The translations under genes and the position numbers were made by a program. From Macrostomum lignano (Eukaryota), in NCBI GenBank assembly GCA_002269645.1, contig NIVC01002694.1, positions 85,213 to 149,212 of the forward strand: 64,000 nt of DNA, read 5' to 3'. This document shows, piece after piece, positions 1 through 64,000 of this stretch. The notes under the pieces were generated by a model, which worked only from the letters and a program-made list of their open reading frames with translations, made no database searches and had not been told where the DNA came from. Positions within the stretch are counted from its first letter, which is position 1. Each line of letters starts with the position of its first letter.

Positions 1-1523
1 GGCGTGAATATGTTATTGACGGGGTCAGCTGCGACCAGTTTGGCTTTCACGTCAGCACCCATGATGCTGGCATTGGCGCCTGAGTCTAGACAGGCCAGAA
101 CTTTAGAGTCTCCTACTCCTAGCTGCACGAAATAGCTAGACTCAAAGGTGTCAGCTGTGTACCCCCCTTGTCGGCATTGTGGATCACTGTCCCCTGGCTG
201 AGGTTGCACATTACAGGCCTTGTCGTGCTGGCGCCCGGGGTCGACCTGGCGCTGGAATTTCACCCTAGTCCCCCTAAGGCGGTGCTGCTCGACTAGGCTA
301 CGCAGGCTGGGAGACAGTTGGCTAATGTGAACGAACAATTTCTCTGGCAGGTGCTCAGATTGGATGAACCCGTAATTCTGAGACCATGTGGCAATGGTTC
401 CTAGTTCAGTCGTGACTTTTCCACGGCTGGGCTGCTGATTTTGGCTCCCCCGGGGCTGCTTTGGCGACTGTGGCCTCGGCGAGGGCGATGGACAGTCAGC
501 GATCAGGTGATCGGTCTGGCCGCATCGATGGCAAGCCCGCGGAGGGCGAGGAGCTGGCCTAGGTTGTCTATAGGTTTGGCTAACTTGTGGTGGGCCCCCA
601 GTGGGCTCTGTGCGAGCGGGCCCCTGATTGGTAGTGACAGGCGGAGTGGTCTGGCTTAATCTATTGGCTTGGTCGGTCACCATCTTCTCAAGCTCAGCGA
701 CCCTCTGTTCTAACGCTTTCTTCTCAGCGTCAGGTTCTATGGCACGAACCTTGGCTATAGTAGAAGGCACGTTCAGAAGCTGGCGGACCCCGACAAGATC
801 TTTGGCCTTCTGCATCAGCTCTTCTGCAGAGGTGGCACTGTCGGTTTCCTGATCCCATAAGAGGAGCTTTTCGGCGAGGTCCTTATCCCTCAGCCCATGG
901 CAGAATCTGGCCTTGAGTAGGGGCTTCGCTTCAGCGAGCGAGAGACCCGCTAGTCTAGAATAGGAGACCAGTCTGTCGAAGAAATCAGACATCTGCTCAT
1001 TATGAGATTGGGCGGCAGCAACTAATTCTACGTAGGCCTTGTCCTTCTTCTTGGCATCGGTGTACCTTTCCCTGAGCAGCCGAAGCGCAGATTCGAAAGG
1101 CAACTGGTCACACCGGTAATTAAGATATACCTCTTGGCATTCGGCTGACAGCAAAGATACGAGAATGGCGGACTTCTGGTCCTCAGGAACGCGGCAAGTG
1201 GCTAGATACGAAGTAAGCTGAGCTTCCCACGTATCAAAGTTCATCTTCGGCTGATAAGCGATTGGAGGGCGAAGGCGTATGTCTGGCTTCGCAGGCGGCG
1301 AGGAATTTGGCGCTAATGGCGAGGAAACAGCGAGACGCTCTTCGAGCATCCGGTGAAGAGAGGCTAAGGTTTGAGTCAACAAGAGTTGCTCACTAGGAGC
1401 TGGCGCGGCGGCAGCAGCTGCGCCTGCTGGCTGCTCGCCGGCATCGACTGCGTCCTGATCTGGCACGGCGGCATCTCCGTCAGCCAATGACGCTGCGGCA
1501 TGGTTGTCCCCGTTGTCGGACAT
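1..1523 (-). CDS. Gypsy Gag-(CCHC)-cold-shock domain-aspartic protease polyprotein, 5' part (continues beyond window start)
   Basis: Hand translation from ATG at 1523 (MSDNGDNHAA...) is open down to base 1. Gag-like segment FDTWEAQLTSYLATCRVPEDQKSAILVSLL; zinc knuckle CHRCGQTDHLIADC (492-533); CSD-like ELGTIATWSQNYGFIQSEHLPEKLFVHISQL...GTRVKFQRQVDPGRQHDKACNV (201-407); retropepsin motif CLDSGANASIM (catalytic Asp at 84-86). Confidence 0.93.
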   Translation of the reverse strand, partial: MSDNGDNHAAASLADGDAAVPDQDAVDAGEQPAGAAAAAAPAPSEQLLLTQTLASLHRMLEERLAVSSPLAPNSSPPAKPDIRLRPPIAYQPKMNFDTWEAQLTSYLATCRVPEDQKSAILVSLLSAECQEVYLNYRCDQLPFESALRLLRERYTDAKKKDKAYVELVAAAQSHNEQMSDFFDRLVSYSRLAGLSLAEAKPLLKARFCHGLRDKDLAEKLLLWDQETDSATSAEELMQKAKDLVGVRQLLNVPSTIAKVRAIEPDAEKKALEQRVAELEKMVTDQANRLSQTTPPVTTNQGPARTEPTGGPPQVSQTYRQPRPAPRPPRACHRCGQTDHLIADCPSPSPRPQSPKQPRGSQNQQPSRGKVTTELGTIATWSQNYGFIQSEHLPEKLFVHISQLSPSLRSLVEQHRLRGTRVKFQRQVDPGRQHDKACNVQPQPGDSDPQCRQGGYTADTFESSYFVQLGVGDSKVLACLDSGANASIMGADVKAKLVAADPVNNIFT

Positions 1524-1913
1524 TGTGTAAGGTTGAGTGAGACAAATGAATCAAGCGTGAACGAAAATAAGGCTCCAGAGAAAACGAATTGAGGTTGATG
1601 ACGCGAGAGAGACGAGAGAGATTGCGTCCTACTAACAAAATACGTGCCTGACAGGGGCAAACCGCAAAAAGCCTATAATAGGGGAGAGTCCTATCACGCA
1701 AACCACCCAGACTAACTGTCAGGCAATAGTCCCTACAAACAATCAGCGCACAGCGTAACCTGGCGTGGCTTGGCACACGCAGCGGAGCTATCTTGGCAGA
1801 GCGTAAGCTCGAGCTCAACGCAGTTGACAGCGCGCGTTGCTCAGGGCGACGACCAGCGACGACTCGCGGCGACGAGCGAAGACCGGCCGAGCAGTCAGGA
1901 CCCCTGGGCCTGA

Positions 1914-2068
1914 CGTGGCACAGGCTCTCGCAGCCTTGCGGACCGAACCTCAGGCGTGGCACAGGCTCTCGTAGCCTTGCGGACCGAACCTCAGGCGTGG
2001 CACAGGCTCTCGTAGCCTTGCGGACCGAACCTCAGGCGTGGCACAGGCTCTCGCAGCCTTGCGGACCG
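1914..2068. repeat. 41-bp tandem repeat (~4 copies) in the retrotransposon leader
   Basis: Unit CGTGGCACAGGCTCTCGTAGCCTTGCGGACCGAACCTCAGG; CAGGCTCTC recurs at 1921, 1962, 2003 and 2044. Confidence 0.9.
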
Positions 2069-2221
2069 TCAGGCAGAAACGTGGCAGGCCGGCACTCAGT
2101 CACGAGCCGGCAGAGCTGAGCAGAATCTTGCTGACGCTTGGTTGCGAGCTGGCAGGGCTGAGCAGAAGTCTTGATGGCGCTGATTACGAGCTGGCAGGGC
2201 TGAGCAGAAGTCTTGATGGCA

Positions 2222-2409
2222 CTGACTTAGTTGCGAGCCGGCAGTGCTGAGTAGGAGTCTCGGTGGTGCTGACTTAGTTGCGAGCCGGCAGTGCTGAGTA
2301 GGAGTCTCGGTGGTGCTGACTTAGTTGCGAGCCGGCAGTGCTGAGTAGGAGTCTCGGTGGTGCTGACTTAGTTGCGAGCCGGCAGTGCTGAGTAGGAATC
2401 TCGGTGGGA
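2222..2409. repeat. 47-bp tandem repeat (4 copies) whose last copy merges into the PBS
   Basis: Unit CTGACTTAGTTGCGAGCCGGCAGTGCTGAGTAGGAGTCTCGGTGGTG; more diverged relatives lie at ~2105-2220. Confidence 0.9.
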
Positions 2410-2415
2410 CCTCCA
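2397..2415 (-). promoter_or_regulatory. Primer-binding site complementary to the tRNA-Gln 3' end
   Basis: Plus strand AATCTCGGTGGGACCTCCA matches the 3' end plus CCA of metazoan tRNA-Gln (…TCTCGGTGGGACCT-CCA). It reads TGGAGGTCCCACCGAGATT on the element strand, directly after the LTR. Confidence 0.85.
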
Positions 2416-2421
2416 AAATTA

Positions 2422-3247
2422 TGTCACGTTATTGGCGTAGCGGCCAGCTATGCGGTGACCCTTAAAAGGGCCGTTTTAGTCCCAAAATAAGTTGAAGTCA
2501 ATTCTTGTAAAGCGGATTTTGTAGCGGAGCACTTGGCGATAAAGGCAGGAACTGCCGTAGTTGTCTTTATTGTTAATATCAGTATTAAGTTGGTTGTTAC
2601 TGGCAATAAACAGACTATAGCTTTCTGGGCACTGGCGGCTGCAGCAATGGGTTGAATATAATTTGGATATGAAGTCAAGTGGCAGGCGAATGACACAATG
2701 GCGACGTGACGTGAGCAGTGGCTATGAGCACCGTGAAGGCAGTGAAACGTAGTGGTGAGTAGGCGTCGGTCGTGGCGTGAAACAGTCAAGTAAGTGTGTG
2801 AGCAGGCTGGCCCAGACAGAAGGGCCGTGGTGAGAAATAAGGAGGCTCGAGGCAGCCAGACAAACAGATAAGACAGCTAAGAGGCCGCAGGGAAGGAAAC
2901 AAGGAACAGGCGGGGAGAGACGAAAAAGGGTGAGGGGTGCCCGCCGCCAGGCGGGGGGTTTAATAAAAGAGCGCAGAGGGGGTAGCGCGAGCACGAGTGA
3001 TTTCATTGGCTGGCGAGAGAACTTAAAATTATCGATCGTGCCAATTTTATACGGTTGCGAGAGAGGATAGCAAAATATACAATGAATTATAAATTGCCAC
3101 AAAATCGTTGGGCACTACTACAAGTAAACGTCGCAATAAACGAATGGAAAAGTTTAGTTGAAACGGTGAAACTGAAGGGTTGAATGACTATGGAGAACAG
3201 CAGTCCAACGGCCCTTTTCGGGACCACCTTAAACTGACAACGTCACA
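2422..3247 (-). mobile_element. 5' LTR (~826 bp) of the Gypsy element
   Basis: On the minus strand it begins TGTGACG (3247) and ends CGTGACA (2422), an imperfect TG...CA inverted terminus. It ends 6 nt before the PBS and contains a minus-strand AATAAA near 2555. The second LTR is outside the window, so the boundaries cannot be cross-checked. Confidence 0.75.
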
Positions 3248-6200
3248 GTAGTAAGTAAATCAGGTAAGATTAATCCGCTAGATAAAAGAACATAAAGAGA
3301 AATAGCCGGAGACCAAGAAGGGTCTTACACCCCCAGCCCCACCTTGTGACCCGTTGTGGAAATCTATAATTTTGCTTCAGGCCAAAATGCTTTGCCCCCC
3401 TCCACACCATAAAACCCATGGCGACGGCCCTACTTAACTTGTCAATTGGTTTCTCAAAAAAGTGCAGAGCTGAATTACTAAATTATAGTTGAAGTTCTTT
3501 CAAAATTTCAGTTTCATATCGAAAGAATGAGAAGGAAATTAACGCATTTTAAGGAAATACATCGGTATAATATAATTTGCCTTAGCTACAAAACATGAGC
3601 TCAGAATCCAACTGGTTCATAGCTATTGGACAATTGCAAGGACAATGGCAATTAAAGTATGGTCGCAGGTGAATATTTATTACTTTCTAATATTATAATC
3701 AATGACACCAATATGAATAAAATTTAATAATGCATATATAAAAGTGTAAATGCCTTTCAAATAAACAAGCTGGGATGAAATGCATATTTGCCTAGTGGCT
3801 AATATGCATTATCCATTCAATATTGACCACGCAGCCATGGGGCTTTTAATAGGTGTTCCCAACATCCCACACTAAAAGGATTTCTCTGTTCTCAATCGAT
3901 ATGATTAAAAAATAGTTAAGGGACAATAGAAGGTGCATGAATCCCTCCGCGTTTGCTAAGGTGACTATTCCAGTAATAAAGACGCGCATGCAGTACCTGT
4001 AATCGTAGGTTTGATTTTTAGTTCCTAATTGCACAGAGGAATCGTATTTAGCAAATTTGCTGCTAGTTTAAGTGCGTCACGTGATCGATTGAAAAATGTA
4101 AACAATTAAAGCAAAGATAAAACTACGCTCGTAATCGTATTAGTTTAAACTTATTTTAGAGTCTACAAAAATATTTCCAAAAAACAGAAAAACCAAATTG
4201 ACCAAAAAATGCTAAAGCAATGCAAAATAATTGGATTTAAATGATCAATATTGGCTATGAAAATGCTGATAGCCATGATATGCTAATGGAGAGAAGGAGC
4301 AGAGGTATGATTCGATGGAAGTTGGTGACATCGTAAGGCATTCTGGGCTTGGCCGAATCAATACAGCATCGATCCGATTTGATTTTGGTTTTTTGATTTT
4401 ATTTCGAATGGCTCGATTCTATGTATACTACTGACAGTGCACTATAAGAGAGATTGAACCAGCAATTTAGCGGGCAGTTAATGGTATATTGAGTACAATG
4501 AGTGCATTGTCTAGCAATACAATGAGTGCATTGTCTAGCAATTTTACAATCATTATTCACATTTTTATGCAGAACAATATATTACTACAAAAATGCATTG
4601 TTTAGCAATTTGAAGATCACTATTCACATTTTTAATGCAGAACAATCCATTACTACTACAAACAATACATTGTTTGTAGGATCGTCAAGCAGCATAACAA
4701 TGCAAAAAATCAGCGGTCGCAGCACGCGACAACGATTTGTCCTACTATATCAAGCATTAATAATAACCACATATCCTTAACTAAAAAAATAGAATTTTTT
4801 AAGCCACAAAAAGCTGATAAAAAGATTTTAGTTTGTTTAATCGTCGCTCGCGCCTACCGGCGCTCGCCAGACAATCGTTGTCACGCACTGGGACCGCTGA
4901 TTATTTTATTGATCCATTGACTAGTGTTTCCCTATAGACTAGTCTATGGTCTGGAGAGACAATAACACGCAGCCTTGGAAGAACTTCTTGGGGTGGGGAG
5001 TTTATGGCCATAGACATTTTCTGCCCGAAAATTTGTGGGCATTGAATGACAGTTTTGACTTTGACTTAGACCTTAAATGTAGTCTATTCGTACATATAAT
5101 ATATTAATATAGTTAGGCTGTCTTGGGCAGAAATGAGCTGTCTTGGGCTTCGCGCCTCGTCTGTTTCGCTCATTTCTGCCCTCAACAGCCTAACTATATT
5201 AGTATTGTAGCCAATCTAAGCCTGCCAACGCAGCGGGCGAGAAATACCATTTCACCCCCGCTGAATCCATTCTATGGTCAAATTCCACTTGAAGTAAGCT
5301 ATTGGCTTCATTTCTCGCCCGCTTCTTCTTCACTTGTCTATGACCTAAGCACTCGAGACCTGTCATATTAAGTCATGTTGAAGTCATGTTAGAAAGAAAA
5401 ATCCATCGTGTTTTTATTCCTTTACTGTTTGTTGAATATGCTGCGTTATTCTTCAATACGCGAAGACGAAATTAGTGGATTGAGCTCAGATGAGCTCGAT
5501 TTCATCACGCATCTCGATCCTCGGGACCATGTCGACAGAATCGGTCAATGGACAGGGCTGACGGATGAGCAAGAGAGGCTAATTGATGAGGAACTACGCA
5601 ATCCTACACCGGAAGATCACGTTGGAAACCTGTTTCGTGAATTGACACACTATTATTCGTCGACTGGCTGTTCCAGGCCGGTCTGAAACAAGCTTTACCG
5701 GATCGAACAGGTCGGTTGTATCGACTGGAGACGTAATCGAGAGATCGGCTACCGACTACTCTATTGCAGTCGGTAGTTCCCAGAGTGCAAGCTCACTGTT
5801 TGTAAATTGCAAGTTTGAAAAATGTACGTTTAATTTTAATCAATCAAATTAAGGTCAGAAGGTATTCCGCGTGAGAAATCTAAAGACTTTCAACGGACTA
5901 TATATCTAATGTTTATCTCATGTTAATGTTAATATCTCATGTTAATGCAAATATTAGCTCAAAATATACACATAGTTTCTTTGTGCCCCTTGGGGCCATA
6001 GACAACTTTTGCTGGCGGGCAGACATCGTTGCTTTCACCCTCGTTTCGGCAGGCTTAGGACTGCTACAATAAAGGTGATTGATTGTCTGCCGGGCAAAAA
6101 AGATCATGGCACAATCGGACTTCTGTCCAAGGCAATCCTCTATGGTTGCGACCATTGCAGTCTGTCCTAACTTTCGAACTCGTTGCTGATAATGGTACGG

Positions 6201-8112
6201 GCAAATGCAAACGACTCATTACACAATATTTTAAATTCACTAAGTGAACAATTACATTGTATACTCAGCAACATTGAAAAGTCGCCACGCCAAAGTCAGC
6301 ATCTATCACCTGGCCAACCATTTTAATAACTAAGCTAGAATTTACTGCACACTTTCAAAGGTGGCGACTTTTTAATGTTTTTGAGTATAATTCTTGACAA
6401 AAGAATTGTCATAAGCGATTTGATTTATGCTTCCTATTACACAAAGGTAAAACACAATGCACTTTTCACATTAAATATATCACCTTTGAGCATTTCTAAT
6501 CTATACTTTAAAATTATTGGAGTCATGCCTATTCAATATCTTTTCGTGGTCCTTGTGTCTTCTGTTGGTTGTCCTTAATCCTTAATCTCAGTTAGTCCGA
6601 ATTATCATTTGATGTCAATTTCATTGTTGAGCAGTCATTTTGTAATTGAGACTGTCACAAATTTAAGCAGCTTTATGGCTATTGAGGTCTATTATCGTCA
6701 AGGTTTACTATGGTGATTAAGGCTAATTATTTTAGTTTGATCGTTAGCTAGTCGCATTTGCTATTGCTACTGCTATTTACTGTGCTGTTTAACTATATCT
6801 ATTGCTGCCGTTATTGTTAGGGAAATGAAGAGTATAGGACTTCCGCCTCTGCAGACTAAATTGCGATGCGTTTTAAACAAACGCTTCCATCTTGTTTTGT
6901 CGCAGGCCTGAGCTGGCGAAATCCCTAATCCGGAAATTTTACACTACTAATTTAAAAAAATTACACAGAATTAAAAACTACCTTAAAACTGTGTCGCAAA
7001 TTTAGAAACTGACGTCAATAAAAACAGATAGATACTGGATACAGGATGCTACATATATTTCATTGCTGCATTAAAATAATAAAAATAACCGCTTCAGGAC
7101 GGAAAACGTCAATGGATTGTAAAAGTCTTATAACTCAATTTGGCACATATTTTTTGGCTCTAAACTTTGGTGACGTCAATAGAATGATAGGCAAAAATTG
7201 CAATTGCAATTGTCACGAAAAAGTATACATAAAAGTGCAGATGTAAACTCGTAAAAGTGGCTAATTATTAGATAAAAATTGATTGATAAGAAGCATAAAC
7301 TTAGAAAAGCCACAGAAAAAAGTCACAGCAGCTTACACGACACTTCAAAACGAACGCAAAATTTGTGCAAAGAAAACAATTCTTGTTACAAGCTTCTTAA
7401 AAAATAATACTTGTATGAAACACAGTTAAGGATGTTAAAAGTCCATCAATAAATTCACACTATTTATTATTATTATAACAAACCAAGATTCTTCAGCTGA
7501 AATAAAATAAATAATACTCTGAACATGAGAGGTCAAAACCAAATAAAGCTGCTGAGATATTTGTACTATGAGGTACAAAAGAATTCAAAAAGTATAGCCG
7601 ATGCCTTTTAGTCATAGAAAAAAATAAAGCAGTACAGATTAATAAAGTTACTGTAAAGTGTCAAACATGTTTTAAAATGTGCAAAACTACATGGTGCAGC
7701 TGTGAACTATTGATAGGTGTAGGACAAGGTGTCGCAAGAGTAAATTCGATTAGAAAAAAGCTTGTGTTTTAATGTAATAGTAATATCAGACAATTCATAA
7801 GAGATTTTAGATCCCAAAAAACTTAATTCAAAGACAAATATTTTTTAGCCTTTGATTTGGATAAACGAGCAGATGCACAAATTTGAGAATTTTACTAAGC
7901 AGAGCAGTTACTTGTATTGAAATTCCCCGAGTATAAATTATGCGCGGAAAAAGTTGGGTACTGCTAACAGTTCTACATTCGAAATAAAGATTACAACACA
8001 AGCACAATCGATAGTGCTACCAAACACTTAACAGTTATAGAAAAACAACTAACCTAAAAAGTTCCAATTATTAAAGTAATTATTATGGAGAGGTTAAAAA
8101 CCAGCACTTAAT

Positions 8113-9542
8113 TCAACTCGGCTCGGCTAGATCAACTGACGACTTGCGTCTGAAAAAAAGATTTGAAACGTCGTTAGCATATTCTTTACAATACCAAGTT
8201 AAAGGTGACAAAAATTAAGTCGCTACCTGGTGTGCTTACCTGGAAAATAGATAGGTGGCTAGAAACAAAATAGAAAAGAGCACCAGTACTCCACAATAGA
8301 GAAGATTAATTTTGGCATTCCTATCGCTTCGTACAAAGAACCACCCACTACTGGTCCCATAAAAAGGCCGAATGAAGTGGCAGAGTTCGACGTGCTCGAG
8401 ATCAAATTGATAGTGGCAGCGTTGTCTTCAAAGCCATGTCTGCACGCCTCCTCTAAACAAAGTGCGTAGATCGGAACCATTGAAGCGCTAACGCCAATAC
8501 CCATTAATATCAGGCCGGCAATCAAAGTCACGAGGCCGAAGCGAACTGGTATTAGAAGTCGAGGAGGATCAATTAAGAACATGCTTAATGCGCAACACAG
8601 AATACCAAAGAAAGCGATGCCGGCACCCCATTTCATGTAGTCAGATAGATATCCGAACAGAATAGCGCAAAGACTCAAAGAAAAAAACGGAATCATTAGC
8701 AGCAGCCCAATAACGGAATGCGAAAATTCAAATTTATCTAGCAAAAACGGCTCTATCACTACGCATATTGTGTCCTCAAGTATTCCGATGATAAAAAACG
8801 TCAACATAATAACAACTACTAGTGGGATGCGTAAAAAACTGACGAAAGAAACTGGCTTCTCGTGTCCATCATCGCTGACACTTGGAATTACGACAATCGC
8901 TGCAAATGCCAATAGTAAGAGAAGACCGCCAACTGTAAGCAATGGCAGTTTGAACCCACCAACATCAAACAGGACGCCACCAATTCCTGGTCCCAGAGTG
9001 TAACCGATCGATAATCCAGTTTCCACAACGCCATTGACAGTTGACAAACGGTCTGGGAAGACGCTGGCAAGGGTGGCAAAGGCGGCCACGAACAATATAG
9101 AAGCACCAATAGCTGATACGGCACGGAGGATGATGACCAGCACAGCGAATAGAACGCCGTTAGGACAGTACTCCAGAAAGGCGAATAGTAGCCAACAAAC
9201 GCTACTAATCAGAAGTCCTCCCACGAAAAGAATTTTGTTTCCTATTTTAGTGCTAATGAAGACAACAAATGGACTGAATATGAAGTTAACAAGCTCAAAG
9301 ACTCCGAATAGCAGTCCAGAGACAGTTATTGATATTCCTTTGGACAAACATACTCCGGGAAAGAATGGCGAAATCACAGAGGAGGACGCGCATACAAGCA
9401 TGAATGAAAAGAAGCTTGTGGCCAATATTAATATTGAAGAGATGCTGAATCGCGATGGCCTTAGCTTAGTCAAGCAGTGACAACATTGAGACAAGGTGTC
9501 CTCACTTTTCTTATCAACCAATAGAGCTGTCTCCGTGGACAT
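8113..9542 (-). CDS. SLC18B1: MFS transporter SLC18B1-like, copy 1 (1-nt frameshift near C-terminus; exons ~9542-8240 and 8149-8113)
   Basis: 427-aa ORF with ~12 hydrophobic segments and motifs SPFFP, EYCPNG..F..R, GYTLGPGIGGVLFDVGGFKLP. A shift at ~8300 restores ..YCGVLVLFSILFLATYLFSR, matching the paralogs, followed by donor AG|GTAAGC (8239) and acceptor TTTCAG (8150). Real allele versus sequencing error is unresolved. Confidence 0.8.
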
Positions 9543-9914
9543 TGCTGATTATTTACATGTACTGTCTTCGTCCGAAAAGACTGAAATATTAGTCTGGATA
9601 GAACTTTTTCTATGTTATGCTACTGCTGCTAGTTAAAGGCTCTGATCGTCTATTTATAAAAAAAACTAGTTTCTGCTAAATTGGCCTTGAGACTTCAATT
9701 AAAAATGCAGTTTGGCGTTTTTACCGTTGACAAATGTCGATGAACTGTTGAAGGAAAAAAGGTCTACATTACATAAAATTCTTCAAAAGAACACCAAAAC
9801 CTATATATTCCCTTTATATATACACCAGCTATTTTCATACACGTAGACACTATTTAACAGTAGAAACGAGCTACTAAATACTATAACTATAGTTGTACGC
9901 TCGTATCCATATAT

Positions 9915-10836
9915 TGTAGTGACTGGCTGCTAACTAGCTATTCAGCAGCATTCACTAGCTTTCCCTAAGGGTGCTGTGATCCGCTGCACAGTAGCTCAGT
10001 CCACCTGATCTAGTGAGAGAGATACCCTGTGCTGGGCCTAAGTGTTTACTGCCCGATGACTCATCGCCTGAGCAGGCGCGGGCAGCCACACTCAATGTAT
10101 TCCCACTCGCGCTGAGGAGGCGTAGCAGGATAACTCATCACCTGCGCGGAGTGTAAGGGCTGCCTAGAGGGAGTAAACAGGATGACTCATCCGCCCAAGT
10201 TCTATTTTTAGCACAGAAAAGCACGTGACTGTGCACGCACACTGTGCGTGGCCACTGACCTTGAGTCACGCCACTGCTGCGTGACAGGGTTGCCTTATTT
10301 GGAAGTTGGCCTTGAATCACGCGTCGCTCGCATGATTTTAGTGACCAAATAAGGAAGTTTCACGCGCTCACCGCATAAATTCACGTGACTTTTGGGGGTT
10401 CGCTCGGCTATAAATACGGAGCATCTGCGATCCATTATTCTCCAGATCGTGGAGCAACGCGGAGCCGATCGCGTCGTCCTGCCTAGGCTCGACCGGAGCT
10501 GCCTCTCTGCCTCCAAGCTCTCCTCTCTCATTTCAGGTTTTACAGGTTTTCAGGTTCGAGCAGCATTCAACTAAGACGATCGACTGTCGAGACATTTTTC
10601 AGATTTGCCTTTGCTCCGAGCGACTTCGTTATTTTATTTCTGGTGACGGATAGACAACTCTGCCGATGCGTCGAGTCCGCACACCAAGGTGGCAGCAACC
10701 CTACCAAGTCAAGGCTAACGTTTTAGGTTCTTTTTCAGGCAAATCGATAGGTAGTACAACGGTGCTATCTAGCTACTTCAGGAGCAGCGGGTTCTAATTC
10801 TAGAACACCTTCAAGAACCCGAGGAGTAGTACTTCA
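9915..10836 (+). mobile_element. Solo LTR (~922 bp) with 4-bp target-site duplication ATAT
   Basis: Starts TGTAGT, ends ACTTCA, flanked by ATAT at 9911-9914 and 10837-10840. GC-richer than its flanks; TATAAAT at 10409; no coding capacity. Orientation is inferred from the TATA box only. Confidence 0.75.
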
Positions 10837-12058
10837 ATATCTATAAAATTTCAAGTCGAATCTATTGCTACTTCAAAATTCAAACAAAAAATACAAAAAG
10901 TAAATAAAAAAGCTGCAAAATTAGTTGCAGCAAAAACTTGTATACTTTTTTAAAATCTAAAAACGTAATTTTGTCAATTATAAATTTGCTATTGTGAAAA
11001 CAATTCTGAGACAAAGCAATAAGCAGAAAGTGAGCAATTGAAGATTATAAAATGAGTAGTCGAAGTTTTTTCGTGGATATAACAAAATCAATTTATTGTA
11101 AAGGGCATCAACTTGCGCCATTTGTGTTTCCCGTAGCAAAGCAATAGAATTCGAAGAATTTTTGAGACAGAAATTTGCAATAAAACAGCTGCATATGTAC
11201 ACAATTACTACTCGTAGAATACATTTAATATACGCACACTACGCAGTAAATATAAATTTTCTTTGAAAAAAATAAAAGCACAGCAAACTAAAAAGGCACT
11301 AATAAAATGGTGTCACTGCAGACACTGAGTTTAAAGTGTAGAAAAATTGGCACAATGGAATGAAACAAAAACAGTGTAAAATTCCTAACTATATAATATT
11401 ATCGATATTCAAACGGTAAAACGGCAAGCACAGAAGTAGGCATTTCAACAAGTACAGGGTTTTGTGTAGATCGAAAATATTAGAAGCACAATCTGATTAA
11501 GTGATGTTAAAATTCTAGCTTAAACAGGAGTTAGTATGCGCATTAGTATGCGCATTATTATTATAAAATGCGCATACTAAGGCCGCAGATTATTTCTGAT
11601 CTTATTTAAGGCAAATTAATACGAAAAAATGGGTAAATAAAAATATTCGTTCGATGTAACGTTCGATATAATCTCGTGTGCAAACCGAGTATTCAAGTTT
11701 TTTCAGTACCAATTTAAAGCCTAAGGGCCTCAGGAGTTTCTACTGTCTCAATTTCCTTGAGTCAATAGGTAAAATACTTTATCCTCTGCAGTAATTTAGG
11801 TTTTTAAAACTTTATCCGAGATTTCCTGTTGAAATTTATCACGGGGAGCACTTTAATAGCTAAGAGTACGGGTACTCTAAGGTAGGAAATTATAACTTCT
11901 CCGACACGAGCTCATTCTACTTAAGTCATTTTAATAAATCATTAAATGTTCAGCGTTAAAGAAAAGTAGCTTCAGAATCAGCTGAAAATCTATTAAGGAT
12001 TACAATATACCTTATAGGACATAGTTTCGCACAATAGAAGTATATTGATATTTTATAA

Positions 12059-13506
12059 TCACTCTTGATTTCCATTTTGTGCGGCGGCTTTATCCATCAA
12101 CTTGATATCGGGCGAAATTCGTCTAAAGTTCGAACAATAAAATTGTTTGCTTGCAGGAGTGCAGAAACATTAAATGACAATGAAAGCAATTGCGTATACC
12201 TACCTGGTGATAAGCAAGGTGGCTAAAAGCACAATAGATAAAAGCACATGAACTCCGGAATAGATGAACAGTAACGTCTGCAAGCCAATTTTCTCGTACA
12301 AATATCCACTGACTGTTGGTTCATAAAGCAGCCAAAAAAATAGGTGGAGTTTGCTACGCTTGTTATTAAAACGAATGTAGCAGCGTTCTTTTCGAATCCA
12401 TGCTTGCAGACCTCCGTTAGGCACAATCCAAAAATTGGAAATAGAGTAGAACTAACTCCAATTCCAATAAAAATTAAAGCGGCCACCAAAGAAGCCATTA
12501 ATAAACGAACAGGAATGTTTGATCTTGGTGGGTCGATGAGAAATAAGCCTAAAGCGCTGGATAGTATTCCAAAAAGCGTGATACCAGCATTCCACCCAGT
12601 ATAGTCCGATAGGAAGCCAACGAAAATTTCAATAATACTCTCACTAGAAAAGGTATCAGAAGTAAAAGACCAATTACAGAATGTGAAAGCTTGAAAGTTT
12701 CAATAGTATAAGGCTCCATCACAACGCCAATAGTGCCTTCCAGTACCCCCACATGCTAAACGTCAACATAATAACAACTACCAACGGGATGCGTATAAAA
12801 CTGAAGAACGAAACTGGCTTCTCGTGTCCATCATCGCTAACACTTGAAATTACGGCGATCGCAGCAAAGGCCATCAGTAAGAGAAGACCGCCAACTGTAA
12901 GCAATGGCAGTTTGAACCCACCAACATCAAACAGGACGCCACCAATTCCTGGTCCCAGCGTGTAACCGATCGATAATCCAGTTTCCACAACGCCATTGAC
13001 AGTTGACAAACGGTCTGGGAAGACGCTGGCAAGGGTGGCAAAGGCGGCCACGAACAATATAGAAGCACCAATAGCTGATACGGCACGGATAATGATGACC
13101 AGCACAGCGAAGGTAATGCCTTTTGGTCTGTTCTCCAGAAAGGCAAACACCACCTACGATAAGCTGCAGATAAAGAGCGAACTAACAACAAGATTTCTTT
13201 TTTGAACTCTTCGGGCAATAAAGACAACAAATGGGCTGAAATGAAATTAACAAGCTGGAAAACACCGTATAACAGTCCAGTGGCAGTCATTGACATTCCT
13301 CTTGACAGAGAAACTCAGGGAAAAAACGGCGATATTACAGAGTAAGCTGCTGTTGAAAATAAGTCTGAGCAGAAGCAAGTAATCAATATTAGAATAGAGG
13401 TAAGACCAAGTGTTGAAAGCTTCATTTTTGAAAATATTTTGCAGCATCCATTTTCTTCGTCATTGTTATTATTTATTAACCAGCGTTTCGAAGTTTCGTT
13501 TGACAT
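12059..13506 (-). pseudogene. SLC18B1-like copy 2, pseudogene
   Basis: Collinear with copy 1 from MSNETSKR (13506). It carries nonsense changes GGA>TGA (13315-13317) and TGG>TAG (~13155) plus several frameshifts that split it into five or six ORF-track fragments. The terminal intron (12203-12123) is retained. Confidence 0.85.
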
Positions 13507-14691
13507 GTCTCTTGTCGGCAAGATCGGCAAAAACTCATGAATAATAATTTAGAAATATAAACTAGTATAACACTATAATTAAGCAATCGATTTTATTTAA
13601 AAAGAATAATGAAACTATTTACTAATTTTAGGTTTTTTCGTTCTTCAATGCATTGTGTCGATTTTTGTTTCTAAAGATATCATGCTCAGCAATGCAATTG
13701 ACAATTAAAAAAGAAGTTAATTTTTTAAGAACCTTTTAAGCTAAGACTTTACAGTAAGATTTGTGGGAGAAACGAGAAAATATTCCTTATAAAAACACTA
13801 TAATTATTCATATAAACTAAAGAAAAATAGCAAAAAGTTTTCGATAGTTCTGCAATCATCGCTTATAATTTATTGAAATTCTTTAAAATGTATATTTTGT
13901 AGAATATCACAAATACGAAAAAATTAAAAGTCAAGTTGAAACAATAAAAAACTAACGCCGCATTACGAGTATTGTGGCTATGGTTATGACTGTTTGAAAA
14001 TAGCTCGAAAATAGAAGTCTTTGTACTACGATATAACAAAGACAAACTGGTAGATATTAACCATGCAATACGTACGAATGTGAGACGGCCGGTAGCGGCA
14101 CGTTTACTTAAAATAGTTACATTTAATATGTGGAGAAGAGAATAAAAACTCAATTTAATACGTAATACTGCACAATATACAGCATACGTTTTTAAAAGTA
14201 CAAAAGGATTAGTAAAGAAAATATGGAAGTAGAAAGACTACGTAACAAACTTCGGGTTATCAGTACAGGGATGAAGCAAAAATAGTATTTAAAAAAATTA
14301 GTTCATCATCTATATCTGAATGATTAACTATCATTAAAGTTAGCTTTGAAGTGCGCACGAAGAATATATGTAAATTTGCGAGGCATTTTTTAATCTATAA
14401 AGCCTTAAAATTTGATACATCAACGTAGGACTGAAAATTATTCTCAATATCTGCAAAAACTTGTAAAAAACTGTTTGGTAAAAATCATGACTTTAAACAT
14501 AGGTAAAAACTGTGCATTGTATAATTAATTTCAGATCAGATACGTCTTGCACGATTTGATTGTTCAATTTAAGACAGAATTTGCTATAACAGAAAGAATT
14601 ATTATGCCGTCATACCAGTTTCAAGTGTAGTTTTTTTTAATATAGTTTGAATGTGTTAATAATTCTAAATATTATTATATAAATCCATCAG

Positions 14692-16311
14692 TCAGGCACT
14701 TGATGCAGCAGCACCAAAGCCACCAAAGCGATTGGCGCGAGGTGACTCAATAATTTGCACAGTATATTGATAGCTATAATGCGACGCTAGGCATGAGATG
14801 CTGGATCGTCGACTGCGCGGAAATAATGAATGTTCAATAGCTGCTGGGCTGTCTACTGTACTGGCTGGGCATGGTACATCTGCTGAAGCCTTCGGAGACT
14901 CAGCCAGTTTGACATTCTTATATCTATAATGTATTGGCGACTTCAAGTAAGGATTTTGCAAACTAAGCGTTATAACGACAGGAAACTATGAGGACAAGGC
15001 TTACCTGCTATAAACACGAGCAATTCCAAGCAGTACCGCGCACACAACAAAGAGTCCAGAGTAGGCAAACAAGAGTTTATCGAAGCCTATCGTATCGTAC
15101 AATCGGCCACCAAGAGTCGGACCAATGAATACGCCAAGAGAGTAAGCCGAATTCGTAACGCCCGACACTAAATTTATTGTTGCAATATTTTCATCCATTC
15201 CATTTGCATAGGCGGCGTCAAGGCAAAGTCCGTAAACGGGAATCATCACTGCCGAGGAGCCCAAACCGACCAATACTAGAGCTGGCAACAAGGTGAAAAG
15301 TGTCGGCTTGATCGGCAGCACAAAACTGGCAGGATTGATGAAAAACACACCGATAGTGCAGCCGATCAGGCCAAAAATGAGAACTCCAATGCCCCAGCCC
15401 ATTGAGTCCGTCAGCCTTCCCCATAAAACAGCTGACAATGTGTAAACTAGACTTGGCGTTAGAAAAATCAGACCAATTATTGTGGACGAAAAGTGGAAAG
15501 CTGCAGTCAAATAGGGTTCCATAGTGGCGTCAAGCATACCATACATTGCTCCAGTAGCGGCATAAGAAATCAAAATAGCCAATGCAATCGGAATGGAAAA
15601 GAACTTTAAAAACGATGCCGACCGATTATGTCCTCCGGATTCCGCGGGTAGAGCTGGCGTAATAAGGTACGCAGCCACTGCCGTGAGAAGTACTAATCCA
15701 CCGACAGTAAAAAATGGCAGCCGAAATCCTCCAAGATCATAAAATGCCCCGCCAAGCGCCGGTCCAACCATGTAGCCAAGGCCCAGAGCCATCTCAACAA
15801 TACCTGTCACTGTGGACACTTTATCTGGGAAAGAGTGCGCCAAAATCGCAAACGACGATACAAGAAATATTCCGCCACCAAATGCACCGATTCCTCGAGT
15901 TAGGAGGCACATTATTGCAAATGTGGACCCATTAGGACAGTACTCTAGCACTCCGAACAGAACTGAGCACGTGCCGCAAATGAACAGGCCGCAAATGTAG
16001 ACAAACCTATTACCGACATGGGCAGCAATGTGCACAACAAACGGACTACTAAGAAATATCATTAGCTCAAACTCTCCAATAATTATGCCGGTTAGTGTCA
16101 ATGATATACCTTTGGCTTCCGCTGCGCCTGGAAAAAATGGACTCAAGACTGAGAAGGATAGAGCGGCAAAAAAGTTCGAGACTGACAAAGTGATTAACAG
16201 AAATATGTTGGCGCCGCGATATGTCGATGATGATTCACTGTTCTCGGCGCTTTCACTGATGTCACTGGCACCGTTTGCAATCAGGGGAGATATCTCGTCT
16301 TTGTCCGCCAT
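14692..16311 (-). CDS. SLC18B1: MFS transporter SLC18B1-like, copy 3 (exons 16311-15005 and 14923-14692), intact
   Basis: Intact 12-TM ORF from MADKDE (LEYCPNGSTFAIMCLLTRG, GYMVGPALGGAFYDLGGFRLPF). An 81-bp GT-AG phase-2 intron joins it in frame to ORF 14692-14961 (..YSR|YKNVKL..). Confidence 0.88.
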
Positions 16312-17133
16312 TGAAGAGGAACATCCTGAAACAGTCAGTTGGATTGATTGACGATAAAGTTTAGTAACTACACTGAAGAAAACAGAAAGTAATTCAAGCC
16401 TAGACGAACACAATTCTGACATCAAGTGGAATATTATGAGATATTTCTATTATTAAGGTTCTTTTTTACGAATTCGAAAGTTGTGACATTCAATAATAAT
16501 AAAAAAATAATACGAAAATCGTCGAAAAAATAATGTCGAGTATATTTTATTCAAAATGTAGAAAAATATATGAATTTATCCGAATACACTCTAGCATAGA
16601 AAGAACATTGAAAATAGTTTTTAATTTGGTCTCAAAGTCACAGACAATTATTCGCGGGTTTATTCATTGCTTTGTTGTCGTAGATTCGAATCACAAGAAA
16701 AAATGCACTTTTAAATGATATTTGTGAATTGATATATGTTCCGACACTTAAGAAATTTTCTTCTGACAAAATGCCATTTCTAATGCTGAAATTTTGAGCT
16801 ACAGTTTGCTAAAATGATTGGCAAATAGCAAATACGATTATTATTTTTATGCGCACCGAGGAATACCGTACCGTACAAGCATGTAGATAGTGAATTCAAA
16901 ATAAATAATCACATTAGCTACACGAGAAGAGATAGTTCAGTCCGACGAAGACATGAAACTTGGAAGTCTCGATTAGATAGAGGCAAAACGTAGAAGAAAA
17001 ATTGTCAAGGATTAAAAACTTCGCAAAATGTATCAAAACTATTGATTAAACACCAAGCATTTTCTTTTTGAGAGACTAAAATTTTAATAAACTATATATT
17101 AAATTACACGATAACGCACTTAAGTTACAAACT

Positions 17134-19633
17134 CTAGACCGTATTACCAATTGATCCATAATTATTATTTGCCTCGTTGCGACCATCGCGATCAATTAAG
17201 CAGTCAGCCGACTGACTAACTGGGCCAACTATCGCAGGTGAGCGGCCGTCCTCGCCCTCTTCGTTAACTAAAAATGACACGCCTCGCGTCTCGCGGCGCA
17301 TAAAGCCGCGATTCTGCCGCACTGGCCCAATTAGGCAGATCAAAGTTGCCAGGCCGAATAGGCCGCTGTAGCCGGTGAGGACCCAGGCTAGACCGAATCT
17401 GAGCATATTGTTTAATAAAACTGTGTCAGATTACGTTAATTCACCTCAATTGGCACTTTTTTTTATCAATTGGCAAAATCAGACATAACTTTATTCCCCA
17501 TAGAAAAGCTGGAATGAAAAGCACTGATTCGTAGAAAGAGCCAAAAACATAAATGCCCAAGGGTGAGTTCCCAGATTATCACAATGAGCAGGCGGGTTGT
17601 AGGACGATGTGGTCGCTAATGCAAGAGTGTGTGTACTATACGCAGGCACACATTGATGCATAGACAGACTCAAAGAGGGACTCTAATCGTCAGCCATGTA
17701 GTGTTTGGACTTTAAGAGGGGAGCTGGCCATCATGGGTGTGAAACGCACGACAAACCCCCATAGCTAATTGTCGTGCTCAAGCCCCAAATGAATGTGACC
17801 AAATGGAATCGAACCAGGGGTCGTGACGCAATAGTGGGACGCGTTTATCGTCTGCCTATTTCCTTATCGCGATGGCATGTAACCTAACTTTTTAGACTTA
17901 TATATAATAAACTTATTGAGTAACTCTTTAACCTGAAGGAATAGCTTATAAACTAAATGGCCTCACGGTGTTCTCTTACTGTTTTCCTAAATTTTGGGTC
18001 GTTGTAAAAGTAGCAGTAAGCTGAGGTTTGGTGGAAATTAAATGAATATTCATCTTAAGTGCACTATGCAATACTTAATTGGATTGATAGAACTAATCAG
18101 TGTGCGGTATATAGTAAAAACCATTTATAAAAACGAACTTTTTTGGACTATATATTTATCGGTTTTTTACATGGTAATGGTATTCCAGCCATAAGATTAG
18201 GTAATCTAGCTTAGTTCCGAACTTGAGTTTGACCAATGTCAAATGGTTTATTCCGTGCTAATGAAAAACACTCACTTGTCTAAAGCCACACCACCAAGAG
18301 TTGGGCCAACAAATGCTCCAAAGGCGAATGCAGTATTAACTAATCCAGAAACTACAGAGTAAGTTGTTAAACTTCGATCAAAGCCTCGCTTATAAGACTC
18401 CGTAGCAATCAAATTAAACACTGGCACAACAACAGCCGAGCAGGCTAAACCAACCACGACAAGAGCGGCAATAAGTGATGGCAAGTTTGTATCGTAAGGT
18501 AGAAACGGTGCCGGATAGACGAACAGCAAGCAAACAGAGAATGCTGCCAAGCCGCCAATCATAATAGGCAGACCGGCGCCGCGCGAATCGACTAGGTAGC
18601 CCCATAGAGCGGCAGATATAGAATAGATCAAAGCGGGCAGGAATAGCATCAGCCCAACAATAACTGGCGAGAAATGAAATTTGGCGGTTAAAAATGGTTG
18701 AAAGCTGACATCTACGAAGCCAAGAAAAGAGCTAGCAACGCACATTCCAAATAGAGTAGCAAGACAAAAGGGTTCTCTAACAAGCGTCCAGACAGATTTT
18801 GGTCGAGAACCATCAATGTTAGGGTCGTCGTTTACAAGCGACGGCATAACGCACAACGACAATAGTACAACCAGCAATAGGAAGCCGCCAAGACTAACAA
18901 ATGGTAATTTAAATCCGCCAAGTTGAAATAATGCGCCGCCAATAACTGGGCCAACCATAAAGCCAAGTCCGCCAGCGGTCTCCAGCAGACCGAATACTGT
19001 TGACAATCGATTTGGAAATAGTCTGGTAGCTATGGAGAATGAGGACACAACAAACATGCTAGTGCCAATAGCGGACACGCCGCGGGTTAGTAGGCACATA
19101 ACGGCGAACACAATTCCAGGAGGGCAGTACTCCAATGCGCCAAACAGTATTGAGCAGACGCTGCATATGACAAGACCCCAACTGTACACGAATCGTCCGC
19201 CAATGCTGCTGGTGAAAGCGCCAACAAGTGGACTGCACAGACAGATTACTAATTGAAATTCGCCAACTATAATACCTGTCATAGTAACCGAAAGGCCTTT
19301 CAAATTGGCTTCTCTGGGAAAGAACGGTCCGAGAACTGAGAATGCTGTTGAGGTAAAGAAGTTTACTAAAGCTAAGCTGGCTAATAGTACATTGCGTCGA
19401 GCTCGACTGAGGCCAGCCACCTCACCGCTAGTTGAAGCCAATTGGATTGCCTGTAAAATAAACAAACGGGTTGAATGATTGCAGATTTTCTGAGGGTGCT
19501 GTAATTCTATAATGCTGTACTTATTAGTATTGCTAGAGTAAAGTTCAAATCCTATGTGAAACCGATTGAAATTGAGTCGATTTCTCGAATTAGGCTCTCG
19601 AATTATCTCAGTCTGACAAAACTCCATGGTCAT
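17134..19633 (-). CDS. SLC18B1: MFS transporter SLC18B1-like, copy 4 (last exon 17398-17134; intron 18275-17399; 5' end uncertain)
   Basis: ORF 18272-19633 (LGPFFPREANLKG, LEYCPPG, GFMVGPVIGGALFQLGGFKLPF) ends at donor AA|GTGAGT and splices in frame to CAG|A TTC GGT (..LDK|FGLAWVLTGYSG.., TM12). An acceptor-like TTTACAG at 19451 makes the true N-terminus unclear. Confidence 0.85.
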
Positions 19634-20176
19634 GCATTGGAAATCTGGATGCCCAATGGTTAGATTTGCTTGTCAATTAGGCCAGTCTCATAGTCAGAAA
19701 TTCGCACGCATGGCCCAACCTATCTTTATTCTCTTCTCACTGATTTTACAGTTGGAACTATTTCTAATCAATTTTGAGGCTAAAAAAGATTGTTAAAAAC
19801 GATAGTGAAAAGTCGATGCTGTTAAAAGTTACCTTTGTGTATATTTAGCATATTAATTAATTATCATTAAACTGACTGCAACCGATCGCACACTTCTAAA
19901 CCAATTGCAATTATGCTATTGCGGCTCCTAAAGTGGAAAAACAGATAAACTGCAGTGAAATACAACATACATAGATACGCTCGTATTGTACAATGCAAAA
20001 TTAATAATTTGTTTCTTTATACATCGCTTTGCCTTGCATGAGATGAGAGCAGACAAACAATTCATAACCGATAATAACAAGCAAGGTCAATGACAACAAG
20101 CCGCGTTAATGCGCTCTACTCGTAAATATAGAGTACGTGCGCTCCACCCTTTCATGTGATTTCATATAAAGCATTG

Positions 20177-20867
20177 GCCAAGGACTGCTCAAGTAGAAGG
20201 ACGGGAAACCTCGTTTGCTTAGAAAATTTTGTGAGTCTAGTTTTCGCCGAAAAATACACTACAGACATAGGAAATTTTATATTTTTAGCACAAAACTGTT
20301 ACTGCCTTCGATAGGAGGCGGACCCAATTTTCATCTTTTGATATGCTGTGCCTTTCTTAATGCTCCATCGATATTCATAAAGCTTTTCGTTCAGAAAAGT
20401 TTTTATAATTTTTTGTTAATTTTTAATTCCATGTACAATTGCACATTTCCGGAAATCATTAAAATGGCACGGCTCATGTTATTGGTTTTATAAATCAATT
20501 TTATCATTCTTAGCGAACTTTGTAACAATTATTTTTAACAGAGATGATATTTACAAAACCAGAGTCGAGCTGTGCCATGCATTTTTATGATTCTTACGCA
20601 CAGGGAACGTACGTCGAATTAAAAAATTAACATAGAATCCTGACTTTTTGAACAAAAAGCTTTATGAATATCGATAGAGCAATAAGAAAGGCAAATCATA
20701 TCAAAAGATCAACATTGGGTCCGCCTCCTATCGAAAGCAATAACAATTTCTGTGCTGAAAAAATAAGAGCCTCCTATCTTCGTAGTGTATTTTTCGGCGA
20801 AAATCAGCCTCATAAAAATTTTCTAAGAAACGCAGCTTCCCGTCCTGCTACTTAAGTAGTCCTTGGC
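20177..20867. mobile_element. Foldback/MITE-like element with ~225-bp terminal inverted repeats
   Basis: GCCAAGGACT... (20177-20400) is the reverse complement of ...AGTCCTTGGC (20642-20867) at roughly 80-85% identity, with a ~240-bp spacer. No clean TSD was found. Confidence 0.85.
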
Positions 20868-21226
20868 AATGGCCCGCGTCTCTCTGCGAATTAGTTTCGT
20901 TACCTGTCTTACATTATTTGTTTAACTTGCTTTGCCAGCCTTTAAATAACTTTTAATCGCTTGGTATAGTTGAATACACGACTTTCTTCATTAGTTACCC
21001 TTCGCTTTAGTGCAGGCCTCTGCTAACATAAATTACTTAATAATAAAATTGGCTCAGTTTTTCAAGATACGGCATAAATGTCTCAATACGAAAAACACTG
21101 ACTTAGCATTAATTGGTATCGACAAAAAGTTGAAGATTCATACATTATTAATTTTTTAATAAATACAACTGCAACACACTTTGCGCAGTCTTTTTAAAAC
21201 CGAATAATGTGATAAAACATTGATGA

Positions 21227-24200
21227 TTAATCAGAACCCGTCGACTCAGAAGGCTTAGTAAGTGGCTTGGACGCCTCAACAACACTTTCAGCTGCAGGAG
21301 CATTATCAAACACTTCATCGTCAATGTCTGCCACCGTTTCATTGACTTTTTCGTCTACACTTTTCTCGTCACTCGGTTTCGTTGGAATTGCAGCACCGGC
21401 TTCAATATTGTCGTTTGTTGATTCTTCAGTAGCAGCGGTAGTTTTAATCGCATCTGCAACTGAATCAGCAGCTACTACTTTGCTAACCGGAGGCGTATTA
21501 TTACTAGTAGTAGCAGTATCAGCTTCAGATTCGCAGGCGGCGGCAACTTTGGCGGTTTCTTCAGCAGCTTCCGCTACAGATACAGCGCCAGTTTTGTAGT
21601 CCGCAATCGCAGCATCCGATGAAGCTGTGCAATCGCCGGCTCCGCAACCGCTGCTGCTACCGCCGTCGCTTTCAATATCGTCAGATTCGTCATCAATTTC
21701 AGCCGCAGTTGCGGGCGCCTGATCAAAAGCGGCGCCAGACAACGGCGCGCCAACTTCGCTACCCGAACCGGAACAAGAGCCGGAACCGGACGCTTCTTCA
21801 AGATCGTCATCGCCAGACAGCGAATCGTTAGCCATATGATCGGCGGTTGCCGCGCTTGAAACCGAGGCGGCAGCGGCCTCAGCACCGGCATGCGTCGAGG
21901 CCGAAGCGGCGCCGGCTGCGGCGGCGGCGGTGGAATCCGAAGAGTTCGACACAATCATGTCTTCCTCGTCCTGATCGAATACGATTTTCTGACCAGCCGG
22001 ATCGATGCAGCTAACAACGCTCAAGCATTTTAGTAGGCCTCGTAGATACTTATCAACTCGGCGATAGTGCTTATTAGGCGATAGGGCCAATTCGCAGACG
22101 CGTTGAATAGTAAATGGGGCGTTAGTGAACTGGTCCAGTGTTGACAGGACAGTCTGGCGGTAGACGCTCAGTTGAAATGTCTCCATATTAGGCCTGGGAT
22201 AATAATCGTCAATAGAAGCCATTGATGAGTCGCTTAAAAAACTTTCAATAGCGGATTCCAATTTGACGCGAATTAGCGGCTTAACCAGGTGCCAAGGCGC
22301 GTTGGTGATGCCACTGCGAGACAGGTTGACCAGATAGTGCTCCAGGTCTGGCGGCACATCGCTTGTTGCTGATTGGGCAAACTCTGTGAAAAGATTGATA
22401 AACATAACAATTGAAAAAGGCTGTTGAATTGACAATAGGTACTATGAATATCTAGAATACAATTAAGGTTGGGAATCAAACCAAGCTTCAGTCTTTTACA
22501 TAACAACTTTAGTCAAACAATTGAGCATGATAGGCAACAAATTACCATCATGAAATTTCCTATCCTGATTGGAAATGTCAAATTATTCTTAGCATATTGG
22601 ATATTAAATTCAAATGACATTACAGTATATACCCTATTAGTGGATTGTAGGCCCATATGCAATATTCAAATTGTACAGAAACCCTGCTTTTATTGCTCAA
22701 TAGGCAAAAAAACTGAATAAATTCAACTGTGGAAATTTAAATGTAAAAAAAGACAAACTAATATCCAATTCAAAACATTGATCTTATTTAACCCTTAAAA
22801 TTACATAGGTACAATAATATAATTTTAACTTAGATCTAAATATACTAGTATAGAAAAGTAACAAAAATCAAGACTTTAGCTTTTTAGACAATTGAGATAT
22901 TGAATGATTCTACCAAAAGGTTAGATTTTTTCATAAGCCCGGCCTAGTATATTCAATAAGCCCCTATCTCAGTGCAACATTGATGAGCCTTTAAATTTTA
23001 TTAGCAGTTGAACACATGTTCTTGCATTAGCTCTTTTTTGGACATTGGCCTTTATCTAGATAGAGCTTTTAAACCCTCAACAGGTGGCACTAGATGACTG
23101 TGGTTATCCAATTGCAATTTTTTTAGTCTTCTAACCAAGCCTTGATAGTGGGCAAACCTCAACAGCTAGATATCCTCAGCTAGTGTCTTTTCATTATCAT
23201 TCAATACCATTAGTACCTTTTGTAAGTAGTATTAGGTGACCATGGACACCTTGTTGCAAATTTTTCTAGTTTTATAAATCAAGCCTTGATAGTAGACAAG
23301 CTACAAATATTGGATAGTGTAAGCATTTCATTATCTCCTAACACTATTAGCATCTTTAATAGATAGTACTACTAGGTGACTATGGATATCTTGACTACAA
23401 ATTTCTCTAGTTTTGCTAATCAAAATGCAATAGTAGGCAAACCTCAACTGTTAGATATCCTTAGCTAGTCTTGATTAAAGCTTGTTTAGCAAAACTAGAA
23501 AGATGCACAATAGGGTAACCATAGTCACCTAGTGCCACTTGTTGAAAGTCTAGAAACTATATCTGGGTAAAGGCCAATGCTTAAAAAAGTTGGAGATAAT
23601 GCAAACATATGTGGTTAATATGCTAATGAATTTTGGAGGCTTGGCAATATTGCACTAAGGTGCAATGCTAATTGGCACACAGGGAAATAATGAATATATT
23701 AGTGCATATAGGAAAAATATGACCTTTGGTAGGATTGTTAAATATTTTTGATGATCTAAAAGGCTAGTGACTTGGTTCATGCTTACCTGGTAAGTGTTAA
23801 AAATATTACAACAAGTTAGCCAATTATCTTGAATTTTATATGCTTGCATTGCTCCTTTTTGGTATATCAAAAATTGGCGAGGAAAGATTTTTCCTTTTTA
23901 TTGGTAGTTTGAAAGGCAAAAATATATATAATGTGTATATAGAGTTAAAAATCTATTGCTTGAGTCTTTAACCCTAAGGACTTAAGAGTTTCTCTTATAG
24001 AAGCTTATGCAAGGACACATTAGAGACAAAGATTAATGCAGATAACAAAAAAAATTAATGGCTCATGAAACTTTTATATTCATTTATTTTTATTGTTCAA
24101 TCCTTTGTACCTATTTAATCAAATGTTCCAATAATATTTTTAAGTCTTTAAAGTTTTTAAAGTTTATTATTGAATACATACCTATCAACCTCTTTCAAAG

Positions 24201-27200
24201 GACTGCCTGCTATCCTTAATTTGCCTTTGCTTTATCTGCTCATTGAGATAGAGGCTATGAAATCTACCTCTTGACTCATTAGAGATAAATGTTAAATTAA
24301 GTGTCCTCTGGCTTTATGCCAATAAAAACTATAATCTTATATATGTACTTTGTCCACTGCAACCTTACCAATATCTACATTGACCTAGACAATGTCCACC
24401 TTCCACTCTCAATATTAGAAGGGGCTTTTTAACTACTATCCTTAGTCAAAACAGAATTCCACTGAATATCAGCATAAACTGACATAGCCAAGGCATTCAC
24501 TGTTTCATTGATAGCTCACTGTTTAATAGCCATGCTAGAGTGGGTATTGCTATCTTTCATGAGGATAAAATGCTTTTCTAGGAAAGTCTACACCTCAGTT
24601 TTCTAATCTAAAATGTGTGCCATTGAGCAGTGTATCTAGCACTTGCTCTAGGCAAATATTAATCATTTTGATATTAATTTTTACACTAATAGCCAAGTTG
24701 CTATCAAGGCCTTAACTACTAACAAAATCTCTGCTGTTACAGTATCTTAATGCCACTGTAATATGCAATCTCTTTTAGTCTTTAATAGGATTAAAACTAT
24801 TTAGATCTCTAGTCAAAGCAATATCCCAAGTAATAAGCTTATAGATTCTTTTGCCAAAGAAGGTAGCAACCTTAATGGCAACTATTATGTAATAAGGCTA
24901 TCCCTTCTCAGTTGCAAGTCACTTTCTATAACAATAGGTGGCTCTATCAGCAACATGGGAATAGTTGCATTGACCATAAGCAGACCTAATCTGCATAGCC
25001 TGAATAAGAAAGTCTTTGAATATTTAATCTCACTTAATAGAACCAACCTTAAGGAGATATGCATAGTCTTAACTAGCCATAGATTCTTCTAAAGATATCT
25101 CATTGCAAACTGGCTGCCTTCCTACTTGTCCTTTCTATAGTATATGAGAAGACTATGGAGTATCATATCATCTTTTGCCCTTATTTAATAAAGTATAGTA
25201 CAAATATCTTGGCCACTCCCAATAGATAGACAAGTTGACTATCATAGACAATATCCGTAGCCTGTGCTCTTTTGTCTAAGATACTGCCAGATAAGGGTCA
25301 CTGATACTTCTTCTATGAACTTGCTAAATACTAGTGGGGGCTAGGCAGACTCCCAAGGTTAATCCTTGGTCTCTTACTCTCTTTTTTATTTTGGGGTTGC
25401 AATAGGGGCCTCATGGCCTTTTTTGTGGCACTTGTGGCCTTTTTATTAGTAGGTAATAAAATAAGTAAATAGCCTAAATGATACAAGTGAAAACAGTGTA
25501 GTATATCTAGTCTTATAGAATATTTTGCTATGTGTACAACTTTCTTTCTTAGAAAATACAGTATTTAAATGTCCGCCAAATAGTAATAATTTTGTTTAAC
25601 TGTTGTGCACTCAAATAATATTCTACAAAATTTAAAAATTTGTTATAAATGCATTGTCTGATTGGTATAAATAGGAGCCTAGAATGGGCCAGGAAAAACA
25701 ACCGCTTGCTTGCTCAAGTAAGATCGTGACAATTAATCCACTTAATAAAAATCCTAAGCATTCTTACTTGGCTTATTCATTTCTATAGTATTAAGCCCCT
25801 TGTTGGGAGTATCAGAAACCGCTAAAAGCGAGAATCGCCTCAGGGCAAGAAGCACTACAGAATAGTAAGATTGCTTCAAGGCAGGAAAAATGTCTAAGGG
25901 CAGGGAAAACACATAAGGCTGTTGACCCTCTGATCCAGGGAACACCTAGGACTGAGAGAAAACTTATAGGAGTAAATAGAGTAAATAGTGCCATTAGACT
26001 GCTCAAGCCAAAGAGTACAGTACATGTACAGACGCTACCAATAAGATAAGTAGACTACCAATATAGAAGTAGATAGAAAAGTAGTCACACTACCAATAAG
26101 TAAGGTAATAAAGTACAAAGTAACAAAGTACATTTGTGCAAAAATATATTTTAAATTAAATTAAGTATAGGGGAATTAGTCCTGTAATAATAGGTAGTGG
26201 CATTGTGAGATTATTTATAGATAGAAAGTCAGCCTTTTTGACAACTTTGGTGTCAGCGGTAGGATAATTTCAGTGAGAACAATCATGCCTGTTACAACTT
26301 TGATGGCTAATTAGTGAGATTTTAATAGAGGGAAGCTAAACCCTTATCACATAAGATTTAAAAACTTAATAGCTAAAGCACTAAACTGACTAAGTTCAAA
26401 TTTTAAGACATTATTTTTTAGATTATTAATTAAAGCTGCAACTAGTCTAAGTTACTTTTTGATAAAAAATCTAAGCTTTGCTTTTGCATATTAGAGGGCC
26501 TATTAATTAATCATTTCTAGCTATCTATTATAATAAGAATAGGATTTAAAATAAAACATCTTGAATAAAAGCTTGGCTCCAAACATTTAACCTATGCTAT
26601 CATACTTGGGTGCAACCTTGGGATTCACTCAGCCATTTCTATTGGCAACACACACATGTATATCGCTATTGGACAGAATAGTAGTCACGTGACTGCTCTC
26701 AGCCAATAGCAACTTACATGTGTGTTGCCAATAGAAACGGCCAGGTGATTCCCAAGGTTGCGCACGTATGTATGCTATACTAGGATGTACTGGGTTTATT
26801 TTTTGTGCACAGAGTATTCATATATGTAACCTAAATTTTAAAATTGCACTTTGAGATTAAAAGTTGGATGCAGTTTGGGTGCAGTCTTCTAACCTATTTT
26901 TCCATTGAAGCCTGATTTGCACTGCCTTAAAAATAAGAAAAAAGAGAAATTGCACTCTGAGCCTTAAAATCTTGTCCCTGGCAAAAACCCTAAGGGTATA
27001 CTATATATAGCAAGTATGCAGAACAAACAATTTGGCCACAAGACACACAGAACAATAGAGGATTTTTTGCTAGAAAAGTGTGCATATTTTTGCATTAGAT
27101 TTAAATGGCCTAATACTAATATTAATTTACTATAGCTCTTCTAGAGCCATAGAAGATTTTTTAAATGAAGTTGTGTATACATGCACATTTATTTAATTTT

Positions 27201-27428
27201 TACTTTCTGCACAGAATGCATTATTTGTAGGGATGAATTTTGCCCTGGCCCTGGATGCCATGGTTATTTTATGTTTTGAATAGGTCTATAAATACTATAT
27301 ATATATCAAAATTAGTTGTCTTATCCCAATATATTATTTTTAGATAGTTTGTTACATTACAATTGTCATTGAGTCAAACAACAATACTTACCACTTAATG
27401 AGTTTACCAAGTCATTACTTTGACCCAT
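21227..27428 (-). CDS. PPP4R2: Protein phosphatase 4 regulatory subunit 2 (exon 1 27428-27392; exon 2 22383-21227)
   Basis: [40 protein letters not shown] matches the PPP4R2 core, followed by an acidic low-complexity tail. A 37-nt exon [12 protein letters not shown]+G|GTAAGT joins CAG|AG TTT (..SLSEFAQ..) through a phase-1 intron at the position equivalent to vertebrate intron 1. Confidence 0.9.
22985..23642. mobile_element. Degenerate foldback/MITE within PPP4R2 intron 1
   Basis: 22985-23130 aligns to the reverse complement of ~23500-23642 (shared CATTGGCCTTTA, GTGGCACTAG.TGACT.TGGTTA). Internal ~130-bp direct repeats. The arms differ largely by transitions and contain no CpG. Confidence 0.75.
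24180..25390 (+). mobile_element. Hypermutated 3' fragment of an RNase H-bearing non-LTR retrotransposon
   Basis: Decayed motifs in order: [13 protein letters not shown] (post-RT), CFIDSS (FTDGS), VF*SK..AI (VFQxE), FYTNSQVA (YTDSQAA), [14 protein letters not shown] (WIPGHxxIPGNExAD), LTSH (LTGH), CPFY..E.M..II.CP (C-terminal Cys/His motif). Confidence 0.88.
26601..26770. mobile_element. 170-bp palindromic MITE with 8-bp TSD (hAT- or P-type)
   Basis: Near-perfect palindrome centred on CACGTG (26686-26691) with ends CATAC...GTATG, flanked by TATGCTAT at 26593-26600 and 26771-26778. Confidence 0.9.
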
Positions 27429-28669
27429 TGTTGAAAGAACCATTGCTAAGAGGGCCTAAGCAACCTTTAGTTTAAGCTTTCTTTGGAAAAGACTTCTTAC
27501 TTTACTAGGTGTCACTATCGAAATAGTAATCTTAGTAGCACATACACTAGACAGAATCGCAAATTCGATAAACAGTACAGTGGTCGTGGAAACACGCAAA
27601 CGTTCAAACACTAAGCTTAGAATTCCTAAAAAATGAAGAAAATATAGCTAAACTAGGTGTAGAGTAAAGCTGATCCTGATAATACCTACAAGGGCTACTG
27701 AATTAATTCAAAGATTAATCATATTATTAAAGAAAGTATAAAATCATCTGCAATGGGTACTTGCTCATGTGATTTTTAAATTTTCTGAGTAGTGGTGTTA
27801 CGCCTGCTCCTTCCAAATTCGACCTTCGGAATTGAATAGTAGATCATTTCTCTGTCGTATAAGAAACAGCTAAAATACTAAATAATTACAAATGAAGGAT
27901 AATTTTAATTGCCTAAATTAAAGTACTACAGTCGTCTTTATTTAACTTAAAATTAACTTTTGTTAATACTGTTAAAATAATGTTTTGACTGACAACAAGT
28001 ATTTTAACATTTGATTAAGGAAAAATTAATTGAATATTTTTTGCAAGCATTTCAACTCGACGAAAGTCGACGGTATTTGTGTATTTTGTGGGTGAGTAGT
28101 TCATTGAATTTGTTTTTGGAATTTAGTTAAGAGTTTCTCTGTAATCTAAATTAAAAATCTTGCTTCTGTAAAAGTTTAGTAGAATAGCAGAATGAGTAAA
28201 GTAACACAACTATCGTATGTATAGTCCATGGTTTTAGGATTAGGATGATAAAAAGTCCTGCATGGAAAAATAAAACAAATTAAATCGTTTGCTTTCTTGC
28301 CAAAACATGTTTGGAAATCTATCAAACTTGTTTAGATCCGCTCCTACAGTTTGAACTCAGATTAATTTTTGCAAACTAATGTTCTTTTGCTTCATCTTAT
28401 ATGCTTTCGAAACAAAAATTGACGAATACAACCGCATTTTATAAAATTTATTCTATTCCAGTATTTATTTTCTTTTTCCATTAATTAAAACTTTAAAATA
28501 TCTAAAATTTTGACTCTTATGGATTGTAAAGAATAAAAAATAAACGCAGTATGAATACATTTAAGGAGAATTGCTCCATAACCAATAGATAAATTTTCGT
28601 TGTATCAACCTTTTAATATTATGCAGGTTCTTCTTTTTGGTCGAATACAATTACCAACTTATCAACGGA

Positions 28670-30749
28670 ATGGATCGCAATATGCCAGTACAGTCGGGTG
28701 GGTTGTGGAACTCAACTCCAGTGCAGTACAGTGCTCAAACCCAGCAGCTGCTTAAAGGTAAAAACCGCACTCAAGTACAGCTTGAAGTTCACTTTAACAT
28801 ACTATATTTAATTTATAATGCAAGCAAAAATTATAAAAAAATCTTGTACTTACATTTCAGACATGATGCAAGAATCAAAGCTTACTAATTTGCAAATGAG
28901 AAAAGTGTCAGAGACAATGAAAAGTAAGGATTAAGCTTTTGCAAAAAATGGCCTAAGACTTTGCCAACACATACCATTTCATTACAGCTACAATTTTTTA
29001 TATCTGCATTTTTTTCTAAATTCAGAAGGCTCCAGTCTGCCGACAGATCTGCCTCCGACGTCATCTGCCAGGCAAAGGTCAAACTCTGCCGGTAAACCGA
29101 GAGGTCCAATGCCGAAAGTTCTCAATCCAAAGTGAGACGTAGTTTTGTTTCCTTTACCAACCGTCTTTACAACATACTTGACCTCTAGTGCCATATCAGG
29201 ATGAGGTCAGAAAGTTCAGGGTTCAAAGTTCATTTACGAGCTAACTTTCATAAGCGCTTCTGGGCCATGGTTACTCGTTTATCATATTGTTGATCAACTA
29301 GCTTCTTACTCTTGGTTAATTTAGGAAGTTGTTAAGGTTAGAATTCTGAAAGTATTTTAGAGCTACACAATTATTTTTTTAATTATTTTTATGAGATTTC
29401 TAAAACAGGATTGTTTGAGTTTTAGAGCACAATCAAATGAATACTATCATTAGAAAGAAAACATACGAACCGTATTTTGGCAAAGCATCTTTTAACGCCG
29501 ATTTAACAAAACGTTATTCCGTAAGTTTCGAATCATGCTTTAACAAAAAGCACCTTTTGTAGATCTAAGAGACAAGGGGCGCACGTACTTTAAGTCACGT
29601 GATCCCCCCCGATCCAAATGACAAATTCCTGCGTATGCCTCTGTGGCTCAGCTTTGTCAAGCAGTCAGAATAGAGGCCACAGTAGCTCAGTTTTACAAAA
29701 GAAGCTGAAATTTCCCTCACCCACCAGAAACTATCAATCGAGTCTGCGTACGCGCGAACAAATCGTTGCTACGGGAGCCTACGAAAAGCCGGCCTACCGG
29801 CCAACGGGCCCGTCCGGTCGAAATCAGGACGCTGAGAAGCGACGACTGGCGAACCGCATGGCCTTCGGTGACGAGTGCCCGCCAGACGATGGACGCGGGG
29901 ACGTCGGCGGCAGCGGCGGCAGACGCAAAGGCGGAGTGAGGCGGATGACTCTGGAAGCCCCCGCTCCGGAGCCGACGCTGGACCGGTTCGACGAACTGGC
30001 CGAGGAAGTTGAGGACAGGCGTCGCTTCCTCGACCAGATGGAGGCGGCCGGGCAAGGCGCCAAGTATCGGGCCAAGATTCAGGCGGAAATATCGCAAGTG
30101 CGTGTCCACGGGGTTACGAGTAGATTATCTACCGCGGTCATTCCCGATGGGCTGGAAAAATTATATGCATCCTATACTTAAGACAGCTTCGGGCCCCCAG
30201 GAACCGGCGGCTCTATGCATGATATGGGGCCACTGGTGCTGGCGCCCCTTTGGTGCTGGCGCCCCTGATGCTAAAGATTCTGGTGCTAAAGCCCCTAGTG
30301 CTAAAGCCCCTTGTGCTGACGCACCTGCTGTATAATAAGCTTAATGTTAATATAATAAGCTTAATGCTTAACGTATAATAAGCAATTACCGATCGGTTTT
30401 TTAAAAGCCGCCCTACAACGGAAGCAAATTGAAGATATTTTTTGTCTTAATTATAAAAACTTATGTCTGCTATACATGTAAATTTTAAATCGGCTCAATT
30501 TTATAACAGTATATTTCAATTACTAAAAACTTTCTAGATATGCTTTACCATATAGCCGGTCATATTTTTTTCCGTTGAATATTTTTTGCGAACAATACTA
30601 CTGTAGACACTACTAAATAGTAGCAAAACAGGTAAATTTAAGCCATGTCGCAATTTTCATTCCAGCTCGTCAGAGAGATGGAGATTATTGACAAGAAGCG
30701 CAACGAAGAGCTGGAACGAATGATGAGGGCGGAGCGGAGCGGTCAGTAG
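28670..30749 (+). CDS. C22orf23: UPF0193/EVG1 family protein; exons 28670-28757, 28861-28923, 29026-29131, 29728-30097, 30666-30749
   Basis: Spliced translation: MDRNMPVQSGGLWNSTPVQYSAQTQQLLK|DMMQESKLTNLQMRKV..|GSSLP..PTSS..|..GAYEKPAYRP..EKRRLANRMAFG..DRFDELAEEVEDRRRFLDQMEAAGQGAKYRAKIQAEISQ|LVREMEIIDKKRNEEL. All introns are GT-AG with consistent phases, and the motifs follow EVG1 as I recall it. Confidence 0.88.
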
Positions 30750-31193
30750 GGAACTTCCAGCCTGCCTAAGTCTGAGTGCCTTGATCGCAAGCTGACATCA
30801 TCACTGCCAACTGCTTTTAAATTGATTGTGTTTATCTGACAAGAGCATGGATAAGGGAAGTAGGAGCCGACAGCCGCACTCTTGCAACTCTAAAATGAAA
30901 ATGAAACAATTTTATGTTTTGTCCAAACGTTGGTTGACATGTTTATCAAGTTTAGCCATTTAAATGCGACAGGAGATTAGGAGCAAGTAAGAAAAAGGTT
31001 CGAGTGAAATTTCTGCTTTTCCTGGCTCTTGATTGTATTTTTTCCGATGATTTCTGTAGAAGATTATGCATGGTTTTTAGGGTTGTATTTGTTGTAAGTT
31101 AAAACAAACTGTAGAAACCATGCATTACCTCAATTAAATCCCTGCTTTCAAACTCCGGGATTTATTCAGATACAACCCGCAAAACAGTTTAGA

Positions 31194-31301
31194 CCATAGA
31201 CACTGAATGCAGTGCAAAGAGGGGTCAAGGGGACGCAGTTCCTGTGCGGGTGTACGGGCGGAGCCCCACATGTAGCATCTCACTTTATTAAATGTCTATG
31301 G
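31194..31301. mobile_element. Small MITE with CCATAGAC...GTCTATGG ends
   Basis: Terminal inverted repeat (GA)CCATAGACA / TGTCTATGG(TC); superfamily not assigned. Confidence 0.5.
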
Positions 31302-32936
31302 TCCGCTTTCATCTCGGAAAGTCGACTAGAAAGGATTTAAGCGAAACATGGGAGAAGTATTAAGATATTCTATGGTTGAAGTTGGGGATGGGGGTGTGGG
31401 GGCGAAGCCCCCACATTCTTTCCATAAACAAAATACGAGCTATTATTAAGAAATTTCTCGAGTCACGAAGGAAGAGAAGAGAGAAGCTCGCTTATTTAGA
31501 TACATGCAATAATCCTTGCAATATGTCCGGGAAAGTGATCGATTAAATCCCGCAAAATAAAATCTATGTCAATAACCTCCCTGAAAGTGAGCTTTAAAGT
31601 GGTTTAAAATTCGTTGTTTAGTTTTGTGAGTAGGTGAACTGCGGAAACTTATGTGGAAGTTAAATAGAGATAAAACAAAGAACACCAAAAGTGCATTTTC
31701 TAAGGTAGTTGCAAGTACTTTTTGACCATAGACGGCAGTTAGCCAAGTACACAGAAGTTTACTTGGTGATTTAGCGCAAGAAGAAGCTTTAGCTTTGGCA
31801 GCTTAGGTCTGTGGTCAAAAAGTGAATACCTGAAAAGATGCACTTTCAACTTCATGAAGTTGGCATTCTATCTTATTCTCTGTATTCTTGGGGATAAACC
31901 TGTCAATCAGTTTTGAGAACAGAACCTGCACAAAAATTCTGAAGTTCAGATATCTTTAATTTACAACTCGCTCGGTTTTAAAGTGTTAGGCGTCCAGCTA
32001 CTCCCAACTGTTCATATAGATCTGAGATGGACTTTGTACTAATTAGTTTTTTATTTTAGTCCGTCCATTGAATCTGCAATTTAATTCTTTTAACAATTAT
32101 ACAATGTAAAAATGAACTAATGAACTACTCTTGAACTGCATAGTATTGTGCATGCACCGTTCTTTGTTATTCGTTTTAAAACTGTTCTATTGGGTATAGT
32201 TGTAATTCTCACCTGATAGCATCAAGTCGAATAATAATTAATTAATGAAAAAGCAAATAAAATTCGGATCAAGTCCCGTTGTTGAGATTTAGTCTCCGAA
32301 ACACTATAAAATCGTCAAGCTGCTTTTTTAGTAATTGCTTTTTACGGCCAGTTTGGGCTTACCACCATACATCTTACTCGTATATTCCCATAGATAGGCT
32401 GCTCTCAATGAATTCAATAAAAGAAGACCGACCACGCAAATTGCAAGAAAACATTAACTAAGCCGACAGCGTTTGAGACAATAAAATATGAGAGGTGAGA
32501 TGAGAGAAAATGGGAGAGTAGAGAACGGAGAGACGGGGAGAGAGGAGAGGCGAGAGAAAGAGAAAGAACTGCATGAGAAGAGACACAAACCTTGAGCTAT
32601 TTCTAATATATTGCTATTTCTAAGTTTCAAAAGACCCGCGAGGGCCGGATTGAGAGGCTTCACGGGCCGCAGATTGCCGAGCTCTGCTCTATGGGGCATG
32701 CTTGTGGTCGCTGAGTGGCTTATTTAGGGAATATAAGATCTATATAGGCTTACCTGAATTGAATTTAATCCAAGATATGTTTGCCAGAGTAACGGAGCTT
32801 TTGTCTATAGTAGAAATTGGACCGGGGCACAGCAGCATTTAATTTGGTCCAGCAAGCATCGCTTTGGTCCATAGCGGCTCCATAGCTTCCACTCTTAGAG
32901 TTCATTTGCAACTGCATGCAGATTCGTGGACCCCTG

Positions 32937-33412
32937 GGGGGGGTCTTTCTCGAAAGCAACTTACGATCGGCCATAGACGTAAGTTGGGTAAGCTACACTT
33001 GCGGGTTGCTCGAAGTGCTCGGAGTGTGAATGTGATCGGAGAAAATAAACGTACAGGCGAAGAATGTAGGAAGAAGTGGTGCGACGTGAAGTCCAACGTC
33101 AAAGCAAAGACAGCCCTAGTACGGAAAGACAAAATGGCTACTGGCGGGCGGTGTACAAAAAGAATCTATATAACTAAATCTAAATCTTCTACAGAATTCG
33201 TTATAGTCTAATTGCTAGTATATACTGAAGCAGACAAAAACCATTGGAATCGTTGCCCACTTCGGCCATAGACAACATTTTTCGCTTTGCGATAACTTGC
33301 GAACTGCGTAAGTTGCGAGAACTCTAGGTTAGCTTCGAGAAACGCAAGCGCAAAGTTCTGACTTACGCCTGCACTTACCATAGAACTTACAATAGTTTCG
33401 AGAAAGACCCCC
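32937..33412 (+). mobile_element. Non-autonomous PIF/Harbinger derivative retaining part of the Myb/SANT-like ORF
   Basis: TIRs GGGGGTCTTTCTCGAAA / TTTCGAGAAAGACCCCC with CTG/CAG flanks. Internal 33017-33148 translates ARSVNVIGENKRTGEECRKKWCDVKSNVKAK...TGG, typical of the Harbinger Myb-like DNA-binding protein. Confidence 0.75.
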
Positions 33413-34743
33413 CAGATTATTGCATAGCATTTTCAGATTGAATTTTTGACGTCACCTTGTATTGGAATGGAACAGTGATCAAAATTGATGTACATCTGAT
33501 TGACAGCGAGCTAATATTCCTTTATCCATGGCTTAAACTATCAACTAAGCTGACAAATGCAGCAGACTGACTGGATTTTAGCTAAATCCAATTAAAACAT
33601 TGGGTGTCTCCGAGCGCTCTTTGACTGCAGATGAGCCTCCCGCTAACTTAGAGAAGTTCAAATTCTTAGTAGAAGCCATGATAAAAGTGCGCAGACAAGC
33701 GTGCGCGCCAGCAACATTATATATACTTTCTTTTACAAATTGAACTTTCTCAGAACTGTACAGCGCTCGCGGAGTGTAAAATATAGGACCTCTCGGATCG
33801 CTGCATCGGCACTGTACGTCTCTATTAATGCATAGCCAAGTGTGTCTGCAATGGTAGGGGAGGCTGCGAGTCGGCTACAAGCCGACAAATTCATCATCTA
33901 CGAGTGGAATCAATATACATATATATATATAACTGTGAAGCTTCACATGGAGCTGGCTGTCAATAAGATTGCATTTACGTCCATAACAGTAAAGTCAAGA
34001 GGTCTATAGCCTGCTCTAGCACCAGACTTATTTGCTTCTGTGTAGGATTCGACTTTTTCTCGCGGGTGACGATAGATCCTTTTCGTCAGCTAGGAAACAA
34101 CAGGCGCTAACTCCTTCTGCGTCTCTATTACACACACCACATACAGACACACACACGCACATGCACCGTTCTACCAAGTCTTTAGTTCGTCTTGCTATAT
34201 ACATGTAACTATCCTTGACAGGTCGCGCTCTCCTAGGCTGCTTGATTCGTCTCAGACGTAGGTCGACTTAATTATAAAAGTTTTTTAATGCCTGATAATT
34301 TTTTAATGCTTGTTCAGCTCACCAATAAGTTTAATAATTGCAGCCAAGCAAAGCAACCTGTGACACAGAACTCTCTGCATGGGCCAGCTAGCCAATTTTC
34401 CATGGACTCCTAAGCATCCCTGGATTGGAAGTCAGCGAAATAAACAGAAATTAGAAATCGACGACTGGAAGAACCCACCAAACTGTTGTGGTTTTCATTG
34501 ATACGTTAAAAACCATGAACTTTAATTCAGTCAAGCCTAATATGATCATGAATAAACAACATTACAGTAGCTGAACATTTAAAGGTCACTGTTGAACAAA
34601 TGTTAGCTAAGTATTGAATTATTGATTATGGGACAACTTCGGTTAATTCAAACGATGAAAAAAATAGTTTAATCGGTTGGTTCAATGCATTGTCAGAAGT
34701 ACACTTGTTAATGGCTTAAAAATTGTATTGTCCACCTCAATAC

Positions 34744-35805
34744 AAATAAAATCTACTTGACAATGACAATGGCCATTTTGAGAGGCCATATTTAAACCCC
34801 AACACAAATAAAATCTACTTGACAATGACCAATTTGAGAGGCCATATTTAAACCCCAACACAAATAAAATCTACTTGACAATGGCCATTTTGAGAGGCCA
34901 TATTTAAACCCCAACACAAATAAAATCTACTTGACAATGGCCAATTTCAGAGGCCATATTTAAACCTCAATACGAATAAAATCTACTTGACAATGGCCAA
35001 TTTGAGAGGCCATATTTAAACCCCAATACGAATAAAATCTACTTGACAATGGCCATTTTGAGAGGCCATATTTAAACCCCAATACGAATAAAATCTACTT
35101 GACAATGGCCATTTCGAGAGGCCATATTTAAACCCCAATACGAATAAAATCTACTTGACAATGGCCATTTTGAGAGGCCATATTTAAACCCCAACACAAA
35201 TAAAATCTACTTGACAATGGCCATTTTGAGAGGCCATATTTAAACCCCAACACAAATAAAATCTACTTGACAATGGCCATTTTGAGAGGCCATATTTAAA
35301 CCCCAACAAAAATAAAATCTACTTGACAATGACTAATTTGAGAGGCCATATTTAAACCCAAATACGAGTAAAATCTATGACCAATTTGAGAGGCCATATT
35401 TAAACCCCAATACGAATAAAATCTACTTGACAATGGCCAATTTGAGAGGCCATATTTAAACCCAAATACGAATAAAATCTACTTGACAATGACAATGGCC
35501 ATTTTGAGAGGCCATATTTAAACCCCAATACGAATAAAATCTACTTGACAATGGCCATTTTGAGAGGCCATATTTAAACCCCAATACGAATAAAATCTAC
35601 TTGACAATGGCCATTTCGAGAGGCCATATTTAAACCCCAATACGAATAAAATCTACTTGACAATGGCCATTTTGAGAGGCCATATTTAAACCCCAACACA
35701 AATAAAATCTACTTGACAATGGCCATTTTGAGAGGCCATATTTAAACCCCAATACGAATAAAATCTACTTGACAATGACCAATTTGAGAGGCCATGTCTA
35801 AACCC
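34744..35805. repeat. 56-bp minisatellite, ~19 copies
   Basis: Unit AAATAAAATCTACTTGACAATGGCCATTTTGAGAGGCCATATTTAAACCCCAACAC with minor variants. Confidence 0.95.
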
Positions 35806-36574
35806 CGAATAGATTGGGCAGCCTATTTTCGAGCTCGCTACCACTCTACCTGAGAATTGTTGAAGATTACCTGACGAATTACCCAATATCGTTGTCCATC
35901 GAGTTTCACACGGTCAAATGTCTGTCGATATAGCATAATAATTAATTCACCATTCTGCTACTCGTATATTGACACCGGAAGACTGCTGGTTTCTGACACG
36001 CTGGCTGCAAAAGCAAATGGTTTCTTGTGTACTTCATTATTATCGTCCCGGACTATATGTAATGAGCGTAGTAAGTGCTATAAGCTCCATATGCATACAT
36101 GTAGAGCGCCAAGCAGCCAGTGTGCAACTGCCGCCTAGCATTTCAGAACTGCCATGGCCGACCTTTTGGACTGCCGAGCGCCAACTCTGTAGGGGCTGGC
36201 TGGCGGTTCTGTTCTGCAGGGCGGGAGAATTATTAAATCGTAACATTCGGTTACTTAGGATATGCTGGATCGCTGTCGAACTCTCAGTGGATTTGTCCTC
36301 CTCAATGAGCTAAGAAATCCTTGTTTGTGTTATTCCTATTCAACGCGGAAATTTTTAACAAAACTTATTGACACGTTTGACACAATTAACTCAGCAAAAA
36401 ATGGCGCATTTGTACGCAATTTTTACGCACTGTGCACGTTGATTCATATTTCTACGAGTAGTTTGTTTTATTATGCTTAACAGTATCGAAATTCCACTCT
36501 TTGGAATGCGCATCGCTGTGTCCATATTCTCTATTGCTCTCTAGTTATCTGCCATTCTCTATCTGCGTGTCTAT

Positions 36575-37070
<496 letters not shown>

Positions 37071-38107
37071 TAGTGTCTACGCTCGCAGATGCTACTGTCT
37101 GCTGTAGCGCCCATGTATGTCCTATAGTCAGCTTCAGTTTATTTATTAAGGTGGTTTATTCATTTCAAGGTGTCGGAACGCGAAAATTCGATATCAAACA
37201 GCGCGCCCTGTTAGCGGCACTACAGCGCTACCGCTAAAGCGGAGTTTAACACATCCAAACCCTCGTTCTGGTTGACTAAGAGAGAGAGAGAGAGAGAGAC
37301 CAGGACCAGCCAATGGCGGGGCAGCTAGTAACAATACTCTGACTACGATTGCACCATTCGATAAAGCTCACAGTTTCGCTCGAAAACACGGTCCCGACCG
37401 CTAGGAGCAAGGCCAGCTTTGCAGCAGAAAGGAGCTTACAGACGGATTTCCACATGAGAGCAGCCGGTGTTTCACTGCAATTTTGGATTGACAACTTTCA
37501 GAATTTTAACTGCTCTGTTCACAAGTAGATCTTTAAATAAGCAACTACAACCCGACAAATGTTCCAACCTTATTTGGGTAAGTGTTTCCACTCTCCTAAA
37601 CGCCTATTTCAATTTCTTACCTAGTAATTTATACAGAAAATCTGCGCGATAAAAACTTTTGCAGCTACTAGAAGAAGAAGAAGAAGCGGTTCGATTTCTG
37701 ATTGCCGGCACCATCGCCGGAAGCATCAGCAGCTACTTCTGCTACTGCTCTGGCTGGCCGCCTGTCTGACTCAAACCGAGGCGGCGGCGATTTCGGACAA
37801 CCGGCTGTCCTTGACAAGAACGGAGAGGATTCTGCAGCGTGGGAAAATTGTGCGACTGGCTGACGCGCTCAACAGGCAGCTGCTTTTCAACTTGCACAGC
37901 AACAGGTGAGTGGCTTTGAGCACTGCCGCGAGTCAAGGCCCCTGACTTTCCAATCGCCAGGCATTTAGCTCTCACTGGGCCTTGGGCAGGCGCGTCGCCA
38001 CCGGGGGACAGGGGGACATGCCAGTGCTTTGTCCCCCCCCACACTCCACCTTGTAAGTCGTTGTGGTAATCAATAATTTTTCTTCAGGGCGCCAAAATAT
38101 AGCGGCT

Positions 38108-38411
38108 GCGGCGCCAAAATGAGTGCCTGCGGTGCCAAAATGAGTGCCTGCGGCGCAAAAATGAGTGCCTGCGGCGCCAAAATGAGTGCCTGCGGCGCTA
38201 AAATGAGTGCCTGCGGCGCTAGAATGAGTGCCTGCGACGCTAAAATGAGTGCCTGCGGCGCCAAAATGAGTGCCTGCGACGCCAAAATGAGTGCCTGCGA
38301 CGCCAAAATGAGTGCCTGCGGCGCTAAAATGAGTGCCTGCGGCGCTAGAATGAGTGCCTGCGGCGCTAAAATGAGTGCCTGTGGCGCTAAAATGAGTGCC
38401 TGCGGCGCCAA
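38108..38411. repeat. 21-bp minisatellite, ~14 copies
   Basis: Unit AAAATGAGTGCCTGCGGCGC(C/T). Confidence 0.95.
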
Positions 38412-40049
38412 AGTGAATGCCAAAATTTAGTCATGTGCATGTACACGTCAAATTCTTGGCTTTGTCCCCCCCCACCATAAAATCGAAAGGGATGTCCCTG
38501 ACGAATCGATAGGGATCGATAGGGATTGCTACGAGTAATTTTCGTCAGCTAGCGCCAAATTTATGCGCGCGGAATCGAGCATAGCACAAGATTGCATCAA
38601 AACCGCGAAAGCAAAATCAAATCGACTTCAGCTTCTGCAAATTTGATTCCCAAATAATGAGAGCCCATGAGTAGATCTCTTCCCCGTGCACTGGCTTTTG
38701 GTGCCTGGAAAGAAACGAGACAAGTGCATTGCCTGGATGTAACAGACTTTCTCGTTAGCCGCACCTGGAGGCGATTAATAATTGTTAGGGATTGGCCGAA
38801 GTCAAAATTTTAGGACAGAAAGGGGGCAAGAAAGCGTTGCGGAGGGTTAGGAAAGTCGGCAAGAAAAAGTGGAAAGTCCCAGCAGTATGCGGTTGTCCAC
38901 TCTGGAAGCGTGTATCATCCGGGACGTACGAGCATCTAATTCCACTACTGTGTCTGGGTCGCCTCCCCAAACCGCCCACCCCATCCCCACACTCATTTCA
39001 CTTTTTTGGCCAGAAATTAGGGGATGAAGAGAATTGAGGGCGGCGGCGGCGCCTAGTTTTCAAAAGCGGCCCAGGAAACAGAAGAGCAAAAAGAGGGAGA
39101 GGGGAGAGAGAGACAGAAAAAGGAAGCCCGAAAGAAAACTAGCTTAGGTAGAAAAATGACCAGAAGACAGAAGGGCATCAGCTGCGTTTTGGCATCGGGC
39201 AAGCGACGTCTCGTTGCCAAGGGGCTTGTGATCCACTTCTCCGTAGCCGCTGCCTCCCCGCCCCGTTCTGACAACGTCAAAAGATGCCGCCTCGGCTGGT
39301 CAAAGAGGTCCAGCCTGCATTGGGGTATACGCTGTCCTTTAAAACAGGCGGCGGGCGAAGGTTGAACGAGTCTGTGTGTGTGTGTGTATTGCGAATACGT
39401 CTGGAGGAGAGGAGAGGTTGCCTCTTCTCCATCCAGGGGCTATATCCGATTCTTTTCCTCTCTGTTTCCCGGGACAGAAACTCCGGGCGGAGGGAGTTTG
39501 GTGGGTTCTTCAAGCCTTGTCTTCTTTGCTACCCTACACATTACCGTTTAGGCTCACAACCTAACTATTACATTGCTACAATGCTGCACATACACGCGGT
39601 CTCTGTGTGAGCCTCCCCCGTCTCTGACCTTTATTAGTTCATCAGTCGGTCGGGTCGCTCTGTGTGTGCGCGCTCGTGTGTGACGATTTTCTCCTCTAAA
39701 TTTTGGACGAATTAGTTTTCTAGATGGGAGCGACAGAGAGAGAAATCGGTATTATTTTTGTATTACCTTTAAACCCGATGGATACAGCGATTGCTAGACG
39801 GGGTTGAGGGTGCACAGTACAAGGGGGGAGGCTAAAACCGCGTCTGTCACTTTGTGTCCTGTCAATGTAGTAATAATGAGTTTCTAGGGTCCCTCGGCAG
39901 TGATCGGTTAGTCAGTGCCCTGGATGCAATTTCTCTGCTGGAATAAGCTGAACGGTGAGCCTAAATTGTTTTTCTTACCAGAGTTTTAAGTATCAAATTT
40001 GAAGTACGGTCTGTAAAAATGATCAACGCTGGTGGTCATTAGAGTTTGG

Positions 40050-43000
40050 GTTGGTGAAGTGTCTGGTTGGAAAAGTGTCTGGTTGGTGAAGTGTCTGGTT
40101 GGTGAAGTGTCTGGTTGGTGAAGTGTCTGATTGGTGAAGTGTCTGGTTGGTGAAGTGTCTGGTTGGTGAAGTGTTTGGTTGATGAATTGCCTGGTTGGTT
40201 AAGTGTTTGGTTGATGAATTGTCTGGTTGGTGAAGTGTCTGGTTGGTGAAGTGTCTGGTTGGTAAAGTGCCTGGTTGATGAATTGCCTGGTTGGTGAAGT
40301 GTCTGGTTGGTTAAGTGTTTGGTTGATGAATTGTCTGGTTGGGGAAGTGTCTGGTTGGTTAAGTGTTTGGTTGATGAATTGTCTGGTTGGTGAAGTGTCT
40401 GGTTGGTGAAGTGTCTGGTTGGTAAAGTGTTTGGTTGATGAATTGCCTGGTTGGTGAAGTGTCTCGTTGGTGAATTGTCTGGTTGGTGAAGTGTTTGGTT
40501 GGTGAAGTGTCTGGTTGATGAATTGTCTGGTTGGTGAATTGTCTGGTTGGTGAAGTGTTTGGTTGATGAATTGTCTGGTTGGTGAAGTGTCTGGTTGGTA
40601 AAGTGTTTGGTTGATGAATTGCCTGGTTGGTGAAGTGCCTCGTTGGTGAATTGTCTGGTTGGTGAAGTGTTTGGTTGATGAATTGCCTGGTTGGTGAAGT
40701 GTCTCGTTGGTGAATTGTCTGGTTGGTGAAGTGTTTGGTTGGTGAAGTGTCTAGTTGATGAATTGTCTGGTTGGTGAATTGTCTGGTTGGTGAAGTGTCT
40801 GGTTGGTGAATTGTCTGGTTGGTGAAGTGTCTGGTTGGTGAATTATCGGGTTAGTGAAGTGTTTGGCTGATGAATTGGCTGGTTGATGAATTGCCTGGTT
40901 GGTGAAGTGTCTCGTTGGTGAATTGTCTGGTTGGTGAAGTGTTTGGTTGATGAATTGTCTGGTTGGTGAATTGTCTGGTTGGTAAAGTGTTTGGCTGATG
41001 AATTATTGTCTGGTTGGTGAATTGTCTGGTTGGTGAAGTGTCTGGATGGTGAAGTGTCTGGTTGGTGAAGTGTCTGGTTGGTGAAGTGTCTGGTTGGTGA
41101 AGTGTCTGGTTGGTGAAGTGCCTGGTTGGTGAAGTGTCTGGTTAGTGAAGTGTTTGGTTGGAAAAGTATCTGGTTGGTGAAGTGTCTGGTTGGTGAAGTG
41201 TTTGGTTGGGGAAGTGTCTGGTTGGTGAAGTGTCTGGTTGGTGAATTGTCTGGTTGGTGAAGTGTTTGGCTGATGAATTATTGTCTGGTTGGTGAATTGT
41301 CTGGTTGGTGAAGTGTCTGGTTGGTGAAGTGTCTGGTTGGTGAAGTGTCTGATTGGTGAAGTATCTGGTTGGTGAAGTATCTGGTTGGTGAAGTGTTTGG
41401 TTGGTGAAGTGTCTGGTTGGTGAAGTGTCTGGTTGGTGAAGTGTCTGGTTGGTGAATTGTCGGGTTAGTGAAGTGTTTGGCTGATGAATTGGCTGGTTGT
41501 TGAATTGTATTGTTGGTGAATTGTCTTGTTGGTGAAGTGTCTGATTGATCAAGTGTTTGGTTGATGAATTGTCTGGTTGGTGAATTGTCGGGTTGGTGAA
41601 GTGTTTGGTTGATGAATTGCCTGGTTCGTGAAGTGTCTCGTTGGTGAATTGTCTGGTTGGCGAAGTGTTTGGTTGATGAATTGTCTGGTTGGTGAATTGT
41701 CTGGTTGGTAAAGTGTTTGGCTGATGAATTATTGTCTGGTTGGTGAATTGTCTGGTTGGTGAAGTGTCTGGTTGGTGAAGTGTCTGGTTGGTGAAGTATC
41801 TGGTTGGTGAAGTGTTTGGTTGGTGAAGTGTCTGGTTGGTGAATTATCGGGTTAGTGAAGTGTTTGGCTGATGAATTGGCTGGTTGATGAATTGCCTGGT
41901 TGGTGAAGTGTCTCGTTGGTGAATTGTCTGGTTGGTGAAGTGTTTGGTTGATGAATTGTCTGGTTGGTGAATTGTCTGGTTGGTAAAGTGTTTGGCTGAT
42001 GAATTATTGTCTGGTTGGTGAAGTGTCTGGATGGTGAAGTGTCTGGTTGGTAAAGTGTTTGGCTGATGAATTATTGTCTGGTTGGTGAAGTGTCTGGTTG
42101 GTGAAGTGCCTGGTTGGTGAAGTGTCTGGTTGGGGAAGTGTCTGGTTGGTGAAGTGTCTGGTTGGTGAAGTGCCTGGTTGGTGAAGTGTCTGGTTAGTGA
42201 AGTGTTTGGTTGGAAAAGTATCTGGTTGGTGAAGTGTCTGGTTGGTGAAGTGTTTGGTTGGTGAAGTGTCTGGTTGGTGAATTGTCTGGTTGGTGAAGTG
42301 TCTGGTTGGTGAAGTGTCTGGTTGGTGAAGTGTCTGGTTGGTGAAGTGTCTGGTTGGGGAAGTGTCTGGTTGGGGAAGTGTCTGGTTGGTGAATTGTCTG
42401 GTTGGGGAAGTGTCTGGTTGGTGAAGTGTCTGGTTGGTGAAGTGTCTGGTTGGTGAAGTGCCTGGTTGGTGAAGTGTCTGGTTAGTGAAGTGTTTGGTTG
42501 GAAAAGTATCTGGTTGGTGAAGTGTCTGGTTGGTGAAGTGTTTGGTTGGGGAAGTGTCTGGTTGGTGAAGTGTCTGGTTGGTGAATTGTCTGGTTGGTGA
42601 AGTGTTTGGCTGATGAATTATTGTCTGGTTGGTGAATTGTCTGGTTGGTGAAGTGTCTGGTTGGTGAAGTGTCTGGTTGGTGAAGTGTCTGGTTGGTGAA
42701 GTATCTGGTTGGTGAAGTATCTGGTTGGTGAAGTGTTTGGTTGGTGAAGTGTCTGGTTGGTGAAGTGTCTGGTTGGTGAAGTGTCTGGTTGGTGAATTGT
42801 CGGGTTAGTGAAGTGTTTGGCTGATGAATTGGCTGGTTGTTGAATTGTATTGTTGGTGAATTGTCTTGTTGGTGAAGTGTCTGATTGATCAAGTGTTTGG
42901 TTGATGAATTGTCTGGTTGGTGAATTGTCGGGTTGGTGAAGTGTTTGGTTGATGAATTGCCTGGTTCGTGAAGTGTCTCGTTGGTGAATTGTCTGGTTGG

Positions 43001-44527
43001 CGAAGTGTTTGGTTGATGAATTGTCTGGTTGGTGAATTGTCTGGTTGGTAAAGTGTTTGGCTGATGAATTATTGTCTGGTTGGTGAATTGTCTGGTTGGT
43101 GAAGTGTCTGGTTGGTGAAGTGTCTGGTTGGTGAAGTATCTGGTTGGTGAAGTGTTTGGTTGGTGAAGTGTCTGGTTGGTGAATTATCGGGTTAGTGAAG
43201 TGTTTGGCTGATGAATTGGCTGGTTGATGAATTGCCTGGTTGGTGAAGTGTCTCGTTGGTGAATTGTCTGGTTGGTGAAGTGTTTGGTTGATGAATTGTC
43301 TGGTTGGTGAATTGTCTGGTTGGTAAAGTGTTTGGCTGATGAATTATTGTCTGGTTGGTGAAGTGTCTGGATGGTGAAGTGTCTGGTTGGTAAAGTGTTT
43401 GGCTGATGAATTATTGTCTGGTTGGTGAAGTGTCTGGTTGGTGAAGTGCCTGGTTGGTGAAGTGTCTGGTTAGTGAAGTGTTTGGTTGGAAAAGTATCTG
43501 GTTGGTGAAGTGTCTGGTTGGTGAAGTGTTTGGTTGGGGAAGTGTCTGGTTGGTGAAGTGTCTGGTTGGTGAAGTGCCTGGTTGGTGAAGTGTCTGGTTA
43601 GTGAAGTGTTTGGTTGGAAAAGTATCTGGTTGGTGAAGTGTCTGGTTGGTGAAGTGTTTGGTTGGTGAAGTGTCTGGTTGGTGAATTGTCTGGTTGGTGA
43701 AGTGTCTGGTTGGTGAAGTGTCTGGTTGGTGAAGTGTCTGGTTGGTGAAGTGTCTGGTTGGGGAAGTGTCTGGTTGGGGAAGTGTCTGGTTGGTGAATTG
43801 TCTGGTTGGGGAAGTGTCTGGTTGGTGAAGTGTCTGGTTGGTGAAGTGTCTGGTTGGTGAAGTGTCTGGTTGGTGAAGTGTCTGGTTGGTGAAGTGTCTG
43901 GTTGGGGAAGTGTCTGGTTGGTGAATTATCTGGTTGGTGAAGTGTCTGGTTGGTGAATTGTCTGGTTGGTGAAGTGTCTGGTTGGTGAAGTGTTTGGTTG
44001 GTGAAGTGTCTGGTTGGTGAAGTGTTTGGTTGATGAATTGTCTGGTTGGTGAAGTGTCTGGTTGGTGAAGTGTCTGGTTGGGGAAGTGTCTGGTTGGTGA
44101 AGTGTCTGGTTGGTGAAGTGTCTGGTTGGTGAAGTGTCTGGTTGGTGAAGTGTCTGGTTGGTGAAGTGTTTGGTTGGGGAAGTGTCTGGTTAGTGAAGTG
44201 TCTGGTTGGGGAAGTGTCTGGTTGGAAAAGTGTCTGGTTGGTGAAGTGTCTGGTTGGGGAAGTGTCTGGTTGGGGAAGTGTCTGGTTGGTGAAGTGTTTG
44301 GTTGGGGAAGTGTCTGGTTAGTGAAGTGTCTGGTTGGTGAAGTGTCTGGTTGGAAAAGTGTCTGGTTGGTGAAGTGTCTGGTTGGTGAAGTGTCTGGTTG
44401 GTGAAGTGTCTGGTTGGGGAAGTGTCTGGTTGGTGAAGTGTTTGGTTGGGGAAGTGTCTGGTTAGTGAAGTGTCTGGTTGGTGAAGTGTCTGGTTGGAAA
44501 AGTGTCTGGTTGGTGAAGTGTCTGGTT
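40050..44527. repeat. 16-bp satellite array (~4.5 kb, ~280 units) with higher-order duplication
   Basis: Unit CTGGTTGGTGAAGTGT with variants. Near-identical variant blocks lie 1340 bp apart (ORFs 41142-41552 and 42482-42892 give identical translations). Confidence 0.97.
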
Positions 44528-46197
44528 AAAGAAGTTTCATCCTGAGACTGAAATCGAAAAGCATTTACGACATAAATCGTCAATATGAACAGCAGCAAGT
44601 CAGGAATTGACTTCCCCTACAATAAAATTTCTGCTGGAGGAGTCTGCAATGTCAGAATATCTTACGCTGAAAGGAGAAGGGGTGCAGAAAACTCTCTCGG
44701 AAAGTGATTATCGTCCAGGGTTTTGAGCGCGACTCTGTCCTGTCTGCCTGCCTGTCGGCCATCACATTGAAGATAACAGGAACTCCTACCGGAGAAAAAT
44801 AAGTTTGACTCAAATCTGAAGGACGACCCACTTAGGCTGCCGCACTGCTGATCTAATCAGTCTGAGAGCATCCTGGATGCAAATTGAATTGCTCGACTGA
44901 GACGCCAACCGACTGGCAAACCAAGTCCACCCAGGGACAGAGTGCAGGGATACCAATTGCGGTACCTCGGGACGGGTCAGAGTACAAAACAAATTGACGC
45001 TTACTAGCTCATAGCTTGCACTGTTGTGAGAGACATTGGCGCCGTATAAATTTCATTGGAGCCTTCTTGGCCATGATGGACTTGGCTGATGGGCTCCTTT
45101 AAAATTTAATAGCCGGCTCTTTAACTGCACACAGTTCGAATTCACGAGCGAGATAGTGCGTTGGGTAGATGACTGTTAATTGAGTTACCAAGAGACTTCA
45201 GTGAAAGTTGGGAAAAATCTTGGAAGAGGTTGGCGAGAGAGAAGATGTTGGTGGTTGCGTCGAATTTCAAAGAGATGAAAAGCATGAAGATGCAACAGAC
45301 AGAACAGTGGCAGCAGTGTTGATTGGCACCGGAACCCCTGCCGATCATAGCTATATTTCAAACTGTCAAATACTCGTAAAAGACAAATTTCAGGTGCGGA
45401 TTTTATGACGGCGGCAAAACTGATAATAGAGAGCGTCATAAAAAGGCGCCGGTTGTTACCCCAACCCACCCCCATCCAACCGTTTTTTTACGCTTCGCAG
45501 ATGGCTGCAAGGCCCCTGGATGTGCGCAGAATCCCCGACCCAGGCCCCCGTCCCGCCTCCCAGTCAACATCATAATGCAGCTCCGCAGCCCACCTATGGC
45601 GAAAATTGGATCGGAGAGAAATCAATATATTTATATATAGACACTTCTTACTTATTTGACGGCATCAAATGAGAGTTGAACGACTAGCTGCCATGGCACC
45701 CACCGAGCAGCATGTCGCCTCCTTATAGCTATAGCTTTAGCGGCTATATTTTATTCATAGCAAAAGTCTGGATTCAATACTATAATCCAGACAGGCTGGT
45801 AGACGCAGCAAAAATCGAGGCAGCAGCGAGCGGGTGAGCGGGACAGGCGCTTTTCTTTTTTTTAAAAAAGCTCGAATGCACCAAAACAAAGTGCTGATGC
45901 AGGCAATTGAAGCCGCGCTCTGCACAGGCCGGAATAGTAAACACAGAAACAGTAAGTGCGTCTATTGTGACTCATGCAAAGCCGAAAACGACAGACGCCA
46001 GCAAAGTTGCCAGACTAGTAATTCGCGGCCAAGTTCATTTGGTATTGGGATTTAAAACTGGTAGCCATTGGGGCTGCTAGTCTTTTGTGAGGCTAACCCT
46101 TCCCCTAATTCTCTAGATGATTTTGGAAGACGTTGCTTGACAATGCAGCAATCAAAACATTCATTCCGTTTGACTCCAGCCACTCCGACTTCTAATA

Positions 46198-46925
46198 ACC
46201 CCCAATTAAGAATACGGTGCTTGACACTCCAGCCACCCCAACCCCCAATTAAGAATACGGTGCTTGACACTCCAGCCACCCCAACCCCCAATTAAGAATA
46301 CGGTGCTTGACACTCCAGCCACCCCAACCCCCGATTAAGAATACGGTGCTTGACACTCCAGCCACCCCAACCTCCAATTAAGAATACGGTGCTTGACACT
46401 CCAGCCACCCCAACCTCCAATTAAGAATACGGTGCTTGACACTCCAGCCACCCCAACCTCCAATTAAGAATACGGTGCTTGACACTCCAGCCACCCCAAC
46501 CTCCAATTAAGAATACGGTGCTTGACACTCCAGCCACCCCAACCTCCAATTAAGAATACGGTGCTTGACACTCCAGCCACCCCAACCCCGATTAAGAATA
46601 CGGTGCTTGACACTCCAGCCACCCCAACCTCCAATTAAGAATACGGTGCTTGACACTCCAGCCACCCCAACCCCCGATTAAGAATACGGTGCTTGACACT
46701 CCAGCCACCCCAACCTCCAATTAAGAATACGGTGCTTGACACTCCAGCCACCCCAACCCCCGATTAAGAATACGGTGCTTGACACTCCAGCCCGCCCAAC
46801 CCCCGATTAAGAATACGGTGCTTGACACTCCAGCCACCCCAACCCCCAATTAAGAATACGGTGCTTGACACTCCAGCCACCCCAACCCCCAATTAAAAAT
46901 ACGATGCTTGACACTCTAGCCACCC
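46198..46925. repeat. 43-bp minisatellite, ~17 copies
   Basis: Unit CCAATTAAGAATACGGTGCTTGACACTCCAGCCACCCCAACC(C/T). Confidence 0.95.
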
Positions 46926-49104
46926 CTAAACCTCCATTTGACATGACTCCAGCCACTGACGCCACATCTTGCGGGGCAGCGCAGTGCTCTAATTTTAGTC
47001 CAGTTGGAACGAAAATCCGATTAAAATAATTTGTGTTTACATCGCAGCAGAAAAATGTGCCCGCTAAGCTTGCACTTTAAATTTGGTTGAGAAGGCTAGG
47101 ACGAGAGACAAATTGCCCAGGGATTATTCAAATTTTTGATGTAGCAAAGTGCCACAGCACTGAATGGCCTTTAATATAATCGCATGGGCCGTTTTGTGTG
47201 GCTAGGGCGAAAATTTATTCAGAAAAACCGGCCAGACAGACTGAAAAATCTCTAAACCCAGCCCCTAAAGCGTGGGCGTTAGCGACCACGGTAATTCGAG
47301 TATTGGATGGACGCGCTGGTGCTTTTTATTCTTCAGCTCGAACCGGCTCAAACGGGTTGTGTTGTTTTAACGCGATCAATTTTTATTCTGTAGAGATGGA
47401 GCAGACTGCATGGCGCCCCGGGCCATAATTAATAATTGATGATCGGTTGCTGTTGCTGTTGCCGCTCAGGCGTTTTTCCGCTTCAAGGGATTTCTGCCCC
47501 GGCGGGAGCAAAAAAGAATAGGCAGCGCACGTACTCCACTTAGCTCGGGTTATCAACCAGTTCGAGTCGGAGATTACTGTACAGGTAATAAGGCTGCGGA
47601 CGAATTCCTAAATTGGAGAAGGAACTGGCGTTCCTTCGAACACTCTGCATCCGGGTAGGAGGATTTAAGCAGCTTGTCTGCGCGTGGCGAAGAATTAATT
47701 GGTTGAATAGTGAGGAAAATGGAGCTTCTTATCGGTCTCCATCTCTCCTCTCCTCTCTGCTGTTTCAACTCGAGTATTAATAGAAGCGTTTATTAAGTGC
47801 AATTATTTGTGTCGAACTGTGGCAAAGCAAAGACAAATCTGAAAAATTAGACACTGAATTTTATATTTTTTTCAACAATGATGTCTGTCTATAATGATTG
47901 ATGTCGTTGTCGGTTATTGCATGGCAACACGAATGCCATGCCATGTGGTTATCAATAAACTGATTGGGAAAATATTGGGACCCCCTGGATCCTCGATCCA
48001 GTTAGTTTAAGCTACTGCTTGATATATTTTTAAGCTATATAACTTATAAAAGGTGAACGATTTTTTCCTGTTAACTGGGGACCCCATTGACCCCCATCCC
48101 CTGGATTGGGCAAGTGTATGAAACCGATTAATTTGGGAAACGGAGAAAATATGCTTTATAATGGGGCAGATATGGAGAATTTTCTGAGACCCTGGGAGTT
48201 TGAATTGGTTGCAGTAAGGCATCGGGAAATTAATAAGAGGAAGAGGGAATTTCTGACAGGACTCGACCCGAATATTTACCTGTTGGCTGCAGTTGGCATT
48301 TTGAGTAAAGAGTCTCTGCTTCTGACTTTCGATGCCTGTCCGCCGCTTCTAATTGATTCGGACAAACACCGGCCACGGCTCGGGGTCGGGGGGGGGGGGT
48401 CGGAGAGGGGCGGGGCTGCCAGACTCCCCAAATTTGGCTCGGCGCGGTCCTAACTTGGAAAGAGAATGATTTTTGTACCTGTTCAGTCAGAGCTGAAACT
48501 TATCAGCCAAGCCTGGCCGGGACAGGCTCGGCCCGCCCACACACGCACACCCGCCATCTACAAGCGGCAGTTACTCCTTACAGCGCTTTGCATATGCTTA
48601 ATTGCTGGCCCCAGTAAATTATGCAACACCGGCTGAATTAATGTACATAGCCTTCTCCTGCCCCCTACCTCTGTGCCTCTCCATAGAATTCTGATCTGAC
48701 CCGAGTCAGTTCTGCAGCTCTCCGCTGTCTGTTCTCTTTGATCTGCTGTCAGCTCGCCGTGTGCGAACACTTGCTAGAATTGAAATGCTGATTGAATGCT
48801 AATTACTGTGGAGAAAAAGATTGACGCGAAAAAATACGCAGAGAAAAATAGAAAGTCAATCTGTGTATGATAGATAAAGTCCAGAACGACTACCTTGTAC
48901 TAGATTAAAGCTATCAAGCTAAAACTATTATTTTTCTTTAGGTAATGGGGGACTTTGTTTGATAAATTTGAAGTCATTTACGAATTTTAACTTGCTACTC
49001 ATAAGGTTCTTAGTAGCATAATGCAAAAATTGAAATTAAAATACATATAGTCCGTCACAGAGGTCATTTTTTAAGCTTTCATCTTGCTAGCCTGACAAAT
49101 TCCC

Positions 49105-49685
49105 CATTCTGCTGGCCCGTCAACCCCTCATTCTGCTGGCCCGTCAACCCCTCATTCTGCTGGCCAGTCAACCCCTCATTCTGCTCGCCAGTCAACCCCT
49201 CATTCTGCTGGCCAGTCAACCCCTCATTCTGCTGGCCAGTCAACCCCTCATTCTGCTCGCCAGTCAACCCCTCATTCTGCTGGCCAGTCAACCCCTCATT
49301 CTGCTGGCCCGTCAACCCCTCATTCTGCTGGCCAGTCAACCCCTCATTCTGCTGGCCCGTCAACCCCTCATTCTGCTGGCCAGTCAACCCCTCATTCTGC
49401 TGGCCAGTCAACCCCTCATTCTTCTGGCCCGTCAACCCCTCATTCTGCTGGCCCGTCAACCCCTCATTCTGCTGGTCCGTCAACCCCTCATTCTGCTGGC
49501 CCGTCAACCCCTCATTCTGCTGGCCCGTCAACCCCTCATTCTGCTGGCCAGTCAACCCCTCATTCTGCTGGCCCGTCAACCCCTCATTCTGCTGGCCCGT
49601 CAACCCCTCATTCTGCTGGCCCGTCAACCCCTCATTCTGCTAGCCCGTCACCTCCCCATTCTTCTGGCTCGCCAACCCCCCATTT
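49105..49685. repeat. 24-bp minisatellite, ~23 copies
   Basis: Unit CCCTCATTCTGCTGGCC(C/A)GTCAAC. Confidence 0.95.
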
Positions 49686-50059
49686 TGCTGGCTCTCTGTC
49701 TCTGAATCTCTAAATTAAATTATTTGACTGCAACACTTATTTACAAAATATATTCCCTCAAAAATTGCAGTTTAGAGCAGCTGTCGATTCTGTCGGACCA
49801 AGAGGAGACTCCAGCGATTCTGTTTGCCACAGTGACGCCCTGCCTGAGCTCAGTGTCAATCAAATTCACCCAAGGCTTAATGGGAACTGGTGGCAAAATT
49901 TCGCCAATTAATAGTACCCTGATTAACAATCACTTGTTGATGTCGAGTTCAGGTAAGCTATTAAAATTCTAATCGAATACTTTTGTTAATAGTATCGGAT
50001 AATCCATAATAAGGCATAAAATAGTAGCTACACCAGGAGTTGGCGAGGAAATAATATAG

Positions 50060-52375
50060 GAGACGAGAGGAGAGGAAAAACGAGAGGAAAGAGGAGAGAA
50101 GAGAGAAGGGAGAGGAGAGAGGAGAGAAGAGAGAAAGGAGAGGAGAGAAAAGAGAAGAGAGAAGGGAGAGGAGAGAAGAGAAAAGGGAGAGGGAGAGGAG
50201 AGAAGAGAGAAGGGAGAGGGAGAGAGAGAGAAGAGAGAAGGGAGAGGAGAGAAAAGAGAAGAGAGAAGGGAGAGGAGAGAAGAGAAAAGGGAGAGGAGAG
50301 AAGAGAAAAGAGAAAAGGGAGAGGAGAGAAGAGAAAAGAGAGAAGGGAGAGGAGAGAAGAGAGAAGGGAGAAGGGAGAGGAGAGAAGAGAGAAGAGAGAA
50401 GGGAGAGGAGAGAAGAGAGAAGGGAGAGGAGAGAAGAGAAAAGAGAGAAGGGAGAGGAGAGAAGAGAGAAGGGAGAGGAGAGAAGAGAGAAGGGAGAGGG
50501 AGAGAGGAGAGAAGGGAGAGGGAGAGAGGAGAGAAGAGAGAAGGGAGAGGAGAGAACAGAGAAGGGAGAGGAGAGAAGAGAAAAGAGAGAAGGGAGAGGA
50601 GAGAAGAGAAAAGAGAGAAGGGAGAGGAGAGAAGAGAGAAGGGAGAGGAGAGAACAGAGAAGGGAGAGGAGAGAAGGAGAGAGGAGAGAAGAGAGAAGGG
50701 AGAGGAGAGAAGAGAGAAGGGAGAGGAGAGAAGAGAAAAGAGAGAAGGGAGAGGAGAGAAGAGAGAAGAGAGAAGGGAGAGGAGAGAAGAGAAAAGGGAG
50801 AGGAGAGAAGAGAAAAGAGAAAAGGAGAGGAGAGAAGAGAAAAGAGAGGGAGAGGAGAGAAGAGAGAAGGGAGAAGGGAGAGGAGAGAAGAGAGAAGAGA
50901 GAAGGGAGAGGAGAGAAGAGAGAAGGGAGAGGAGAGAAGAGAAAAGAGAGAAGGGAGAGGAGAGAAGAGAGAAGGGAGAGGAGAGAACAGAGAAGGGAGA
51001 GGAGAGAAGGAGAGAGGAGAGAAGAGAGAAGGGAGAGGAGAGAAGAGAGAAGGGAGAGGAGAGAAGAGAAAAGAGAGAAGGGAGAGGAGAGAAGAGAGAA
51101 GGGAGAAGGGAGAGGAGAGAAGAGAAAAGAGAGAAGGAGAGAGGAGAGAAGAGAGAAGGGAGAGGAGAGAAGAGAGAAGGGAGAGGAGAGAAGAGAAAAG
51201 AGAGAAGGGACAGGAGAGAAGAGAGAAGGGAGAAGGGAGAGGAGAGAAGAGAAAAGAGAGAAGGAGAGAGGAGAGAAGAGAGAAGGGAGAGGAGAGAAGA
51301 GAGAAGAGAGAAGGGAGAGGAGAGAAGAGAGAAGAGAGAAGGGAGAGGAGAGAAGAGAAAAGGGAGAGGAGAGAAGAGAGAAGGGAGAGGAGAGAAGAGA
51401 GAAGGGAGAGGGAGAGAGGAGAGAAGGGAGAGGAGAGAGGAGAGAAGAGAGAAGGGAGAGGAGAGAACAGAGAAGGGAGAGGAGAGAAGAGAAAAGAGAG
51501 AAGGGAGAGGAGAGAAGAGAGAAGGGAGAGGAGAGAAGAGAGAAGGGAGAGGGAGAGAGGAGAGAAGGGAAGGGAGAGAGGAGAGAAGAGAGAAGGGAGA
51601 GGAGAGAACAGAGAAGGGAGAGGAGAGAAGAGAAAAGAGAGAAGGGAGAGGAGAGAAGAGAGAAGGGAGAGGAGAGAACAGAGAAGGGAGAGGAGAGAAG
51701 GAGAGAGGAGAGAAGAGAGAAGGGAGAGGAGAGAAGAGAGAAGGGAGAGGAGAGAAGAGAAAAGAGAGAAGGGAGAGGAGAGAAGAGAGAAGGGAGAAGG
51801 GAGAGGAGAGAAGAGAAAAGAGAGAAGGAGAGAGGAGAGAAGAGAGAAGGGAGAGGAGAGAAGAGAGAAGGGAGAGGAGAGAAGAGAAAAGAGAGAAGGG
51901 AGAGGAGAGAAGAGAGAAGGGAGAAGGGAGAGGAGAGAAGAGAAAAGAGAGAAGGAGAGAGGAGAGAAGAGAGAAGGGAGAGGAGAGAAGAGAGAAGAGA
52001 GAAGGGAGAGGAGAGAAGAGAGAAGGGAGAGGAGAGAAGAGAGAAGGGAGAGGAGAGAAGAGAGAAGGGAGAGGAGAGAGAGAGAAAAGGGAGAGGAGAG
52101 AAGAGAGAAGGGAGAGGAGAGAGAGAGAAGGGAGAGGGAGAGAGAGAGAAGAGAGGAGAGAGAGAAGAGGAGAGGGAGAGAGAGAAGAGAAAGAGAGAAG
52201 GGAGAGGAGAGAAGAGAGAAGGGAGAAGGGAGAGGAGAGAAGAGAGAGAGAGAAGGGAGAGGAGAGAAGAGATAAGGGAGAGGAGAGAAGAGATAAGGAG
52301 TGGAGAGAGGAGAAGAGAGGGAGAGGAAAAGAGAGATGAGATCAGAGAAGAGAGAGACGAAAGAAGAGAGCTGAG
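50060..52375 (+). repeat. 2.3-kb polypurine (GA-rich) tract
   Basis: The plus strand is almost exclusively A/G, built from GAGAAGAGAGAAGGGAGAGGA-type units, with only scattered C or T. Confidence 0.97.
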
Positions 52376-53242
52376 AAGACACCAACGTTAAGCTTGGCCG
52401 GATTGCTATAGCGAAGTTTCAAAGGACCCGAGGGCGGGACAGAGAGGTTTCGCGGCCGCATGTGGCCCGTGGACCGGAGGTTGGCAACCACTGAACTAGA
52501 CAGTAGTCCGAGTAGTTTTTATTCTAATCCATACTCCATCGCTGACGATGAACGCTTTCCATTGTTAATGCCAAATATTCCCAAACAAAATCAATACTCG
52601 AATCCCCAATGTCGACATCCGCAGACCTGACCAGCTATGATCGAGAACAGCTCACTCTCAACCGGAGTATCACCTACAAGCTGATAACCGCAGGCACCAA
52701 CAGCCTGCAGCTCCGGCTCAAGCGTCTCTACCAACAGGGCTCAACGAGTGCCAGCAAAGTGCTCATAAAACTGTCCACCTTTTATCCCGGAGTCGAGCTG
52801 GGCTCCGGCAAGTACAAGCTGCACATCTGCGCAGCCAATTCGAGCCGGCCGCATCTGGTCCGAGTGAAAATGAGTCATGTGTTATCAATCGACTCGCGCC
52901 ACGAGTCGGCCTACTCGATCTGCGTTGTCATCAACACGGTTGGGCCGCTGTACGAGTTCTGCGACGCCCAGATCAGTCTGGGCGGCGACCAGCTGCCGTT
53001 TCAACGCTCCACACTATTCGATGGGTTGAGCAGTTCGACCAGGCTGCCTAATGGGACTCACGCCTTTACCTGCGTGAACTACTCCAGCCTGTGGAGGAGC
53101 TACCCCACTGTTGACATCTCTCAACTGCTGCTTCGGAATCCGCAAAAGCTCTACGTGAATGCTTATATAATGAAATCTGACGATGGTGAGTGCTTTTGGT
53201 TCTCTCTCTCAAACTGCTCATCGATTTCTGGTCATGGATTTC

Positions 53243-53775
53243 TGATCCCGATCCCAGATCCCCGATCCCAGATCCCCGATCCCCGATCCCAGATCCCCGA
53301 TCCCCGATCCCAGATCCCCGATCCCCGATCCCCGATCCCCGATCCCCGATCCCCGATCCCCGATCCCCGATCCCCGATCCCCGATCCCCGATCCCAGATC
53401 CTCGATCCCAGATCCCCGATCCCGATCCCCGATCCCCGATCCCCGATCCCAGATCCCCGATCCAGATCCTCGATCCCAGATCCCCGATCCCCGATCCAGA
53501 TCCCCGATCCCCGATCCCCGATCCCCGATCCCGATCCCGATCCCCGATCCCAGATCCCGATCCCCGATCCTAGATCCCGATCCCAGATCCCGATCCCCGA
53601 TCCCAGATCCCCGATCCCAGATCCCCGATCCCAGATCCCCGATCCCAGATCCCCGATCCCAGATCCCCGATCCAGATCCCCGATCCCAGATCTCCGATCC
53701 CAGATCCCCGATCCCAGATCCCGATCCCAGATCCCGATCCCAGATCCCCGATCCCAGATCGCCGATCCCAGATGA
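53243..53775. repeat. GATCCC(C/A)-type 6-7-bp microsatellite (intronic)
   Basis: Mixed GATCCCC / GATCCCA / GATCCC units. Confidence 0.97.
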
Positions 53776-54465
53776 TTCCAGATCCATGATTCATGGTCTC
53801 CGATCCCAACTAGGATTCAGGAATATTCGATTCCAGATTTCAAGCTCAGGTCTCAGATCCAAAAACTTCCAGCAGGTCGGATATTCCCCAGATCCTAGAT
53901 AAGGCTATCCAATATCCAAATGAATGATTCCAGACGGCCAGGCGGACGCCACAGCCTGGGAGACGCTGGTGTACTATCGCACGGATCCTCAAAAGGCAGC
54001 ATAATGAACATAGTCAACTGCGACAGCCAGTTCACAGGCGAAGGCGAAGTCGCCCTCTCGTCTAACGCAGAATCCCAGCCGACGGGCTCCTACTCGCGGA
54101 GTTCACCCTGCAGCTGCCGCCGAACGCTTCGCTGCTGGTGCGGCCAACGAGCTGGACCTTCTGGCGCCGATGCTGACAGCGAGCTGACGCCCTACAGCGG
54201 CCAGTCAATGTCGATGGAGCGGCTGGCCAATAAGCTGAACTGCTCAGGCGGCGACGAGATTTGGGCCTACGGCGAGTCATCTGCGGCGGGCCGGCCCGCC
54301 ACATCTGCGTGTCTGGCGACGCTGACGCCTGCCGCTACGACACGTTTCGGGTGCGGCTGCTGGTGCAGCGAAAACTGCTGAATGGAAGCCGGAGAGCTCA
54401 TAGCTATGAGGGTTTGGACAGCTGGGGTGAGTGTGCGGATGGACACTAAAGATGGACACTAGACA

Positions 54466-54880
<415 letters not shown>

Positions 54881-56675
54881 GGATTGCACAGAGACAGCAG
54901 TATAAAGCATTATGCACCTCCCTCAGGCGGTGCCATACGTCAAGCGAGTCACCGTGCAGTGGCAGTTCGTGCAGCCGGGCCCCCTGCCCGATCAGATCAT
55001 GCCGGCCATCGGTCGGGTCGAGGACGCCCTGCGCACTTGAAAAGTGGCGTCACTCAGGCCGAAGCAATGATGAGGAGGCAGCATAATAGCAATAAGATCA
55101 GAAGTTATAATAGTTTAAAGGAAGATAAAAAGTTTACGCGAAAGGTAAGTATAGGCTACTTTTGTGTTGTTTAATGATGATGGGCGTAGGCGCACTGGCA
55201 TTTGCAATGGGGAGTTGCAGTTCCGGAGCTGAAAAATCTCGTTCATTGATTTTGTCTACTCATCTGATACTTGCGATATGACAGCTGAAACGTATTCTAT
55301 AATAGTTTGGAATTTAGATGCATAAAAGTTTGTTCTTGTTAAAAAGTTGACAAGGGTACTTGGCTTCTCTGCCAAGATTCTCTGTCAGATTTAGCGTTAA
55401 TAGTTGTCATGGAGGGAACTTTTACCCAATTGAAGTAATGTACTTTGTTCATTACTAAATTCAACTAAACAAATTTCAGTTCAAGCGAAAGGAAGCCGTC
55501 CTCAGGCTTGCAAGGAGACCCTACGGCAGACGCAGTTCCGCAGACGCCACCGACAAGCTTATCGACTGTCAGTCAAGTGTCAGCATCATCTGCTCAATCG
55601 CACCTGTCCACAGAGAAGCGCCGATCTGGCCTATTCATCGAAAGAATTCACCGATGTGAACTTCAACGTTCAAATCGAGTCGCCGGCAACTTCGAGTTTC
55701 GCGGCGGTCTACTCGCCCTGGTGAACCGATTTCGCTGTTGGCTTCAGAGTCAAATTGTCCGACCGTTTCGCTACCAAACTGACCAAGCTGATGACTGACT
55801 CGTTAATCAACGAATGAAACACAAGGCGCTCAACTAAGAAGTTTATCGATTAGTGAAGAAGCTGATTGAGACCAGGCTATTGGCTACACTGTCCATGACA
55901 AACTGCCTACCAACGCCAGACAGGGCTTCGTGAAGTTCATACCGCGAACCAACGGAAACTCAATCGGCAATGAGGCCAATCTCGGCCAGGCCGCAGCGTC
56001 GCAGCTTCGGTCGCGACGACGGCGGCGGCCGCTGCGGCACAGGCTGCGGCGATTCAGAAAAAAGGCTAAAAAAGTTTTAAAAAGACACACAATGCTGCAA
56101 GACATCATCAGCGAACTGAAGTTGGAGTTTGATAGCTTCAATAAAAGCTTGTCAGACAGCTTGTCCCGGTTCAAGGACTCCCAACAGCGAGGCCACTGGT
56201 TGGACGCCAAGATTTTCGATGGACTTGAAAACAGATCCGATCAATCCGCTGCCAATGAGTACCTGGCTGGTACGTTTACAGCGGCGCCCGTGTCTCGGTT
56301 AAGTCGGCCGGGCCCGCACCGGAGACCCTACTCGCTGTTTGGCTTTAAAATTGATGGATATATTTCTTCGGCAAAACTGAGGCGGCATGTGAGACAGTGA
56401 CAGACATTGCAATCCGCACGCGCTCAAAGGGATTTTTTGATTAGGCGAGCTGCTGAATTTTATGAACCTTAGAAACTTGGGATGTATGAAAACTGAAATG
56501 GCTGAAAGGTAGGGCATTTGTTAAAGTCAGGAATAAAACTCAGATGTTATCAGCAGAAACTATTGGTTACACCAAGGACAGAATGAACTCAGATGTACTC
56601 TGAGGGAACTTGCTGTGCATATATTATATACACAGCATGAACACAACGATGCTACTTTGTGCAGTTAGCCATGAA

Positions 56676-56950
56676 GGGTTGTAACCTAGTGATTAGAGCG
56701 TCAGACTCCGACTGAAACGTCGGGGGTTCGATTCTCGACCACCCAGACAATTTAGACAACTTAACTTTGCATTGCTTCAGTTCACCCAGCTGTAAAATGG
56801 GTCCCAGCATTAGCTGGGAGTAATTGAGGGGGTGTGAGTCGACCCCCCAGCCCTCGGACTGAACAGCCGTACGCAGCCTTCAGCAGCAGCGCAATAGCTG
56901 CGGCTGAGCTGTCGGTTGCACATCTGCCCATTACTGCCCATACTTAGCTC
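56676..56950 (+). mobile_element. tRNA-derived SINE with CORE-like central domain
   Basis: tRNA-like head with an A-box-like TAACCTAGTGATTAGAGCG and B box GGTTCGATTC, followed by GCATTGCTTCAGTTCACCCAGCTGTAAAATGGG, similar to the CORE/MIR domain end. The 3' boundary is approximate. Confidence 0.75.
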
Positions 56951-58749
56951 GTATATACTTTAGCTGAAAAATTCTGTAGTTATAGCAATTTTTCCGTTGA
57001 TTAAGGCATAGACAATAGATAAAATTTTTATCTTTAATGACGATTCGGCAGCAAGTCTAACTCAACCCCTGAAGTGTAATGCAACTTCAATTTTCCGTAC
57101 AATTCGTGCGCACGAAACCATGTGCGTCTGAAAACTGTAGAGCAGTTTTTGCGCCAAGTTTCACCTGCGCACTTGCATATAACCTCCCAACGACAGCAGC
57201 AAATCGTTAAAGAATTCCGGTGAATGAAAAAAATTGACACATAAAGCAACCGAAGCGAACGCACTTTTGAACAAAGTGGATAAAAAAATTAACATTTCAG
57301 CAACTCCTGTTGTTTTAGCCACTTTCCCGTAAGAGTACATAGTTTTAGTTTCCTCATTGACGTGTCTAACAAAAACTGCTTCAAGTTGATCGCGCGCATT
57401 GTTCGATAATCTAGTTATCCATTCGAAGTTTCCATTGGCGTTTAAAGCTTTGTATTTTTTTAATTAATATCATTTTGAACGGAAAAATTATATTTTTGGT
57501 AGATCTTCCAGGGGAGAACTACTCGTAATAATTCTGGAGAATAGTTGCCGACGACCAAGACACAATTATAAATGAGCTAAAATTTTGTTGTTTCGTCAAT
57601 GCTACCTTTATTTTTGTGTTATTACTCGCGCATTATATTATCTCGCTCTTGTTTCGGAATTGTAACCGCATTTGCATTTTTGTCGATACATTTAAATTTC
57701 TATATAATGCCTCCCCGCAATGCCGTGCATACGAATACAAATTTCCTGAAAACACAGCCATCCGTATTGACTTTTTGTGAAACAATCGACTTAGACTGAC
57801 TACTACCTCAATCGCGCTTGCGAAAATGCATACCTGTTTTTGTGAACTCAGTTAGCTATATTATATGAGTAGTTATGCAGTGTGCAGTAACGTTGAATTT
57901 TGAGGATTGAAAGAAGCCGGGAAAGTCACGATAGATAATTCAATTCTTAGAAATAATTATAGAACGTCTAAACTGTTTTTTTTCATTTTTACTCTTTTTA
58001 TTCCTAATGAGAATCGTTTATACAATCAATTTTCAAGTATTTTTCGCAGCCGCTTTTGTGTGTGATTGAAACATTTTTAAAAATTCTCGTAAAGAAACTG
58101 TTTCAGTTGAGAACCAGAGCCTCGGGTTCAAGCGTATCTTTAAGTAATACGACGGCCCTATGCACTCTTGCTAATGTCAAAGGGATGTAGCAGCAGCAGC
58201 AGCATCTTAACATGTATAATAATTTTACTATATTTTCGTTCTTTTGCTCTTTTCGCTTTTTTGCGCCCCGTATTAAAACAAACCGGCTTTGTGTTGCCGC
58301 TTGCAGCGAACCAGTGCGCAAGCGATTATAAATAAATGCATACAATAATAACCCATTGTCATGTGCATATGCAGCATTAATTTCATAGAATTTCTCTGTT
58401 AATCTGCTCATATATCATTTTTCATAAACTGAAATTCGAACACGGAGTTTAGCTTGTTAAAGATTAAGGATCTGTATGATGTATTGTAGCTACATAAATT
58501 GTAAAAAATGACGACAAAGACTATTGGTAGTTTTTGGTAAAAGTACATTTGTTTAGAAAGCGGTGAATAGAGCACGTCAAGAGTATAGCCAGTGCGTTAG
58601 TTCCAAGTTTATTGCTGTTTTCACAAATATTTTTATCGAATTAGAATTGGGATAATAAAAAATCAAAAATGCGACAATACAGCTGCCAAGTATGTGACGT
58701 TCGGTGTACGCAGAAATAAAATTACATAAATTTTACTTGTAGGAGGGTA

Positions 58750-61500
58750 CTTCGGGGATAAATTGACGACAGAATATACGGATTGCAAGCTGGAGAACCG
58801 ATCGACATTCGTTGCGGGACTTCTATTAATGTTATTAATCGTTTTTCGTCCATCTAGTCATCGCCACGATTCGACACGCATCAGCGCCGACGAGTTGATT
58901 TCAATCTTCGACTTCTATCGGTTTCGTACTCCAACTGCAGGTCGGACACAGACATGAGCTCCCTAGTTTGCGGCTGGTCGGCCTGACTCGATTGCGCAAT
59001 TGGACGATTCATTTGAAAAGCGGAATTATTAGACAGGCTAGCGGCCGATTTTCCAGCAGTTGTTGACGAGACCAGACTAGCCGAACTCCGGGAATCGGCG
59101 GCGGCTCTTTCCAGTCTGGAACGGCGCGGGTCCAATGCGGACAGCAAAGCCTCGAGATTTGCACCACCATTGCTAGAGAGCCGGGTGGCAGGTCGGAAGA
59201 TGACTGGCCTGCGTTCGGATCAGATGAGATTATTTTTGCATAACACTAATAATTAAGCAGAATGCGTGAACAACTCTGCCCTGAACATATTCAAAGAGAG
59301 AATCTACTCATGGATGATGTAAAAAATAAAAACTAACCAGATCTGTGTTCAGAAGCTCGAGGCCGACGAATATCTTTGCGCAGTTTAGACGTGTTGGAAT
59401 ATTGCGATTGACGGCGCAACTCGTGGCGACTATCGACACCAATGCTTGGCTTGTTGGAGAAATTGCTGCAACTGTCTTTGTGTACTAGAGATGGATACGG
59501 AGGGAGTGGTGTGCATCTATAAAGTTTGTAAAGCTAAGCGGCACATGGTTAACGTTTATTTCCAGGGCAAGATTGGATATTAATTTCAATGGCGATCGTT
59601 CAGCACACGAAATTAGGGGTTTTCTCTGGACAAGATTGCATGTATATTATTCTTCTTGCTTCTTACCCAAGTCATCTGGGTACTTGGGTCATTTCAGGGT
59701 CGTTGCAGGTAAAACAGGTAAAATAGGAAAGAAGTGCCTCTAGACGACTCTAAAACGACGAGATGTCACGCTACAAGTTGCCAAAAAGTCGTCAGAGTCG
59801 CCCAAGAGTCAATTTGAGGCGTTTTTTGTCTACGATTTTAGGCGTGCTAGAGTGGCTTTAGAATCACTGGGTTGCGGCTAAAGTGCAGCTGCGTCTCTTT
59901 ATGAATTAGAATCGCATTTCGCATTTATAACAACTCCATCTAGTCTACTTGAGTTAGTAGAAGGCTAAGCGCTAATACAGCGACACAGTGATGCTCATGA
60001 CTCAACAGTCGCATTACAGTCGTTGGAGTCGTTAAAAAGTCACAAGAGTCACCCCAGAGTAATGAGCTGTTTGCAATGACTCTTTAGCGATTCTTGTCAC
60101 GGTAAAGTTTTAAACAGGTTAATGTTCATTAAGACCCGGTTATTACTTTTCATTCCTAATTCCTGTGCAGCAACCTATATCGACCGACGTTTCCAAAATC
60201 TCGACGTCGCTGGCAAATTGGTACTTCTACAACATCGACAATTACAATTGCACCGACGTTCGGTCGACCTATAATGTTGTTATGCGTCGGCATAGTGTAA
60301 AAATACTTTCATTTGCCAGCGACGTCCATGTACGTTGTCATCGTCGGAATGTTGCACAAAATTGCAGATGCTATGCAGGACTACACAGTAACAATAGAAT
60401 ATGCGTTAATGCATCAGCTACCTCTCGAGGATTTAGAAGTGCGACCAACGCCGAGTTTGCTCCAACTGCATCCGGTAACAGCGTCGCGATTGTTGTTATC
60501 CTTGTTCAAATCGGCGGCCTTCGAGACTTGCGCGTTAGATCTCGCTGGCAATTCAACACCTGTGATTTTTGCATTAGCCGGAACGGGAGACTCCGAGATG
60601 GAATCGGCTCTGCTTTCGGTGCCTGGAATTTATCGAAAAAATTTACGACTAAGCCATACTCATATGAATAGATTTCTACTGAGAAATGTGTAGCTATTTA
60701 AAAAATACTTGTTTTTGTTTAGGTATCAGAATCCGTCGAACATCTGACAGAAAGACTCCCGGAAGACCACAGAACAGTTAAAGCATGTTGACGGACCCTA
60801 TAAACGAAGCTCTAAATGCAGCACCCTAACAGACTGCTAATAATGCAGTCTTAATGTCTTTAAATCGTAGATAATCTAGATTACGAATTCTGCTCACTAA
60901 GGATCTTACTGAATCTATAGGCACCAGTTTATATCCTATCGGCAAGTAAATTTACATCAAAAGAGCAGCATAATAGCATAACTAGATATAATACCATAAC
61001 ACTGCCAAAACAATACTAAGATTAAGACGACAAAAACCAGGAAAGCAAAAGCTACTGACATATGTCGGCCGCATCCAAGATCAGTTGAGGTTTTCTTCGA
61101 GAGCTAGCAGCGCGATTACAATCGGGACTCTCAGACGTTTCCGCGCGATAATCGGGCACAGTTCGAGCGCAATTGTTTCGACCTAGATTTTGACTGTCGC
61201 CTTGTACTTTTGGTTTGTCAACAGCCCGCAGTACCGGGTGCAGAGTAAGCCGGCCGCACCGGTCATGAGTGGCAAACACGGACAGGTCAAATCCAATCGA
61301 CAGAGGCACGCTGCTCAACTTGGTGCTCCAATTATCTGCCGATAAATCTGCTTGATGATGCTGTTTTTTTTCGCTGCTCTGCGTCTGCTGCTGCTGCTGG
61401 TGGTGTTGCTGCGCAGAAGGCGGCTCTTGATTTGAAAACGACGAGCAAGACAGTTCAGCGTCCTGCTTTGCTCTACCGCTTTCAACTAGCGCGGTCATCT
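58750..61500 (+). pseudogene. Probable degraded protein-coding sequence, family unknown
   Basis: One frame across ~58760-59590 reads as protein (IDDRIYGLQAGEPIDIRCG..; KAELLDRLAADFPAVVDETRLAELRESAAAL; LNIFKERIYSWMM) with only ~6 stops in ~280 codons and no frameshift. Further splice-bounded, protein-like segments occur at 60170-60690 and from 60723. Confidence 0.4.
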
Positions 61501-61949
61501 TTTATTGTTGTCTCTTAGCTAGTTGCCGGTTAAAGTGCACTTGGTTCGCGCTATACTGATAGTTCAACCTCAGGTCGCTCTTGTAGTCTTTTTTACGTAG
61601 AGATCAGAGCTTGATTTCTTTTATGCTAAAAATCTATACTGGAAGAAATGTCTATGGTATAAATCATATGTATTTACGTTTTCCCTGATTTTACAAAGAA
61701 AAATGAGTGAGACGGTCGGTCAAGTGGGCAGAAACAGTATCGATTTAACAGCATGCGAAATATATAACAGCAGACTCGTTCACACCGTTCGCCGTCAAAT
61801 GCGGTCATTTTTCTGTAATCACACAGCCTGTAAATTTTTTTCATAAATTTTATAGCTATCAGTCGTACAATTTGATTACCACTTTTAACAATCCTTAAGA
61901 CTATAAAATGCACTTTTGATCCTAAAACTAGGTTGTACTGACTCCTGAA

Positions 61950-63190
61950 ACTTAGACTCTTATGGTGGCTATGCAATCGTGACCACTCTATGCACCTGCA
62001 CAAATGGCTTGGTGTCTTCGCTGACTTTGTAGAAAACAAAGGCTGGGACGGGGTACAATCTGCTTCGAAGCTGAAGCCGAAGCTGTTGCATGATAAAGCC
62101 CAGATCTGCGTTTGGGATCTACCGGATCTGATAGGAAAAGCTACAAAAAGATAAAAGCGGTGCAACAAAAGCAGTTTGGTGGAGCAAGTAGTCAGCATCG
62201 CGCCATGGAAGAGTTCCAAGATCGACGGAGAAACAGCGCAGAAACACTGCAAGAGCTTTCGTATTCCTTAAAGCTGCTGTACATGACAGCCATCAGACCA
62301 GACTCAGGCTGCTTTCGGTGCGACAAGGAAGGTCACATCGCTCGCCGGTGGCCTGCTGGCGGATCTCAGGGCCGAGGTCACTGCTCCAACTGGTCCGGCT
62401 AGGGTCACAGCGCGGCCGTCTCTCCATCAAAGGTTTGGCCGTCGGGAAACTTCTGAAGGTTAGTGGCGAAGAGCCAGCTCCAATCCGCAATCAAGTGCCC
62501 AATGAGCACTCTCCATCTTCATGCAAGCAGTGGCTGCAAGCGACATCACTGCCGTCGAGGCCATGGGATACGGTCCAGATCAATATCAAAGGTCCGCTGT
62601 CAAGGACGCCACAAGACAACATTAATGTGCTGAGCAGGTGGCCGACGCTCTGGTCAGGCAGGTAGGGCTTCGGCAGGGCATTCCAGACGCAATCCACAGC
62701 GACTAAGGGTGTCAATTCGAAAGCCAACTGTTCCTGTCTCTGTGCCAGCGGCGCGGCATGCAGAAAAGCCACACTTCGATTTTCTATCTCAGCGGCGGTT
62801 GTGGCCGAGGATTAAGACGACCTTTATCAACTCGCCTTTGTCACGTGGCCCTTCAACAGCTCAGTGCACTCTAGCATGGGTCTGTCGCCGAACCAGACGC
62901 TGCACGGATGGCCACAAAGGCTGCCAATCGACGCCAAGCTGCACAGCACGACTTCACTGATGCGCTGGACTTTGCAGAGGCAACTCAGCCGGGCGCATGT
63001 TTATCAGCAGCTGCAGGGGTTACAGGCCGAGCGCAACGAGCGTAAAACATGGAAACTCGGTTCCGACCGTACAGGAGGGCGACCTGGTGATGCTGAGCTG
63101 CAAGGTGGTGAAACCTGACAGATCGAAAAGCCTCAGTAACGGCTAGACCGGGCCGTCATCATCTTGAAGAAGGTACTCGCACGTGGATTT
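61950..63190 (+). mobile_element. Internally deleted, degenerate Gypsy element (gag and integrase fragments)
   Basis: Gag-like KWLGVFADFVENKGW..DRKSYKKIKA..FG..AMEEFQ; decayed knuckle CFRCDKEGHIARRW (62310-62351); integrase pieces LPSRPWDTVQINIKGPL, IPDAIHSD*GCQFESQLF, VHSSMGLSPNQTLHGWPQRLP. Confidence 0.85.
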
Positions 63191-63589
63191 TAGAGATGCC
63201 ATCCATTGCAGCAAAGGTTTATTTTGGCGAAAGCAAGTTATCACCACTTTTTACGAAAATCTGAATCCATTTGCTGCCATTTAGGTTGTGCATTAATATG
63301 CCTGCCAGGCTCGGAGAAATGCAGCAATCGAGTGCCCACTCTCAAGTGTCGGCAGAATGTCTCAAAGCTCGCATTCACTGGCGCGTACCTAGCATGCACT
63401 TGTGGTGGGGTGGTGGGTGACAGGTTGGCCTTGGTGCACTTGCTGCTTCAGATGCTGCACCCGCTCTGCGTCACGCTAAAGTGCGGTCAGCAGAAGATAG
63501 AAATTCGGCACTTTCTCACCACGCTATTTGAACTGCGCATGCCAAGCCTAGGTGGCATAACTGCAGGGCTGTCCGGAGGGGACACAGCG

Positions 63590-63975
63590 GGAAGGCGCGG
63601 GCGCCATTCCGCTAACCTAGGTGCATTGTTGTTTGTGTACTGTTCAGACGCAAATGGCATCCCGTCCCACATAGGGTACTGTAGTCAGGTTGCATGCACA
63701 TATTCTGTCAGCTCTAACAAGGCGCTGATTCGCTCTTGCCATTGCTGCAAGGCCATCCAGCATGCAAGGAAACGGCGGACAAGGAATCGAAAGCAGCATG
63801 CGTACCAATAACTTGAATGCAGGGTAGTTGCATACTGCACCTGCAATCCAATGGTCTGGGCTTGCCTAAAAACAGCCCAATAATAATGACAAAAACTACC
63901 ACAGACTTGGGCTGCCAAATAAAATGGCTTGCCAGGTGGCCTACTCAAAGTTGCAAATAAGTTGGACAGGTGCAT
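63590..63975 (-). mobile_element. Degenerate Mutator-like (MULE) transposase fragment
   Basis: GSFCHYYWAVFRQAQTIGLQVQY..FRFLVRRFLA and ELTEYVHAT*LQYPMWDG..YTNNNA..W..RL resemble the GCxFH..QA..R..GL..Y and Y...W..MW..TNNxxE.W motifs of MULE transposases. Confidence 0.7.
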
Positions 63976-64000
63976 TACCTATCAACTCCCATACCTGCTG

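Follow-up and report, generated by a model that had tools for sequence, protein, structure and literature searches.

The PPP4R2 locus and its CpG-void domain

In the window, i.e. the whole 64-kb stretch of Macrostomum lignano DNA analysed here (assembly Mlig_3_7), intron 1 of PPP4R2 is made up of old transposon debris in which almost all CpG dinucleotides have been lost, the surroundings being untouched. The gene features and the limits of the void are as follows:

27392..27443, minus strand: coding exon 1 of PPP4R2, inferred from the reading frame and the Pfam extension (17 residues and one further base, which opens the next codon)
22384..27391, minus strand: PPP4R2 intron 1 (GT at 27391, AG ending at 22384, phase 1; the splice junction restores the frame)
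21227..22383, minus strand: PPP4R2 exon 2 (Pfam PF09184; CpG o/e 1.0-1.45), directly adjoining the void
22361..27518, no strand: CpG-void domain (16 CpG in 5.1 kb; bounding CpGs at 22360 and 27519)

The annotated PPP4R2 protein is partial and begins in exon 2. Once the putative exon 1 is added, the Pfam PPP4R2 match starts at profile position 3 instead of 10, and this exon is identical in one of the paralogous loci (L003). With exon 1 so placed, the GT-AG, phase-1 gene model would bear out the first-pass annotation, according to which the void coincides with the first intron of PPP4R2. The simplest reason for such a coincidence is that the intron consists of old transposon insertions. Besides, the PPP4R2 protein carries a low-complexity tail.

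Regarding CpG content, the intron (5008 bp, GC 0.329) holds 16 CpG, the very number initially estimated, where about 136 are expected at an o/e of 1, that is a CpG o/e of 0.118 (Poisson P ~7e-39 at o/e 1 and ~4e-31 at o/e 0.85). CpG is far scarcer there than in surroundings of the same GC, since eight non-coding controls (GC 0.32-0.41) range from 0.85 to 1.17 (P ~1e-31 or less), and the comparison region 16441-17100 reaches 1.67 with 23 CpG per 660 bp, the recount again agreeing with the early figure. The borders are abrupt, the last CpG before the void lying at 22360 and the first after it at 27519, and stretches without CpG extend over 22360-22940, 22940-23878, 23878-25256 and 26765-27519. 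Ten of the 16 intronic CpG, rather than the 11 first counted, sit in two inserts, namely five in 25680-26000 and five in 26601-26770. TpA-containing words are as conspicuous as had been noticed at first reading, with CTA/TAG at 1.7-fold and CTAG at 2.8-fold the level of the controls and a TpA o/e of 1.00 against 0.80-0.89.

Elements of the intron and its paralogs

The following elements were delineated in the intron and in the corresponding introns of two paralogous loci (L002 and L003):

22610..23728, no strand: 1119-bp block with 1 CpG, absent from both paralogs and containing the foldback structure
22968..23659, no strand: foldback-like element (inverted arms ~75-80% complementary, internal direct repeats)
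24248..25445, plus strand, antisense to PPP4R2: jockey-like LINE native to M. lignano, of which a decayed 3' fragment is left, covering the RNase H and C-terminal zinc-finger region
25680..26000, no strand: unclassified segment, common to the paralogs (5 CpG kept, o/e 0.38)
26612..26761, no strand: MITE-like hairpin with 43-nt arms, 88% complementary, common to all three paralogs (5 CpG kept)
L002 7857-9202: young insertion of 1346 bp (TA duplication, CpGs kept)
L002 6296-6587: young MITE of 292 bp (8-bp duplication, CpGs kept)
L003 6392-6690: young MITE of 299 bp (8-bp duplication, CpGs kept)

The LINE remnant exhibits 14 stop codons, about 9 frameshifts, a GC of 0.36 and a single CpG. Only a full HMMER search, run on an open stretch of 95 aa, identified it; Pfam returned no match for a stop-masked pseudo-protein. 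Copies of the intron repeats were not found elsewhere in the 64-kb window, the only repeats being those internal to 22968-23659, and Pfam revealed no transposon domain outside the intron on ten ORFs of this window. In the foldback-like element, arm mismatches are mostly transitions (31:12 and 39:15). Inspection of the ends of the 1119-bp block disclosed neither target-site duplication nor terminal repeats, and this block may alternatively correspond to a deletion in the paralogs. A Helitron origin, with which the A/T junction without target-site duplication fits, was rejected as the ends are not of the TC...CTRR type. Regarding the retained CpGs, a hosted snoRNA, tRNA or SINE was also discarded, Rfam giving only sub-threshold miRNA-like hairpin matches on the MITE and ARAGORN nothing.

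The two paralogous loci, taken from a protein cluster listing, lie on other contigs of GCA_002269645.1, are 96-99% identical and contain the same void, exon 2 having a CpG o/e of 1.21-1.34 across all three paralogs. Because three contigs carry the island, it is neither an artefact nor the product of contamination or chimeric assembly, an eventuality that the first-pass annotation had entertained. The three lineage-specific transposons of the paralogous introns, bounded by target-site duplications and terminal inverted repeats, have a CpG o/e of 0.67-1.28. Since these young insertions keep their CpGs, the decay is slow and time-dependent; they lend no support to a rapid repeat-induced action.

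Four data sets from within the domain give a Ts:Tv ratio of 2.6-3.1, against about 1.0-1.1 outside; in the paralog comparison, P is 0.009. In the flanking DNA, mutated CpG and other cytosines amount to 10/405 and 40/1897, respectively (P 0.71), that is no CpG hypermutability.

Mutation spectrum of the LINE remnant

The ancestral nucleotides of the LINE remnant were inferred from the protein consensus of its family, so that synonymous changes are invisible and contexts across codon borders unusable. The family is native, current copies matching the consensus query at 91-99% identity wherever they cover it, and an intact relative (L004, ENA), used solely as outgroup and composition guide, has a GC of 0.54 and a CpG o/e of 0.69. 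Of 108 differing sites, the outgroup protein matches the consensus at 64 and the intron copy at 4, which supports the polarity and assigns the changes to the intron copy. By this reconstruction, the decay took place in situ on a native LINE copy. The low CpG could instead be intrinsic to the inserts, i.e. stem from CpG-poor families, from DNA of foreign origin, from contamination or from a chimeric assembly, with no process acting in situ. Several dinucleotides of the intron do depart from the flanks (CC/GG 1.20, AG/CT 1.22, TA 1.00), as also results when C is selectively lost in front of G or A, and the 1119-bp block missing in the paralogs is virtually CpG-free (1 CpG), but this block, with neither target-site duplication nor terminal repeats, may be a deletion in the paralogs. 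Considering an island found on three independent contigs, a native LINE family whose intact relative has CpG, replaced Arg codons that imply many ancestral CGN and an outgroup that puts the changes on the intron copy, an intrinsic scarcity is very improbable.

Among the 185 inferred changes, 127 are C>T or G>A (60 vs. 67 on the plus strand), 13 are T>C and 45 are transversions; per nonsynonymous opportunity, the rate is 0.33 for C>T and 0.011-0.033 for every other class, and 13 of the 14 stop codons are due to C>T or G>A. CpG was lost in all nine unambiguously CGN-derived replacements, and destroyed CGN codons amount to at least 9 of 10 unambiguous cases, or 15/16 when six ambiguous stop-codon cases are counted, against 40/149 changed among robust non-CpG sites (P 2e-7). 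TAN now stands at 5 of the 15 destroyed CGN codons, while 11 of the 12 surviving Arg codons are AGR and one is CGT. This contrast between CpG and other cytosines, strong inside the compartment, is absent outside, as seen above for the flanks. The first-pass annotation had reported C>T and G>A changes beyond CpG in the transposon remnants, and substitutions are indeed not confined to CpG, 27% of the robustly non-CpG cytosines of the LINE remnant being mutated, with a roughly 4-fold C>T excess there. By context, the changed fraction is 20/62 for CpA (32%), 11/47 for CpC and 9/40 for CpT (22-23%; CpA vs. the rest, P 0.26), and, for cytosines at codon position 2, 38% in GpC, 38% in CpC, 26% in TpC and 23% in ApC.

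The domain had been termed RIP-like at first reading. RIP is usually recognised by a TpA/ApT of at least ~0.89 together with a (CpA+TpG)/(ApC+GpT) of at most ~1.03, and by a composite index (CRI) above 0. The intron gives 1.07, 1.33 and -0.25, respectively; CpA/TpG is not depleted, and with a CRI inside the control range (-0.07 to -0.39) the intron is indistinguishable from the controls by the classic RIP indices, an outcome that the first-pass annotation had itself named as refuting, and the label is not supported. The CpA signature likewise shrinks to a weak preference, apparent in the percentages above and in the paralog comparison, where 11/479 CpA cytosines changed vs. 6/808 in other contexts (P 0.02). 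A RIP-like defence, in which a RID-like DNMT or a deaminase would detect duplicated DNA and quickly convert C to T in repeats, would fit the dominance of C>T and G>A on both strands, the origin of the stop codons, the involvement of non-CpG cytosines, the slight CpA preference and the depletion of CAG/CTG (0.65-fold) beside the enrichment of CTA/TAG. It is nonetheless quite unlikely: the (CpA+TpG)/(ApC+GpT) value points in the wrong direction, the favoured target is by far CpG and not CpA, transversions make up 24% of the changes, which speaks for slow ageing of the element and not for a burst, the three young transposon insertions within the paralogous islands are unmutated and no RID-like enzyme is known in animals.

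Gene-body methylation of the canonical invertebrate kind, or deamination coupled to the transcription of a broadly expressed gene, would fit a void that matches the first, transcribed intron of a gene of housekeeping type. Either is hardly credible, as exon 2 keeps a CpG o/e of 1.0-1.45 right to the splice site, by which gene-body methylation of PPP4R2 is rejected and already largely refuted, and as the strands are symmetric (C>T and G>A as given above; GC skew -0.004), on which ground the transcription-coupled mutation put forward initially is rejected; at robust non-CpG sites, a small bias is even opposite to what is expected for the non-transcribed strand. From the original proposal of a deamination-type process on a repeat-filled intron, an in-situ C>T decay confined to the intron and reaching beyond CpG is supported, and the RIP label and the coupling to transcription are not.

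A regional bias without methylation would require a heterochromatic or late-replicating island with more deamination or poorer uracil/T:G repair. The rise of C>T in all contexts and a Ts:Tv of about 3 inside vs. about 1 outside in the four data sets are consistent with it, but the near-total loss of CpG (at least 9/10 unambiguous CGN) against 27% elsewhere is left unaccounted for, CpG specificity being the hallmark of 5mC, and the flanks show no CpG effect, which makes such a bias unlikely.

Germline methylation as a candidate process and known systems

The spectrum is best explained by region-limited germline cytosine methylation followed by deamination on a nested old transposon island, a reading that is given a probability of roughly 0.55. 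Old transposon insertions, nested in one another, make up the intron, and to this island cytosine methylation would be directed by DNMT1/DNMT3 in the germline (neoblast lineage), densely at CpG and more weakly at non-CpG sites; 5-methylcytosine would then deaminate spontaneously, resulting in a long-lasting regional C>T regime, equal on both strands, in which CpG is hit far more than CpA, and CpA as much as or slightly more than CpT and CpC. We infer here 5mC as the agent, the targeting of transposons (e.g. by piRNA or heterochromatin) and non-CpG methylation as the source of the non-CpG excess. The methyltransferase genes named in the M. lignano literature are only of the DNMT1, DNMT3 and DNMT2 types; the species keeps DNMT1 and DNMT3 together with low-level 5mC, and, according to reviews, the genomic methylation pattern is undescribed in free-living flatworms (PMC11292947, PMC9246332, PMC10658182). 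Counting against methylation, CA/TG rho in the intron (1.11) is not clearly above the controls (1.00-1.12), although CpG decay should leave a surplus, a weakness that onward TpG>TpA can explain considering the destroyed CGN codons now reading TAN, and this reading gives no reason why methylation would halt less than 24 bp away from exon 2. The sample, moreover, amounts to a single locus in three related copies. Besides, 5mC decay in well-studied animals is restricted to CpG, so that the non-CpG excess demands of this reading an extra assumption, e.g. non-CpG methylation.

Conceivable but doubtful is a defence regime that would mark separate transposon islands, the genome being otherwise unmethylated, and entail C loss in all contexts, CpG far ahead of CpA and CpA ahead of CpY, via substantial non-CpG methylation or an enzymatic deamination step. 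It is with the same reserve that this regime might be regarded as an animal counterpart of plant and fungal transposon hypermutation, and not as ordinary CpG-limited decay.

Beyond PPP4R2, the locus provides a sequence-level prediction, namely that the little methylation of M. lignano may concentrate on small transposon islands with sharp borders, exons being spared, and may also reach non-CpG cytosines. Methylation is global in vertebrates and gene-body in most invertebrates; if the prediction proved true genome-wide, it would add a third animal pattern to these two. As M. lignano is a transgenic and regenerating model, the idea is testable there. If this is only the ordinary decay of one old island, it makes a useful annotation and nothing more.

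Compared with known systems, the island resembles 5mC-driven CpG decay in animals (vertebrate repeats, the methylated fractions of mosaic invertebrate genomes) by the near-total loss of CpG on both strands, the restriction to one compartment and the slow pace, as well as by the presence of DNMT1 and DNMT3 in M. lignano. It differs in that the remaining sampled M. lignano DNA shows neither CpG depletion nor hypermutability, the island spans just 5 kb and is delimited to within tens of bases, and non-CpG cytosines display the ~4-fold C>T excess; unlike in gene-body methylation, the adjoining exon is spared. With fungal RIP (Neurospora RID/DIM-2), it shares C:G to T:A changes on both strands of transposon DNA, numerous premature TAG/TAA stops, a lowered GC and a raised TpA, whereas RIP is CpA-dominated and the hierarchy in M. 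lignano is CpG far above CpA, itself at or above CpT and CpC; CpA/TpG is not depleted in the intron, the RIP indices have no diagnostic value, the island's young repeats have been left intact and the host is an animal without known RID. The editing of retroelement cDNA by AID/APOBEC also yields an excess of C>T and G>A along with stop codons in a retroelement copy, but the M. lignano LINE exhibits neither strand asymmetry (60 vs. 67) nor a 5' TpC or CpC preference, and the void extends over non-LINE sequence. Finally, plant transposons methylated at CG, CHG and CHH are alike in undergoing C>T in all contexts, most strongly at CG, and in forming silenced islands beside unmethylated genes; a difference lies in the plant machinery (CMT, DRM, RdDM), of which the analysis gave no sign in M. 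lignano.

A CpG-void domain in the probable intron 1 of PPP4R2

On recount, the CpG counts of the first-pass annotation proved essentially right: the intron at 22384-27391 has 16 CpG in 5008 bp, i.e. an o/e of 0.118 at a GC of 0.329, where about 136 would be expected at o/e 1 (P ~7e-39, still 4e-31 at o/e 0.85), while eight non-coding stretches taken as controls, similar in GC, range from 0.85 to 1.17. The final CpG on the exon 2 side lies at 22360 and the usual density resumes at 27519, with lone CpGs at 22940, 23878 and 25256 and small groups of 5 each at 25680-26000 and 26601-26770; the concentration of CpG in these two inserts stands, at 10 of the 16 rather than 11. TpA o/e is 1.00 vs. 0.80-0.89 in controls, CTA/TAG and CTAG are 1.7- and 2.8-fold up, and CAG/CTG is depleted (0.65-fold). 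Outside the island, AT-rich non-coding DNA at 16441-17100 (o/e 1.67) as well as 57001-59000 (1.42) presents a CpG excess unusual in itself, with a GpC o/e of about 1.5 in both.

Regarding gene structure, exactly one gene on NIVC01002694.1 of GCA_002269645.1 (M. lignano assembly Mlig_3_7) matched the PPP4R2-like protein, with exon 2 at 21227-22383 on the minus strand. A predicted exon 1 on the same strand starts with an ATG at 27443 and comprises 52 coding bases followed by GT (27391), and the 3' end of the intron is a polypyrimidine-AG with 22384 as last base. Because splicing restores the frame and, with exon 1 included, the match to Pfam PPP4R2 starts at profile position 3 instead of 10 (about +4 bits), 22384-27391 is very probably intron 1, the public protein being annotated as partial. 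Upstream of the ATG, the void extends for a further 75 bp or so. PPP4R2 and a UPF0193-family gene stand head to head with about 2.2 kb between them (27443-29618), an arrangement that may reflect a shared bidirectional promoter region.

The remaining long CpG-free gaps of the window are all simple satellites. At 40049-44527, a 4.5-kb array of about 278 copies of the 16-bp satellite GGTTGGTGAAGTGTCT is extremely strand-asymmetric, with skews of about +0.72 (GC) and about -0.44 (AT), and has long spurious ORFs on the opposite strand. At 50060-52376 lies a 2.3-kb nearly all-purine, GA-rich tract with 7/21/28-bp periodicity, including about 1 kb without C or T, which could form triplex/H-DNA. Two mutually inverted microsatellite arrays of about 0.5 kb, (TGTC)n at 36568-37070 and (AGAC)n at 54461-54881, flank an 18-kb satellite-rich block, with 21-, 43-, 24- and 7-bp minisatellites. 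A 388-aa ORF at 52609-53775, the second half of which is a (CCCGATC)n heptamer array read as a PDPRSPI repeat, had no Pfam match.

C>T decay of a LINE remnant

Queried with an open stretch of 95 codons from the intron, a full HMMER search found the intact version of the sequence in proteins. A follow-up search returned many proteins of M. lignano that share 91-99% identity with the consensus of this jockey-like LINE over covered stretches and carry reverse transcriptase, RNase H or jockey annotations. Neither a tRNA nor a credible Rfam family was found in the intron, the transposon content of which is as follows:

22968-23659: foldback-like element, from its diverged inverted and direct repeats
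24248-25445, plus strand (antisense to PPP4R2): LINE 3' fragment, from frameshift-aware protein-to-DNA alignment
26612-26761: MITE-like hairpin, from its hairpin structure

The LINE remnant aligns over 392 codons at 60% identity, with 14 stop codons and about 9 frameshifts. Ancestral nucleotides were read through the protein consensus, as the nearest codon(s) for the consensus residue at each differing aligned codon. The 185 changes comprise 67 G>A, 60 C>T, 13 T>C/A>G and 45 transversions; per nonsynonymous opportunity, the rate is 0.33 for C>T and 0.011-0.033 for every other class. Of 108 differing sites, P0008, an outgroup relative found in an ENA metagenome, has the residue of the consensus at 64 and that of the intron copy at 4, which places the changes on the lineage of the latter. 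Since P0008 coding DNA has a GC of 0.54 and a CpG o/e of 0.69, the progenitor was not CpG-poor; the remnant today has a GC of 0.36 and one CpG. The LINE thus decayed in place, driven by C>T.

Arginine provides an internal control. Among 35 consensus positions, 12 remain Arg (11 AGR and one CGT), and the CpG is destroyed in every replacement derivable from CGN only (Cys x3, His x3, Gln x2, Tyr x1). With ambiguous stop codons counted, about 15/16 CGN codons were lost (5 each to TGN, CAN and TAN); AGR became AAR in 4/15. At certain non-CpG sites, i.e. those where the amino acid dictates the adjoining base, 40/149 C/G were mutated (CpA 20/62, CpC 11/47, CpT 9/40). CpG differs from non-CpG (P 2e-7), CpA does not differ significantly from the other non-CpG contexts (P 0.26), and codon-position-2 C shows no 5'-neighbour preference (GpC 38%, CpC 38%, TpC 26%, ApC 23%). 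Scaled by its non-C>T classes, the remnant is about 3-4x as diverged as paralog-paralog flanks, and it carries about 4 times the non-CpG C>T load which that clock predicts.

The RIP-like signature that had been proposed for the intron, after fungal repeat-induced point mutation (RIP), is not borne out. TpA/ApT is 1.07 (controls 0.88-1.04), the composite RIP index (-0.25) lies within the controls' -0.07 to -0.39, and (CpA+TpG)/(ApC+GpT), at 1.33 against 1.08-1.29, goes the opposite way to RIP, the relative abundance of CpA/TpG being 1.11, i.e. without depletion. CC/GG and AG/CT are up and GA/TC and AA/TT down, as expected where C before G, and less so before A, is selectively removed. Strand symmetry, namely skews of -0.004 (GC) and 0.012 (AT) and near-equal counts of 60 C>T and 67 G>A for the LINE, excludes as main cause both single-strand cDNA editing and transcription-coupled deamination, the latter having also been suggested by the first-pass annotation.

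Paralogous loci and the age of the island

Two more members of the PPP4R2 protein cluster are from M. lignano and map to different contigs; their loci, L002 and L003, are collinear with the window at 96-99% identity in the order UPF0193, PPP4R2 and tandem MFS genes. Both have the same CpG-void intron adjoining an exon 2 of CpG o/e 1.2-1.3, which rules out a chimeric or contaminant segment and makes the island older than the paralog split. The tandem MFS transporter family (8259-19633), apparently intronless and kept in the paralogous loci, comprises:

8259-9542, minus strand: MFS transporter gene
~12719-13296, minus strand: frameshifted MFS copy
15001-16425, minus strand: MFS transporter gene
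18272-19633, minus strand: MFS transporter gene

The intergenic stretch 3' of PPP4R2 (19447-21228; 11156-12937 in L001, the window's own locus) shows about 6% divergence among the three paralogs vs. about 1% elsewhere, and includes a segment of about 700 bp (L001 11511-12210) with a self-match in reverse orientation.

A 1119-bp block (22610-23728), CpG-free and without target-site duplication or terminal repeats, is present in the window's copy only; as L002 and L003 resemble sisters across this stretch, it could just as well be an old segment lost by deletion in their ancestor. Three insertions with clear transposon ends are paralog-specific:

L002 7857-9202: Tc1/mariner-like transposon, 1346 bp, TA duplication, 29-bp terminal inverted repeats
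L002 6296-6587: MITE, 292 bp, 8-bp duplication
L003 6392-6690: MITE, 299 bp, 8-bp duplication

They lie within the void and yet have CpG o/e of 0.67, 1.14 and 1.28: decay there appears slow and not repeat-triggered. One of the two MITEs has a GC of 0.70, and the terminal motif of the L003 MITE is common to the hairpin at 26612-26761.

In three-way paralog alignments, columns near gaps being skipped, Ts:Tv is 92:92 in intergenic flanks (95:84 over all flank bins including genic, with one exceptionally divergent bin excluded). The C>T frequency per C/G site there is about double the T>C frequency per A/T site, without CpG hypermutability (CpG 10/405 vs. other cytosines 40/1897, P 0.71). The void itself has a Ts:Tv of 30:11 (P 0.009 vs. 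intergenic flanks), and C/T differences there, in small numbers and with uncertain polarity on the L002 branch, the probable position of the root, fall at CpA 11/479, CpT 4/546, CpC 2/262 and CpG 2/32. With the foldback arms (31:12 and 39:15) and the LINE (140:45), four independent data sets in the island give about 3:1, and outside it is about 1:1.

Candidate causes of the C>T regime

At this one locus, in three related copies, with small numbers for recent-substitution contexts, the regime is region-limited, long-acting and strand-symmetric C>T, with CpG far above CpA and CpA at or marginally above CpT and CpC; the remaining sampled DNA around the island is without any CpG effect. That the island falls in a housekeeping gene's first intron is probably incidental, since transposon accumulation made the intron long. 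So strong a CpG specificity is the signature of 5-methylcytosine deamination. M. lignano keeps DNMT1 and DNMT3 as well as low-level 5mC, the genomic pattern of which is undescribed in free-living flatworms (PMC11292947, PMC9246332, PMC10658182). Together, these elements favour methylation targeted to the transposon island, at slightly better than even odds (about 0.55): the island would be cytosine-methylated, and subsequent deamination would yield C>T. Gene-body methylation does not fit, exon 2 being spared. The source of the non-CpG C>T excess may be a deaminase or deficient repair in heterochromatin. Under targeted methylation, this excess, which ordinary animal CpG decay leaves unexplained, would be accounted for by non-CpG methylation, as DNMT3-type enzymes have this context order (CpG, CpA, CpT, CpC).
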